NCBI GenBank assembly: GCA_050273025.1
Contig: CP158635.1
Span: 8,742,001 to 8,806,000 of the forward strand
Direction: 5' to 3'
Length of the DNA: 64,000 nt
From: Cenococcum geophilum
Taxonomy: Eukaryota
Position numbers and translations under genes: made by a program. Below, piece by piece: positions 1-64,000 of this stretch. Positions within the stretch are counted from its first letter, which is position 1, and each line of letters opens with the position of its first letter. Below the pieces are notes generated by a model. The model saw only the letters and a program-made list of their open reading frames with translations. It did no database searches and had not been told where the DNA came from.

Positions 1-644
1 AGGTTCTTAACCAACGAAATGCAGTGCCGTTCTCCGAATGTCTTTCTCCAGACGAGGTCGATAGGTGTGCATTGAAAGACGAAGGTTAGGGTGAAGGCGA
101 TTCCCCACATAAAGTCGAGAATGTGCATGACCCAGACAGCGATTCGGAAGTTTGGTTGGATGAAAATGCGTGCGTAGAATAGGATGATGATGAAGCGCGT
201 GAGCATTATTGCTATTGTGCTTAGGATTTCGTTTGCATAGATACACTATAAAAAGGTGGTTAGTCTCCTGGTCATCAATTGTGGAAAGTGGAAGTGGTTT
301 GAAAGAGTGCAGAGAGGTTGATGCGCGCTAGAGTTAGACCTATTTTCAAGGTTTTCTTTGAATAGCGCCCGAAGTCTGTTTCCTACTGTCTTACTATTGG
401 GAGATAGAGCCCTTTGCGGTCATAACAAGTCGTGTCTCAACCATTGGACTAAATTTTTTGTATCTGGTGTGTTCATGCATTCATCATGTCATATTCGTAC
501 ATGCGGTGTTACAGCGAGAGATGTCCATGAGATAACTTGAAGTGATTGCTTACTTTTTGAAATGTTTCAAGATCTGGATTTGTGATAGGGAAGCCGCTAG
601 GAGCAAGAGGCATCTTCTTTCCTAATTGGCCATGTGTAGCAGCC
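1..644 (-). pseudogene. PTH11-like integral membrane protein (fungal rhodopsin-like GPCR family); 5'-truncated; exons 644-554 and 245-<1
   Basis: Exon AATHGQLGKKMPLAPSGFPITNPDLETFQK ends at a GTAAGC donor (553). A CTAAC branch site and TAG acceptor (246) lead in frame into CIYANEILSTIAIMLTRFIIILFYARIF...W..AFTLTFVFQCTPIDLVW....GERHC, the typical PTH11 pattern. Upstream of ~645 is gypsy RT, so the N-terminus is missing. Confidence 0.8.
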
Positions 645-1568
645 GTTAAAGTAAAAGGGCTAGTCTTTTTTAGTAAAACGGTTAAGAGGCTAGGTAATTA
701 TACTATAGTTCTTAATAAAGCGTTAGTAGAAGTTATAAAAACCTAAAAATAATTATACCCCCTTTATGGTCCATGGGGGTGCCTACTAGTTAATTATAGC
801 CGTTTTCTCTAGGTTAGCTTTAATTCTATTTATACTAATAATAAAACTTAGGTACTTTATATACTTAATACTAAACTCTAACTTCTTAATATTAACCTAG
901 AGGCTAGCCTTACGGAGCCGTTATAGGACTTTATAGACGTGCTCCTTATATTCTAGCTTATTCTTAGAGTAGATTATAATATTATCTAAATAGGCCGTAT
1001 AGAAGTCGTTAAGGCAGTTAAAGAGTATATTATTTATATAACGCTGCTATATAGCTAGTCTATTAGTTGGTTTAAAAAGGAGTACTTTATATTTATATAT
1101 TTTATAATAAGTTTAAAATATAGTAAAATCCTTAAACTTAGGGTTTATTTTAATTTAGTAAAAGACCTAGTAGATATTAAGCTTTATAAAGACCTTAGCT
1201 CTACTTATTTAAGCTAAAGTTTTATTAAGTAAGGGTAGTGGATAGCGGTCCTTACGGGTTATATTATTTAGCTTATAGTAGTTAATATAGAAGCGGAGTC
1301 CTCTATTTAACTTTTTAATAAAGGTAAAGGGGGCTTAGCTAGGCTTAATAAAGCCCTTATTTAGGTTATTAATAAGATACTACTTTATAGCCTATAATTT
1401 AGCAATAAACTACTTATAAAGGGGGCTAAAGCTAAGGGTGTTTTCCTTACCCTGCTTAATCTTAATCTTATAGTTATATAGTTAGTAGGGTAAAAGTATA
1501 TTAGACGCTGCTTTAAAGAATACGTTCTTAAATTTCTGGTATTAATAGGGCAGCTTTTATTCTACTAG

Positions 1569-1773
1569 TGTTGATCAGTAGTCCGTGCACCGATAAGTAA
1601 GTAAAGAATGAGGACTCTGTCTATTTAACTATGAAGAAAAGAAGCTATTTATATATGAGGTAGATGTCTGAAATAGGAAAGGGAGGGGGGGTATGTAACT
1701 GAAACGGGGGTAGTAGTATACCCGAAATAAGAACAAGGATAGGGTAATAGGCTAAATTCAACCTAAATCAATA
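1569..1773 (-). repeat. copia 3' LTR (205 bp)
   Basis: Matches 9222-9348 plus 9557-9634; the differences I saw are transitions. Confidence 0.95.
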
Positions 1774-3485
1774 TACCCCCCTAGCTTTGAGCCCTTATAG
1801 GTTAAAGCTGCATTACGGGTATTGGCATAGTGTTAAGTTGAAAATACCCTATATCTTCTTGCTTGCCTTAGTTAATTTAGATCCTGTCCTTAATATTAAC
1901 CAAATTTAATTAATAAATAAATGTCTCGTGTTTCTGCCTTAGTAGAGCTTTTATTAAGCCGTCTGCTACCATCACTGCAGTAGGTATCTAGTTGATCCTA
2001 ATTTAATCGTCACGTACTTCTTAACGTAACCAGTGGTGGTATATGTCGATATATTGGAGCTTTATAGATAGCTCTAGTCCGTCCTTCGTAAGTAGTTAAA
2101 TCGTCTGTAGATTATTACAGTTAATTATTTGCCTGTTATTTAAGGTTAACCCAATTTCTTTAAAGAAGCGACTTTACCAGATTAATTCCGTTTCTGTATG
2201 CGATAGAGCTATAAGCTCTACCTTAGTGCTTAACTTTATTACTAATATCTGCTTAGTAAAGCGCCAGTTAATTAGTCCCCCGAATAGGGTAAATAGATAT
2301 CCTTCCGTACTACGTTTACTTATTAAGTTGTCTCTAAACGCTACGTTGCTTACTCCCGTAAAGACTTAACTCCCTATATTATGTCCTAAATATTTAATCG
2401 CGAGCGTCCTTATCTAATATAGGTAGGCGATTGCTTAACGAGCTGCGGCGTCGTGTAGGGGTAAGGGATTTCGTAGGAATTCCGATAGCTTGCTTAAAGC
2501 TTTTGCTGTATTAGGTCTCGTGATACAGGTTGCATAGAGGAGTGAGCCGATTATCCTCTAGTAGACGTAGGTATCTTAATTTAAAGCTTCCTCCGGGTTC
2601 AGTAGGAGCTCGTCGGTGCTTATAGGTATACTAACTAAGCGTATGTCAGTTAAATAAAAGTTATTAGTGATCTTCTTAATATAGGAGTCTTAACAGAGCC
2701 ATAGCTTCTTCTAACTCCTATCTCTTAAGACTTAAATTCCTAGGAACCAGAACAGTTCACCTAGGTCCTTTATCTCGTATCTCTTTATAAGCGCATTCTT
2801 AAAGCTTAAAAGCTCTGACTGGTTCCCCTTAGTGCTTGCGGCATAGATATCGTCCACATAGAAGAATATAATCAGTCGATTGCTGTAGTAGAGACACGGC
2901 TCTCCGCTGATAGGCTTTAACCCCAATTTAGTCAGTTCCTAACTTAAGTTGTTATGCTAGAGACGTGGCAATCGTTAAAGTCCGTAAAGAGCTCTGCGTA
3001 GTAGTAGATATTTGCCCTTAATAGTAAATCTATCTAGACACTTAATATAGACTATTTTGTTAATTAAGCTGTTCACGAACGCGTTAATAGCGTTGCCCTG
3101 CCAAACGTCCAAATTGAATGCTGTAATGACTACTGCGAGAGCTCTAAAGACTTTGGCTGCTAGAGTTACCGTATAGGTATCCTTATAAATCGACTCTTGT
3201 AGATCGCCTCTTATATAGAGTTATGCTTTAAACTTCGTTAGATATCCATTAGTATCCGTTTTATAGGTAAATCTCTAGGTTATAGGCACCGTTTTAACTA
3301 ATGGAGTCTTATCTACGACCTTAAATATTCCACAACCGTCTAAGTCCATATATTCTTTTATAGCAGTAATAAGGAACTCTTCCCTATACTAGTGTCTTAT
3401 AAGCTCCTTCCAGTTCTTAGGCGGAGGTGGTAGCTTATCACAATGGATTTTCCTGTGATATTTTAGGCCTACGTAAAAGGCTGCC

Positions 3486-6132
3486 TGTTGGTCACACAGG
3501 GTGACTCACCAATAACGACTACTCGAGTAGGTTACAGTGATGTTGGTTGATAAAGCTTTTTGATTGGAATAAGGAAGGGCGAGGAGCTTAGGGCTCCTCG
3601 CCACGCTAGTGCCGCGGCGTCACGTGACAACCGCTTGCCTTATTCCCAACACTGGCAACTCTTCTTTTGTGGTTGCCATCTATATACAAATACTGCTTGA
3701 CTAGCGTAACATATATAAATCCTCCTTACTTACTATTGCCATTGCAATATAAGTCTCGCTATCCTAAAATTTGCCTCTTATAGCGGCTTGTATAAATGCC
3801 TCCAAACTAAAGCTTATAAATTGCTATTTAGTGAAAATATTAAACTAAGGAGAAGAAAAGAAAGGAGAAAGAATTATTTAGAAGTAGGAGTAGGTGGATA
3901 TCTTATAAAGGCCGCTAAGGCGCTAGTAGTAAGCGAGCTAATAGCGATTTTCCATCCTGGGGATAGAAAATCCTGATTGGCTGGTTGGAATTAGGGTCCG
4001 TAGAATATCGCAGGTAGTATGCCCTAGTACCGTTATCTACCTTACTAAGTTCCATAAGAAGCTTCTAGCAATTCTTTTTTTATGGATATAGTGCTGCAGG
4101 AAGACAGTAAGGTATTGGTTTAGCTGCAGGTAGAAGCAGCAAAAGTCTATTTAGGTAGTAGTATAGTACCAGCGGTAGTAGTAATAGTGGTTAAGTATAG
4201 AGCTTATTTATTAGTCGGTTGGTTAATTATAGGCGTATAGGCACGATTATTCGGTCGGTAGATTACAGGCGTATTAGCGCGATTAGTATCATAATAGCAG
4301 GCATAGCGGTGCTATTGGTTTGTCAATAGTATATAGCAGTACGGTGCCAGTATAGAGTTGGTTCCGTAGGCAGATCGGCACAAAATTATAGATACTGGCA
4401 GTTCTTTCTTTTATAGATTGCCTACGTGACTATGCCATTCCAACCGCTCCCCCCCCCTCCCTACATTACTCTTTCTTTATAGTACCCTCCACAAGAACTT
4501 CCTATCTGGATTACGCTGGTAGCTACCTCTGTAGCTACCTTAGGAACTACAGGAGTCTTAGAATTCCCCTCTACGCTAGATCTTCTAAAGCTTGTTAAAT
4601 GTTTATAGAGAAGTAGAGGCTTATTACGGAGATTACTACAGAGATTGCTGCGGATATTACTGCGGATATTGCTACAGAGATTGCTGCGGAGGTTCTTATG
4701 GAGGTTACTGGTGGGTTAGGATATTATTTATAGATCTAGCTTATTATGCCGGTTGTCTAGGCGCAGTAAGGGTTAGGGGAGACGTCTTGGCGCTTAAGTG
4801 GGACGGAGCTTACGCAGACGGAGCTTGTGCGGACGGAGCTTATAAAGACGGAGCTTATATAGACGGAGCTTGTGGTATAGGTTAAGATACGGCAGCCTAA
4901 GGAACTTAAGGTATTTAATAGCCTAAGGTTATCTATAGTAGTTACTACGGAGATCCCTATAGAGGCTGCCTAGGCGCGGTAAGGGTTAGAGGAGACGTCT
5001 CGGCGCTTAAGTTAAACGGAGCTTGTGCGGACGGAGCTTATATAGACGGAGCTTATGTAGACGGAGCTTATAGAGACGAAGCTTATATAGACGGAGCTTA
5101 TATAGACGGAGCTTGTATAGACGGAGCTTGTAGCTATCCGTTATTAGAATTCCCTTAAGAGTTAAACTTCTTTATAGCGCGTATTTGGTGCTTAATCTTA
5201 ATCTCTTATAGAGTCCATTTATGCTCTTCTTTTATATTAATAATATGCTCCTGAATATTATCTTTAATAATGCCCCCGTCTATAGGGACGAATACTCTAT
5301 ACTCCCATAAAAAGTCACGGAAGTTTTATACGATATCCTTGTTTATAGGAGCCCATATTTCCTTTATCCATCTAATAAAGTTCTCCCTTATATATTCCTA
5401 TAGCGCGGTATTATTATATTTACTGTCTTTATAGTGTGCTATGTGGTGTAATAAGAATCCGTTTAGGTCTTATGGTTTAGCGTTTATAAGGTCAATGTCT
5501 CTATTCTATGTCTTTAGGTCGATATCTTTCTTATACTTCTTTGGGTAGGTTAACGCTATAATAACTAAATCTGCGAAGGCATATAGAGGGTATTAAGGTA
5601 GTTGTCGAAGCGGAACTGCTAATTTGTTTATATGTTTTCGTAAGGTGCCGTTAATCAATAGGTAGGCAATTAAGGTAGTTTAACGCGTTTCGGACGTTAA
5701 CTTAGGACTATAGGTTTAGTAACACTTCTAACCTAAAGTACTTAACCAAATCTTTATAAACGTAGTTGTTCTGCGTAATAGACGCAACTTAGTATCTCCT
5801 AGTACTTAGTAACACTTCTATTACTAATTTTCCGCAAGTCTAAGGTAGCATGGTATCGCTAGGATCCATTCTATATAAGCGCATATAGCACCCCTATATG
5901 AGACTATCTCTTCTATTTAAAAACCTAGCTGCTCTATAGTTAACTGTGTATTTAACCACTAATTAGTATTAGTTATATAGGGTGACTTACCAATAACGAC
6001 TACTCGAGTAGGTTACAGTGATGTTGGTTAATAAAGCTTTTTGATTAGAATAAGGAAGGGCGAGGAGCTTAGGGCTCCTCGCCACGCTAGTGCCGCGGCG
6101 TCACGTGACAACCGCTTGCCTTATTCCCAACA
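3486..6132 (-). mobile_element. Non-autonomous (pol-less) LTR retroelement, 2.65 kb, nested in the copia
   Basis: 166-bp LTRs at 3486-3651 and 5967-6132. TSD CTGCC at 3481-3485 and 6133-6137. The interior has only a gag N-terminal-like ORF relic (~5559-4470: L(W)EYIRENF..W..EIW...NFRDFL.EY.VFV); I saw no RT or integrase motifs. Confidence 0.9.
4801..5130. repeat. 15-bp tandem repeats (GACGGAGCTTRYRNR) in two blocks, encoding QAPSx on the minus strand
   Basis: Blocks at ~4801-4875 and ~5016-5130, each preceded by a duplicated flank (GGCGCRGTAAGGGTTAG...GGCGCTTAAGT). Confidence 0.9.
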
Positions 6133-9100
6133 CTGCCTAAAGTGCTTTAAAGCTATCTACCTCCTTAAGGTAAGTTAAATAAGCCATATACCGTTTAGGT
6201 AGCCTCTTTAATTACTTACCCTTTATAATATTATCTTCCTTAACGGCTGCGCCGTCTTTATCCTATAAGTTATCCTCTATAGGTACATATTTATAATGCG
6301 GTCGTTAACGGGTGGAGGGAGCGGAGGAGCTTAAGGATTCTTTAGTAGGAATTAATTAAGGTTCTAGCGTCTTATCTAGGGTAGGTAGAAAATCGTCCTT
6401 TAAGGTTTATAAGCTTACTACGTTATTATCTTAATTAGTTACTTAGTTTTAATTTCCACCGGAATCTACCTATTAATTTCTATTATTATCCACTTAAATC
6501 TTATCTAAAGTCTCATCGTCCTTATCTAACGTTTTATTAAGCTCTTTCTAAAGCGTCCTGCTAACTTATAATATATTAATTACTTCCAAAATTTAATTAG
6601 CGCGTTTACGGAGTAGATTCGCGAGATTTAGCTAATTATTGTTATAGAGCAACTGCTTATTAAATATTACGTCTCTTGTTTAAATTACCTTTTTTTCGCT
6701 AGGTATATAGACCCTAAAGATATTTGTTGACTAGTACCTAACTAAGTATTTAATATAAGCCCTTAGCTTAAGCTTTCGAGTGCGCGGAAGGTTATATTTA
6801 AGTGGGTAAGCTCTATAGCCGTATATACATAGATAAGCTATATTTGGTTTTAATGGCGAGAGCCCTAGTGCTAACTAAAGCTTTTTAAAAGGTATTATCT
6901 AGTCAAGCTAGGCGTTCGGTGTCCTATTAATTAGATACGCTATAGCTCTAATAATCTCTAGCTAGAGCTCTTTTGGTAATCAAGCTTCAATTTATATACA
7001 ACGAGACTTAATAATAATTACCCCCCTAAAACGTTTAGCAGAACCGTTCTAAGGTTTCGTATATAGGGCCGATTGCTCCACCATAATTCCTTCTTGGGCC
7101 GCCTAACTAAAGAAGTCGCCGCTAAGGGAGGTTTCGCCATCGATTCGGATAACCCTAATCTTCTAATTATATCGACGCTTTACCCTATTCAAATATCTTA
7201 TAATTGCTGGGGTCGTTAACGACTTTTAGGCAAAGGTCTCTACCTTATTTATTCGTAAGAATTCGTTAAAGAAATGTATCGTCTAATTGTAACCGTTATA
7301 CGCCACGATCTCTAGAAATAGGTTGATATGCACTTAGTAGAAGGGCCTGGTTGCCTTATCTATAGGTGCTCTTCTTGATACAATTTCGTAAGCCTTGCTG
7401 ACAGCACAGGTCTTACAGTCGATTGTCGTTAGTCCTCAAAGCTTCGCACCACCTACCTCCTGGAGTAGATGCTTAATTGCTTTAGGTGCTGCATAACCTA
7501 GTCTCTTATGCTAAAGCCTTCCTGCTACTTCCTAATTAGGAAGGGGGTCTCGCGATTAGATTGTAAATAAGGCCTTTAGTTTATTATATTTAAGCGTGTT
7601 TTAGTTACAATGTTACCCGTAATAGGTAAACGTCTTACAATCGTCTTTGTGATATAGTAGGTTCTTTTTATTATCCCACTATATGTTCTTATCGTTGAAC
7701 CTATCTAGACAGGCCAAATTTATATAGAACGCCGGTATATACGCTGCGTTAGCTAGTAGGATCCTCTTAGGGCCTACTAGCGTCTAGATTATAACTGCTG
7801 CTATCCCTATGCCCTTAACCGGATCTAGGCCCGTTTTGGCGTATATGAAGTTATTACTTAGTTAGAGCTTATTGACGAATCTCGATTAATCGTTAATAAC
7901 GTATATCGTGGTTCCGTTGTTAAAAATTACGCTATTACACAGCTTATAGTTAGAACCTATGTTATAGGCGCCCACCTAGTATACGGCGAAGATACTGTAG
8001 TTGTCTTCCTTTTGACTTCTGTCTAGGCTCCGTACAGCTTCCTTTTATAGAGCTTCCTTGCCTAAAGCCTCCTTCCTTATCTTCTTAATTTTTGACTTAG
8101 TCTAATCTAATACGCTTATAATCCTTTCCTCAATCTTTATAGCCGTGGCTTTATCTAATTTCTAGTCTTTTAATCGAACTGATTCGTTAATATAAGGATA
8201 CTCCGGAAACTAGTAAACATCTCCGCAGTAGCACGGTAGGGCGTCTTTCTTCTTTAACATTCTAGATAGTGTAGTAGGGGCCTTGTCCTTAGGAGCCTTG
8301 TTCTTAGGAGCCTCATCTTTATAAGCTCCGTTAATTAACTCGCCTTAGAAGCCTACTATATTAGCACTAAGCTAATCTCTTCTCTTTTAGGCAGTCTCTA
8401 TTCGTTAATAGTTCCGATATATTTCAACTAGTTGATCTATAGATATTATCTGGTTACTAGCCCAGTTATATTTATTAAATTTAACCATCCACGTTAAAGC
8501 CTAGTTTAGTAATGCTAGCTTTATAGCCAGCAGAAAGTCTCTAATCGCTTAGTCGCCGTCTACATCTAGCAATTTAATCTTTTTGCAGTTATTATATGTC
8601 TTCTCCCACTGCTATAACCAGGCCTCAAAGTTCTAGTTCTTTGGGCCCTTTTTAACCTTCACATATTAAGTGGATAGGTACAGCTCTCGTACTATATCGG
8701 TGGGGGCAACTCTCTCCTTAAGAGCCACCAGTGTGTTATATACTAAGTCGATACCCAGTATATAGGTATTAAGGTTCCTAACCACTATACCGGTAATGTA
8801 GCTTCGTAGGGAGGTTAAAGCTGCCTTCTACTTCTTATATTCCTTCTCTACTACCTTATACCTCTTACGGAGAATTTAAAGCTCGTCCTTCTCGTCCTTA
8901 GAGAGAGCTGTATATAAGGTCGTTCCTGTCTTTATATCTTAAGGCCTAGGAAAGACTGGTTTAAGTAAACGGGGCAACTGATCCTGTTTGGTTAAGGGGT
9001 CAACGTATTCCCATACGTCTCCTGTTTAAGCTTAAAGCCTAATAAGGTTAATCTATTCATCCCAATCAGCTTAGTTTAATAATATCACCGTTATGGTGAC

Positions 9101-9221
9101 AGCTTGGGTAGCTTAAGAAGTTATATTAAAAGGTGCTTGCAAGGACAAATGAAGTATTTAATAAGGGGTACGATTAATTAAATTAATAGGTGCAATATGG
9201 TAAGTCACCCGGGCTTATAAC

Positions 9222-9634
9222 TGTTGATTGGTAGTCCGTGCACCGATGAGTAAGTAAAGAATAAGGACTCTGTCTATTTAACTATGAAGAAAAGAAGCTA
9301 TTTATATATGAGGTAGATGTCTGAAATAGGAAAGGGAGGGGGGGTATGTGTTAATCGGAAGTCCGTGCACTGATTGTGAGAAAAGAAGAACTCGTGTCGA
9401 TTGATCTATGAAGAAAAAGAGGCTATATATACATAAGGTAGATGCAGGTACAGGGGGGGGGGTACGTCATAGGGAGTCGGTGACTGAGTCGGCGACCGAG
9501 TCAAGGGGTAGGTAACTGAGTCGGCGGCATGACACCCGACTCAGGTCGACAGTATGTAACTGAAACGGGGGTAGTAGTACACCCGAAATGAGAACAAGGA
9601 TAGGGTAATAGGCTAAATTCAACCTGAATTGACA
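9222..9634 (-). repeat. copia 5' LTR carrying a nested solo LTR
   Basis: Direct repeat of 1569-1773, split at a duplicated GTATG. Confidence 0.95.
9349..9551. mobile_element. Solo LTR (203 bp) of a related copia family, inserted in the copia 5' LTR
   Basis: TG...CA termini and TSD GTATG at 9344-9348 and 9552-9556. The first half resembles the host LTR (GTCCGTGCAC, CTATGAAGAAAA, AGGTAGATG). Confidence 0.9.
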
Positions 9635-10055
9635 ACTAGTTCCTTATTTATACGCTTACTTCCTTATCCACTAAGCTTACTTTTCTTTTCTTTAATTATT
9701 TAATTAATTTTATATAAGCTAGTTATAAAGACAATAGTATTAAGCTAAACTAAGTTTTAGTAGAATCCTATGGCGCTAATATAGCAAATATTAACTAGTA
9801 ATGTAGTGGGGTAAAATGGGCCACTACTTTGGGCCTTGGCATTTTCCTGTATATATTAAGCCTTCGGCTTCCTTCCTTCTCCTTATCACGACCTACCGGA
9901 ATACATTCTTTCTTTTCTTCTTACTGACTGCTTTCCTACTGATTAATTACGACTGACGACCGACCGACCAACCGACCGACCAACCGACCGACAGACAGAC
10001 AGACAGTACTAAGACTTTCCTATCTAAGAGTGGTCGTACCCTCCCATATATTTTA

Positions 10056-12650
10056 TGGCATTCCACATAGGGACGACGGCAAGCTCTTTGGATTAGAAGT
10101 CTGGCATTCTACACACAACTATATACACAGGAGATACGCAGGAATATACTACAGCTACAAAAGAACCACCAGCTGCAGAAGAACGACCAGCTGTAGAAAA
10201 ACCGCCAGCCAGATAGACGAGATAGCAGAACCAGAGAACCAGAGAACTAGGCAGTATTGGACAGCAAGGAGGAACCAGGCAGTCCCGGAAAAGATAGGAC
10301 AGCCAAACTCAACGCATAGGCCAAAGAGTGGCAAAAAGGAGTAGCAAAGGTCTCGGAAAGTTACGTGTAAGGACGTCAAGCGAACTAACGAGCTAATTAG
10401 ACAATGTTAACCGGCGGTCGGAGTTACCTAATATATCTGCTACCTACGCACGGACATAGCTAGAGCTTTATTAAAGATGCAGAGATAACAAGCTAAGGGC
10501 TAATTAATCAGATGGAAACAAGATCTAAGGCATCTAGCGGTAGAGGAAGTTAGCACTGCCCTTTAGGAACAGAAGAGAGAATACTAAGCAAGGTCGCAAG
10601 CACACAAGATCGGGTCTATCCTTAAAAGCTTCCTATTCTAGCTTAGCTTTATCTTCTTTTAAGTTATCCGGATTATATTAGAGGCAGCTTTAGAGGCATT
10701 CCGTAAAGAAGCAGATATAGGCAAGAGCGTAAGGCTTAGCAGTACCCTACCGCGTAGAGTAACGGTAGGCTAAAACAGACGGACGTATCGAGACCCGGCA
10801 GTAGTAGAAGATAGCGATTCTGTGCTCTCCCAGGAAGACCAACCTCCAGGCGTTAAGAAGCAGCCAGAAGAAACCAAAGCCTATACTTCTTTTACTGAGT
10901 ATAAACCAAAACTAGGACAGCCATCTAGGACACCACCACCTTAGGCAGCAATGCAAGCAGACCTACCGCAGCGTTTACTCGTAACACCTAGGGCCGATAA
11001 CCCTTAGCAAACGAAGGATAGGAGCCGTAAGGACCACCTACAAGCTCCCAAGGAAGCTCTAGATGTACCCTATAGCCAGCAGTCAACGGCTTAAGATAGG
11101 ATCTACATTATGGTCCAGCCTATGCCAGCCCCAGGAACTGCTGGAACTCCGTACTTTACAGGACAGGACGTGTCACAGTTTATTAAGCAGTACGAGCGAC
11201 TATACGTCCAACACCACGTAACGAGCAAGGAGAAGCACCAGGGCCTTCTAGAGTACTGCGATTACTAAATAGGGATGTGGATCCAAAGCTTGCCTAAATT
11301 TACAGCTAGCAATTAGACGGAGCTCGTAAGAAAGCTTAGGGTAGAATACCGAGAAAGTAACCACTTTCAACAAATAGAAACGGTAGAATTCTTAGAAGCC
11401 TATGTGCAGCAGTATAGGGACAATCCGCCAAACAGTATACGCGAGTACTATAGACAGTTTACGTTAATATCTCAAAAGGTTACGGAGGCAGGTAATCTAG
11501 AGAACGGTTAGCAAGGATACTGGTTTATAAAAGGACTTCCGCTTAAATATTAAAGACACGCCATAGCCAAAACGGGAGCTAATTCAGATAGACAAGAGTC
11601 CTTTAACTTCTATCAGTTACTAAGAGCCGTAGAAGACAAACTTAGTTCATATAAGGGCGCAGATCATTTGTTAAAAATGGACCCCAAGGACCAGAGCCTT
11701 CGTCAGCTGGTTAAACAGTTCCGTAATCAGCAGCCGGTTATAAGCAAAGATGCTACCCTTCAACCACCTGCGATCTTTCAGCCAAATAAGACAGCTGACG
11801 CCTGTTAAGCCAGCCAGAAAACAGACCTAGTTGGATTAGGTGTACACGGAGGAGCCCTAATATAGCAGCAGTCACCTACCACAAATCAGGTTACAGTTTA
11901 AAGCCTAGCACAAGGATACAGCTTAGCACTAGGATACGAAGACTGGCAGAACAGCACCCGAGCTCCCTTTGTACCGTAAGACTCTCGACCTCCGCAAGAC
12001 TCTCGACCTCCGCAGGATTGTCAATATCCGCAGGACCCTCGATATCCGCAAGATTCTACTGCCTTTGGACGACCGCAGCGGGACGCACGGGGTTAGCAAG
12101 GTACGCGAGGGCAAGGCTAGCGGACCTGTTTTGGATGCGGAGGAAGTCACCGTTTCACCGAGCACGAATGTTAAGGCTTAAAGGATCTTATTCGGCAAGG
12201 ATTTGTACATCTGTCTAATCGAGGAAGGCTAGTAGCGGGGACGCGTAATCGGCCTGGACCTGTACTTCCGTGGCTCGGCAATGAAGGACGATTGAAAGGT
12301 ATTAAGAACTGGCTCCGTACGTACCAAGGAGCAGACCTAGACAGACCAAGGAAAGAACAGACGTAGCAGCGGGCCTTCCATAACGGAGCAGCGCTAAAGA
12401 TCAGTGACGAGAAAAGTACGAACTGGGGGGACTACTATCAAAATCGCATAACCTTTAGAGACAGCAGGACAGCCACTAAGCCGCAGGAGAATAATGTACA
12501 ACCAGGAGATTACATACAGATTAGGTCACAGCCTACGAATAAGACAGCTGAAGCTAGGGAGGACTACTATCAGAATCGTCCGACCCTTGGAGACGGTCAT
12601 TGGAGACGGACGCTTAAAGCCATTAATCCGCAGCAGGCTCCGCAGGAGGT
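10056..12650 (+). pseudogene. gag-like ORF, RIP-interrupted
   Basis: PMPAPGTAGTPYFTGQDVSQFIKQYERL at ~11120, a typical fungal gypsy gag motif. Zn knuckle CFGCGGSHRFTEHEC at ~12127. Confidence 0.8.
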
Positions 12651-12974
12651 GTAGGATGTTCGACTAGGGGACAGTCAAGTTCTAAGGTGGGGGAGGGGAC
12701 GCGGGTAACGGCTGTATAAAAGATTTCTATTTGTCTGTTTAATTACTGTATTTCCTAAAGCTCCTTTCTTGTTTACTTTCTTGGTTGCGACGCGTTAAGA
12801 TGTGTCGAGACGACCTACTGCAAAGATGTCAGTTCAGCTCACCGCCTGTCACCGAGCCAATAGCGATTTTCCATCCCGGGGATGGAAAATCCTGATTGGT
12901 CCATTCAGCAATAGAGCCGGCAGAACTCTACACCGCCCCTGGAATTCGACGACGGCTACACGATGAGAACGGAT

Positions 12975-15200
12975 ACCAAGAGCCTCAATTGATTGCACAG
13001 ATACAGAGCCGATTGTACGATGCAGAGCCAGATGCAGAGCTGCACGTAGAGCCTTGATCGAACGACTGCACGGAAGCCTTAATCAATCAAATGACTGCAC
13101 AGAAGCCACGGTCAGTCAAGGAATCAAACCAAGCCAGAGCCTCAATACCAGCACGTCACGTCACTGAATCGAATCAGTCGAATGTCGTCAAATTAGAGCC
13201 TCCGACCGGGCCGACCTTATTCCTTATTCAAACGGCGAATGATCGCAGCACGACTGTCACTGCCATCCGAATTCAGTACAGCGCCAGCTGCACGACGAGA
13301 ACAGACACCGCGGCAAGGAAGGGACCTACGCAAAGGCAACAGCACAATATCAGTGACAAAGCACCGCGTGCCTAAGCCATCTTCATGCAACTGAAGACAG
13401 GACCGAGCCGTATCTAGCTGAGCTAGTGAAGGGCCTTATCAAGGATTACAAGGGGAGCAGGAATTGGACGCACAGGAGCCAGCATTTTTCCTCAGAGGTC
13501 GTCTTAACAAAGGACTGCATCGCGGACATAAAGACAAGGGATATGCGACGGAGGTAGTTACAACAGCCGAGAAGCTGCCACCGGATGGCTTCAAAGATAT
13601 TAAGGATAGCTTAGGCGAAGCGCAGAGCCAGCAGGACAAGGACAAAGAAACTAGAAGCAGAAGACTATCCTAAGAAGGCTCTTAAGCCGGAAGAAGATCA
13701 AGGACACGTGAGCGTACTGCCAGCAGCGAGGGCAAAGGAGCAGCCGTAAAGGCCTAAGATGCGCCGAAGAAGCTAAGTGCAAAGACGGCCCAGAAAGAGA
13801 AGAAAGCAGCTATCAAGGACGTCCCAGAAAAGCACTAGGCCTGTTGTAGTGGTTCAGAGGAAGCTACCGTTAGTGCTCGCAAAGAAGGAAGTCTCAAGAC
13901 AGGTCTCTGGATTGGACGCCTGGAGGACACTGAGAGCCCTGATTATACGATGCGGAGCCTTGATCGACTGCATAGATACAAGGTTTTGACCGAACGACTG
14001 CACAGCCAGAGCCTTGATCAATTGTCCGCAGATGTAGAGCCTACGGATGCGAAGCCTTGACCGATCGTACGTCTGCACGGAGCTTGACCGAACGCCTACG
14101 GGTGCAGAGCCTAGGTCGCACGTACAGCAGAAGACACCTTGAATCAAGCCAGAGCCTCAGTCAAGTCAGATCAACTAGAGCTTTCAGTCGGGCCGACCTA
14201 GTACCCTATTTGAACGTCAGTCAATCGTACGTTGTCGCAGCCAGATCGCAACAGTCACCCGTCGCCGTCCAGTCAGACGTCTTCGACCAGCAGTCAAAGA
14301 TGCATCACCGCAGACAGCAGAGCAGGCAAGCACTAGGCCTAATCAGGAAACCAGCACACGGCCGACAGAACATCAGAAATACGGTCAATCAACGTCTTGG
14401 AGCTGCTGCGAGAGCCTCCCCCTTTAACCCCCCCTTTACTGATCGATTGCCGCTCGTCTCGACGCCCGCGGATCAGTTAACCAGAACGATCTTTCCTACA
14501 GTCACAGATACGGAGCTTCACACGGAGTCTACGGATATAGAGTATACAAGTGCAGAGCCTTGATTGGACAACAGTACGGCAGCTTGACTGGACGTCTATA
14601 TATGCGAAGCCTCGATCGAACGGCAGATGCGGAGCCTTGACCGATCGTACGTCTACACGGAAGTTTTGATCAATTGCCTACGGATGCAGAGCCTCAGTCG
14701 TACAAGCAGCAGAAGACACCTTGACTCAAGCCAGGGCCTCATCAAATCTTGATCAGCTGAACGCCGTCTCCGCATTCAAATCAGGACAGTCAGAGCTTTC
14801 GACCGGGCCGACTTTCTACCCTAATCGAACGACCGAACGATCAGTTGCAGCACGTCGTCGCCGACCAATTAGACAGTCGTCCAGCAGTCAAATCAAGCAT
14901 GCAGACACGCACGCAGACACTAGGCCTGTATAGGAAATCAGTACACGGTTGGTAGATCATAGGAAGCATCGCCAGTCGACGTTTTAGAGCCGGACGCAGA
15001 CACGGACGCAGACGCAGACTATGCAATGTAGAGCTACTGATGCACAGCCGAATGCACAGCTAGGCGCACAGTCAGGTGCAGAGCGATGCGGACGTAAAGC
15101 TTGATGATGCAGGGCCTGATGCAAAGCCACGGACAGAGCCTTAATTGAGAGCTGTGTACGATACAGACTGATGCAGGCTGAATGCAGAGTCTTGATATCA
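12975..15200. repeat. Three degenerate ~400-bp modules built from GAGCCTTGATCGAACGACTGCA-like units
   Basis: Modules at ~12975-13350, ~13930-14390 and ~14540-14975, each containing CGGGCCGAC...CCTA. CAGCAGAAGACACCTTGA is shared by modules 2 and 3. Confidence 0.7.
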
Positions 15201-15254
15201 AACGACCAGCCGAACCATCAAGTCGGGTCACAGCCTCTGCCATCTTAATTGACT

Positions 15255-15920
15255 GCCCTACCGCCGCCGCCGCTACTGCCACTATTCCGTCTGGCTATTT
15301 TGTCTCTACTGTCTCGACCAACTGCCGTCTCTACTATTCTAGATCTGTACCGTTGCTAGATCTATTTTACTGCTAGATCTGCTGGATCTGCTACGCTACC
15401 CAACTGTTCCGACCGACCTGCTCTAGGCCTAACGCTATTTCAACTGTCCTACTGCTACTGTCTTAGACTGACCGCTCCGCTCTACTGTCTCAACCTACCA
15501 TTCTACCGCCGCCGTCCCAACTGACTGCTACCAATCTGTGCTACTATTGCCGACCAACTGTTCTACTGCTACTGCTACTGCTGTTCCAACCAGCCATTCT
15601 ACTGCTGCTGTTCGACCGTTCCGCTTCTACTATTTCGATTATCTACTGCCGACCGACTGCTACCGACCGTCCTGCTACCGAGGGTTCTACTATTAAAAGT
15701 TCTACTGCCAGATGTCCTACTGCTTGCTACACGGACCAAGTTCTTCTACCAACTGTTCTATTACTGACCGTTCTGCTACTAACTATTCCGTTTTATTTTA
15801 CTGCGCCAAGTATCTACTTTTATTACTGTTTCTGCTACCGTTGCTATTACTACTGTTACTGCTATTACTGCCGCTACTGCCATTACTACTACTGTTATTA
15901 TTTCTAGCTCGCTGCTGTTT
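15255..15920. repeat. Low-complexity CTA/CTG-rich tract
   Basis: Visible degenerate trinucleotide runs, which also explain the poly-Leu ORF 15712-16035. Confidence 0.8.
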
Positions 15921-17406
15921 TGGCTACTGTACCTTACTAGGAGGAAGAGGTTTCCGGCGTTCTTTTAGGGATATGCTTTCCTTTTTCTATTCTGCTTTTG
16001 CTATTCCTTTATTTAGCTATTCTTTTATAGTATAGAACGTTAGGGGACAACGTTCTAGGTGGGGGAGGTATGTAGTGGGGTAAAATGGGCCACTGCCTTG
16101 GGCCTTGGCATTTTCCTGTATATATTAAGCCTTCGGCTTCCTTCCTTCTCCTCATCACGACCTACCGGAATACATTATTTCCTTTCTTCTTACTGACTGC
16201 TTTCCTACTGATTGATTACGACTGACGACCGACCGACCGACCGACCAACCGACCGACAGACAGACAGACAGCACTGAGACTTTCCTATCTGAGAGTGGTC
16301 GTACCCTCCCACAGTAAAAGGTCCGCTAGTTTTTTTACAAATATTTATTAAGTTATATTTTACAGTATAGAGTTTATAGTCTTCCTTAGCTTACGTTCTA
16401 TTTTCTATAAGTTATCTTTCCTATTTATTAGTTTAGTATAGCGTCCGATATTCCTAGCTTTCCTTTATAGCTATATAGGGCCTAGGTTCTCTATAGTTAA
16501 CTTAGCTAGGTTACTACTAGCTTCCTAAGTCTTTAGTATAGGTAGCGTAATATAGCTAGTTTAGGGGCGATGTAGTATACGGATCCGTTATAGGTTAAGC
16601 TATATATCTTTCTTAAAGGCCTAGTCTTTACGTATAGTATCTACCTAGTAAATAGTATTAATTTAGGGCCGTGTAAGGTTTTCTATTATAATACTAATTT
16701 CTTTTATAAAAGAAGGGGTTGGGGGTAGGGTTTTGGGCTAAATAAGCCGCCTACTTACCACTATTCACTACATATGCGACCTTACTAAAAGGTGGCGCCG
16801 TACTTCCAAACTTACGTATACCCATTTTACCATCAAAAACTATTGTTTTTTCTACTCCTAAGACCCAACCCCGCCTACTTAGCAAGCTAGAGGTAGATTT
16901 ATTCTCCTAATTACCCCCTTTTACCTACGATAGAAGACTTGGTAAAAGGGGCCCTAGCTTATAAGCGAGGCATAGATAGGAACACTAAAACTACCAAATA
17001 TAGACTTTTCCTAGGTTTTTCTTCTATAGAAAGTAAAAGCCTAATAAAATAGGGGGTGTAGGTACTTTTCTGTATCTCCTTTAGTCAGATTTTCCTTAGT
17101 AAGAGGAGGATTACCTTTAGGCTTTTCTGCTAGTAAAAGCCTAACAAGTCCTTTTTTTTAGTAGTTTTTTCTACTTCTAATAGAAAAGAAAATAACTACC
17201 CTAGTCTTTTTTAGCTAGTTTTTTTACTACTTTTTAACCTAATCTTTCTAGAAATCCTCTAGTAGGGTTAGTAAGAAGAAAGGGTATAAAAGGATAGTAA
17301 AAACTAGTTAGGCTTTTTGCCTAGTTTTTTACCCCTAGGACTAGGAGATAAGAGACCTAAAGAGGTTATTATCTACTGTAAAAACTAGGAAACCCCCCTC
17401 TATAAG

Positions 17407-19010
17407 ATGTTAGAGCCTACTAGGCTTAAAAAAAAAACCTCCTATAGGTAGAGAACCTATAGATATAAGCGAAGGAGAGTTCTAGTCTGCTAATTCTCTT
17501 TCTTCTTCTCCTTGCCTATTTAGACAAGATAAAGACAAAGATATAGAAATGGAAGAAATTGTCGAACTATTACTAAGGCAGGGGAAGAAGAGAAAATATC
17601 CTCAATCTCCTTTAAAAAAAGGAAAAGAAAATCGAGAACCTAAGATAAGGGTAATAAGACTAATGCCTAGACCTACTAGGGCTAGTATACCTTCTTCTTC
17701 CCTCTCTCCAGAGCAACACCTTTAAATGGCCCTAGAAAGCCTAAACCAGGTATATATAGGGTTAGAAAAAGAAGAAAGAAAAGAATAAGTTAAAGAACTA
17801 GGGAACTATATCCAGCGTATTCTATAAGGAGAAAATCCCTTTATAAAAGAGAAAGAAAATAAGGAAAGAGATACCCTAAAAGGACTAGTAGAAGAAGTAA
17901 GAGCTCTTTATAAGAAAATAGCTCCTATTAAGGAAACTTATGCAAAGAAGCTAAAGAAGAACCCCCCCTCTTCTTCTTCTCCTTCTACTCTCTCCTCCTC
18001 CTTATCTCCTACCCCTATACCTTCTCCCTCTTCTCTTTCTAGTAGAGTAACTAGCAGCATAACTAGCTCTACTTCTACTAGAAGTAAAAAAAAGCAGCTA
18101 TAAGAAAGGAAGCTAGTCCTAGTTACAGACCAAAAGGACTAACCTTTAGATACCTTCTCTATACGAAATAAAGTTAACCAACTATTTATATTAAAACTGT
18201 AGATAGAGAAGCCAGTTCTAGTATCTATAATTAGAACTAAAGGAAAATAAAATATTCTTCTTATAACTATAGAAGAGTATAACGCAGACTTCCTAGTTAA
18301 ATATAAGGAAATCTAGCGTAATTGCTTTTCTTTCTAAAGAGAACAAAAACTAGAGCCTTAGGTTTAGATAGTAGTACATAGGGTCCCTATCTCTCCTTTT
18401 CTAGGGAAAGGAGGCTCTAAGCTTCTAAAAGAAGAAATAGAGACCTTTAACCCTATCCCTTAACCCGCCGAGTTACGTCCATCTGTTATCGATAAGATTT
18501 AGCCAATCAGATCAATAGGATCAAGGCTCCGTGACCACACGCGTACTTTTGATTCTGGTGTTCCGCACGGACCAGCTACTAGATGGACGCCGGCGGGTTA
18601 AGGGATAGGGATATAGGAACTACCTAAATGGATCTTATTTAGTGCAAAAAGACATAATCCACAAACTAGATTTGGCTTTATAGTCTTTATAGTAAAGAAT
18701 AAGGATAAAAGATAGGCAATCCTTAGGTAAAAAGAGATTCTAATTGCGGGTATAACTACTAAGGTAGTAAAATACCTAGAAGTCTCTCCTAGTACACAGT
18801 GTACTAGCTGTTAAAAATTTGGTCATATAGGAGATAGGTGCTCTACTAAAGCCTATAGGTTTTGTGCAGTAGCATATTTATCTAAAGACTATTCCTACTC
18901 TATCTGTAAAATAATAGGCAAGCTCTGCAAGTATACCACCCCCCTTTGCATTAACTGTAAAGAAAATCACTTTACTACTAGTGAAGACTGCGGGACTCTT
19001 AAAGCAACTA
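17407..19010 (+). pseudogene. LINE ORF1 (gag-like, Cys/His knuckles); start approximate
   Basis: QCTSC(Q)KFGHIGDRC...CINCKENHFTTSEDC at 18795-18995, and QIVVHRVP at ~18365. Confidence 0.8.
18457..18604. mobile_element. MITE (148 bp) with TIR CCCTTAACCCGCCG, flanked by AT
   Basis: Perfect 14-bp TIRs. Removing the element plus one AT restores the LINE ORF1 frame (ETFNP-IGI). Confidence 0.9.
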
Positions 19011-22000
19011 AACTAGTATATTAATAAATACTAGCTTAGAAGGTTCTATACAGGAAGAAGAAGAGATCTTCTTAGTCTCTAAGGCTAGAGGAGAAATCTC
19101 CTTTATATAATATAATGTAGGGAAAAGACAAGAAGCATAGCGAACTCTACTAGAAATAGGATTTAGAAGAAAAATAGATATTATCCTAGTATAAGAACCT
19201 AGTACCTGGAAAGACAAATAAAAAGGCTTCTACTTCTCTATTCCACATCCTGCATTTAACTTTATCCTCCCTAGCAATCTAGCTATTCGCCCTAAGGTAG
19301 CTATCTATATAAAAAAAACTAGTTCTAGCTTTCTATAATATAGAAATAGGGAGGATATCTGCAAAGATATAGATATTATATTACTAGAAGTCTATAGTCA
19401 ATTTAAAAGATTTTTATTACTTAATATCTATAACGAGAGACAACTAGGCAAGAACTCCAGAACCCAAAGAAATAGTAGAACTACTATCCCTAGGGCCGTT
19501 CTAGAACTAGAAATAGATCTCCCCTTTATGCTAATAGGAGACTATAACCTACACTATATAGTGGAACGCGCTGGCTAAAAATCCAACTAGAGAGGCTAAA
19601 GAATTAGTAAACTGGCTAGATAAATATAACTGCCAACTATTAAATTTAGATAAACAGGAAGGGACCTTCTATAGATCTAATATAAGGGAAAAGTCTATTA
19701 TAGACCTAGTCTTCTACTTAGTAAACTTTTAAGAAAACACCTAGGATAACTAGACTATAATAGAAGAAACGGAATCTAATTATAAGACTATAGCATTCTC
19801 CCTATTTACTAGAGAGACGCAAAGATATCTAAACCCTCTTTAAGAAACCCCCTTCTCTATAAAAAAGGCAAACTAGGACCTTTTTTTTACTTCTTTAAAA
19901 GAATAAGTTTAGGAGCTAGAACTAGAGGCGAAGCTTTTAGTACTAGAAGAACTAGTAGGAGAAAACCCCTATATAGAGATAGGAGGAGAAGGTCCCCTAG
20001 CCTCTCTAAAAAACTTCTATAGAACTAGGGATAGAAGCTTAAGTACTCTAGTAGATAATCTAGTAATAGATCTTACTAGTTATATAAAGCTAGCAGCAGA
20101 GAAAGCTATTTCTAGATCTGAAGCCTGCGAGTTTTCTAAACTATGGTAGAATAAAGAGCTTCTAAAGAAAAGACAAAAGATGGTAAAACTAGGAAGACTT
20201 TAAGAAGAACAACCTACTAGAAGCTCTAGACTAGAAGCCTATAAAGAAGCTAAAAATCATTACTTCTATGCAATAAGAGAAGCTAAAACTAGCTGCTAGA
20301 ATAGCTTTCTAGAAAAATTATAAGGAAAAGAGATCTTTACTGCCCTAAAGTATATAAAGGAGAAAGTACTAAGAATAATCCCTAGTCTATAGTATAGTAA
20401 AGACGGAACTACTAGACTAGTAAAAAGCTTTGACGACTAGTATAAAGCTTTTATAACTACTCTATTCCCTAAACCCCCCTTTACTAGCTCTATAGAATGG
20501 AAAGACTATACTATAGATAGTAAATGGGAATGGCCAGAACTAGAGAAAATGGAAGTTAAATAAGCAATCTTCTTTAGCTCCAATAAAAAAGCTCCAGGGC
20601 CAGATAGACTATCCTTTATAATTTTATAAAAAGCCTACCCTACTATAGAAGATCTTCTATATAGGATCTATAAGATTTTATTTACTCTAGGCTATTAACT
20701 AAAGGTCTGGAGAGAAGCTTAAGGAGTAATCCTCCCTAAAGTAAATAAGGAGGACTATTCTTTACTAAAGTCCTATAGACCTATCTCCTTGCTAAACTGC
20801 CTAGGAAAGATTCTAGAGAAGATCTTTACTACTAGATTAGGATATTTAGCTAGTACTACTAGCTTACTTTAAGATTCGCAACTAGGAGGAAGAAGACAGC
20901 GGTCCGTAATAGACGCAGTCCTACTACTTCTAAATAATATCCAATCTAAAAATAATAGGAAAAAAGCTAGATAAAGGATAGCTACTACGTTATTCCTAGA
21001 CGTAAAAGGGGCCTTTGACTATGTTTCTGCAAACTAGCTTTTATCTATCTATAAGGAACTAGGACTACCTATAGCGTTTATATAATAAGTAGCTACCTTC
21101 CTTAGCAATAGAAAGCTATAGCTTTCCTTTAATGGGCAAATATAAAAAAAAGTAGAATTAGAAATAGGGATACTACAGGGTTTACCTATATTCCCTATCT
21201 TATTTCTACTATATATATACGCAATATCTACAGCCTAGAGATAGAAGGAGCCTATTCTCTTAGCTATATAGACGACTTTGTAATTATAGTTACTTTAAAT
21301 TCAGCTAAATCTAACTGTAAAAAGCTAAAGGGAATAGCGCTAGAATTAATGGCTAGAGCTAAGGAAGCTGCTATTAGCTTCGATATTAGCAAAATAGAGC
21401 TTATACACTTCTATAGTAAACGAACTACTATAGAAGAGGGGCTAAAGTTAGGAGACGTAGAAATATCCCCTAAACCCCTAGTTAGGTAGTTAGGGGTATT
21501 TCTAGACTCTAAACTTACCTTTAAACAATACGTAGAAATATAAATCTCTAAAGTAAAAGTAGCCTTCTACTTAATTAGGAGACTAGGTAATATATAGAGA
21601 GGACTATCTCTATAAGCCCTACGGCAGCTCTATATTGCTTACGTTATTACTATAGCAGACTACGGAATATAGTGCTGGTGGAAAAGTAAATCTAGAGATT
21701 ACCTACTAGCTAGGTACCAGTCTCTATAAAATAAGGCCCTAAAACTAGTTCTAGGAGCGTTTAGAGGATCTTTTAACTAAGCTATAGAGATAGAGGCCTC
21801 TATTCCACCTCCTAGGATTAGATTTAAAAAGCTTTACAATAGCTATGTATTAAAGATCCTAAAATTTAAGGAAAGCTATATAATTAAGAAGGCCTATATA
21901 GAAGAGAATGATAAAGATAAGGACGAACTAGCAGCTAGCTCTAGCTCTAGCTCTAGCTCTAGTCCTAGTTCTAAAAACTCTACTATAAGGTACCTACTAT

Positions 22001-22957
22001 AGCCAAAAACATAGCTACTATCCCTAGTCTCTAGAGTTTAGCAGCTAGTTTAAAATTGGAAAATAGAGAAAACTTCTCTAAAATGGCAAAAACCGTGGTC
22101 TCCTTCTATTTCTGTAACCTTTTCTATCTCTAGAGATAGTAAGGAGGAAGCTGTATAAAAATATCTAAGACTAGTAAAAGACCTACAAGAGGCCCTAGAA
22201 TGGGACTTAGTAGATATATACTATATAGATGGCTCTAAAGACAATAAATTAAATGCAGCAGCTATATATAAAATAGGAGAGAGAAATAGGATTAAATATG
22301 CAACAAATTGGAATCTAGGACCCTATATAGAAATTATAAACGCAGAACTTTATGCAGTTTATAGGGCTCTAGAATACCTAAAGCAATAAAGACTAAAAGA
22401 GAAATAGGCCTATATCTTTATAAATAGCCAAGTAGCTATTAAAAGATTACAGCTTAATTCTCTTATAGGGGGACACGAATTAGTCTTTAAAATTATGTAA
22501 AGTTGCTCCTACCTAGCTAGCAAAAATATCTCTATTAACTTTTATTGGGTTCCTAGCCACCTAGAAATTTATAGAAATAAAATAGCAGATAAGCTAGCTA
22601 AAGAGGGCCTCTTTAGAAGAAAACTATAGTCTTCTTATACCTCCTTGGCCTACATTAAGAGAGTAGTAAAAGAAAAGATACTAGAATAGTGGAAAAGTAA
22701 TTGGCAACTAAATAAAAACAAAGGAAAACACTATACTAGAATCTGCAAAGGAAGCTATTCCTTTTCTCTTAAAGCTTCTAAGGATAGATATCCTAAAAAG
22801 CTATAGTTGGCTTTCTTTCAGCTAAAGCTAGGAAAAGGCTACTTTAAGTCCTTCTTAAAGACAATAGGAAAAGATAAAAAAGGTAGATGCTTTAGAGAAT
22901 GTAAAGCTATATAAACTCCTAAGTATTTACTACTAAACTGCAACCTATATAGAGGAG

Positions 22958-25900
22958 TGTAACGGAACCTTATAGCAGGAACTACAATGGGTTCTATCAA
23001 TGGGCTAGGTGTGTAGGAAATGCAAAGATAGTAGTTAACAACGTATTAACAACTGGTAGAGTGGTTGCCTAATAGATTAACTCCAATTATATTCTAAGAA
23101 TTACTATAAGGAAGGAACTATCTAGGTAGGGACTAAGGGTCCTTAAATACACAACCGTACTCCTATAAAATCCTTCTTATACGTAATATACGTCTTATAC
23201 GCGAGGTACGTAAGTTCCTCTTATTTCTCTTATTTAATACGTAGCATGTTATATAACCTTAGTTACTATTCCTTGTTATATAGTTCTACCGGTTCCATCC
23301 TAGACCGTACCTAAATTAACTAACTAGCTTCTTCTAACTCTTCTTTAAGTAGTCGTAATATTATACTTAAAGCGTCCGTAACACCATCTCCCTCCTCTTT
23401 ATCTTTATTCTTAAAGATACCTAATATCTCTAAGTCATTTACTAGAGGTGCAATATCCGTCTAATTAATTTGGTTAATATTATTGCTTATTATACCTAAA
23501 GTAATTTCTTCTTTATACGCCTAACGTCGTGCCCGCACTATTACTGCGATATTATCTCTTAGTGAGATTATGCTATCTCCGTGTTCTCGTTATATAAAAG
23601 AGGGGTTAGTTTATATTATATTAGCGAGTCCTTCTTTATAACAACCATCCTCTTACTTAAAGTGCACTAAAGCAAATATTCGTTCGTCCTGTAACATTTA
23701 CTTTACCTCTAATACTAAATATACGCGACCTATTACTCTTAATAGTTATCTAGTTCCTTAATTAATTTATCTTAAGGTCTTGTGTTTAATCTGCTGCTAT
23801 ATAGCTAGATAGTAAACTATCTTAAGCCCTTACTAAGTTAAAACGTTCTTGTAATACGGAACAGAAGGCTCTAAATACTTATATCACAGCGTCTACTTAA
23901 TTACTTCGCCTTAAGAAGGTTTGTAAGAAGGTTTGTTTTAAGAAATAGAAACTTATAAAATAAGGTCTTTAGGAACTGGGTAATAAGAGAACTAACTCTC
24001 CTCTTATAGTAAGGGGAATAACTCTAAGTAGTTCGGCAGTCGCTCTTTCTAGGTCCCCCTTAGGTAACTCATTTTTTAACGATCCTTCTTTATTAATATT
24101 ACCTAACCTATTTTCTTCCGATACTCCTATATCTTTCCTATAACGTTCTTTAAATTCTCTAGTAGCTCCTAAGTAGTCTTAGTATAGCCTATCTACTTAA
24201 CCTTATACTATATTTCATTGTCAATGTCCTTATAACTAATAATCTTTAAAACTTACTATTTATCTTCTTCCTAACCTCTATATGTGTCTACCTTATAAAC
24301 CGGTGGCTTAATATTCCCATACGCTAGCTTTAGTATTGCGATATACTATATAGGGTAGATCTTCATTTTGGCTAGTAGGTTTAACTTAAACGTGACCGGT
24401 GAAATCCTCTATATAATTTTAAAAGGTCCTAGTCTAACATAGTCTAACTTCTTACTTAGTTATTAACTTTTGAAATTTTTATATAGTAGCTATACTTTAT
24501 CTCCCTCCTTAAGATCTAGTCCCTTAGATCTCTTAACATTATAGTACTTTTTTATTCTTTACTATACTGCCTTAGCTATTTCCGTAAGGTTTATATAAAG
24601 ATTTATTAAAATCTCTATTCTTTACTTAGCTTTACTACTTGTTTTTTTTACTTAACGTAGCGATAATAATGTTCTTAGTTCGTATCTATAATTCGCCTTA
24701 AATAGTAACATACCTATTCCTTCTTATGGTGTTATATTATATGTAAACTATATAACTAGTAATAGCAATACCTAATTATTCTATGCGTGATTAATATAAT
24801 GCCTTAGATACTGCTCTAGTGTCTAGTTTAATCTTTCCGTTTAACCGTCTGTCTGCGGATAATATGCGGTAGAAGTTACTGCTTAAACTCCTTATTCCGC
24901 CAAGAATACCTCCTAAAATGCTGCTATAAATCTTAGATCTCTATCTAATATAATTTTACTTAGTGCTCTATATTTTGCAAACACTTCTTTAATATAGATT
25001 CTAGCGACATCTTCCGCTAAGATTTCTTTTATATAGGCTATAAAGTATCCCCACTTTATAAGCTTATCTACTATTACTAAGATCGCGTTATAATCTTGTC
25101 CGGTAATAGAATCTCTTAACTTTAGTAACTTAATAATAAAGTCCTATAATATAACCTCCTATAGTCTCTTTAGTGTTTTAATAGGTTGTAGCCCTCTATA
25201 TAGCTTATGCCTTGTTAGTTTATTCCTTTAGCAATCTAAATACTCTTTAGTAACTCTTCTAGCTATCCTCTAGATTCCGTTAATAATATACTCCTCCTAA
25301 AGTCTTAACACTAAGCCTATGGCTCTATTATGTCCTTAAGTTAGTCCCTTATAAAAGTCCTCTATAAACTACTCTGCTATACTTCTTAGGATATACTTCG
25401 CTTCTTAATTTTTGTATATATCCGACTATAGATCTTCTAGCTATACTTTTAGAATTCTTTATACCTAAAAGCTTTCTAGTATCTTATAGACCTTTTCTAA
25501 CTTATTCTCTTAAGTTACTACAATTTTTGGATAATTATACCTAATTAGTCCATCTATATCTTTTTGTAGTAAAGCCCCTAATAGCTTATTATCATTTTAT
25601 AGTTTAGCCTTTTAACTTAACGCATTAGCTTGCGTATTATCTATACCCTTAGTATACTAAATCTTAAAATAATATTCTATAAGCATCTCTGCCTATCTAA
25701 CCTGTCTTTAGTTAAGTTCTTTTATTATTAGGAATCCTATTAGGTTCTTATAATCCGTTTTAACTATAAATAGTTTTTCTATACCTTATAAGAATACTCT
25801 CTATTTTTTTAGTGCTATAACTATACCTAATAACTCCTTATTATAGATGTTATAGTTTAACTCTAGTAGTGTTATTTTTCGACTATAATATACTACTAGA

Positions 25901-28900
25901 TGTTATCCATTTAAATGCCTTTATATAAAATATGCTCCTAGTATAAAGTCTAATATATCTATTTCTATAACCGTCTCTAGTCCTAGTTAATAGATTTTAA
26001 AAACTGGCTCCTAGGTAAACAACTCTTTAACTTTTTTAAAGAGTTCTCGCTATTCCTTTCTCTATACCTATAGTTTTTCTTTCTTTGTTAATCGTGTAAA
26101 TGGTTTAATATTCTTTAACCATTATACTATAAACCTTCTACAGTAATTGCAAAACCCTAAAAACAATCTTAATTGCGTAACATTTTCTAGTTCTTACCAA
26201 TTTACTATAGCCTTAATCTTCTTTAGATCTATGCTAAGTTAGCTTAGTTTAATAATAAATCTAACAAAATTAGTCTTCCTAGTAAAGAACTCACATTTCT
26301 TAATTACTACTAGCATTTATTCTTTCTGTAGTCTCTTTAAGACCCATTTAATATATTCTCCATACTCTTCCTTATTTATTAAGTAGATAATAATATTATT
26401 AAGGTATACTATAATAAATTCATCCAAATGTTCTCCTAACACATTATTAATTTGCTTTTAGAATATTGCTAGTGCGTTTATAAGCCCAAATTGCATAACT
26501 AATAGTTTATATAGCCCTTCCTTTAACCTAAAGGCTGCCTTCTATTTATCGCCTTCCTTAATCCTAATCTAATAGTACGCCTATCTCAGATCTATCTTTA
26601 TAAAGATTTGCGTATTACCTATCCTATCTTAGATCTCGCTAATTAAGAGTAAAGGATACTTATCCTTCCTAGTAATGCTGTTTAACTGTCTATAGTTAAT
26701 ACATAGCCTTAGTTTACTATTCTTCTTTAGTATAAATAGTACTAGATAACCCGCTAATAACTGCGATGGTTTAATATATCCCTTTTATAAGTTCTCTTAG
26801 ATAAACTCTTTTAGTACTCTACCTTCTTCTTTAGTAAGCTTATAAATTGGAAAAAACCTTAGACTTATTCCTGGTTCTAATTCTATTTTATAGTCCTATA
26901 CTATATACTCTAATAGCTTTTTACTCTTAGGTAACTATAGTTTCTTACCGTACTTATAGTATCTTTTTAGTACATAGCTTAGCCCTTTTTCCGTTTCTTT
27001 ATAGGTCGCTCCTACTTAGTACTATACCAACTTAGCTTATTATCGCATCTTACGGCGTTATATATCTCTAATATCGACCTAACCTATAACCTAATTAATC
27101 TTTAGATTATATTCCTGTAACTAAGGCATTCCTAATACTGCCTTATTATTTCCCAATAGTAATATATTAAAAGACATCTCAACTTGTCTTCCTTTAATGG
27201 TTAACTAAATAGGTCCTATTTTAAGATTAATAATACCTCCTCCATAGGCTATCGGATCTCCTAAAATTATTACTAATAGGTAAGGACGTTCCTTCTATCT
27301 ATATAGTAACCCTATTCTTTTAACTACTATTAGTAAGATATAGTTCCTTATTGCTCTACTATCTATTAATACCTCAAACTATTAATCTTGCTATTTAACT
27401 TATAAATTTAGGTGTTGTTCTTAAATTCCTTTAAGGGTCTAAGGCTCTACCACTAGCTCCCTTTAGTCCCGTAGGCCTCTACTTTTCCCAACTACTAGCT
27501 GCTAGATCCTATTTATACTTAGTCCAACTTAGGCCAATACTTAGTTCGCTTTTTATCTTTAATATGCTATAGACAGGTATTCTCTAAACATTCCCACTAT
27601 TGTCGTCCATCTAGGCATTCTTCTATAAGGAATCTTCCTAGTTAAAGTATTAAGTCCCCTTATACTTAAACTTCTACTAAGTGCTAACCATACATGTACT
27701 TAGCGTTTTAATACTTTACCTCGTCCGTTATCCAATACATCCTTATTAGATACTTTTAATTTTTATCTTTTAGTGCTCTATACATATTGCACATATTATC
27801 CATATATGCTATCCACAATAGTATATAATGTACTTAATATCTTAGGTTAACTCTTAGTTTGTCTTTATCCTAGAGTTTAAACCTTTCTTATATTAATCTA
27901 AGTGTTACAACTTCGTTCGCGGGTACTAAAATTTGCCTTTTACTTCTCTAGTCCTCTAATTGCTCCTCTAAATCCTTTAATATTATAATTAAGGCCCCCT
28001 TAATATAAGTCATAGCCTTCTCTATAATCGGGTAGTCTTAGATAACTTTTTTCGTCTAACTATATATAGAAATCTTCCCACTTATCATTATATTATTACC
28101 TATACCACTTTTAGTACAGCTGCTTAAGTATATACGGCTCGTTCGTAAGAAAATATCTCTTTATTACTACGTTATAACAGCCTTTAGTGTGTCGTTTTTT
28201 AAGCCTAGTAGGAATCCCTAAATCCTCTTCTTATTCTAGTTCGGTAAGCTACTTAGCTCTTAGTATACCTACTCTAGGCCTATTAGTAATCCTTTATACT
28301 AGCGCTCTATCCCTTATATATCCTAATATGCTAGATCTCTTATCTAGTTTCTGTTTTTGCCATAAGGTAATTCTTCTTCTAAATTCCTCCATAGTTTCTT
28401 TTACGTCGCGTCTTATAAGTAAATCCTTAAAGTCTTCGTACTTCTTAATCTTAGTATTAACTTTTCGATCTTCAAGCTAAACACTATATTCCTCTAGTAA
28501 GTCTTCTAGGTCTATATATCTATCTCCTAATCTAATCGCTATTTGCGCTACAGATTCTCTAATCTATAAAGAAGCTCTTTACCTCTTACTTATAGGTGTT
28601 CTAATTTACGCTCCGAATTCTTAACCCCTTAAATTCTTTAATCCTAAGCTTACTTCTAACTTAAGCTTAGCTCTAGCCTTAGTCCAACTAGGCTTTACTA
28701 GTGTCCTTATCTTATCTTAAGAGTCCTAGATCTCACTTATCTCGTCTTAAAAATCTTATACCGTTAGGAATTCTTATCCTAAGCTTATTCGTATGTCTTT
28801 AAACTAAGCTACTACTCTGCTCTATCGGTTTCTATCTATTATAGGTCTTTAAGCTTACCTTATCTCGTCTTAAGAATCTTGGTTGTCTCTTATCTTATTA

Positions 28901-30990
28901 TAAGAATCTTAAGCCTTTGGCCTTTTGCCTTTATTAAGTGGTGAGCTAGTACTAGCAGTCGTCTGCTTGCTTAATTGTCCTTAAATATTACTCCTTCCGT
29001 CTTATAAAGCGATGGACGCCGTATCTAACGGTATTATAATGCCCGTTACTAAACTATACTCTATAGCGGTCTTAATCTCTGCTTCTATTACGTTATTAAG
29101 GTTTAGATACCCCCAGTTAGTTCCTTTACTATCCTCGTCACTGTTAATTAATAAGTACTCTAACTCTATTATCATTGTTGCTAATCGTTATCTATATATT
29201 GCTATAACATCTTAATCTAGCTTATAGAGTTAATCTTATTCTTTATCTAACTCTTTAGTTCCTTTAAGTCCTTTTAACTCTGGCTCTTATAGCCAATAGC
29301 TTGCGCTATACTTAGCGTCTTTATAAATTCGGTATACGTTGTTATAACAAAACGCAAAACTTTTAATTAAATACTCTCTTATTCCTCGCAGTATACTGTC
29401 GTCCCTCTATATATATATATCACATACTATTAGTCTAGTTCCCTTTATTATATAGTAACTCTAACTATCTTTATAATCCCTTGCGAAGTAACCCTATTTT
29501 CCGCAATTTATATAAGCTTCGTCTCTAAACTACTAACTTTATTATAGAGTCCGCCTAAACGTCTTCTGCTGTTAAGATTCCTAGTTTAGCCTTTACTCCC
29601 TAGTCCTATAATCACTAGATCCTTAACCTCTAGGTTTCCATAGTTTCTTACTCTATCTCTTATAGGCTTCTTTAGTACTACTTAGGTCTATTAGCTCTGC
29701 GCCATACTATAGTTTCTAACTTAGCTTTAGTCGTTGCGTACTCTGCGTCTTATACAACTATAGAACTCTATCCTAGCCTTTCTTAGCCTGTTCCCTTTAG
29801 AAGATCCTATTATTAATCTTAATCGCTTAATCTATTAATTCCCTTAGGGTATCCGCATCTTCTATTAGAATAATTGCGTCCTAGACTTTAGTCTTAAGTC
29901 CTTATTTATACTATACTATAAGCGCCTTATCGTTCCATTTAACTTATATTATAAGTATTTAAAACTATATTATATACTTAATTACTAAAGTTTACTATAT
30001 TAGGTCCTAAAGCTTTCTCTTTACTATAGTCGTTGCTTCTAGGTCCCTAAATATCTATATTAATCGTTCCGCGAATCCTACTTAGCTAAAAAACACAAAT
30101 TGTACCTCTTAATTTGCAGTAGTTATTCCGTTAGTCTATATTTCTATTAAGTAGGGTTTAAACCATTTAAGTGCCCGACCCGTTAGGAATAGTCCTACGT
30201 AAGCTATCTAGTCCATTATCATGGCTAACTTAGCCCCTTCTTATATAACTTTAAAATATATTTACATTAGAAATCCTTTAAGCTTTAATCTTTCTCCTAA
30301 GAATCGTTTAATTAATGGTAACTTAACCTTTGCTGCTCCAATTCCATTAAGTCTATTCTTAAGTACCATATTATTTTCTGTTAATCAATCCACTATTTTT
30401 TATAATTGTTTTACCGTCACAGGTTGCTGCAAGTCAGTGTCCGCTATACAAGTATCACCCCCTAACCTTAAAGTAGTTGCCGCCGTCAATAGCGTTATAG
30501 TAGCTGCTTTTAGTGGCATGTTGTTTAACTTCCTATATTTAATACCGTAACTGGGTAGTAATTATATAACGGAACCTTATAGCAGGAACTACAATAGGTT
30601 CTATTAATGGGCTAGGTGTATAGGAAATATAAAGATAGTAGTTAACAACGTATTAACAACTAGTGGAGTGGTTGCCTAATAGATTAACTCTAATTATATT
30701 CTAAGAATCACTATAAGGAAGGAACTATCTAGGTAGGGACTAAAGGTCCTTAAATACACAACCGTACTCCTATAAAATCCTTCTTGTATATAATATACGT
30801 CTTATACGCAAGGTACGTGAGTTCCTCTTATTCCTCTCGTTTAATACGTAGCATATCATATAACCTTAGTTACCATTCCTTGTTACATAGTTCTACCGGT
30901 TCCATCCTAGACCGTGCCTAAATCAACCAACTAGCTTCTTCCGACTCTTCTCCAAGTAGTCGTAACATTGTACTTAAAGCGTCCGTAATA
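22958..30990 (-). mobile_element. Full-length Ty3/gypsy (chromovirus-type) LTR retrotransposon, RIPped
   Basis: 426-bp LTRs at 22958-23383 and 30565-30990. TSD AGGAG. PPT next to 23384. gag from 30519 (LKGFL...YVGLFLTGRALKWF; Zn knuckle ~29500). pol at ~27500-24170 with protease LIDSRA, RT YLNNIIIY, RNase H, integrase and a chromodomain-like tail. Confidence 0.95.
23492..24142 (+). pseudogene. Antisense extra ORF of the gypsy element: Zn(II)2Cys6-like motif plus a putative coiled coil
   Basis: C-x2-C-x6-C-x13-C-x2-C-x8-C at ~23582-23692, with three Cys read as TAT/TAC (RIP products). It is followed by LLRLKKV.KKV.FKK.KL.K.GL.EL. Confidence 0.65.
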
Positions 30991-33399
30991 AGGAGAGAGA
31001 AAGGAGATACAAAGGCAACTAGGATCTTCTCTCTCTCTAAAGAAACTATTTTATATAAAGAAAGGAAGAGAGGCGCTCTTTTTATTTCTAACTAGGACAG
31101 AAATAGCTACTAAAAAGTGGCTAATAACAGCAGGATCCTTAAAAGGAGGTAGCTCCTATTAGGATTCTAGTAGATAAATATTAGGGAGTAAAAGAATGGG
31201 ATAAACTATAAATACGATGTAGATAGGCGGTAGGGTTTCTTAATTTCTTATAGTCTTTTCTATTCCCTCCAAACTACCTATTAGTTGTTGGCAACCTAGT
31301 ATTTTACTAGGGACCAGTAAACCCCTAGTCTAGAGGTTTATAAACTATTAGGATATAGCTACTAGTACATATTAAGCTGCCTAAAAGGATTTATATATAT
31401 AGAACTATAGCGCTATAGCCTAGAGGCTGCATGCGTAGTATTTTACGTAGAATAATACAACGGATATAAAAAAATAATAATAAAAAGCCGCCTACTCTAA
31501 ATATTAAGCTATAAGCCTAAGTAGGCTAGCTATTTTCTTTTTAAGATTATATTATAGCTTTTAGGTCCGTAATAAGGAAGGGGATATTATACTACCTTTT
31601 TCCGTTAACACGGAGGTAAATTTGCAAGATAGTTATAATATATGGCCCTATCTGTCTATTATACCTATAAATAGGAATTAGTTTAGGCAGTTCTTTAATA
31701 GGTATATTTAAAAGGTTAGCTAGCTTTACAATATACTAGGTATTTATTAAGGTAAAGTTATTTGCTCTAGAGTTAGCTAAAGTAGAAGTTAAAACTTAAT
31801 ATCTATTATAAAATAAGGTATAAGGGATAGTATAGCTTCTTCTACTAACTAGCCGACCTAGATTAATATATAATATATTAATCCCTTTTAACCCTAGAAA
31901 GGGGTCCTCCTCTAAGGTTCCTTTTTTTCTAACTTTATATTATCCTCCTAGATTAATAGAACCTCGTTTACTTTTATATTAGTTAGATAATACTTTATAT
32001 AGTAGCCTTTTTAACTATAAGAGAAGTAAGCGCCTTAATTGCTAAGGGCCTATATATAGGAGTTGCTATATATAGGCTAAGCATTCGCCAGACCTATAGT
32101 AGGACTAGCCGTATAGCTAGCTGCTAAATTAGCGGCGGGCTATATAGGTAGTACTATAGGGGTTACTAATTATACTAGGGTATTATAGGCTGTTCTTATA
32201 TTGTTTATAGTCTAATTTAAAGGGTTTCTAGCTTTATACTATTTAGCACATACCTTAATTTAGTAGAGGCCTTAGTTAATAGCCAAGCACTAGTTTATAA
32301 GTTCCTTTAACGTCTATACAATAGTAAAAACTAGTAGTATAGCTTACTATAGGTCTAGTATTAGATCTTCCGAGGGAATTTAGGCCTAGCTAGCTAGGTA
32401 CAGAAAGTGGGTCTAAAAGGCTAAGAAGCTCTCTATTGTTTTATATTTAAGCCATATATTCTATACTTTAAAGAGATCCTTATAAATAGAAGATAGGTAA
32501 GCAATTATATTTTTTTTAGAGAGGAAGGGATCTATTAAGTTCTATATATATTGCGGACATGGGTATATTTATATATCTCTACTAGTATAGCCAAAGACAT
32601 AGGCCATTTTAGCTTAAGTGGTAGGGAAGTAGTCCGTATTAACTTTAAGCTTATTCTATAATTAAAGCTTCTAGTTATTAAATATAGGATCGGTTCCGTT
32701 AGTAAGTAATAGTGGGTCTACGACCTTTACAGACTGCGATAATTCTAATGCTATATATTAGGCTAGGGCCTTAAGGACTATAGTAAGTCTCTAGGTGTCT
32801 AATAACTCTTTACTAGGTATAGAGGGTTCTCTAGCTTTAAGTAGCTCTTAAAGTTATTTAATTTTAGTATTAGCTACTATAAGCTCCACCTAGGAGTTTA
32901 AGTTAGTTGCTGTTATACTATTAGAGGTATTTAAGGGTTTTACGGCTGCTTTATCGGCTACTATGTTTCTTAGTATAGTAGTATAGTTATTAAGGTAACT
33001 TTTAGTAGGATTCTATAGGGGTTCTAGTCTATACGTATTCTATAGGTCTTATTATTCTTTTCTATTCTTTAAGTTCTGGTAATAGCCTTTAGGTTTGCTT
33101 CTATGTTCTATTCTTATTTATGGTCCTATAGATATATTTAAGTTCCTTCTTAGGAAGAAGAGTAGATAAGCTTTAGGTAATGTTAGCGACTTAGTTAATC
33201 AAGGCATAAGTATAGTAAAAGGGTCGCGCAAGCCTATATAATTAGATTGTCTATAAATAAGGATCCAAAGCTAGAAAAAGAAAAGGAGAAGAATAGTAGC
33301 GCTATGCGAAGTTTTATGCGATCTTTAGGTTACGTAAGCTTACGTAACTCTATGTCTACTATAATATCTACTATAATCTACCGTTTTCTACTAGCGCTG

Positions 33400-34700
33400 T
33401 AATAGCAGCTTTTTAGCTATTACGTTATATAAGAGTTATATAATGCGTCGGTTTTATATATAGAGAAGAATAAGACTTAAGTAATATTTAAGATTAATCC
33501 TAGTTAGGAAGCCAGCTAGAGCTTAATTAATAGTAAACTTATAAGCTTAGTAAAGAAGTACTAGAATATAGACAGCTCTACTAAACAGCTCTTAGTTAAA
33601 GTTAGCTTTATATATATTAAGGTAAACAATTAAGCTAGATCTACCGCTCGCTCTATTAATTATTCTATAATCGCCGCGTAGTTATTAGTATCCCTTAACC
33701 TGCTGATTCGGGTCCTACGTTATCGATAAAAATCTGGCCAATAGGAAGCTCTTGTTCGAGCCTCCGTGATGAGAATTGCAGTGACCTAAGGTTCTTCGTA
33801 CAGCTCGGTACGGTGTTCGTGCACGGTGCAGCTTGGCATTGCACCCCAGCGGGTTAAGGGATAGCTAGTAGCTATTATCTTCTTATAGAATATGCCTCTA
33901 AGTATATCGCAATCTAAATACTATAAGGTTAGTAATATTACTTATCCTCTAAACCCCTACCTAAAGGCTACTAAGCTCTAGCTAGAGCTATATAAAGAGT
34001 AGAAGTATAAAAAGAGGTGCTTAGGCTTTTCTTAATGCTAGATTTATTACTAAGTTAACTATAAGCTAATGAAGAAGGACCTTAAGGAGTAGGCATAGGC
34101 TATTAAAGATAGTTTAGCTACTATTCGCACGCCTTATAGTAAGCTATTAAAAAAGCTTTAAGATTGGAAAAAGGGAGGTAGTAAGAAGTCTTAACTTGCC
34201 TTTACTAAGTTATCTATACTTAATACTCCTGGCGTTGTTAATTAATTCTATATTAATCTAACTAGTAGGCAGTACGGGCATCTAGCTATACTACCGTTAG
34301 GGTAAAACCCAACTGTAAGATTATTACTTATAGCTCCTCTGCCTTATTTATAAGGCCTAAATCGCGTAGCTAATTTACGGGAGTATTTTAACTGGTAAGA
34401 ACTCTTAGTATAGGAAGACCTAGAGTAGGAGAGTAATCTTAAAGCTGCCTATTAAGTTGCTTATAAAAAGCGGTAGGACTTAAGGATTATTAGGGAATAA
34501 AAGCTAAATAAGGAGGGTAAGACGCTACTTAATATAATAATTAATAAGGGAGTACTAGAGGCAATTGCTAAATAGGTATATTAAGATATTAAAAACTAAA
34601 GGACTTTATAAGTTACTTAACTTTTTAATAGTATTAAGGATTTAAAGGAAGATAAGTAATAGATTTTTTGTACTAGTATAGCTCTGCTTAAGAGTTTAGG
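33400..34700 (+). pseudogene. Uncharacterised accessory ORF convergent with the Tc1 transposase; ends approximate
   Basis: Long frame broken only by RIP-type stops, with motifs C(W)....NYKL...DLKE(W)A.AI.D..AT..TP and LREYF.W...(W)...L.AAY. The frame continues across the MITE site. Confidence 0.55.
33692..33860. mobile_element. MITE (169 bp), same TIR family as 18457-18604
   Basis: TIRs CCCTTAACCTGCTG / CAGCGGGTTAAGGG flanked by AT. Shares internal GTTATCGATAA, GCCAAT, CTCCGTGA and GGTGTTC..GCACGG with the first MITE. Confidence 0.9.
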
Positions 34701-34845
34701 GTAAAATATAGATTTTACTAGTAAGAGTTCTATAATATAGTAGCCCAACTAAGGTAATATCTAACTCCTACTAAAAACACTATGCTAAGAATTATGAGAT
34801 TTAATTTAAATCTAACGACTTACTAACTCTTTTGTTAATCCTTCC

Positions 34846-35868
34846 TTATATATACCCGCTATAGCCAAAGTAGGCTTTAGCGCTATTACTCCTTCTACCT
34901 ATAGTATCTATATACTACTATAAGAAGTCTTTAAACTTATTACCCTAGAGCTCTAGCTTACTTCTTTATAATTTAAAATATTATTAAATATACTCCTTTA
35001 GCTTACTAAAGAACTCCTTGATTAGATTTAGATTAGGCGAATATATAAGCAGATAGATAAGCACTATACTTAGTAAAAAGAGACTTAATTCATCTTAAAT
35101 AGTAGAAGCTTATATTATCTATAATAACTACTAATCTTAGAGCTAGATAAAGATTATAGTATAATAAAAGGTAGTATTTAATCTAGTAATTATATTCTTC
35201 CGCGTTTGTTAAGCCGCTATATACTAATAATACTAGTATACCGTTAACAGTATACGCAGGTAGAATATTAAGTCGCTGCTTACCGCGATTATATAGAGTA
35301 TATAGAATTGGCGTCGTGCCTACCGGCGCCTAAGCCGAATTTTATATACCCGTCTTTAAATTGGTGCTAAATTTATCTATAAAGACAAGCTGCTTAACAG
35401 TAAACTGTAAGATATTAGCCTAATATTAATTGCGGTCCTCCTAACTCTGCTTTAAAGTAACGTAATAAGCCTTATATATAAGTAAGTTATTTCCTTATCT
35501 ATATTTAAAATATAGCTTATTAGCTTCCTACTCTAACCGGCGACTTTTAACTCTATAACAATTGTCTATAGGCTTACTATAACTCTAAAACTATTATATA
35601 TATACTAAGCCATCTTATTTAGATATAGATTTAGTGCCTTATTAAGTTAGTAAAGTAATATAATAATTATCTTAGAGCTTAGCGTCCTTCTTAGGCTAAA
35701 GTATACATAACTAAGCCTTATCCTTCCGTACCTCTCTAGTTTCTATTAAATTTATTAAATAGCTCTACAAGAGTACTTGGATTAAACTCTATACTATTAG
35801 TTAGTGGCGCTAGCGTTAATAAGGATTTCTAGGAAGATGTGTTGCTATTTATATATATAGGGCGCCAT
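34846..35868 (-). pseudogene. Tc1/mariner (IS630-like DDE) transposase, RIPped
   Basis: ATG at 35868. Motifs QLVFIDKF, APVGTTP, ILPAYTVNG, VVIIDNISF and YSPNLNLIKEFF correspond to FVDES / VMDNASF / YSPDLNPIEEFF. Confidence 0.85.
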
Positions 35869-35887
35869 ATTTAATAAAGGTAATAAT

Positions 35888-38406
35888 TATTACGGACCTT
35901 ATATCGGCAGTAGTACGACTACTAAAAAGAGATATGGATGGGTTGGTTAAGACAGTATAGGAGGCACTGGAACCGATTAAGCTATAAAACGAGGGGTAAC
36001 TAAGTTATATGGCTAGTTACGTTATAAGTTTAGAATGTAGAAATGTAGGAATATAGGAATGTAAGACGTACTAATATACTAACGTATTAACGTACTTAGT
36101 ATATTTCTTAGGCGCAGTATTATATATTTAAAGGACCATAATCCCTACCTAGATAGTTCTCTTCTTTATAGTAAATCTTAGAATATAATTAGAGTTAATC
36201 TATTAGGCAACTACTCTACTAGTTATTATTATATTGTTAACTTCTTATTTACTTATACACCTAGCCTATTAATAAGTCCACCGTAGTTCCTACTATATGG
36301 CTTTATTACACATTTACTACCTAGTTATAGTATTAATAAAGTTGAATAATATACCACTAAAAGCACTAGCTACGACGCCGTTAACAGTAGCAACTACTTT
36401 AAGATTAGGTAATAATACCAGTATAATAAACACTAACTTACAACTAGTTACCGTTAGACAGTTATAAGAAATGGTTAATTAATTAACAGATAATAATAGA
36501 ATACTTAAAGAAAGGATTAATGGGATTAGAGTAGCTAAGGTTAAGCCACTATCTATTAAGCGATTCTTAGGGGAGAAGTTAAAGCTTAAGGGATTTCTTA
36601 TATAGATGCACTTTAAGGTCGCATAAAAAGGAGGGAAGCTATTAATATCTATAGACTAAGTAGCCTACGCAGGATTGTTCTTAATAGGAAGGGCACTTAA
36701 ATAGTTTAAACCCTATCTTACGGAGATATAAGAGAACGGTATGGTAACTACTAATTAAGAAGTATAATATACGTTTGCTAGTTAGAAAGGGTTTATAAAA
36801 CAGTTAATATAGATATTTAGAGATTTAGAGGTAACTACTATAGTAGAACGAAAGCTTTAAAACCTAATATAATAAACTTTAGCAATTAAGTATACGACGT
36901 AGTTTTAAATATTAGCTATATAGGTTAAATAGAATAATAAGGCGCTTATAATACAGTATAAATAGGGACTTAAGGTAAAAGTCTAGGATGTAATTATCCT
37001 AATAGAAGATATAGAAACCCTAAGAGACCTAATTAATTAAGTAATTAAAATTAATAATAGGATCTACTAAAGGGAGCAGACTAAAAAAGGTTAGGATAAA
37101 GTTCTATAGTTATATAAGGCGTAGTATACGCAATAATAGAGTTAAAATTAGAAACTATAGTATAGCGCAGAACTAATAGACCTAAGCAGTACTAAAGAAT
37201 CTAGAAGATAAAATAGGCGACTATAGAAACCTAGGGGTTAAGGATTAAGTAATTATAGGACTAAGGAGTAAAGGCTAAACTAGGAATCTTAGTAGTAGAA
37301 AATATTTAGGCGGACTCTATAATAAGACAAATGGTTTAAGGAGGGAGCTTATATAAATTACGGAAAATAGGGTTATTTCGCTAGAAACTATAAAGATAGT
37401 TAAAGTAATTACGCGGTAAAGAGAACTAAACTAATAAACGGTATATATATAGAGGGATAATAATACACTATAAGAAATAAAAGAGTGTTTAATTAAGCAT
37501 TTTGCGTTTTGTTATAATAATATATACTAAATTTATAAGAACGCTAAGTATAGCGTAAGCTACTAGCTATAGGAGCTAAAAATTCTAGAGTTTAGAGGAA
37601 CTAATAAACCATTACATAGATTGGATATTAAAGACGATAAATTTAATATAGGCAAAATATTTACTAATAATAAGGCGATAAAGGTAGCTTACTAAGAGCA
37701 TATAGACCTTAAAATAGTTATATTAGAAGTAAAAACTAAAACCACTATAAAGTAAGGATTAGTAATGGAAATTATAACACTATTAGATATAGTATCTATT
37801 GCTTCGCGAGATAGAAGGAGAAATATCTAGTAAAAAGGATTAAGTAAGCAGATAATTGCTAGTACTAACTTACTACTTAATAAAGGCAAAAGGCCATAGG
37901 CTTAAGATTCTTAAGGCGAGATAAGAGACGCTTAAGATTCCTAAAATAGGATAAGATATGCTTAAGGACCTATAATAGATAATAATTAATAGAGTAGAGT
38001 AGTAGCTTAGTTTAAAAATACATAAATAAGTATAGGACAGAGTTTCCTAAAGGTATAAGATTCTTAAAGTAAGATAAGTAAGATTTAAAACTTTTAAGAC
38101 AAGATAAGAACACTATAGAAGCCTAGTTAGACTAAGGCTAGAGTATAGCTTAAGAAAGAAGCAAGCTTAGGATTAAGAATTCTATAGAACTAAGATTTTA
38201 AGACATAAATAAGAACTATTAAAGAAAGTAAAGATAAGATTATAAAGTAAGAGGACTTTAAGGATCTACTTACGAGATAAGATATAAAAGAAACTATAGA
38301 AGAGTTTAGATAAAGAATCCTCGTATAATAAGAATATAAGCTAGAATAAAGATCTAGTATACTAAAACGTATAAAGAATAGAGTATTTATATAAAGAGTT
38401 ACTAAT
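35888..38406 (+). mobile_element. 5' fragment (LTR 35888-36310 plus gag) of a gypsy related to 22958-30990
   Basis: Colinear with the reverse complement of 28280-30990, with a diverged first half of the LTR. It stops abruptly at ACTAAT|TGTT. Confidence 0.85.
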
Positions 38407-39969
38407 TGTTATAGGATACCCCTATAACACCTTATACACGTCTACCTGTTTCTACTAACTCAGCAATTAAAGACCAACCGTGAAATGGCAATTTAAAGGC
38501 AATCTAATGGCAATCTAACGGCAATCTACGGCATTCTGCTATATTCTGCCAAGTTCTACCAAATTTTACCAAGTTCTGTCAGGACTATAACCTAAACCCT
38601 ATTCTGCCTATATACGTATTAACTAAGTAACTAAGTTAATAATATATGCCCTTTCTTCCCGTTTTTCTACCTTCTTTCCTTATATAACGTCTTAACCTCC
38701 TTATACAGTTTATATATATAGCTTAATAATATCTACCTTACTATATATTATCGTCGCTTATACTTACTTTATAATACTACGTTACGTTAATTACCTATAC
38801 TATTATTAATATATAGAACGAACCTAAAGCCCCTATAACGGCCGCTAGTATTATATCCGCACTTTAAGAACAATTAGTAGAGATATAGAAGTCTTTTATA
38901 AACGCCCTTAAATAGAACTAAGCTACTTTAAATTAATAATAAGCTAAATAAGAAGTATAATATTAGCAATTAATTAAGGACCTTTAAGAAGAAATCCGCG
39001 CCCTTAAGATGCCTACGCTAGGACCTTAAGATTAAACGCTATCTTTAGAGATAAATACGCGGAACGCGAGCCCCAAACCCATAGTAGCTACTTACCCTAA
39101 GCTAACCACTATACTAAAACAATCTAAACAACTACTAGATCCCCTAATATTTATTAGTAAACAATAAGAGCTCTAATTATTTCTAAGCTAGCTTAAAAAT
39201 AAGCTAACTAGTAATGCTAACTATTACCTAACTAAAGCTAACCAACTCTGTTACGCCTTAAGTTAACTAGGAGGAGATATAGCTAACCTTATTAAACTGC
39301 TTTAGCTAAACTTAGTATAAAGCCTAGTTATACTTCTTAAAGCTATATATAGTAACCTAAACCGCTAAGCTATTGCTTAAAAAAAGATAAACTATATAAC
39401 TTAAGGAATAAAAAGTTTCCTAGTATACTTTTCTAAATTTAACCGTTACGTAAAGGAAACAGGCTAAAATGACTCCGCACTAATTAACAGCCTTATTAAA
39501 TCCCTAAGCCCTAAACTAAAAACCTCCCTAATAGGCGTAGACCTACTAGGAGCCCTTAATGCCTATGTAAACGTTATTAATAAATAATATAATAATATAC
39601 TACGCCTAATACCGAAGCCCGCTCCTTAATATAATACGGTAACCCTATAAATGTTTACTCAATTATTATTTTAGCCTAAGCACCCTAACGCTATAGATAT
39701 TAACACTAGGACCTTAGGGTACGCCCTACTAGGGTCCTCTAAATAAGAATAACGCATTAAGCTAGGCCTCTACTTTAAATATAAAAGTAGCTCTTACTTC
39801 TCTAACTACTACTCCGTCCCTATACCTAAACATAAATTATAAACGGCTAACACTAGTAGCCGTTCACCGTATTAATCTTTTAGTTACCGTCCCTAATCTC
39901 TACCTAGTTCTAGCCCTATATTTAGTAAGCACTATTTATAAAAACAAAGCTACAGCTAACGTCCCTAGT
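38407..39969 (+). mobile_element. 5' fragment of another gypsy (LTR ~38407-38775 plus gag)
   Basis: TGTT start. gag motifs FLS(Q)LKNKL...QLCYALS.LGGD and ETG.NDSAL. RIPped Zn knuckle GLYFKYKSSSYFSNYY at ~39770. No pol. Confidence 0.7.
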
Positions 39970-41712
39970 AATAACGCGTTAATATACTTAATTTAGGGTT
40001 ATAGGGCGCCTTCTACCTTTAGGCGGAGAGCCTAAATATATACGCTTGCTAGGCAGTAATAGGGCGTTAGTATAGCTAGACGACCTCTTTTTGCTAGAAC
40101 TTTAACCTTTCCTAATTTTCACTCTAGCCGGTTTTAGAGGCATTATTAAATCTTCTAGCTTATAGTTTGTCGCTCTTATAATATTTAGCCCCTTACAGAC
40201 GTTATTATAAATATTATCTTCTTTACCGCCTATATAAACTGTCTTATAGTAATAGTACCTAGCCATATTAACTACTCCTTTCTTTATTACCTTACGCAGT
40301 AGTTTACCTTCTTCCTTACGCTATAGGTACTGCCACAAGTCTTTAATAATAAGGGGTATCTTAGAGGTGTCCCCCTTACGGTGTGCTTTTTAGCAAGTAG
40401 TCGCTTAACTAGCGATACAGCGTGCCCGCTTTATAGGTTTGTTAAGGATAAGACGCTTAGTCTAATTATTGCGCACGACCTTAATATATCGCTTACCGTC
40501 TAATATTAGAATAGTAGGGTTAAACCTAAGCTGCTCCTTATTTATCTAGAGAAATCCTAACATTATTAAGGTAAATTATAGTCCGTCTTTATTAATATTA
40601 AATAGTAATAATGCAATGCCTCCTATCTAGTTATACTCCTATAGCCATATAATAGATCTATAAAGGGTAAAGCTTAGGATAAAGCAACGAGTGTCCTAAG
40701 CGGCGAAGACTTCTCTTATATATTTTCCCAAATCAAACTATGCCTGCGAGGCTATATCGGTGTTTAGATTACTCTTTAGCTTTTCTAATATAAGTATATA
40801 TAACTAATAGCATTAAGAGCTTTCGCTAGCTATTAGATTATCTATAAAACTAATATCTAGCTTTTACTTTACTGTAGACCCTTATAAGGGCTGCTTAGTA
40901 TATATAATAAGCGTTTATCGTGTCTTTAGGGCGGACCTATGCTCCTCTGCAAAGCCCAAAAATAATTTAATTAGGTTATTAAACTACTCTAAAACATTAA
41001 TCTACTCCGCGCTTTTAGGCCAGTTATGCTAGCCGCCCTTAGTATATAGTAGATTGTCCCCTTCCTTACATTTCTTAAAAACGGCGGCGCTTGCCTCTTT
41101 AAGACCTTCTACTTCCCTAAAGAATGCTTTATATAAGCCAGGAATCCCCATATAAAGAGAGCCTAGCTCCTCCTTTAAAATATAATCTATATATTTCCTA
41201 TATTTGGACGAGTTAGTAAAGCTGCTTATATTACGTAGATATAGGGTTTATTAAATATAGAGTAGTAGCGGTTAGGGGGGAGGCATGGACTTTATTATAG
41301 TGGTAATAGTATTACTCCAAACGTCCTTATCTAATTCGCGATTAATAACTATTTTTAGGAGAGGGGTAAACTGTTCAATATTAAAGTTGTTAAAATTAAC
41401 TAAAGGGAGGAGTTAGAGAAGGTCACTATAAAGAGTGCCGCAGCTAGCGCTAGACGGGAGTAGTTAAGTAGCGAGAAGGTTCTATAATACTAGGATAAGG
41501 TTAACTATAAGATTTTTAAGCCCTATATATGTTAGAGAAAACCTATAACGGATAAATTAACAATTACCTTTATAGCCTATCTAGCGCAACAAGTCTAGAG
41601 AGCTAGGGATGCCTAGATCCTAATAAGTTAAGTTAAATAAATCGCGAAAGCTATTTAGCCCTTCCCTAATAGGATTTGTTTTAATTATCTTTAATCTAAA
41701 GAGATTCGCTAT
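39970..41712 (-). pseudogene. FunK1 fungal-specific protein kinase (Pkinase_fungal), RIPped, C-terminal half missing
   Basis: IIKTNPIREGL, LKEELGSLYMG.PG, EKLKSN...DIAS.A.FDLGKY.REVFAA.DTR.F.LSFTL, RARCIAS(R)ATTC(W)KA, PL.IKDLWQY..RKEEGKLL. It ends at N(R)V(H)(R)RVI against the gypsy gag. Confidence 0.88.
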
Positions 41713-42259
41713 TACGAGCGAACGCGCTAAGAGCTATATTGGGAGGGCCGGCGTAGCAGGCGGGTAGGTAGGCGGGGAGGGGAGATTAAAGAGGCTAGTA
41801 TATAAGGACGGTATAATAGCAAATAAATATAGGGAGGTTAAGAATATGTCGGGCGCGTCTTATAATAAGGAAATAACTAGGGGGAAAAGTATAAGGAAGA
41901 AAGCAAGGTGTGAGCGAACATAAGGATTAAGGATTGGGCGTGAAAAAGTTAAGCCGACCTAATATGGTTTAGACTAAGGCTTTACAGGGCTTAGTTAAAT
42001 ACTAAGCCACAATAGCCTAAATGCGGGTAGGTAGCGTTTTTTGGTCTATAACTAATTATACTTATCAGTTTTAGTTTGTTCCGCGACGTGTAAGGCTCTA
42101 ATATAGCGGGGCTCTTATACAGTGAGGCTAAAGGGGGGCCGGAGAACGGGTTAACTATAGGGTTAGTTGTATAAGCGCCTATAAACGATTATATGGCTAG
42201 TTTTAAAACGAGTTAAACCTAATACGCTAAATATAGATATAGTTAACCTTTTTAAAAAT

Positions 42260-42480
42260 AGGTTCTAGTTCTCAGAACTAGATCTAGTTTTTAAAATTAC
42301 GCCCTTTTTTATAGCGGTTAATTAGCCCATATCTAAAATAGGAATTAGGATCTAGTCTCTAAAATTGGATCTAGTTTTTAGAATTATAATTTAAGCTAAA
42401 ACCTAGAATTGGGATATAGTCTTTAAAATTAAAATATGGTCTCTAAAATAAGATCTAGTTCTCAAAATAAGATCCTGTTT
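42260..42480. repeat. Degenerate ~19-20 bp repeats (GGATCTAGTTCTCAAAAT-like)
   Basis: About 8 imperfect copies visible. Confidence 0.65.
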
Positions 42481-42859
42481 TTAATCAAAACTTAGGCCAA
42501 TATTAAGGGGTAGATCCTATATTTATTCTTAATATTCCTACCCCATTAATATAAAATTTAAAGTTAACTTACACCCTAGAATGGGAGGATATCTAAATTT
42601 AGAAGGCGGTAAGCTAAGGCGGTTAATTTCTTAGCGGTAAAGATTTTTTAAAACGCACCTCTATACTATAAGCGAGTCTCTTAACTTCAGTCTAATATAT
42701 AAAAACTTATTCCTTTATATATAAATAATAACAAGATATTCTTAATATAGAAGTAACTAGATAGAAACAAAACACCAAGCTAAGGAAATCCTAATTAACG
42801 CCTTAATTCTTAATGAATGCTAAAAGAGATAAGCGTGATTGCGAAAATCTGTCCTTATA

Positions 42860-43900
42860 AGAAATTTATTATTCCTTAGGCTTCTTAAAACCTCTATCTC
42901 TAGTATAAACCGCCTTTCTCTTACATATCCTTCTCCCTAATAGCTCTTTTAATAAACCCTCTAATACCCTCTTAGCTATCTCTATTATAATATCTTAAAG
43001 TAGTTTATATATTTTAGCATAACGATAGAGGAAATAAAGATTCTTAGTATAGTATATTACAAGTCTCTCTTGCGGTATATCCACGGCTAAAACCCAGGTA
43101 GGATACCAGTATATTACTACAATATCGCCGTATAAAGATATAATTCCTCTATAACCAGGGTTTCGGAGATATATTATGTCCTTTATTATATAATAAGTAG
43201 GTAACTAGGATATAAGATACTTTACTTATCCACTTAAGATCTTAGCATTAAAAATTGTTAATACTTTAGATGGATATATATAGACTAAACCATTCTCTAC
43301 TTAATTATTAGTGTTGCTAAATAATATAGGTGTCTTATAAATATACCTCTAGGTACCAGCGAAATGTATTTAAAAGCCACGACTGTATTTATCTGCTAGG
43401 ATAAGCCTTTAACGTAGTTCTCTTTTAGTTAAGGCGAGTCTATTTTAGCCTCGCCATAGTTCTCTATTAGCTTAGGTAAGTCTATCTTAGTTTTACTATA
43501 GCCTTCTAAACCCCTAAGGTAACTAAGGTATATTTTTTGTACACTTACCTAAACCGTATCCTCTTATGTATCGTCTTTTATATTATTATCCTTTTCGTAA
43601 AAACTGGCCTTATTAGGTGTTTAGGTAGGTATCTGCTCCTATATACGACCGGAAAGCTACAATTATTTCTCCTCCCTACTATTGGACGCCGCGTCTTTAG
43701 CGTTAATATAATCTTAAGACGATCTAGGGTTTCTAGTAGGTTAATAATTAGGTATAATATCTTCGGGGAGGTAGCATATAGTAATGTCTTTATAAGTACT
43801 AATTGAGGGCCTATAAGCTATATTAGCAACGTATCTAAATTTAGTTAAGGTAATATATATAATGTCTGGTATTCTTATAAGGATAGTAAGGGATATATAG
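42860..43900 (-). pseudogene. Hypothetical protein (RIPped cargo)
   Basis: Frame of ~200 codons with only RIP-type stops (GYSKTKIDLPKLIENYGEAKIDSP...LYGDIVVIYWYPTWVLAVDIPQE). No family recognised. Confidence 0.5.
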
Positions 43901-45607
43901 TTAAGAGGTTAGATTTAAAGGTAAGTTAAATTAATAGTATATAAGAACCAGGAGCATGACGTTTATATTCTATTTCTCTCCTAAGGCAGAGTTAGGATAA
44001 AAGGTAAAAGGGAAAGACGGAGTATACTAGCCGCCCCTTTCTACTTTATATGGTGTCTGTAGTACAATATTTAGTAGCTGTAATTACTCTTAGCTTATAT
44101 ATTATCTGCGCCCAAGACTATAGGTACCTAGAGTAATCCATAAGTGAGGCATTATTAGGGGTAGCTATTGGCTGAGCTGCTACTGAACTTAAATGGCTAA
44201 CGATCCCTAACGGACACCGTATACCTTAGTAGGGTTTAGAAGCGTTCGCATAAAGTTATAAACTAGAATTAGAAGTTAACAATAACCCCTAATAACGCCT
44301 CTCTTAGCAGAAATAGTATTATATAATCTACTTTTAACGCCTATCCTTTCTAGGGTAAGACACTGCCTAAGCAGTAGACTTATCCTAGCTAGTTAATTTT
44401 GTATATTAACCCCCCATCTATAGCAAAGGAGCTATTAGTGCCTTTAGGGTAGTTTAATTACTATTCTAGCTAAGCCCTTTATAAGCGCTCCGCCTTATAC
44501 GGGCGGTAATTAACTCCTATTAATCTGCCTTACGTTAGGGGAGATTTTTTACTTAAGGTACTAAGCAGCCGGTACTTAGAGGTCTATAGATATATTCTAT
44601 ATCCTAATAACATCGACTACAATTTCTCCTTAAGTAGTATCCGTAACCCTAAATACCTATAAGCGCAGCGTCCCTAAATTGTTAGCTAGTAAGTAGGCGT
44701 TTATAGATAAAAAAAACTAACTTCAGAGATAACAGCAACGTAAAGGCGTTAGCTAGTTAAGAAAGTGACTTTAGTAATAAGGATTAAGAATAGGACGCAG
44801 AGATATTATATAACGGAGAAAATGGTTTTAGTACTAAAGATTAAGAAATAGGGGTAGATAGTAATAAAGAGATATTAAGCGATAAGGCTATATAGGCGAC
44901 GGTTAGATATGGTGGCCTTAGCTTTATAGTCTTAAATCTATAAGTATAGGATATAAATATAAAGAAGATTTCTAATAAAAGCTGGTAAAAGGGTTAAAAC
45001 TTTAGCTACTTTTTGTTTAGCCTATTACAAAACAAAATAATATTTTACTATTTCTACTAGAGTCTCTGCCCGCTTAACTTATAGCGAGCTATAAAGCATT
45101 CGCGATAATCTATACTTTTACTCAGATAAATTTATTTACTATCTTAAAAGCGATAATAGAAGGTAAATCTATGCTAATAACCTAGGATTTTTAAAAATTT
45201 TTATGGACCTGGGACGCATACCACCTTAGCAACTATTAGTTATATTTAAGACTACGGTACTTATAGATTTATATCTTAAGGATATAAACATATTTTTTTA
45301 TAGTGTTTTCTTTTTATTTAAATTATTTCTCTGCTTATAGTATATAGCGGTTATTTATCTATTCCAGTGTAGTAAGGAGAGGTAGTTAGGTTACGCGAGA
45401 GGGCTTAGACTTATAGCTACGCTTATAGGGCTATTTATATAGGAACTTCTCTAAGTATGTGTAAGGGGTCTTTATATAGGAACTTCTTTAATATTTTTAG
45501 ATCTGGGACTTATATATTTCTTTTTTTATAGTTTTAGTATTTTCCTAATATTTGCTTCCTATTTATATGCTAGGCGTTAATAGAGGGCGCTAGGTCAGAT
45601 CACCCTG

Positions 45608-45905
45608 CTTATATAATTACTCTACTTATATAATCACTCTACTTATATAATTACCTAGCTCGCATAATTACCTAGTTTGCATGATTACCTAGCTCGTACA
45701 ATCGCCTAGCTCACACGATTACTTAGTTTGTATAATTGCCTAGCTCGCACAATTACCTAGTTTGCACGATTGCCCAGCTCGTACGATCGCCTAGCTTGTA
45801 GGAGCACTATGCTTATACGATTACCTGGCTTATACGATTACCTAGCTTATAGGATCGCCCAGCTCCTATAAGTATCTAGCTTATAGGATTACCTAGCTCG
45901 TATAA
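45608..45905. repeat. 17-bp tandem array (GATTRCCYAGCTCGCAC-like), with further copies to ~46060
   Basis: About 15 imperfect units. The flank AGAGGGCGCTAGGT is duplicated at ~45582 and ~45964. Confidence 0.85.
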
Positions 45906-46069
45906 TTAAAGCCGTGAAGTTATTAAACCCATTAATACCCTATTTACACGCTAGGTATTAATTAGAGGGCGCTAGGTTAAACTACTCTACTTATACAATT
46001 ACCTAGCTTATAGGATCCCCTAGCTCCTATAAGCCCCTAGCTTCTATAACCTCCTAGCTTATAGGACTG

Positions 46070-48430
46070 AAGCTATAGCCGCTAAATCCGTTAAGATCCT
46101 AGCTGCACGTTTGGAGGACGCTACGCCCAACTACCTAGCTCGCTATTTTTATAGAATTCCTTAATTAATCGATGGTGCCTATTTGGAAAATATCCCTTAA
46201 TGACTTTCTATAATAGAAATTTCTTATTACGCAATTCTATAAGAAGATTTACTTCCTTAACTATCTATACTGGCTCTTTAGCGCGAAGGATATAGCTATA
46301 ATAGCGCTAATATACACCTAGTGTTCTCCCTAACAGGGCTTTTATAATATCATTCTATAATAAAACTATAAGTAATACCTGGTGACCTAGCTCTATAAGG
46401 ATTCGATCTTTATAGGGTGTCTAATTTTAAGACTAGGGCTTTTATAAGGCTTTATTTGTAACAATAATTTTTAAAAATATTAGTAAAGCTATTAGAAGTT
46501 GCATCTAAGAAAAGAAACTAACCGGCGATATACGCTAAAACTCTATATCCAGGTTATAGGGTTGTAAGAGATCCTATATATTACTTAACCTAGCAAATAT
46601 AAGTGATATATAGCCTCAGTAGGATAAGGTATAAGACGTATAGGATTAGGTATATTTCCGAAATTTGAGCTAGCAAATATGGTACCTATTTGGCAATATT
46701 TATAAATAGAAACCTATCCTGCCTTAAAAAGTATATAATAGCTTTCTCTTTATTTATCCATTTACTACTTACTCTAGTATTAAGAAAAAGGCTATAATAT
46801 TTCTGCTTATAACCTAATATTAGTCTATTAAGCTTAGACGAAATACTACCCCAACTATTACTATCCTTAAAGGTTGTATTTATTAACTTAAATTATTCCT
46901 TAACTAACTAAAACTCGTATATAGATGCTAAGGGCTTATCGTTTATATAAAAGCTGGTTAAGTTACACTTTATAAAGTATTAGTAGAGTCTTACTAGAGA
47001 AAGGCTAATGGTGTAAACTAATAGTTTAGGTGGTTTTTAGAGAGCTAAGTTAATTAATGTTAAGCGGGTAATCGGCGCTGGTAGCTCTAAATTAACAATT
47101 ATTAGTAAAACCCTCGCTAGACGCTAGACTAGTCGCTCTTAACTTATTAGGAATATCTATAAAGTAAACCTTATTATCTAGACCAATAGATTTCATTAAT
47201 ATTGAAAATGATAGTAATAGATTATATTGCTAGAGTGATTAATTAAAGTATATCTTATATTAAAACTATAAGAGGTATAGCAGGAGCGTTGGCAGTAATT
47301 AGGAGGATATTTAGTAGAACATATTTATTTAATAGAGCACTAGGCGGCTAATGAATGCAATAACGCTACTAATACGACTCCCCCTTAATACACGAGCGCT
47401 GCAATTTTAAGAATTTTAGATGTATGCACGTAAATTTACATTATAGTATAAGCGGATTTATTTAAAGACTAAAGGATGAATTTTAATTATATGCCGAAAT
47501 CTTAACTTTAAGCTAGATATAAAAAACTACTATTAAAGGTCCGTAACATTAATAAGTGGACGTAGCTTCTATAAGAGAGTACTATATATACCTTTCTCTT
47601 TAATATGGTCCTATAAGTCTTAAAAAATCGCCTAGATTATAGTCTATAATTTAATTAGAATAGATACTATATAAAAGATATTAAATATACTTAGACTTGT
47701 AATGCGTTAGAGCGATTATATATTAACTTAGAGAAAGCAGATATATAGATAATATCCTATACTTTTTGCTCTCTAGTTCTTCTATAAAGAACACTAAGGA
47801 AATCCTATAGAGGCTTAGGGAATAAACGAATTATTCTATAAGAGAGTATATCCGCAGTCCTCTTATAAGTCGGAGTCTTATCTATTAAAGTCTTATCTAG
47901 GCAAGTGCTGAGAATTTTACTTAATATTATATTATTAAGTGTTTAGGGGACTTATTAGTATTATATATATATAGGATCTACCAGACCCCTAAATACCCTT
48001 TACTGGTTACTTAGGCCCATAGTGATTTAATTAGACAATAAACTAGTGCTAGGACGCTTAGAATTGTTTAACTTAAAAGGTATTATTTCCTTACTTTGCG
48101 AGCTCTCTATAGGCTAACTAATCCCAATAATAGAAGATGCCTTTTCTAGATCTACCTTAACAGATTATAGGGTATTCGCTTATTAATAAAGCTTAGTAAT
48201 TAATACACTATATCTAGAATCTTAATCCTAACCGTAAGCGGCTATTAAAGTACTAATGATTAATATAAGAGGTAGCTAAATATAACGCTTTAAGAAACTA
48301 ATAGTTAGCGTAATCTAGTAAGTTGCGGCTTTAATAAGCAAGCTAATAGTTAAATAAGCATCTATATTAAAGAGTAAAGAGCGGCTATAAATAGTTAGCG
48401 GAAATAGGATAAGCTAGGGAATAGTTTAAA
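46070..48430 (+). pseudogene. Long hypothetical protein (RIPped cargo)
   Basis: Open frame apart from RIP stops (ILAARLEDATPNYLARYFYRIP.LIDGAYLENIP...). No family recognised; end approximate. Confidence 0.5.
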
Positions 48431-49073
48431 AGGAGTAGTGAAAATAGTAAAGCAGGGTAGTAATAAATAAAAGATATAAAAGACGCGTTAAGGTAACCGG
48501 CAGAGTAGGCGATAAAGGTAATTATATATCCCTAGTGTAATGGGGCGGAAATTAGCTCTATATATTAGGTATTTCTATGTCTTTTCCTTTAGATAGCATC
48601 CTTAGATCTATTAAGGCGTCTTACTCTTTAGCTCCTTAAGGAAGAAATTATTACAAATTGTATATCCTACGCGTTAGTTAGAAAAGGAATCCTCTAATAG
48701 TATTAAGGCTTATAGCCTTCTGCGACGGAACAAGCTATATTACTAAATATTTTACATTACACGTCTAATTAAGTTTGTGACTTATATTGCCTCCTATCTT
48801 AGCTAGAAGAGAGGTCTAATTCTTAACTACGCATTATAAGTAAAAGCGAGGTTAATAATTGCCACTATATTAGCGCAGCTCTAATAAGGGCCTTGCGCTA
48901 ATTATATCACTTTAATTAGGTACGTGACACTTAATTAAAGCGATATAATTAGCGTAAGGCTCTTCTAAGTTTTAGGGGCGCTAGCGACCTACTAGGGAAT
49001 TAAGAGTAGAGGGGAACTGCACTTAACTACTCTTTTATCTTAACACAAATTATATAACTTATAACCCACTATT

Positions 49074-50560
49074 ATGGACTTTAACATTATAGCAGCCTTA
49101 GATTTTATCCGCAATGCTTCTAATAAGCAGCTTTAACCTTATCTCCCTAATATTATATATACTATTTAAAGGCTCTAAAAGCTTCCTATTAACACCTTTT
49201 AATATTTACCGCCTCTCTTAGAGAATGAACGCGGCCACTATAATTCGCTCTATACTCCTTTAGGGAGTAAGGATGTCTAGCCTTTTTTAGGGAATAAGGA
49301 TGATGCCGTTTAGTCTTCTTTAGGGAGTGTTTAGCCTTCTCTAGGGAATAAGGATGTCGTTAAGCCTTTTTTAGAGAGTAAGGATATCTAGCCTTCTTTA
49401 GGGAGTGTCTAGCCTTCTTTAGGGAATGAGGTTACTTCTCTACCTCCCTTTTTACCTAGATGTGCGAATCTGCTTAATATATTATCGGTAAACCTCTTTA
49501 AGATTAAGACATTTATTAATATATCTATGGGGAAAGATCTAAAGGCTATTATTAGCGAACTAAAGTGGTTAAACGAACATCCCCTTATTAAGGATCTTAT
49601 TACTACTAATAGCGATTTATTAAATAACGCTATTTTTTAAAAACTTCTTAACTAATAGACGCTTGCGGATTTTTTTAAGAAATAGCAATTAAAGTCTATA
49701 GGTATGTTAAGGATTAAAAGTTTAGTTAAAAGTTGAGCCGCTTTTATAAAGGGAGTCAGCTATATTAAATTATTTATAAGAAGTATAGGATGTCATGACG
49801 TTACTAAAGTGGCTTTAGCTATTAGATATGGAATTAAGCTTTATGTTATATAAAGACTTAAAGTAGTAGGGCTATTAGTTCCCTTAGCTTTTACCTATAA
49901 TACCTACCGGAGATTAAATTTACCTAATATTAATAACTTTTTTATGGCTTTATAGTACCCGAATTATTTTATAATATTTAAAATTGCGTAAAGATGCTTA
50001 ATTTGGATAGGGAAGTGTTAAGAGCTCTATTCTGGTCAGATGCTTTCTCTAGGACTACTATATCTTAGCACTACTAACCCGTCCTAGCCGATCCCGAAAA
50101 AGCAAATTTCCTCCCCTTATTTACTGATTAGTAAACGTCCCTATATAAAAGTTACTAAACCTAGGGATCCTATATTAGCGCGTAATTACCGACACGCAGA
50201 TTTAATAACATTGCACCCTCCCTAACTATTAATAATAGCCTTAACGAATAACATAGCTGCATTATAGTCTATTATAAAGGCGGAGAGTACACTTATTAAG
50301 ATCTTTAGTGGTAATTCTAATTAGTATTAAGACCCTCCGCTAATTCCTATAGAGCTCTATAGGGCCTATCCTAATATATATTAGGGTCGTCCACAAATTC
50401 CCCTAGAGCACTTTTATAGCAATTCCGATATATATTGGGGCCCTCCACTAATACCCTTTAAGCTATTTAACGGCTATCCTGATATCTATTAGGGGCCTCC
50501 ACTAATTACTACGCTAAGTGAGGGCAAGTTTTCTAGTTTTTATATTACTCCGGCTAGTAC
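49074..50560 (+). pseudogene. Hypothetical protein with internal repeats (RIPped cargo)
   Basis: MDFNIIAALDFIRNAS start. ~27-bp repeats at 49255-49430. AIRYGIKL.V motif. Three DIYWGPP-like repeats at 50360-50510. Confidence 0.5.
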
Positions 50561-50599
50561 CACGACAATAAACAATGGGCTTAATTACTATACTACGGC

Positions 50600-52201
50600 T
50601 CCTTATATATAGTGTACTAGTTATCGCAGCCTATAAGGCTTATTATACTCCAACGTTCTTAATATGGCATCTCTTATATATCAATTTAACGCTATTACGG
50701 CTGCTGCGGGGTAGTAGCTGTTTTGGCTTATATAGATACATAAATAAGTCCACCTCTACTCCCTTTAAAGATTTGAGGTGTATAGTATAGGGCACCTAGC
50801 GTCTCGCCACTTTAGAGTTAAAAGGATTAGTAGTCCTTTAACACTTTAAACTTCGGTAATCTATTGCCCAAGTCCAACGATTTAACGGCTAATATTACTA
50901 TAGCCTTTTCTAAACTCTCTGCGGGTATATACGGAAGGGGGCTTTATAGGTTATTATATAGTATTAGATATAACTATTTAAGAGATACTACGTTGGGGGT
51001 TGTGTTTAGAATTATAGTAGCGATAGCTCTGGCTATCTAGTTATAATTATTAGTAAAGCGTTACATCTATTCTAGTATTTAGCACTTACCTCTAAGTATA
51101 GAGTAATGTATTTATCTATTATAGTAGTGGCGGGTAAAGTAAAGAAGGGTATATTAAACGTCTATAAAGAATACCCTTGGCTCTATATTACTAGATAGGC
51201 TTTTAAATTATCTGCATCTTTACTATTAATGCTAGGGGCTATCTATAGTGTAGACATAATTGAGTTTAAGAAAGAAGTTATAATTAGGGGACTTTATTAG
51301 TAAAAGATAATAAAGGCGATTTAGGGCTAGATTTTTAATAGGGCTAAAATCTTAGTGGAGCTAATTTCCGGTCGGTAGGACCTACGTAACATATTAACAA
51401 TAAAGCCTAAATATCTAATATGCCTTAGTCCGAGAGGTTAGGCAATATATAAAAGTTAACTGTTACTTACTTTAATATTTATTAGTAAGGAGGTTGTGCT
51501 ATAGGCCGTAGATTAAGATATCTTTTCCATTTCTATATAAAGACCTACTCCTATCCTCCTATTAACCTAAACTTTCCTCACTATTATCTACCTGCAATTA
51601 TCTTTATATTTAAGCAACCTTATAAGAATAACTGGTCTTAGTATTACTATAAAGATAGCTTAAAAGGACCCCTAGTTTTAGAGAGATAGATATACCTATA
51701 TCCGCGCTTAAGATATAGACTAGGCTCTATTTACCTACTATAATAGTTATAAACTTGAGAAAATTAAGGTAAAAGCTAAGGAATAAAATTTTTTATATAA
51801 CCTAATAGCTTTACAGATTCTTGACATAATGGCTGTCCGCTATACTTTAGCCTATTACCAATACTATGGCTAGAAAACCGTCTTTAGGGAATTTATTTAC
51901 TAAGGGAATTATTATAAAGTTCTTATATTCTTAGGTGCAGTTAAGAAGATAAATAGTAGAAAAGAAATTCTATAATAGATAGAGCGTAAGATATAGGATA
52001 ATAGAAATCGCAATATAAGGTATAGTATAGAAGAGGATAGGGATAAAGATGGGGATGTGTATAAGGACGTATATAGGGAGGATATAGTCGCCGGGATTAA
52101 GGCTTTAGGGATTAATTTAAAGAAGAATATGTCTCTCCGCTAGTAAGAGCTGTTCCTTCTATAAATAGCATAGCGAAAGCTATTATATAACGTTTTCGCA
52201 T
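50600..52201 (-). pseudogene. Hypothetical intron-containing protein, possibly secreted (RIPped cargo)
   Basis: MRKRYIIAFAMLFIEGTALTS start. GTAAGT donors at ~51469 and ~51089. Long frames with only RIP-type stops. Confidence 0.5.
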
Positions 52202-54062
52202 TTCTACACATAATTATGGCGTGCCAATTTATACCTCCCCCTATGCTACGTAATTATACCTATGGCTAGCCGAGCTAGGCTTCTCTACTTATAATAGGTT
52301 AGCCTTTTATATTCTGTAAGCATACTTAGTCTTACTCTTTACCGATCTTTTTATACCTATAGCAAGGCTAGAATAGGCGTCTTCTTATATTTATGCCGTT
52401 TAGTAAGTTGTATTTAGGCCTACCTTTATACATTCTATACCGTTTATAGCCTAACTTAAATCTACGCACTTCCTTATTGCTTTAGTAAGAACTGCTACGT
52501 AGTTTAACCTTGCTAATATGTATACACTACCTCTGCTAGGGTTTTACTAATTAATATATAAATAAACCTTTAAGACCTTTAAAGACCTCCTCTAAAGACC
52601 GGTAATAACTTACCTATTAAAGTAGGCAGTACGTAACCTGCCCCTTCTATATCTTTAGTAATCTAATCGCTACTTTTAGGTACCTATTATTGTAATAGAT
52701 ATATCTAGTGTAGGTTAAGGGTCGGCCTATTAGGTTCCGAAGTTAGGGGAAAAGATTTTTAAGGAGGATAGAAAATAAGTTATTACCTTTATTAGATGGA
52801 ATAAAGGTAAATTACGTAAAGTAAAGGTAAGTAATTGCCTATATTATAAGCGAGCAGGTCCCTAAAATCTTAAAGCTTTATAAGATTATTAGCATTCTAT
52901 ATATTCCACCTAATATTTGCTAGGCTACAATTCCTATATATAATATAATTATTAAAATATCTTTAGCTATACCGGGCTACCGTAGTAGTATATTAACTAT
53001 AACGGCACTTAATTATAATAGAGAAGCGATAATATCTAATTGCCTTTTTGGCGATATATAGTTTATAAAAGGTAGAAAGGAAGCTTTAAAGCAATTAAAT
53101 AAAAAGGTTAAGGAACTTAATAAAACCAACTGGGCTGCTAGGCCCTCCCTTATAGTTTAATTAGTGTCCTAGGCTCTACCAATGCTTGTAATAGCTATAG
53201 TACTTCCGCAAGGAAAATGATTTAAGTTTAGGTAGAGGAACTATACTGCTTAAATTACTTGATTTTATTTAGAGAGTATAAGATCTTATATAGCTTATAT
53301 AATGGTTTAGCGATTTGCTATTATTCTATAACTAAGCCTAAAGCCCTTTCCGCCTTATGCCTTTACGTTCGCCTATGCTTATAACCCCCACTAAAATTAA
53401 ACCCCCCTCTTTATGCTCTCTTCTCCTAGCCTTGCTAAAATACCTAGTATAAATGTACTTCTTTTATAATAAAGATAGAAAAGGCTATATGGAAGTGGTC
53501 TTTTAAAACCCAATGCTTAATTTTATAAACTATATAAGCATAGCTAATCTTATAAGCTAGGTGATCGTATGGGTTATATTAGTATATAGTTAAGAAAAAA
53601 GTAAAATAGTGTAATTGGTGGGCCGGTATACAGGAATATAATACTATTTAACTTTGCTTAATATGGCTTGGAGGAGTATAAAGCCTTAACCTAAGCTATG
53701 GGAATACATTCTCTAACTAAGCCTCTATTATATAACCACTAACTACTTCTAGGCGCTATAGCCGTATACCCCGCTACTTACCCTTCCTAAAACTTTAGAA
53801 GTTATACTAGTCCTTAGTTAAGCGACTAACGTTTAAAGCTTAAACTAACTAGCTAAATCTGTTGTAGATTAGATAAAGCTAATAACGACTTCTTAATATA
53901 TATATAGAGGCTCTAGAGCTACGTTTAATAAAGTAGAGTTCTTATTCTTAATCGTCCTATTTAACACTAAATTACTCCCTTAAATATTACTTAAGGCGTA
54001 GTCAAAACTAGAGAAACATACTATCTAAGAGTATTCTATTTGGCTTAGCGTAGCTTATAGAT

Positions 54063-55122
54063 AGTGAGAAATATAGCGACTTAAAACTTATATGCTAGGG
54101 GCTAAAGCTTAAAGTCTATAAAGCGATTATATGCACCTAATCTCCTATACTTACAGCTGCCTATAATAGAGGCTTTTAGGTAAAAGCTAACTAAATATCT
54201 AGTAGAATTAACCCTAACTAACTAACCGGTAGGAGGCGGCAACTAATATTATAAATATTAACGAGTTCAATTCCAGCACCGTTAAGAGAATAATCCAATT
54301 TATATATAAGGGGGATTATAATAATGGCGAGGAGGAGTAAGGATCTAATATTATAAGTATAGAAACGCTTGGCTAAGATAAGGGATATATTTATACGCTA
54401 ATCTAATTTACCCGTACTTAAACTTCAATCTATAGAATTAGAGATAGCGTAACTTAATAACGCTAATACCTTATCGCTATCTAAACTAGATAATAGCGGT
54501 GGCGATAATAAAGATATAATAACACAGACGATAACGGCCAATATTATATTTCGCCACGTCTATATTAATGCAATTACTGATTATTATGATATACTACAGC
54601 TGAAAGAGCTTATGAATATAAAAATCTAATATATTCTAGGAACTAGCTGGTCCGTAGACGGGTTTCCTAATATTATTAGGGATATTTTTAGCCTAATAGG
54701 CGACTTAGCATTATATAATATAACTACCTTAATAGCGGCCAAGTATATTAAAGAGCTTATTAAACTTAAGGACTTTATAGAGCTGGACGTTATAAGCGAT
54801 TTCGCTATTGGCATTATATAGACAGTGATTACTACATCTAAGGGTATAGAGAAAATTTTTATACTAAAACTTTAAGCTGTTTAATCTTAGCTATAACAAA
54901 CAGAATTATTGCTTTAATCCGCTAAGGTAAGGTATGCCGCGGCTGAGCGCAAAAGCGAAAATATTAATAACTGTTTTAATACCCTCTATACGACTAGGAC
55001 CTATTGTAATATTAATTATAGAGCCGAGTTTACATGTTATATTAAAGATAGTAGTTATCTATCTAACCCTAATTACCCTTATATACTTTGTTGTAAAAGG
55101 TGCGAGTATTATATATAAGTAA
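54063..55122 (+). pseudogene. BTB/POZ-domain protein (RIPped cargo); true start slightly upstream
   Basis: SEKYSDLKLIC(Q)GLKLKVYKAIICT(Q)SP...GF(Q)|intron|EAATNIINI.EFNSSTVKRIIQFIYKGDY, then HVYINAITDYYDI..LKEL. Confidence 0.85.
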
Positions 55123-55282
55123 AGATACATAGCTTAGGAGATTGGCTTAGGTAGGAAGTTATTATATAATACTTCTCTTCCTTTCTCCGTTTGGGTTAAT
55201 CTAAGAAATTTAAATGTATATCTCGTTTATAGTCGGTCCGTTAGATATTATATAGCAACTAAATTATCCATCCCCTATTAGC

Positions 55283-55395
55283 CACCCCTTACCTTACCCC
55301 TTACCTCTTACCTCTTACCCCTTACCTTTTACCCCTTACCTAACCCTTTATCTTATCCTTTACCTTACCCTTATCTTACCTATTACTCCTTGCCC
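55283..55395. repeat. Degenerate (CCTTAC/CCCTTAC)n array
   Basis: About 15 TTAC/TTAT-cored units between the convergent 3' ends of the BTB and captain genes. Confidence 0.85.
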
Positions 55396-55519
55396 CCTAG
55401 ATAAATTATAAAATCCTAGTTATTGTATCTATTCTACTAAATACTAGAATAGGATTGGATGATAATAAACTAAAATAAAATAAAAGGTAGTAAAGAATAA
55501 TAAGATAGGCGCGTAATGA

Positions 55520-58032
55520 CTAGGAAAAGGTCCTATATATACTAAGCGTATAGTTCTAAAGATGTATTTTGTGCTTAAGGGTTACTTTATAAACGTTGTA
55601 TTTAATTTTACCCTGCTTTAAAAGTTTAGAGAGATGCGCTTATTAAAAATGCTTTATAAGAGCAGTTGGAGTATAGAACCTATATATGCGATTGCTAATT
55701 ATTAGCTTTTTATTCCCAAGGCAGATAAAGTATATTTTTAGTCTTTTCTCCTTATATAAGGATAACTTTGCCCTCTTTAGCGCTTTAGCCGCTTCTAAAA
55801 TCTTAGCATCTTTTTTAATTTTAACTTAGCTAAGGGCGATACCTATCCTAAACTATCTCTAGTAATAACTCGGCCGATACGCTCTACCTTCCTTAATATT
55901 GCAGTAATCTATAACCGCATTAATGGTATTATTGCGTCTGTGTATCTTATCTTCTAGTAACGTGCTAGGTAGTGTTATAATTACTTTAATAAGGCGTTTA
56001 TATTTAACCGACCTATTATTACTAGATTTTAAGGTTGCTTTAATATCCTCGCTAAATATAACCCCGAAAAATTGCCGCTTAATGTTAATTATAGCTTATT
56101 TGTTGTCCTAATTCTTCTTAATATTTTCTAATAGCGCATTTCTCTAACGTTGCCTTTTATTTATGATTTCTCGGCTAAGCTTTTAGTATTTTATGCTTTC
56201 TATAGTTTTACGCTTAAGGCTAAGCTTTAGCTTATTTTAAACTTTAATTAAGGAATAAATACGCGGGTTCTTGTTTACCGATAAGGATTATTCTATTATT
56301 AGGTACTATAGCCGCCGCAGGTTAATTAATTGGCTTATTTAGCATACTACTTTTATTAACTTTTCTTAAGGCTCTAAGCCTTAAACGATTGCCTGTGTAT
56401 CTACGCTAATACGCTGTAGAAGGTAGTGCTTTAGAAATGTTTAAGCGTCGGCGTGCTACATTATTAGGTTCTAAAGGGCGTCACTTATATTAGGTAGTAT
56501 AGGCGTTAGAAAGGTTTTAGTAGAACTAGCTCTATATAATAGAACTTATTATTCTTATTAAATGCCTTACCTACGCCGTAACGGAGACTATATAGGCGCG
56601 CAACCTACTAAAATCCTATAATTGCGCTAAGGTCCTTAATCTAGGGCAAAAGAGTTAAGTATAGTAAAGGCTGGTTAAGTAAGACCTTATAGCCGTAGGG
56701 GGTTTTAATTAATTACCGAAATACGGGGATATTATCTAGGTCTAAACGGAGTAGTAGCGGCAACTTATTACGCCTAGGCTTAATATATAGCTTACTAAGC
56801 TGCTCTATAGACATTAGATTAGGGGCCGTAAAAGCTTTATCCGCAAAAAAAAGGCCTAGGAGAAAGACGTAAGGGTTAAGAATAAGTAAAGGGTTGAAGA
56901 TAATCTTAGGAATTAGGAAAGTATTACTAGTTCTCTGTAAGCGTAAGGAGAGGAATAAGGTAGAAAGGGAATATACGCTTCTTTTATACTAAGATATTTC
57001 TTAATAAATTTAAATATAAACTTAGGCACGATCTTATAAGGCCCGCCTTTTAGGTCGCAAATAAGTATAATTATTATATGTCGGTAGCATAGGTTAAGAA
57101 GAGCTTTAGGTTAGCTTACGGTGTAAAGGCCTAACTATAGTAAGAAATGGACTTATATCTAATATCGCCTAACTATATATCTCTTTCTCGTTGTAACTAA
57201 GTTGGTCTTAAGAACTAGGGCGAGATCCTCTGCGTCTATAATGGGCTTTTCTTACTTCTTATTACTTAAGCTATATTTCTTCGCCAGTTTCTAAAGTACC
57301 TAGAAAAGATATCTTAGCTCCGCCTTACTTTACTAGGCTAAAGGGTTAACTAGGAACGTAATTACCTTATATATCTAGCGGGTTAATTTACTAGCAATTT
57401 TCCTACTAGTTGCTCTCTTATATATAAGGCGATAGTACTTCTAGTATATACTAAGCGAGCTAGAAAGCTTTATCCCGCACTATTTCCTACCCCCCTTCCT
57501 TTATTTCTAATTTAGGAGCTAGTTAAAAAAGCTATAAAGCAGTTAAAGTGAAAGGACTTAGTACGTTTTCTTAGGGTCTTTCCTTATATAGGTGCAGTAT
57601 CTAGAAATTGTTAGCTCTAGGTTAAGCCTAAGAGAAAGCCGTAGAATAGGTTATTACTTACTAATACTATTAATCTTTAATGCGGTTAAGAAGATTCGTA
57701 CTACTATTAGTGTAGTCCTACGTCGTGAAATTGGATTCCTTAAACTCTTTTAACTGTTTAAGGTAGTATTCTGGTAAATAGTCTTAATCCTTATAAAGCT
57801 ATGCTTAAGCGGGCGCTTCGCAAGCATTGTTAGATCTAGCGATGCTATTAGCGTTATAGTTAATGCCACTATTAGCGTCACAGTCGGCGTTACTATTGGC
57901 ATTACTGTTAGCATTACTATTTAAGACAGTCAGTTCTATCCCGTAGCTATTACCGTCGCTATCTATATCTATATACTTATTGTTAGTAACGCTAAATAAT
58001 AAGCTGCAATCTAATAATCGAGTGCGCCGCAT
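55520..58032 (-). pseudogene. DUF3435 tyrosine recombinase (Starship captain), RIPped, multi-exon
   Basis: PEYYL.QL.EF.ES.FTT.DY, intron, YCTY.RKDP, SSL.IY(W)K.YRL, DLKGGPY, PYVFLLGLFFADKAF, VARLYSLRYGVGKAFN, SDAL(Q)NLIM(Q)HADA.TFLKHYL, VDTQAIV.GLEP, RRNNTINAVIDYC.IKEG, and C-terminal ICFICLG...KHF...H. Confidence 0.9.
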
Positions 58033-58545
58033 TCTAGGGAGCTAGAAAAGAACTTAGGGTAGTGACAGCGGGAGGGACCTAGAGGGTAATAACGGCGGGA
58101 AGGATCTAAAGAGTAATATAGGGTTAAGGAGATAGGAGGGTAGAGAATAAGAGAAACGGGGCCTAAATTAAATGGATTAGAGGTAGGAGCCATGGAGTAT
58201 ATATAGCTTTAGCGCTAGGCGCGTAGAAGGATTATAGTCTGCCTATTAAAAGTAAGGGGCATAGGGCGGTAAGTAAGAGGCTTAGGGCGGCGGGGAGTTT
58301 TAGAGATACGACTTTTAAAAACGGCGACAGAACCCTCTAAAACCGGCAGTTAGATCTCCATTTTCTTTTTTAATAGAGTAAAAGAGTATAAACTTATCCC
58401 ATTATAAAGGTAGCGGAAACCTATTATAGGCTTCCTAGATAAGTATTAGATTAAGCTATATAGTACCTATAAGCTTATAGTGTTAGTGGCCGATATATAT
58501 AACCGCACTAAGGTGGTTGGCCTATAACCCTTTTAGGTGGCTAAC

Positions 58546-59129
58546 TATTATACCTAAGCCTAACCCACTTAACCATACAAACTACTAAAAAGGTAGTAGT
58601 AGTGTCTCGTAACTAGACGGGCTACCGGTTGGAATGTCTTATAAGCTCTCTAGCCTATATATAACGTATAGGTAGCGCAAGGTATAATAACTGCACCCCC
58701 TCCTAGGGCGCATATCCTTAGGCGCCTGGACTACAATAAATAGCTAGCCTTTTGCTAGGTAGTCTTGGCCATATAGCGCGCAAGCTACCCACAGCACCCT
58801 AGCTATAATTATAAGGCGTCCCCGCTAGTACCTAAATGTACTAGCACTATTAAGCTATAAGGTGACCTTCTAGTAAGCACGTATAATACCCCATACTAAC
58901 TATAGAGAGTGTAGTCGCTTAGGCTGTCCCGTACTTGTAAATATTCAACCCTATACTAAATTAAATACTAACCTCTAGGTAGTTGCGAGATATATTATTA
59001 TACTTAAGCCTAACCCACTCGACCATATAAACCACTAAAAAGGTAGTAGTAGTGTCTTGCGACTAGACGGGCTACCGGTTGGAATGCCTTATAAGCTCTC
59101 TAGCCCATACTATAGGTATAGGTAGCGCA
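58546..59129 (+). repeat. 134-bp direct duplication (58546-58679 and 58996-59129)
   Basis: Near-identical copies 450 bp apart, just before the protease C-terminal motif. Confidence 0.85.
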
Positions 59130-62100
59130 TTGCATAATACTAACTTTATAGGTTACAACCTTATCCTTAGATACCCTTGGCTAGTAAAAGTAGATCTTAA
59201 AATACGCTTTAAAACTGGAGCCTTTAAATAATGGAATAATAAAGATTTAGGAGGGCGTATATTACTAATAAGCCTAAAGGATATCTTAGAGAATATAGCC
59301 CTAGGCGAAATAGTATACGCTCTATACCTAAAGAAGTATTAGATCTAACCCCTATTTAATAGTAAGATAGGTATAGAGCCTAGTATAGGTAATAACCCCT
59401 CTATAATGGAGACCCTATAGGGAACTACTGGATAGGTCGTAGAGATATTATAGGGAGGCGGCGATCTTAAGGATCTTATAAGATACTTTAACCGCTATAG
59501 GTTACTCTGGCTTAAGTAATATGCGGAGAGTATACTACGGCACCTTAAACGCTGCGTTAAGGAGTTCCCTACCCTCTACTAGCTACTATATAAAACGGTT
59601 TAACATACGGTGGTAACTATATATAAGTAATTACTATAGTATATAACGCTGCCCGTAAGTATCCTAAGGGAGCTTTAGAACCTACCTAATAATAACGCGG
59701 AGGATAAACGTGACCCTAATTTATTAAATATTCTAGTAGGCCTAAGGGACTTACTAAGGGTATTTTCGGGCAAGAGAGCTAAAGTCCTACCATAGAACTT
59801 GGAGTATAATTATGTAATTAATCTAGAAGAAGGTAAATAACCGCCGAACCTTCCTATCTATAACCTCTTATATAAAGAGCTTAAGATCCTATAGGAGTAC
59901 CTTAATAGCTTACTAGAAAAGGGGTGGATCCGGCCTAGTAAGTCGCCGTTAGGCGTACTAATCCTCTTTATCCTAAAACTAGATAGAACTATAAGGTTAT
60001 ACGTAGACTATCGCGGTCTTAATAAGATTATAATTAAGAACCGCTACCTACTACTACTAATTAGTAAAATGCTGGATTAACTATCTAGGGCAAAGATCTT
60101 TATAAAGCTAAATCTATAAGACGCCTACCATAGGCTCCGTATTAAAGAAGGGGATAAGTAAAAGACCGCTTTTAAGACCCAATACGGCCACTTTAAGTAT
60201 CTGGTAATGCCTTTTAGGCTAGCTAATGCGCCTATAATATTCTAATCGTATATTTATAGAGCCTTAGGGGGACTAGTCAACCGTATATACGTCGTCTATT
60301 TAGATAATATCTTAATCTACTTAGAAAATGAGGATTAACACGAGTAACACGTCCGCGAAGTGCTAGAACGTTTAAATAATTGGGGCCTCTACACTAAGGC
60401 GTTAAAGTATATCTTTAATACTAAGCAGGTCGAGTTCCTGGGTTATATTATAACGCCTATAGGTGTAGTTATAGACCTAGTATAGGTATAGACAATTTAG
60501 GAGTGGCCGGAGCTAAAGAGCTACTAGGATATTTAAGTGTTTCTAGGCTTTGCCAATTTCTATAGGCACTTTATCTATAATTACATAGACGTCGCCTAAT
60601 ACCTATTTAACTATATTATAGAAGCTTCCTAAGACCCAACCTAAGGAGTAAAAAGCTTAAAGGCGGTAAGGAAGAAAACTAAGAAAGGACTAACTAAATA
60701 GTATAAGCTATAGTTATGGCCCGGAAAGGTTTAGGAGGCCTTTTAGGAACTTTATATAAAGTTTATAAAAGCTTTATTACTACGGCATTTTGACCTAGAT
60801 TAGCTATTAATAATAATTACTAATGTATTAAATTTTGCCCTTATTAGTATCCTACTATAACCTAATAGGCATCCGGATACTACCCAGCTCTATTAGAGAC
60901 TAGTAGCATTTTATAATAAAAAATTCCAAGGACCTAAAGTTAGGTATTATACCCACGATAAGGAACTACTGGCTATAGTTAACTGCTTTAAATAGTGGCG
61001 ACACTACCTTAAGTACGCGAGCTATACTACTCGTATACTCTTAGATCACTATAATCTACGCTACTTTATAACTATAAAGGAGCTTATACCTTAATAAGCT
61101 AGATAGGCAGAGGAGCTTATATAATTTAATTTTAAGATTAAATACAAGCTAGGGGAAAACAACCCTACTAATAGACCGTTATAACGGCTAGACTATACCA
61201 AAGGCTTTAAAACGGGAGAAGGAAAATAGATAATAGATATCTTACTCCCTATATTATAGAACAAGCTTTAGGTATAAAATGCTTAAGCACCTATAGCTTT
61301 ATATACTAAGTCTTAGGCGGTGTAAGCCCTATTAGTTTCTATTAATATTTTAGCTAGTACCCGGTCCGTTGCCGATAAGGGTCTAAATATACCTAGATAG
61401 GACATTCCTAATACATTCTTAGAACCTGGTGATATACTATCCCTAATTACTAAGCTATCCCCTTAAACTAATAGCGAAGCTATAAAGTAATCGGAACTTA
61501 GAGCCCTATAATAACTAAAGGACTTTAACCTTATAGCGGCCTTCCTAATATACGCGTATTAAAGAGTTATAAGATCTATAGTACTATTTAGTCTTATACT
61601 TAGAGTAGTATAAAATAAAACAGCTTTTATCTGGGAACTATTTAAAAGGTTAATGGATCTCATCTGTGAGGTATAACGGAGGGACGCTTCCTATGCTATC
61701 CTTAATGCGGAAGTAGACCGGAAACGTAATAAAAAGGAAGCTGCTAGGTGCTATTATTGGGAACTAGACCTAATGGGCCTACTGTGTAAAGGTGGTAAGG
61801 TTTAGGTGCTATAAGAAGTAAATCTACAACAGAAGATTCTTATAAAGAATTACAATAATCCTTTAGGCGGCCACTATGGTTAAGTAAAGACAGTGGAATT
61901 ACTTTAACGCAAATACTATTGGCTAAGGCTTAATTAGGAAGCAAAGGAGTATATTAGCTATTGCGAGAAGTGTTAAGTATATAAGATCCGTAGGTATAAG
62001 CTATAGGGTCTACTTAAATTAGTTCCCCCCGCTAGTAAGCTATGGCGATATTACGCTATAGACTTTATTACGGATCTTCCGCCATCTAAAGATGGCTAAG

Positions 62101-63240
62101 GATGAATATACGATTCGGTCCTCGTACTTATTAATAAGTTTTTAAAGTATGTCTAATACCTTTCCGTTAATAATACGATTAATGTATAAAAGCTTACCAA
62201 CCTAATTAAGGAGAAATGCTTTCTTAAAGTAGATTAGCCGCACTCTATTATTACTAATAGGGGTAGCGTCTTTATAAGTTAGTACTGGTCGGATCTATGC
62301 TTCTATTTAAAGATAGACCACTATTACAGTACGGCTTTCTACCCGCAGATAGATGGGTAAATGGAACGCCAGAATTAGGAACTGGAGTCTTACCTACGGA
62401 TGTATTTAAACTACTAGTAAGATAACTAGTGCGAGCTACTTCTGTACGTAGAGTACGCTTATAATTTAAAGCAATATACATTGTATAAGTATATACTAAT
62501 CTAGATTACCTATAGCGTCCGACTATTTGGGTTTAATAGTATACCCGATAATTACTGGCTAAGGCCGTATAATTAGTTATAGGATCCTACTAAAAAGTCT
62601 AAGGACATCCACCGAAGAGTATAAGGATACCTCTAAAAATAGGAGGAGTAATAAAAGTATGCGAAGTAGAGCCTATAAGATGCCTAAGAACAGTAAAGAC
62701 TTTAGTATAACCGTAAGCACTAAAATAAGCATTTCGGAGTAGGCGATGAGGTTCTATTATGTTTAACAAATATTAAGACCTGTTAACTATTAAAAAAGCT
62801 TAATGTAAGATACCTAGGTCTCTTTTAAGTTAAGGAACGAATTAATAAGCTAGCCTATTATCTTTAGTTACCCCTATCTATGGCCTATATATATTTAGTG
62901 TTTTATATAAACCTACTAGAGCTATAGCATAGACTATTACCGGAAAAGAACTTCTGTCTAGGCCTAATTAAACACCTTAAGGTGGTGGGCGAGTGGTATA
63001 AGGTTAAAGCTATACTACGCTATAAGTCTGTTAAGAACAAGCTTTAATTTAAAGTTAAATAGCTAGGCTAGCCCGCTAAAAACTCTATATAGGAACTAGA
63101 GAATTACCTTAATTATTGTAAAGATATTCTAAAAGAATATTAGGACTAAGGTCTATAATTTACAAGTCGCAGAAAGCGTTCTAATACTATGGCGTCATCG
63201 CGACCTATAAAGAAAGCTTGCGAAAAGAGTAAATAGGTTA
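58546..63240 (+). mobile_element. Ty3/gypsy pol fragment (PR-RT-RH-INT-chromodomain), RIPped; LTRs and gag not identified
   Basis: LILRYPWL, VDYRGLNK, DAYHRLRI, YLDNILIY (~60298), FLGFANFYR, HDKELLAIV, IDFITDLP, TAFYPQIDG, chromodomain at ~62990-63140. Confidence 0.9.
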
Positions 63241-64000
63241 AATTAAATAGGGAACGGACAAGCTCCGGAAACTATAAGGATTAGGGCTATAGCCTAAGGC
63301 AGGACTGGTCTTTAGCCTTTTTACGTATATAGCATAGAATTAATAGGGCATTTTGCTAGAATTATATACCTATTAATTAATTTATACTAGGAATACTATT
63401 CCTAGGGCTTCTAAGCCCTTCCTAAAAGCCTTCTAAGGCCTTCCTAAGCACCTAATTAAGGTCCTTAATTGCTACTATATATAAGAATAAATCCTAAAAG
63501 TCTAAACCATAAATATCCAATTTAAAAAGCTACTACGCCTTATTATTATTAGGAGTAGGATTAGTATCTATTAGGCCACTAAGTGATAGCTAACGAGAAT
63601 GGGATCTAGATGCCTTGGTAGGCGTATGAGTAGGTATGAAAACAGGGGTAGGATGATGAGGTGTGGCTGGGGCGGAGACTCTTAAACGCTTAATACTAAC
63701 ATTAGGTCCAAACCAATACTAATAAAGCTCTTGCGGCGTAAGCTTATAGTTAATAAAGACACGCTTAAGCCTAGAATAAATAGAGACGTTAGCTAGCTGG
63801 CATAGTCCAGAACCACTAAGACCTTACTATGGTAACTATTAGTTACCTATCTGCTAGGTACCTAAAGGGTAACCTACCTAATACCGTATTATATTATACT
63901 CTTTTAAAACTTAACGCGTATACGCAAACTCCTTTTTATAGTAGATAGCGACCTTCTTCTTATTACCCTTATCCCGCACCCTATCCTTAGTATACTAACC

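Follow-up and report, generated by a model that had tools for sequence, protein, structure and literature searches.

The 64,000-nucleotide stretch of Cenococcum geophilum DNA analyzed here (the window; contig CP158635.1, positions 8,742,001 to 8,806,000) very probably carries the 5' part of a dead Starship copy of about 29-34 kb, which belongs to the Prometheus family (fam05), was damaged by RIP and was later split by a 542-kb inversion through its kinase gene. The 3' part lies 542 kb away in inverted orientation and takes up the element at precisely the base where the window half breaks off. When aligned with an unbroken copy (C6:6.47-6.51 Mb), the window half matches at 90.5% over 18.5 kb, and the distant half then continues the alignment. 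Bare positions refer to the window, and genome-wide coordinates to the G000 assembly, with contig labels in the style of C1-C7 (Table 1).

Table 1. Features of the split Starship copy and its surroundings.
Feature	Position	Strand	Basis
5' part of RIP-inactivated Starship (18,421 nt)	39961-58381	-	alignment to unbroken C6 copy
3' part of the same copy (10.9 kb)	G000:C1:8240235-8251182	+	continues the window half
5' direct repeat TTAC	58378-58381	-	junction alignments; single TTAC in empty site
5' arm of imperfect terminal inverted repeat	58355-58372	-	16 of 18 nt equal the reverse complement of the 3' end
Captain, DUF3435 tyrosine recombinase pseudogene, five exons, ATG (58032) to end of stop (55520)	55520-58032	-	PF11917 profile, tblastn, copy comparison
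Captain exons	58032-57662, 57600-57366, 57299-56977, 56926-56550, about 56490-55520	-	
BTB/POZ cargo pseudogene (domain about 54020-54335)	54020-55115	+	Pfam scan of copies
Cargo pseudogene, no Pfam family, internal repeats varying in frame between copies	49002-50030	+	
17-nt tandem array within the element, common to other copies	45581-46067		
Candidate coding stretch, conserved in 5 copies	42866-43720	-	no homologue found in the search
FunK1 (Pkinase_fungal) kinase pseudogene, 5' part, cut before catalytic loop	39961-41556	-	PF17667
Inversion breakpoint; GGAC (4 bases) common to kinase and partner repeat	39960-39964		
Partner repeat of the inversion, high copy; gag-like by eye only, without Pfam match	38400-39960	+	
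Landing site, RIP-mutated LTR retrotransposon	58382-63400	+	empty-site copy L053

The captain gene points inward, with its ATG 349 nt inside the 5' end (TTAC, 58381). A preliminary description, made from the sequence alone, had proposed a complete multi-exon DUF3435 gene here, and the proposal holds. The PF11917 profile passes its cut-off in all three minus frames of 55400-58400 (profile positions 2-95, E 1.6e-12; 85-210, E 4.8e-32; 213-418, E 1.7e-34); a lack of any DUF3435 hit, which had been named as grounds for refutation, did not occur. In addition, an intact homologue aligns by tblastn in four blocks, in order, over 57804-55523. The RxYSLRYG and NLIM.HA...FLKHY regions that had been pointed out are visible in the translations as RLYSLRYG and NLIM.HADA.TFLKHY, and the C-terminus has a CxxC...HxxxxH (C2H2-like) motif. 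The gene has its full extent, yet it contains 43 in-frame stops in about 760 codons. These stops stand opposite R, Q or W of the intact homologue in 38 cases, and their number falls to 8 if the C/G alleles surviving across copies are used. Similarly, identity to an intact fungal captain is 47% as is and rises to 62% over 727 aa if every C/G allele retained by at least one of 15 copies is credited. The captains of all 15 copies are full length, with GT-AG introns and 27-48 stops each, almost all of RIP type; among them, only the window copy has a 4-nt deletion at the last splice acceptor. Judging from these alignments, RIP probably hit a captain that was still intact. Conserved R, K, R, H and Y positions common to homologues survive across the copies (in the window a stop replaces the first R), and may correspond to the catalytic pentad. 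The pentad of Starship captains is given as R-K-H-R-Y (PMC10104507).

The upper bound first proposed for the block, 58400, was within 19 nt of the 5' end, whereas the lower bound turned out to be the inversion breakpoint and not an end of the element. Position 39961 was considered as a 3' end, where 39 of 39 other matches stopped, and was ruled out: 13 of 13 other copies run on into the rest of the kinase gene, which is internal to the element and not terminal. The missing 3' half is absent from the rest of the window and from the preceding 50 kb. The two halves sum to 29.4 kb, and the features by which a Starship is recognized include such a length, tens of kilobases, with cargo behind the captain (here BTB, FunK1, DUF7025 and one homologue-supported gene).

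Direct repeats at both ends, with one copy in the empty site, are another such feature. TTAC stands at 23 of the 27 5' ends read (the others are ATAC in two cases, TAAC and TTCC), and all 30 of the 3' ends read finish in TTTAC. Joined flank pairs gave empty sites contiguous across one TTAC-type core in 9 of 18 cases, of which 5 are clean and one belongs to the window copy, whose insertion site is uninterrupted at two loci (L053 and L093); one empty site has TTCGC instead of TTTAC. For the other 9 pairs no empty site was found in the DNA compared. Terminal inverted repeats, which are common in Starships but not required, are present and unequally set, the 5' arm lying 5 nt further in than the 3' arm. 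Over 27 flanks the target has T at +1 (25), T at +5 (23), A at +6 (24) and A at +7 (21), a motif that RIP enrichment of TA and AA can inflate. The right flanks are 68% A+T, and several flanks are repeats, that of the window being an LTR retrotransposon (RT, RNase H, integrase zinc finger and Tf2 SH3 in Gypsy order, 59202-63400); the whole neighbourhood is RIPped, so this is a weak indication of site preference.

Captain loci with the same exon layout occur at 65 or more distinct positions on all seven contigs, among the 150 matches listed. There are at least 38 other 5' ends (among the best 40 of 547 candidates) and at least 39 other 3' ends (among the best 40 of 1832). Fifteen pairs of ends, matched by position and with interiors read for only a few copies, are 33.2-67.2 kb apart, 9 of them within 33.1-34.1 kb. 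Copies with captain and kinase were also considered as 5-kb minimal elements, but they extend by more than 50 kb and carry other cargo. Flanks are mostly unrelated among copies and change exactly at TTAC. Occurrence of one element at two or more independent sites with the same boundaries, a further Starship feature, is seen here. The captain region differs from its closest copy by 239 transitions and 2 transversions, and the ratios between copies are 1579:19 over the whole 5' half and 993:15 over the 3' half. Since copies differ almost only by transitions, RIP must have struck near-identical copies. The mutated fraction is 0.64 for CpA, 0.37 for CpG, 0.12 for CpC and 0.11 for CpT. The preliminary description had called the cargo genes as heavily RIPped as the transposons, and the indices agree: GC, TpA/ApT and (CpA+TpG)/(ApC+GpT) are 0.336, 1.61 and 0.48 over 39961-58381, versus 0.362, 1.82 and 0.41 in the retrotransposon flank. 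Its further suggestion, that the block was once multicopy and mobile and was inactivated by RIP, is borne out by dispersed copies, shared termini, different flanks, TTAC repeats, empty sites and transition-only divergence; second copies and empty sites with direct repeats, which it had named as a check, were both found. Its other ground for refutation, cargo made of syntenic single-copy core genes that show no presence/absence polymorphism in relatives, did not arise either.

A purely passive multiplication of the block, through segmental duplication or by riding along inside retrotransposon nests, with no movement of its own, is highly improbable and largely refuted. Such a history would account for the 5' flank that the window copy shares with the copies at C3:21.07 Mb and C4:13.22 Mb, and for the 3 shared pairs among the 30 3' flanks read; however, the switch from element to unrelated flank at TTAC and the single core in empty sites speak against it. 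The C3:21.07 Mb copy, moreover, has a different cargo haplotype despite the shared flank, consistent with one target site in a multicopy retrotransposon having been used more than once. Mobilization in trans by another captain, such as that of a sister family, is also unlikely; the family need not then have been autonomous during the burst. An un-RIPped sister captain does exist (L001, C3:7.97 Mb; GC 0.51, TpA/ApT 0.95, one stop that is possibly intronic), and is 60-70% identical to the same intact homologue. The family's own captain, however, is full length in every copy aligned, with stops of RIP type, and RIPped members of the sister family match the window captain at only about 63% of nucleotides. 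We infer that the family was autonomous, and only infer it because no movement has been observed and no copy is intact.

The inversion is best read as microhomology-guided repair of two breaks and not as captain activity, because neither breakpoint is an element end or a target site. The distant half ends in the 3' terminus and passes into the retrotransposon sequence that continues the window's 5' flank in the empty copy L053, and the partner repeat is contiguous across both junctions in 11 of 11 other copies. An insertion of a transposon with a 4-nt target duplication at the break was ruled out, as the break is internal to the partner repeat. When the continuation of the kinase was used as a query, most matches were to an unrelated nested repeat. 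There is a small chance that the Starship is real and the inversion an assembly mis-join, given that both junctions lie within high-copy repeats. Part of the junction region is present in 20 of the 24 public sequencing runs listed; in four of these runs contigs on 39000-58900 are short, and none listed bridges 39960/39961, although they are too fragmented to show a bridge (bin coverage of the same region is 30/30 in three and 24/30, at very low depth, in one). Against a mis-join, the two junctions are exactly reciprocal, with no base lost or gained, only 4 nt shared and no N, and RIP has made the copies about 10% divergent, so long reads should tell them apart.

The cargo is known in part. The FunK1 kinase named in the preliminary description is real (PF17667, E 9.6e-46), but the window covers only profile positions 3-276 of 387, the gene being cut at 39961; the remainder, positions 274-386, opens the distant half. 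The BTB/POZ gene placed downstream of the captain is likewise real, although it lies on the plus strand and its domain does not reach the Pfam cut-off in the window (E 0.054), as it does in two of the three other copies scanned (E 1.4e-5 and 5.5e-6). A further 245-codon frame (54382-55115) opens on comparison of copies. A DUF7025 gene is also among the cargo. The claim of at least four hypothetical genes was not confirmed. Of two candidates searched, only 49002-50030 found homologues (21 matches; distant fungal proteins of 192-590 aa, E 1.5e-7 to 2.2e-4), while for 42866-43720 the 8000 candidates scored included no homologue. No Pfam family reached the cut-off when 41400-48500 and 48400-55500 were scanned in six frames. 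The frame picked for 46300-48750 is probably not coding, and a stop-density scan, with only 1-3 other copies compared there, did not separate genes from chance.

Placement in the Prometheus family (fam05) is supported by proxy of classified homologues. In the starfish table (supplement S4), 5 of 8 homologues and one cluster mate were found, all six in fam05 and none in fam02; the look-up left out the best homologue, and the remaining 3 of 8 were not among the rows examined. A relationship to Serenity or Sanctuary found no support: the passages of PMC12506042 searched contain neither TTAC nor a family term, and the classified homologues are fam05. Prometheus (fam05, clade 1) is linked with AT-rich insertion sites, many in transposons, by Gluck-Thaler and Vogan 2024 (PMC11162782). 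The likeness extends to such sites and to a size above the 15,020-bp minimum of that paper. Low copy number is named there as typical of Starships, whereas at least 65 captain loci are found here in one genome. In the terms of that paper, the family would be "derelict" or "degraded", all copies read being dead.

Hephaestus of Paecilomyces variotii also has a DUF3435 captain as its first gene, a TTAC core that flanks the element on either side and is single in the empty site, and RIP when multicopy (PMC10104507), and its circular intermediate is joined at TTAC (bioRxiv 10.64898/2026.09.21.753150). The family described here shares the captain-first layout, the TTAC core, RIP and a TTAC-joined junction, at C1:32,915,460. 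It lacks, however, both a fam02 captain, by proxy, and the near-invariant A of the Hephaestus motif TTAC(N7)A: the A is present in 98% of Hephaestus sites and in 19 of 27 here, where other positions are as strong. Hephaestus is active and carries metal-resistance genes, in contrast to the BTB, FunK1 and DUF7025 cargo. Voyager, Phoenix and Defiant of Macrophomina phaseolina occur in 0-4, 0-3 and 0-5 copies per isolate (PMC9156397). Together with the "Derelict" regions, they likewise are present several times per genome, vary in length through nested transposons and include degraded copies, and the Phoenix target TTTACA resembles TTTAC; but "Derelict" regions lack a captain, whereas the present family keeps a RIPped one and has dozens of copies. 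At most one copy per genome is reported for A. fumigatus. A literature search, with subscription literature mostly outside its reach, returned no report of a Starship family at comparable copy number and no paper with both "Starship" and "FunK1". In a transposable element survey of a large RIP-marked ascomycete genome (PMC12910237), a term search found "Starship" in the references only.

By analogy with Hephaestus, the captain would recombine two TTAC cores and release a circle, whose junction would then recombine with new T-TTAC-Y-N3-TAAA-like sites, mostly inside other transposons. Copies may have accumulated in a phase without effective RIP, such as vegetative growth, and, as they were still near-identical, all would then have been mutated in one or more sexual cycles; the repair that produced the inversion would have come later. 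The locus at C1:32.91-32.96 Mb, which contains the joined ends, looks like an integrated circular intermediate. A fuller reading, tentative and given slightly less than an even chance, is that of a selfish high-copy Starship whose copies, at least 60 in number and each about 30-60 kb long, would make up some 2 Mb (around 1% of the genome) and would have spread in a short burst before RIP froze them. Such an element would have an internal target site to which captains join its ends, and the locus on C1 would be a circularly permuted copy with joined ends, the chromosomal fossil of a circle integrated by the "wrong" site.

The window copy is a dead representative of a known superfamily, but its family reached dozens of copies, far more than is usually reported. 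Dozens of insertions resolved to the base in one assembly can serve as a natural collection of target sites in a family for which there is no assay, and the split copy allows a 542-kb inversion to be located and oriented with single-base precision. Surveys based on gene models will miss such families, because RIP erases their reading frames. The family also shows that Starships can enlarge a genome by megabases before RIP brings them to a halt.

The block at 39970-58400 belongs to a real, dead Starship, as the preliminary description had it; the element is of an already known kind and has a captain, cargo, termini and dispersed copies. PF11917 (DUF3435) matches occur in three of three minus-strand frames of 55400-58400 and cover profile positions 2-418 when stops are read as X; together with a five-exon model, they establish the captain that had been proposed. 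Its nearest homologues carry names from Coniosporium and Zopfia. The window copy is interrupted by 43 in-frame stops, of which 38 stand where the homologue has R, Q or W, and at its last splice acceptor it carries a 4-nt deletion that is absent from all 14 other aligned copies, which have 27-48 stops each. When C/G alleles surviving in any copy are counted, the stops fall from 43 to 8, and over 727 aa the Coniosporium protein is matched at 62% identity instead of 47%. The captain region differs from the closest copy by 239 transitions and 2 transversions, and the fraction of mutated sites is highest at CpA (0.64), with 0.37 at CpG and 0.11-0.12 at CpC and CpT. The captain is a once intact gene damaged by RIP, and the transition excess, the CpA preference and the residues opposite the stops bear out the earlier claim of RIP inactivation.

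The window covers C1:8,742,001-8,806,000. The genome comprises 178 Mb in 7 contigs, and RIP marks extend nearly everywhere along the 64-kb window. None of the window's 11 stop-free frames of at least 100 aa falls in the Starship block, which is indeed invisible to the ORF track. The stretch at 12000-15500 (GC 0.52, short imperfect repeats, no RIP signal) is an island of normal composition within the transposon nest. A 2-kb repeat is present in two inverted copies (28282-30778 and 36103-38406), 72-88% alike and 5-10 kb apart.

With the upstream region as query, 38 other matches, among 40 scored of 547 candidates, share the end at 58381; the 5' flanks of the copies are mostly unlike, and the change occurs at TTAC. 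Walking outward along two other copies located the 3' end, of which 39 others were found (40 scored of 1832 candidates), and TTTAC closes all 30 that were read. The two element ends form an inverted repeat with 16 of 18 nt matching. Fifteen 5'/3' end pairs, matched by position alone, span 33.2-67.2 kb, nine of them 33.1-34.1 kb. Joining the flanks of 18 copies gives a contiguous empty site for nine, clean in five. In 27 right flanks (three of 30 were dropped, one an element start and two site duplicates), TTAC is followed by T at +1 (25) and +5 (23) and by A at +6 (24), +7 (21) and +8 (19), each of the two bases having a background of 34%, and T directly precedes it in 21 of 25 left flanks, although RIP may inflate this motif.

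One LTR retrotransposon family has the same TTAC site filled at window position 58382, C3:21.07 Mb, C4:13.22 Mb and C4:23.18 Mb (stretch L096); occupied by different cargo haplotypes, this site is an insertion hot spot. Within the flanking retrotransposon, a 144-nt direct repeat (58546-58689 and 58996-59139) flanks about 590 nt missing from two other copies of that retrotransposon. Window repeats at 25398-25401 and 23262-23818 serve as empty-site references for Starships at C1:10.91 Mb and C6:4.8 Mb.

A DUF3435 search returned 165 matches (100 scored of 341 candidates). Among 150 matches listed, at least 65 distinct loci on all seven contigs have this family's exon layout, a lower bound in which nucleotide-level family identity was checked for about 30. 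Shared termini, mostly differing flanks, empty sites and this number of loci uphold the suggestion that the block was multicopy and mobile.

The kinase is cut at 39961, past which 13 of 13 other copies read carry the rest of the gene. In L053, the empty-site copy, the window's 5' flank continues into retrotransposon sequence that also comes after an opposite-strand 3' end at C1:8,251,182. The missing half was predicted upstream of that end, and was found there. It starts at C1:8,240,235, exactly the base where the window half ends, and matches the unbroken C6 copy to the end. Kinase profile coverage is 3-276 in the window half and 274-386 in the distant half. The DNA past both breaks belongs to one repeat, and all 11 other copies of this repeat run through the break position uninterrupted. 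Since the halves meet base-exactly and the partner repeat is contiguous elsewhere, the sequence argues for a reciprocal inversion, 541,726 nt long, that split the element with no bases lost. GGAC is common to the kinase and the partner repeat at the break (exact in seven of 11 repeat copies, RIP variants in the others). Neither break is an element end, and we infer that the inversion more likely arose by repair at microhomology than through the captain.

The window haplotype, also found at C6:6.47-6.51 Mb, measures 29 kb without nested insertions. In a second (C1:10.91 Mb and C7:3.20 Mb; about 34 kb), other DNA replaces most of 45.9-53.8 kb, and in a third the kinase is joined straight to the captain (seven copies read), followed by more than 50 kb of other cargo. 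The frame common to all is captain, kinase and termini.

Features of the element, with the evidence for each
Feature	Position	Strand	Evidence
Captain, five exons, about 760 codons	58032-55520	-	Splice sites and intact homologue
BTB cargo	Behind captain	+	Sub-threshold in window; over cut-off in 2/3 other copies
Cargo gene, no Pfam family	49002-50030	+	21 profile matches
DUF7025 gene	Distant 3' half		E 9e-21

The BTB/POZ gene described earlier stands as cargo of the element, but the window copy itself is sub-threshold. Of the four hypothetical genes, the one at 49002-50030 has homologues (10 of its 21 matches are more distant proteins of 192-590 aa), whereas a homologue search with the candidate at 42866-43720 gave none among 8000 candidates scored. 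Pfam found no family over the remaining 41.4-55.5 kb, and the four are thus neither confirmed nor excluded. Nothing points to a host benefit. At C7:17.88-17.91 Mb (L033-L035, L144), window cargo from about 55560 downward lies behind another DUF3435 gene, a distant one at 24% to the homologue, possibly a captain swap or a nested element.

The 34-kb haplotype contains a target-like site on the reverse strand, 4.66 kb from the element start. At C7:3,240,500-3,245,190 (L080, L065-L066), two copies lie head to tail; in the second, the captain-bearing first 4.66 kb has been flipped, with the 5' end of that copy and the internal target site as the limits. At C1:32,910,710-32,959,640 (L097, L138-L143, L024), a copy runs from the internal site to the 3' end, crosses a 3'-TTAC-5' junction and from there returns to the internal site. 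On one side of this permuted copy is a left flank, on the other the 5' end of a second copy; the right flank of that second copy (right end L146) supplies the remaining half of the target repeat to which the left flank belongs. A single recombination joining the internal site of a circle to the left end of a resident copy would yield this structure; read as nested tandem copies, it would need several more events. It is possible that this one locus outside the window holds an integrated circular intermediate.

Published work on Hephaestus describes captain-dependent excision without a scar, targets of the form TTAC(N7)A and RIP of duplicated copies (PMC10104507), as well as a circular intermediate whose ends meet at TTAC (bioRxiv 10.64898/2026.09.21.753150). 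The anatomy of our element fits such a route, by which it may have moved. Transversions between whole copies within haplotypes amount to about 0.1% (19 in 18,338, 10 in 22,308 and 16 in 16,757), and the copies were therefore near-identical at the time of RIP; a burst of copies would have come first and inactivation after. A sister-family captain at C3:7,968,470-7,970,910 (L001/L005) lacks RIP (GC 0.51, one stop possibly intronic) and is possibly live, while its relatives are RIPped. A third, distant family (L002, L004, L008) has an uninterrupted DUF3435 stretch, and all of these are RIPped.

Of eight homologues looked up in the starfish supplement, five are present, as is one cluster mate, and all six are fam05, the Prometheus family in PMC11162782; the element fits there, as placed by classified homologues rather than by a tree. 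The same paper calls low copy number typical of Starships and proposes "derelict" or "degraded" for RIPped copies. Starship insertions nested or in tandem are already known. Other reports give, apart from a few exceptions, no more than one copy in A. fumigatus (10.1101/2024.06.28.601215) and 0-5 copies per isolate in Macrophomina (PMC9156397), in contrast to the at least 65 captain loci here. A literature search with incomplete coverage of journals and supplements found no Starship family at such copy number. This element stands out from the routine by how many copies it has, by a set of targets resolved to the base, by an exactly placed inversion of 542 kb and by what may be the fossil of a circle.
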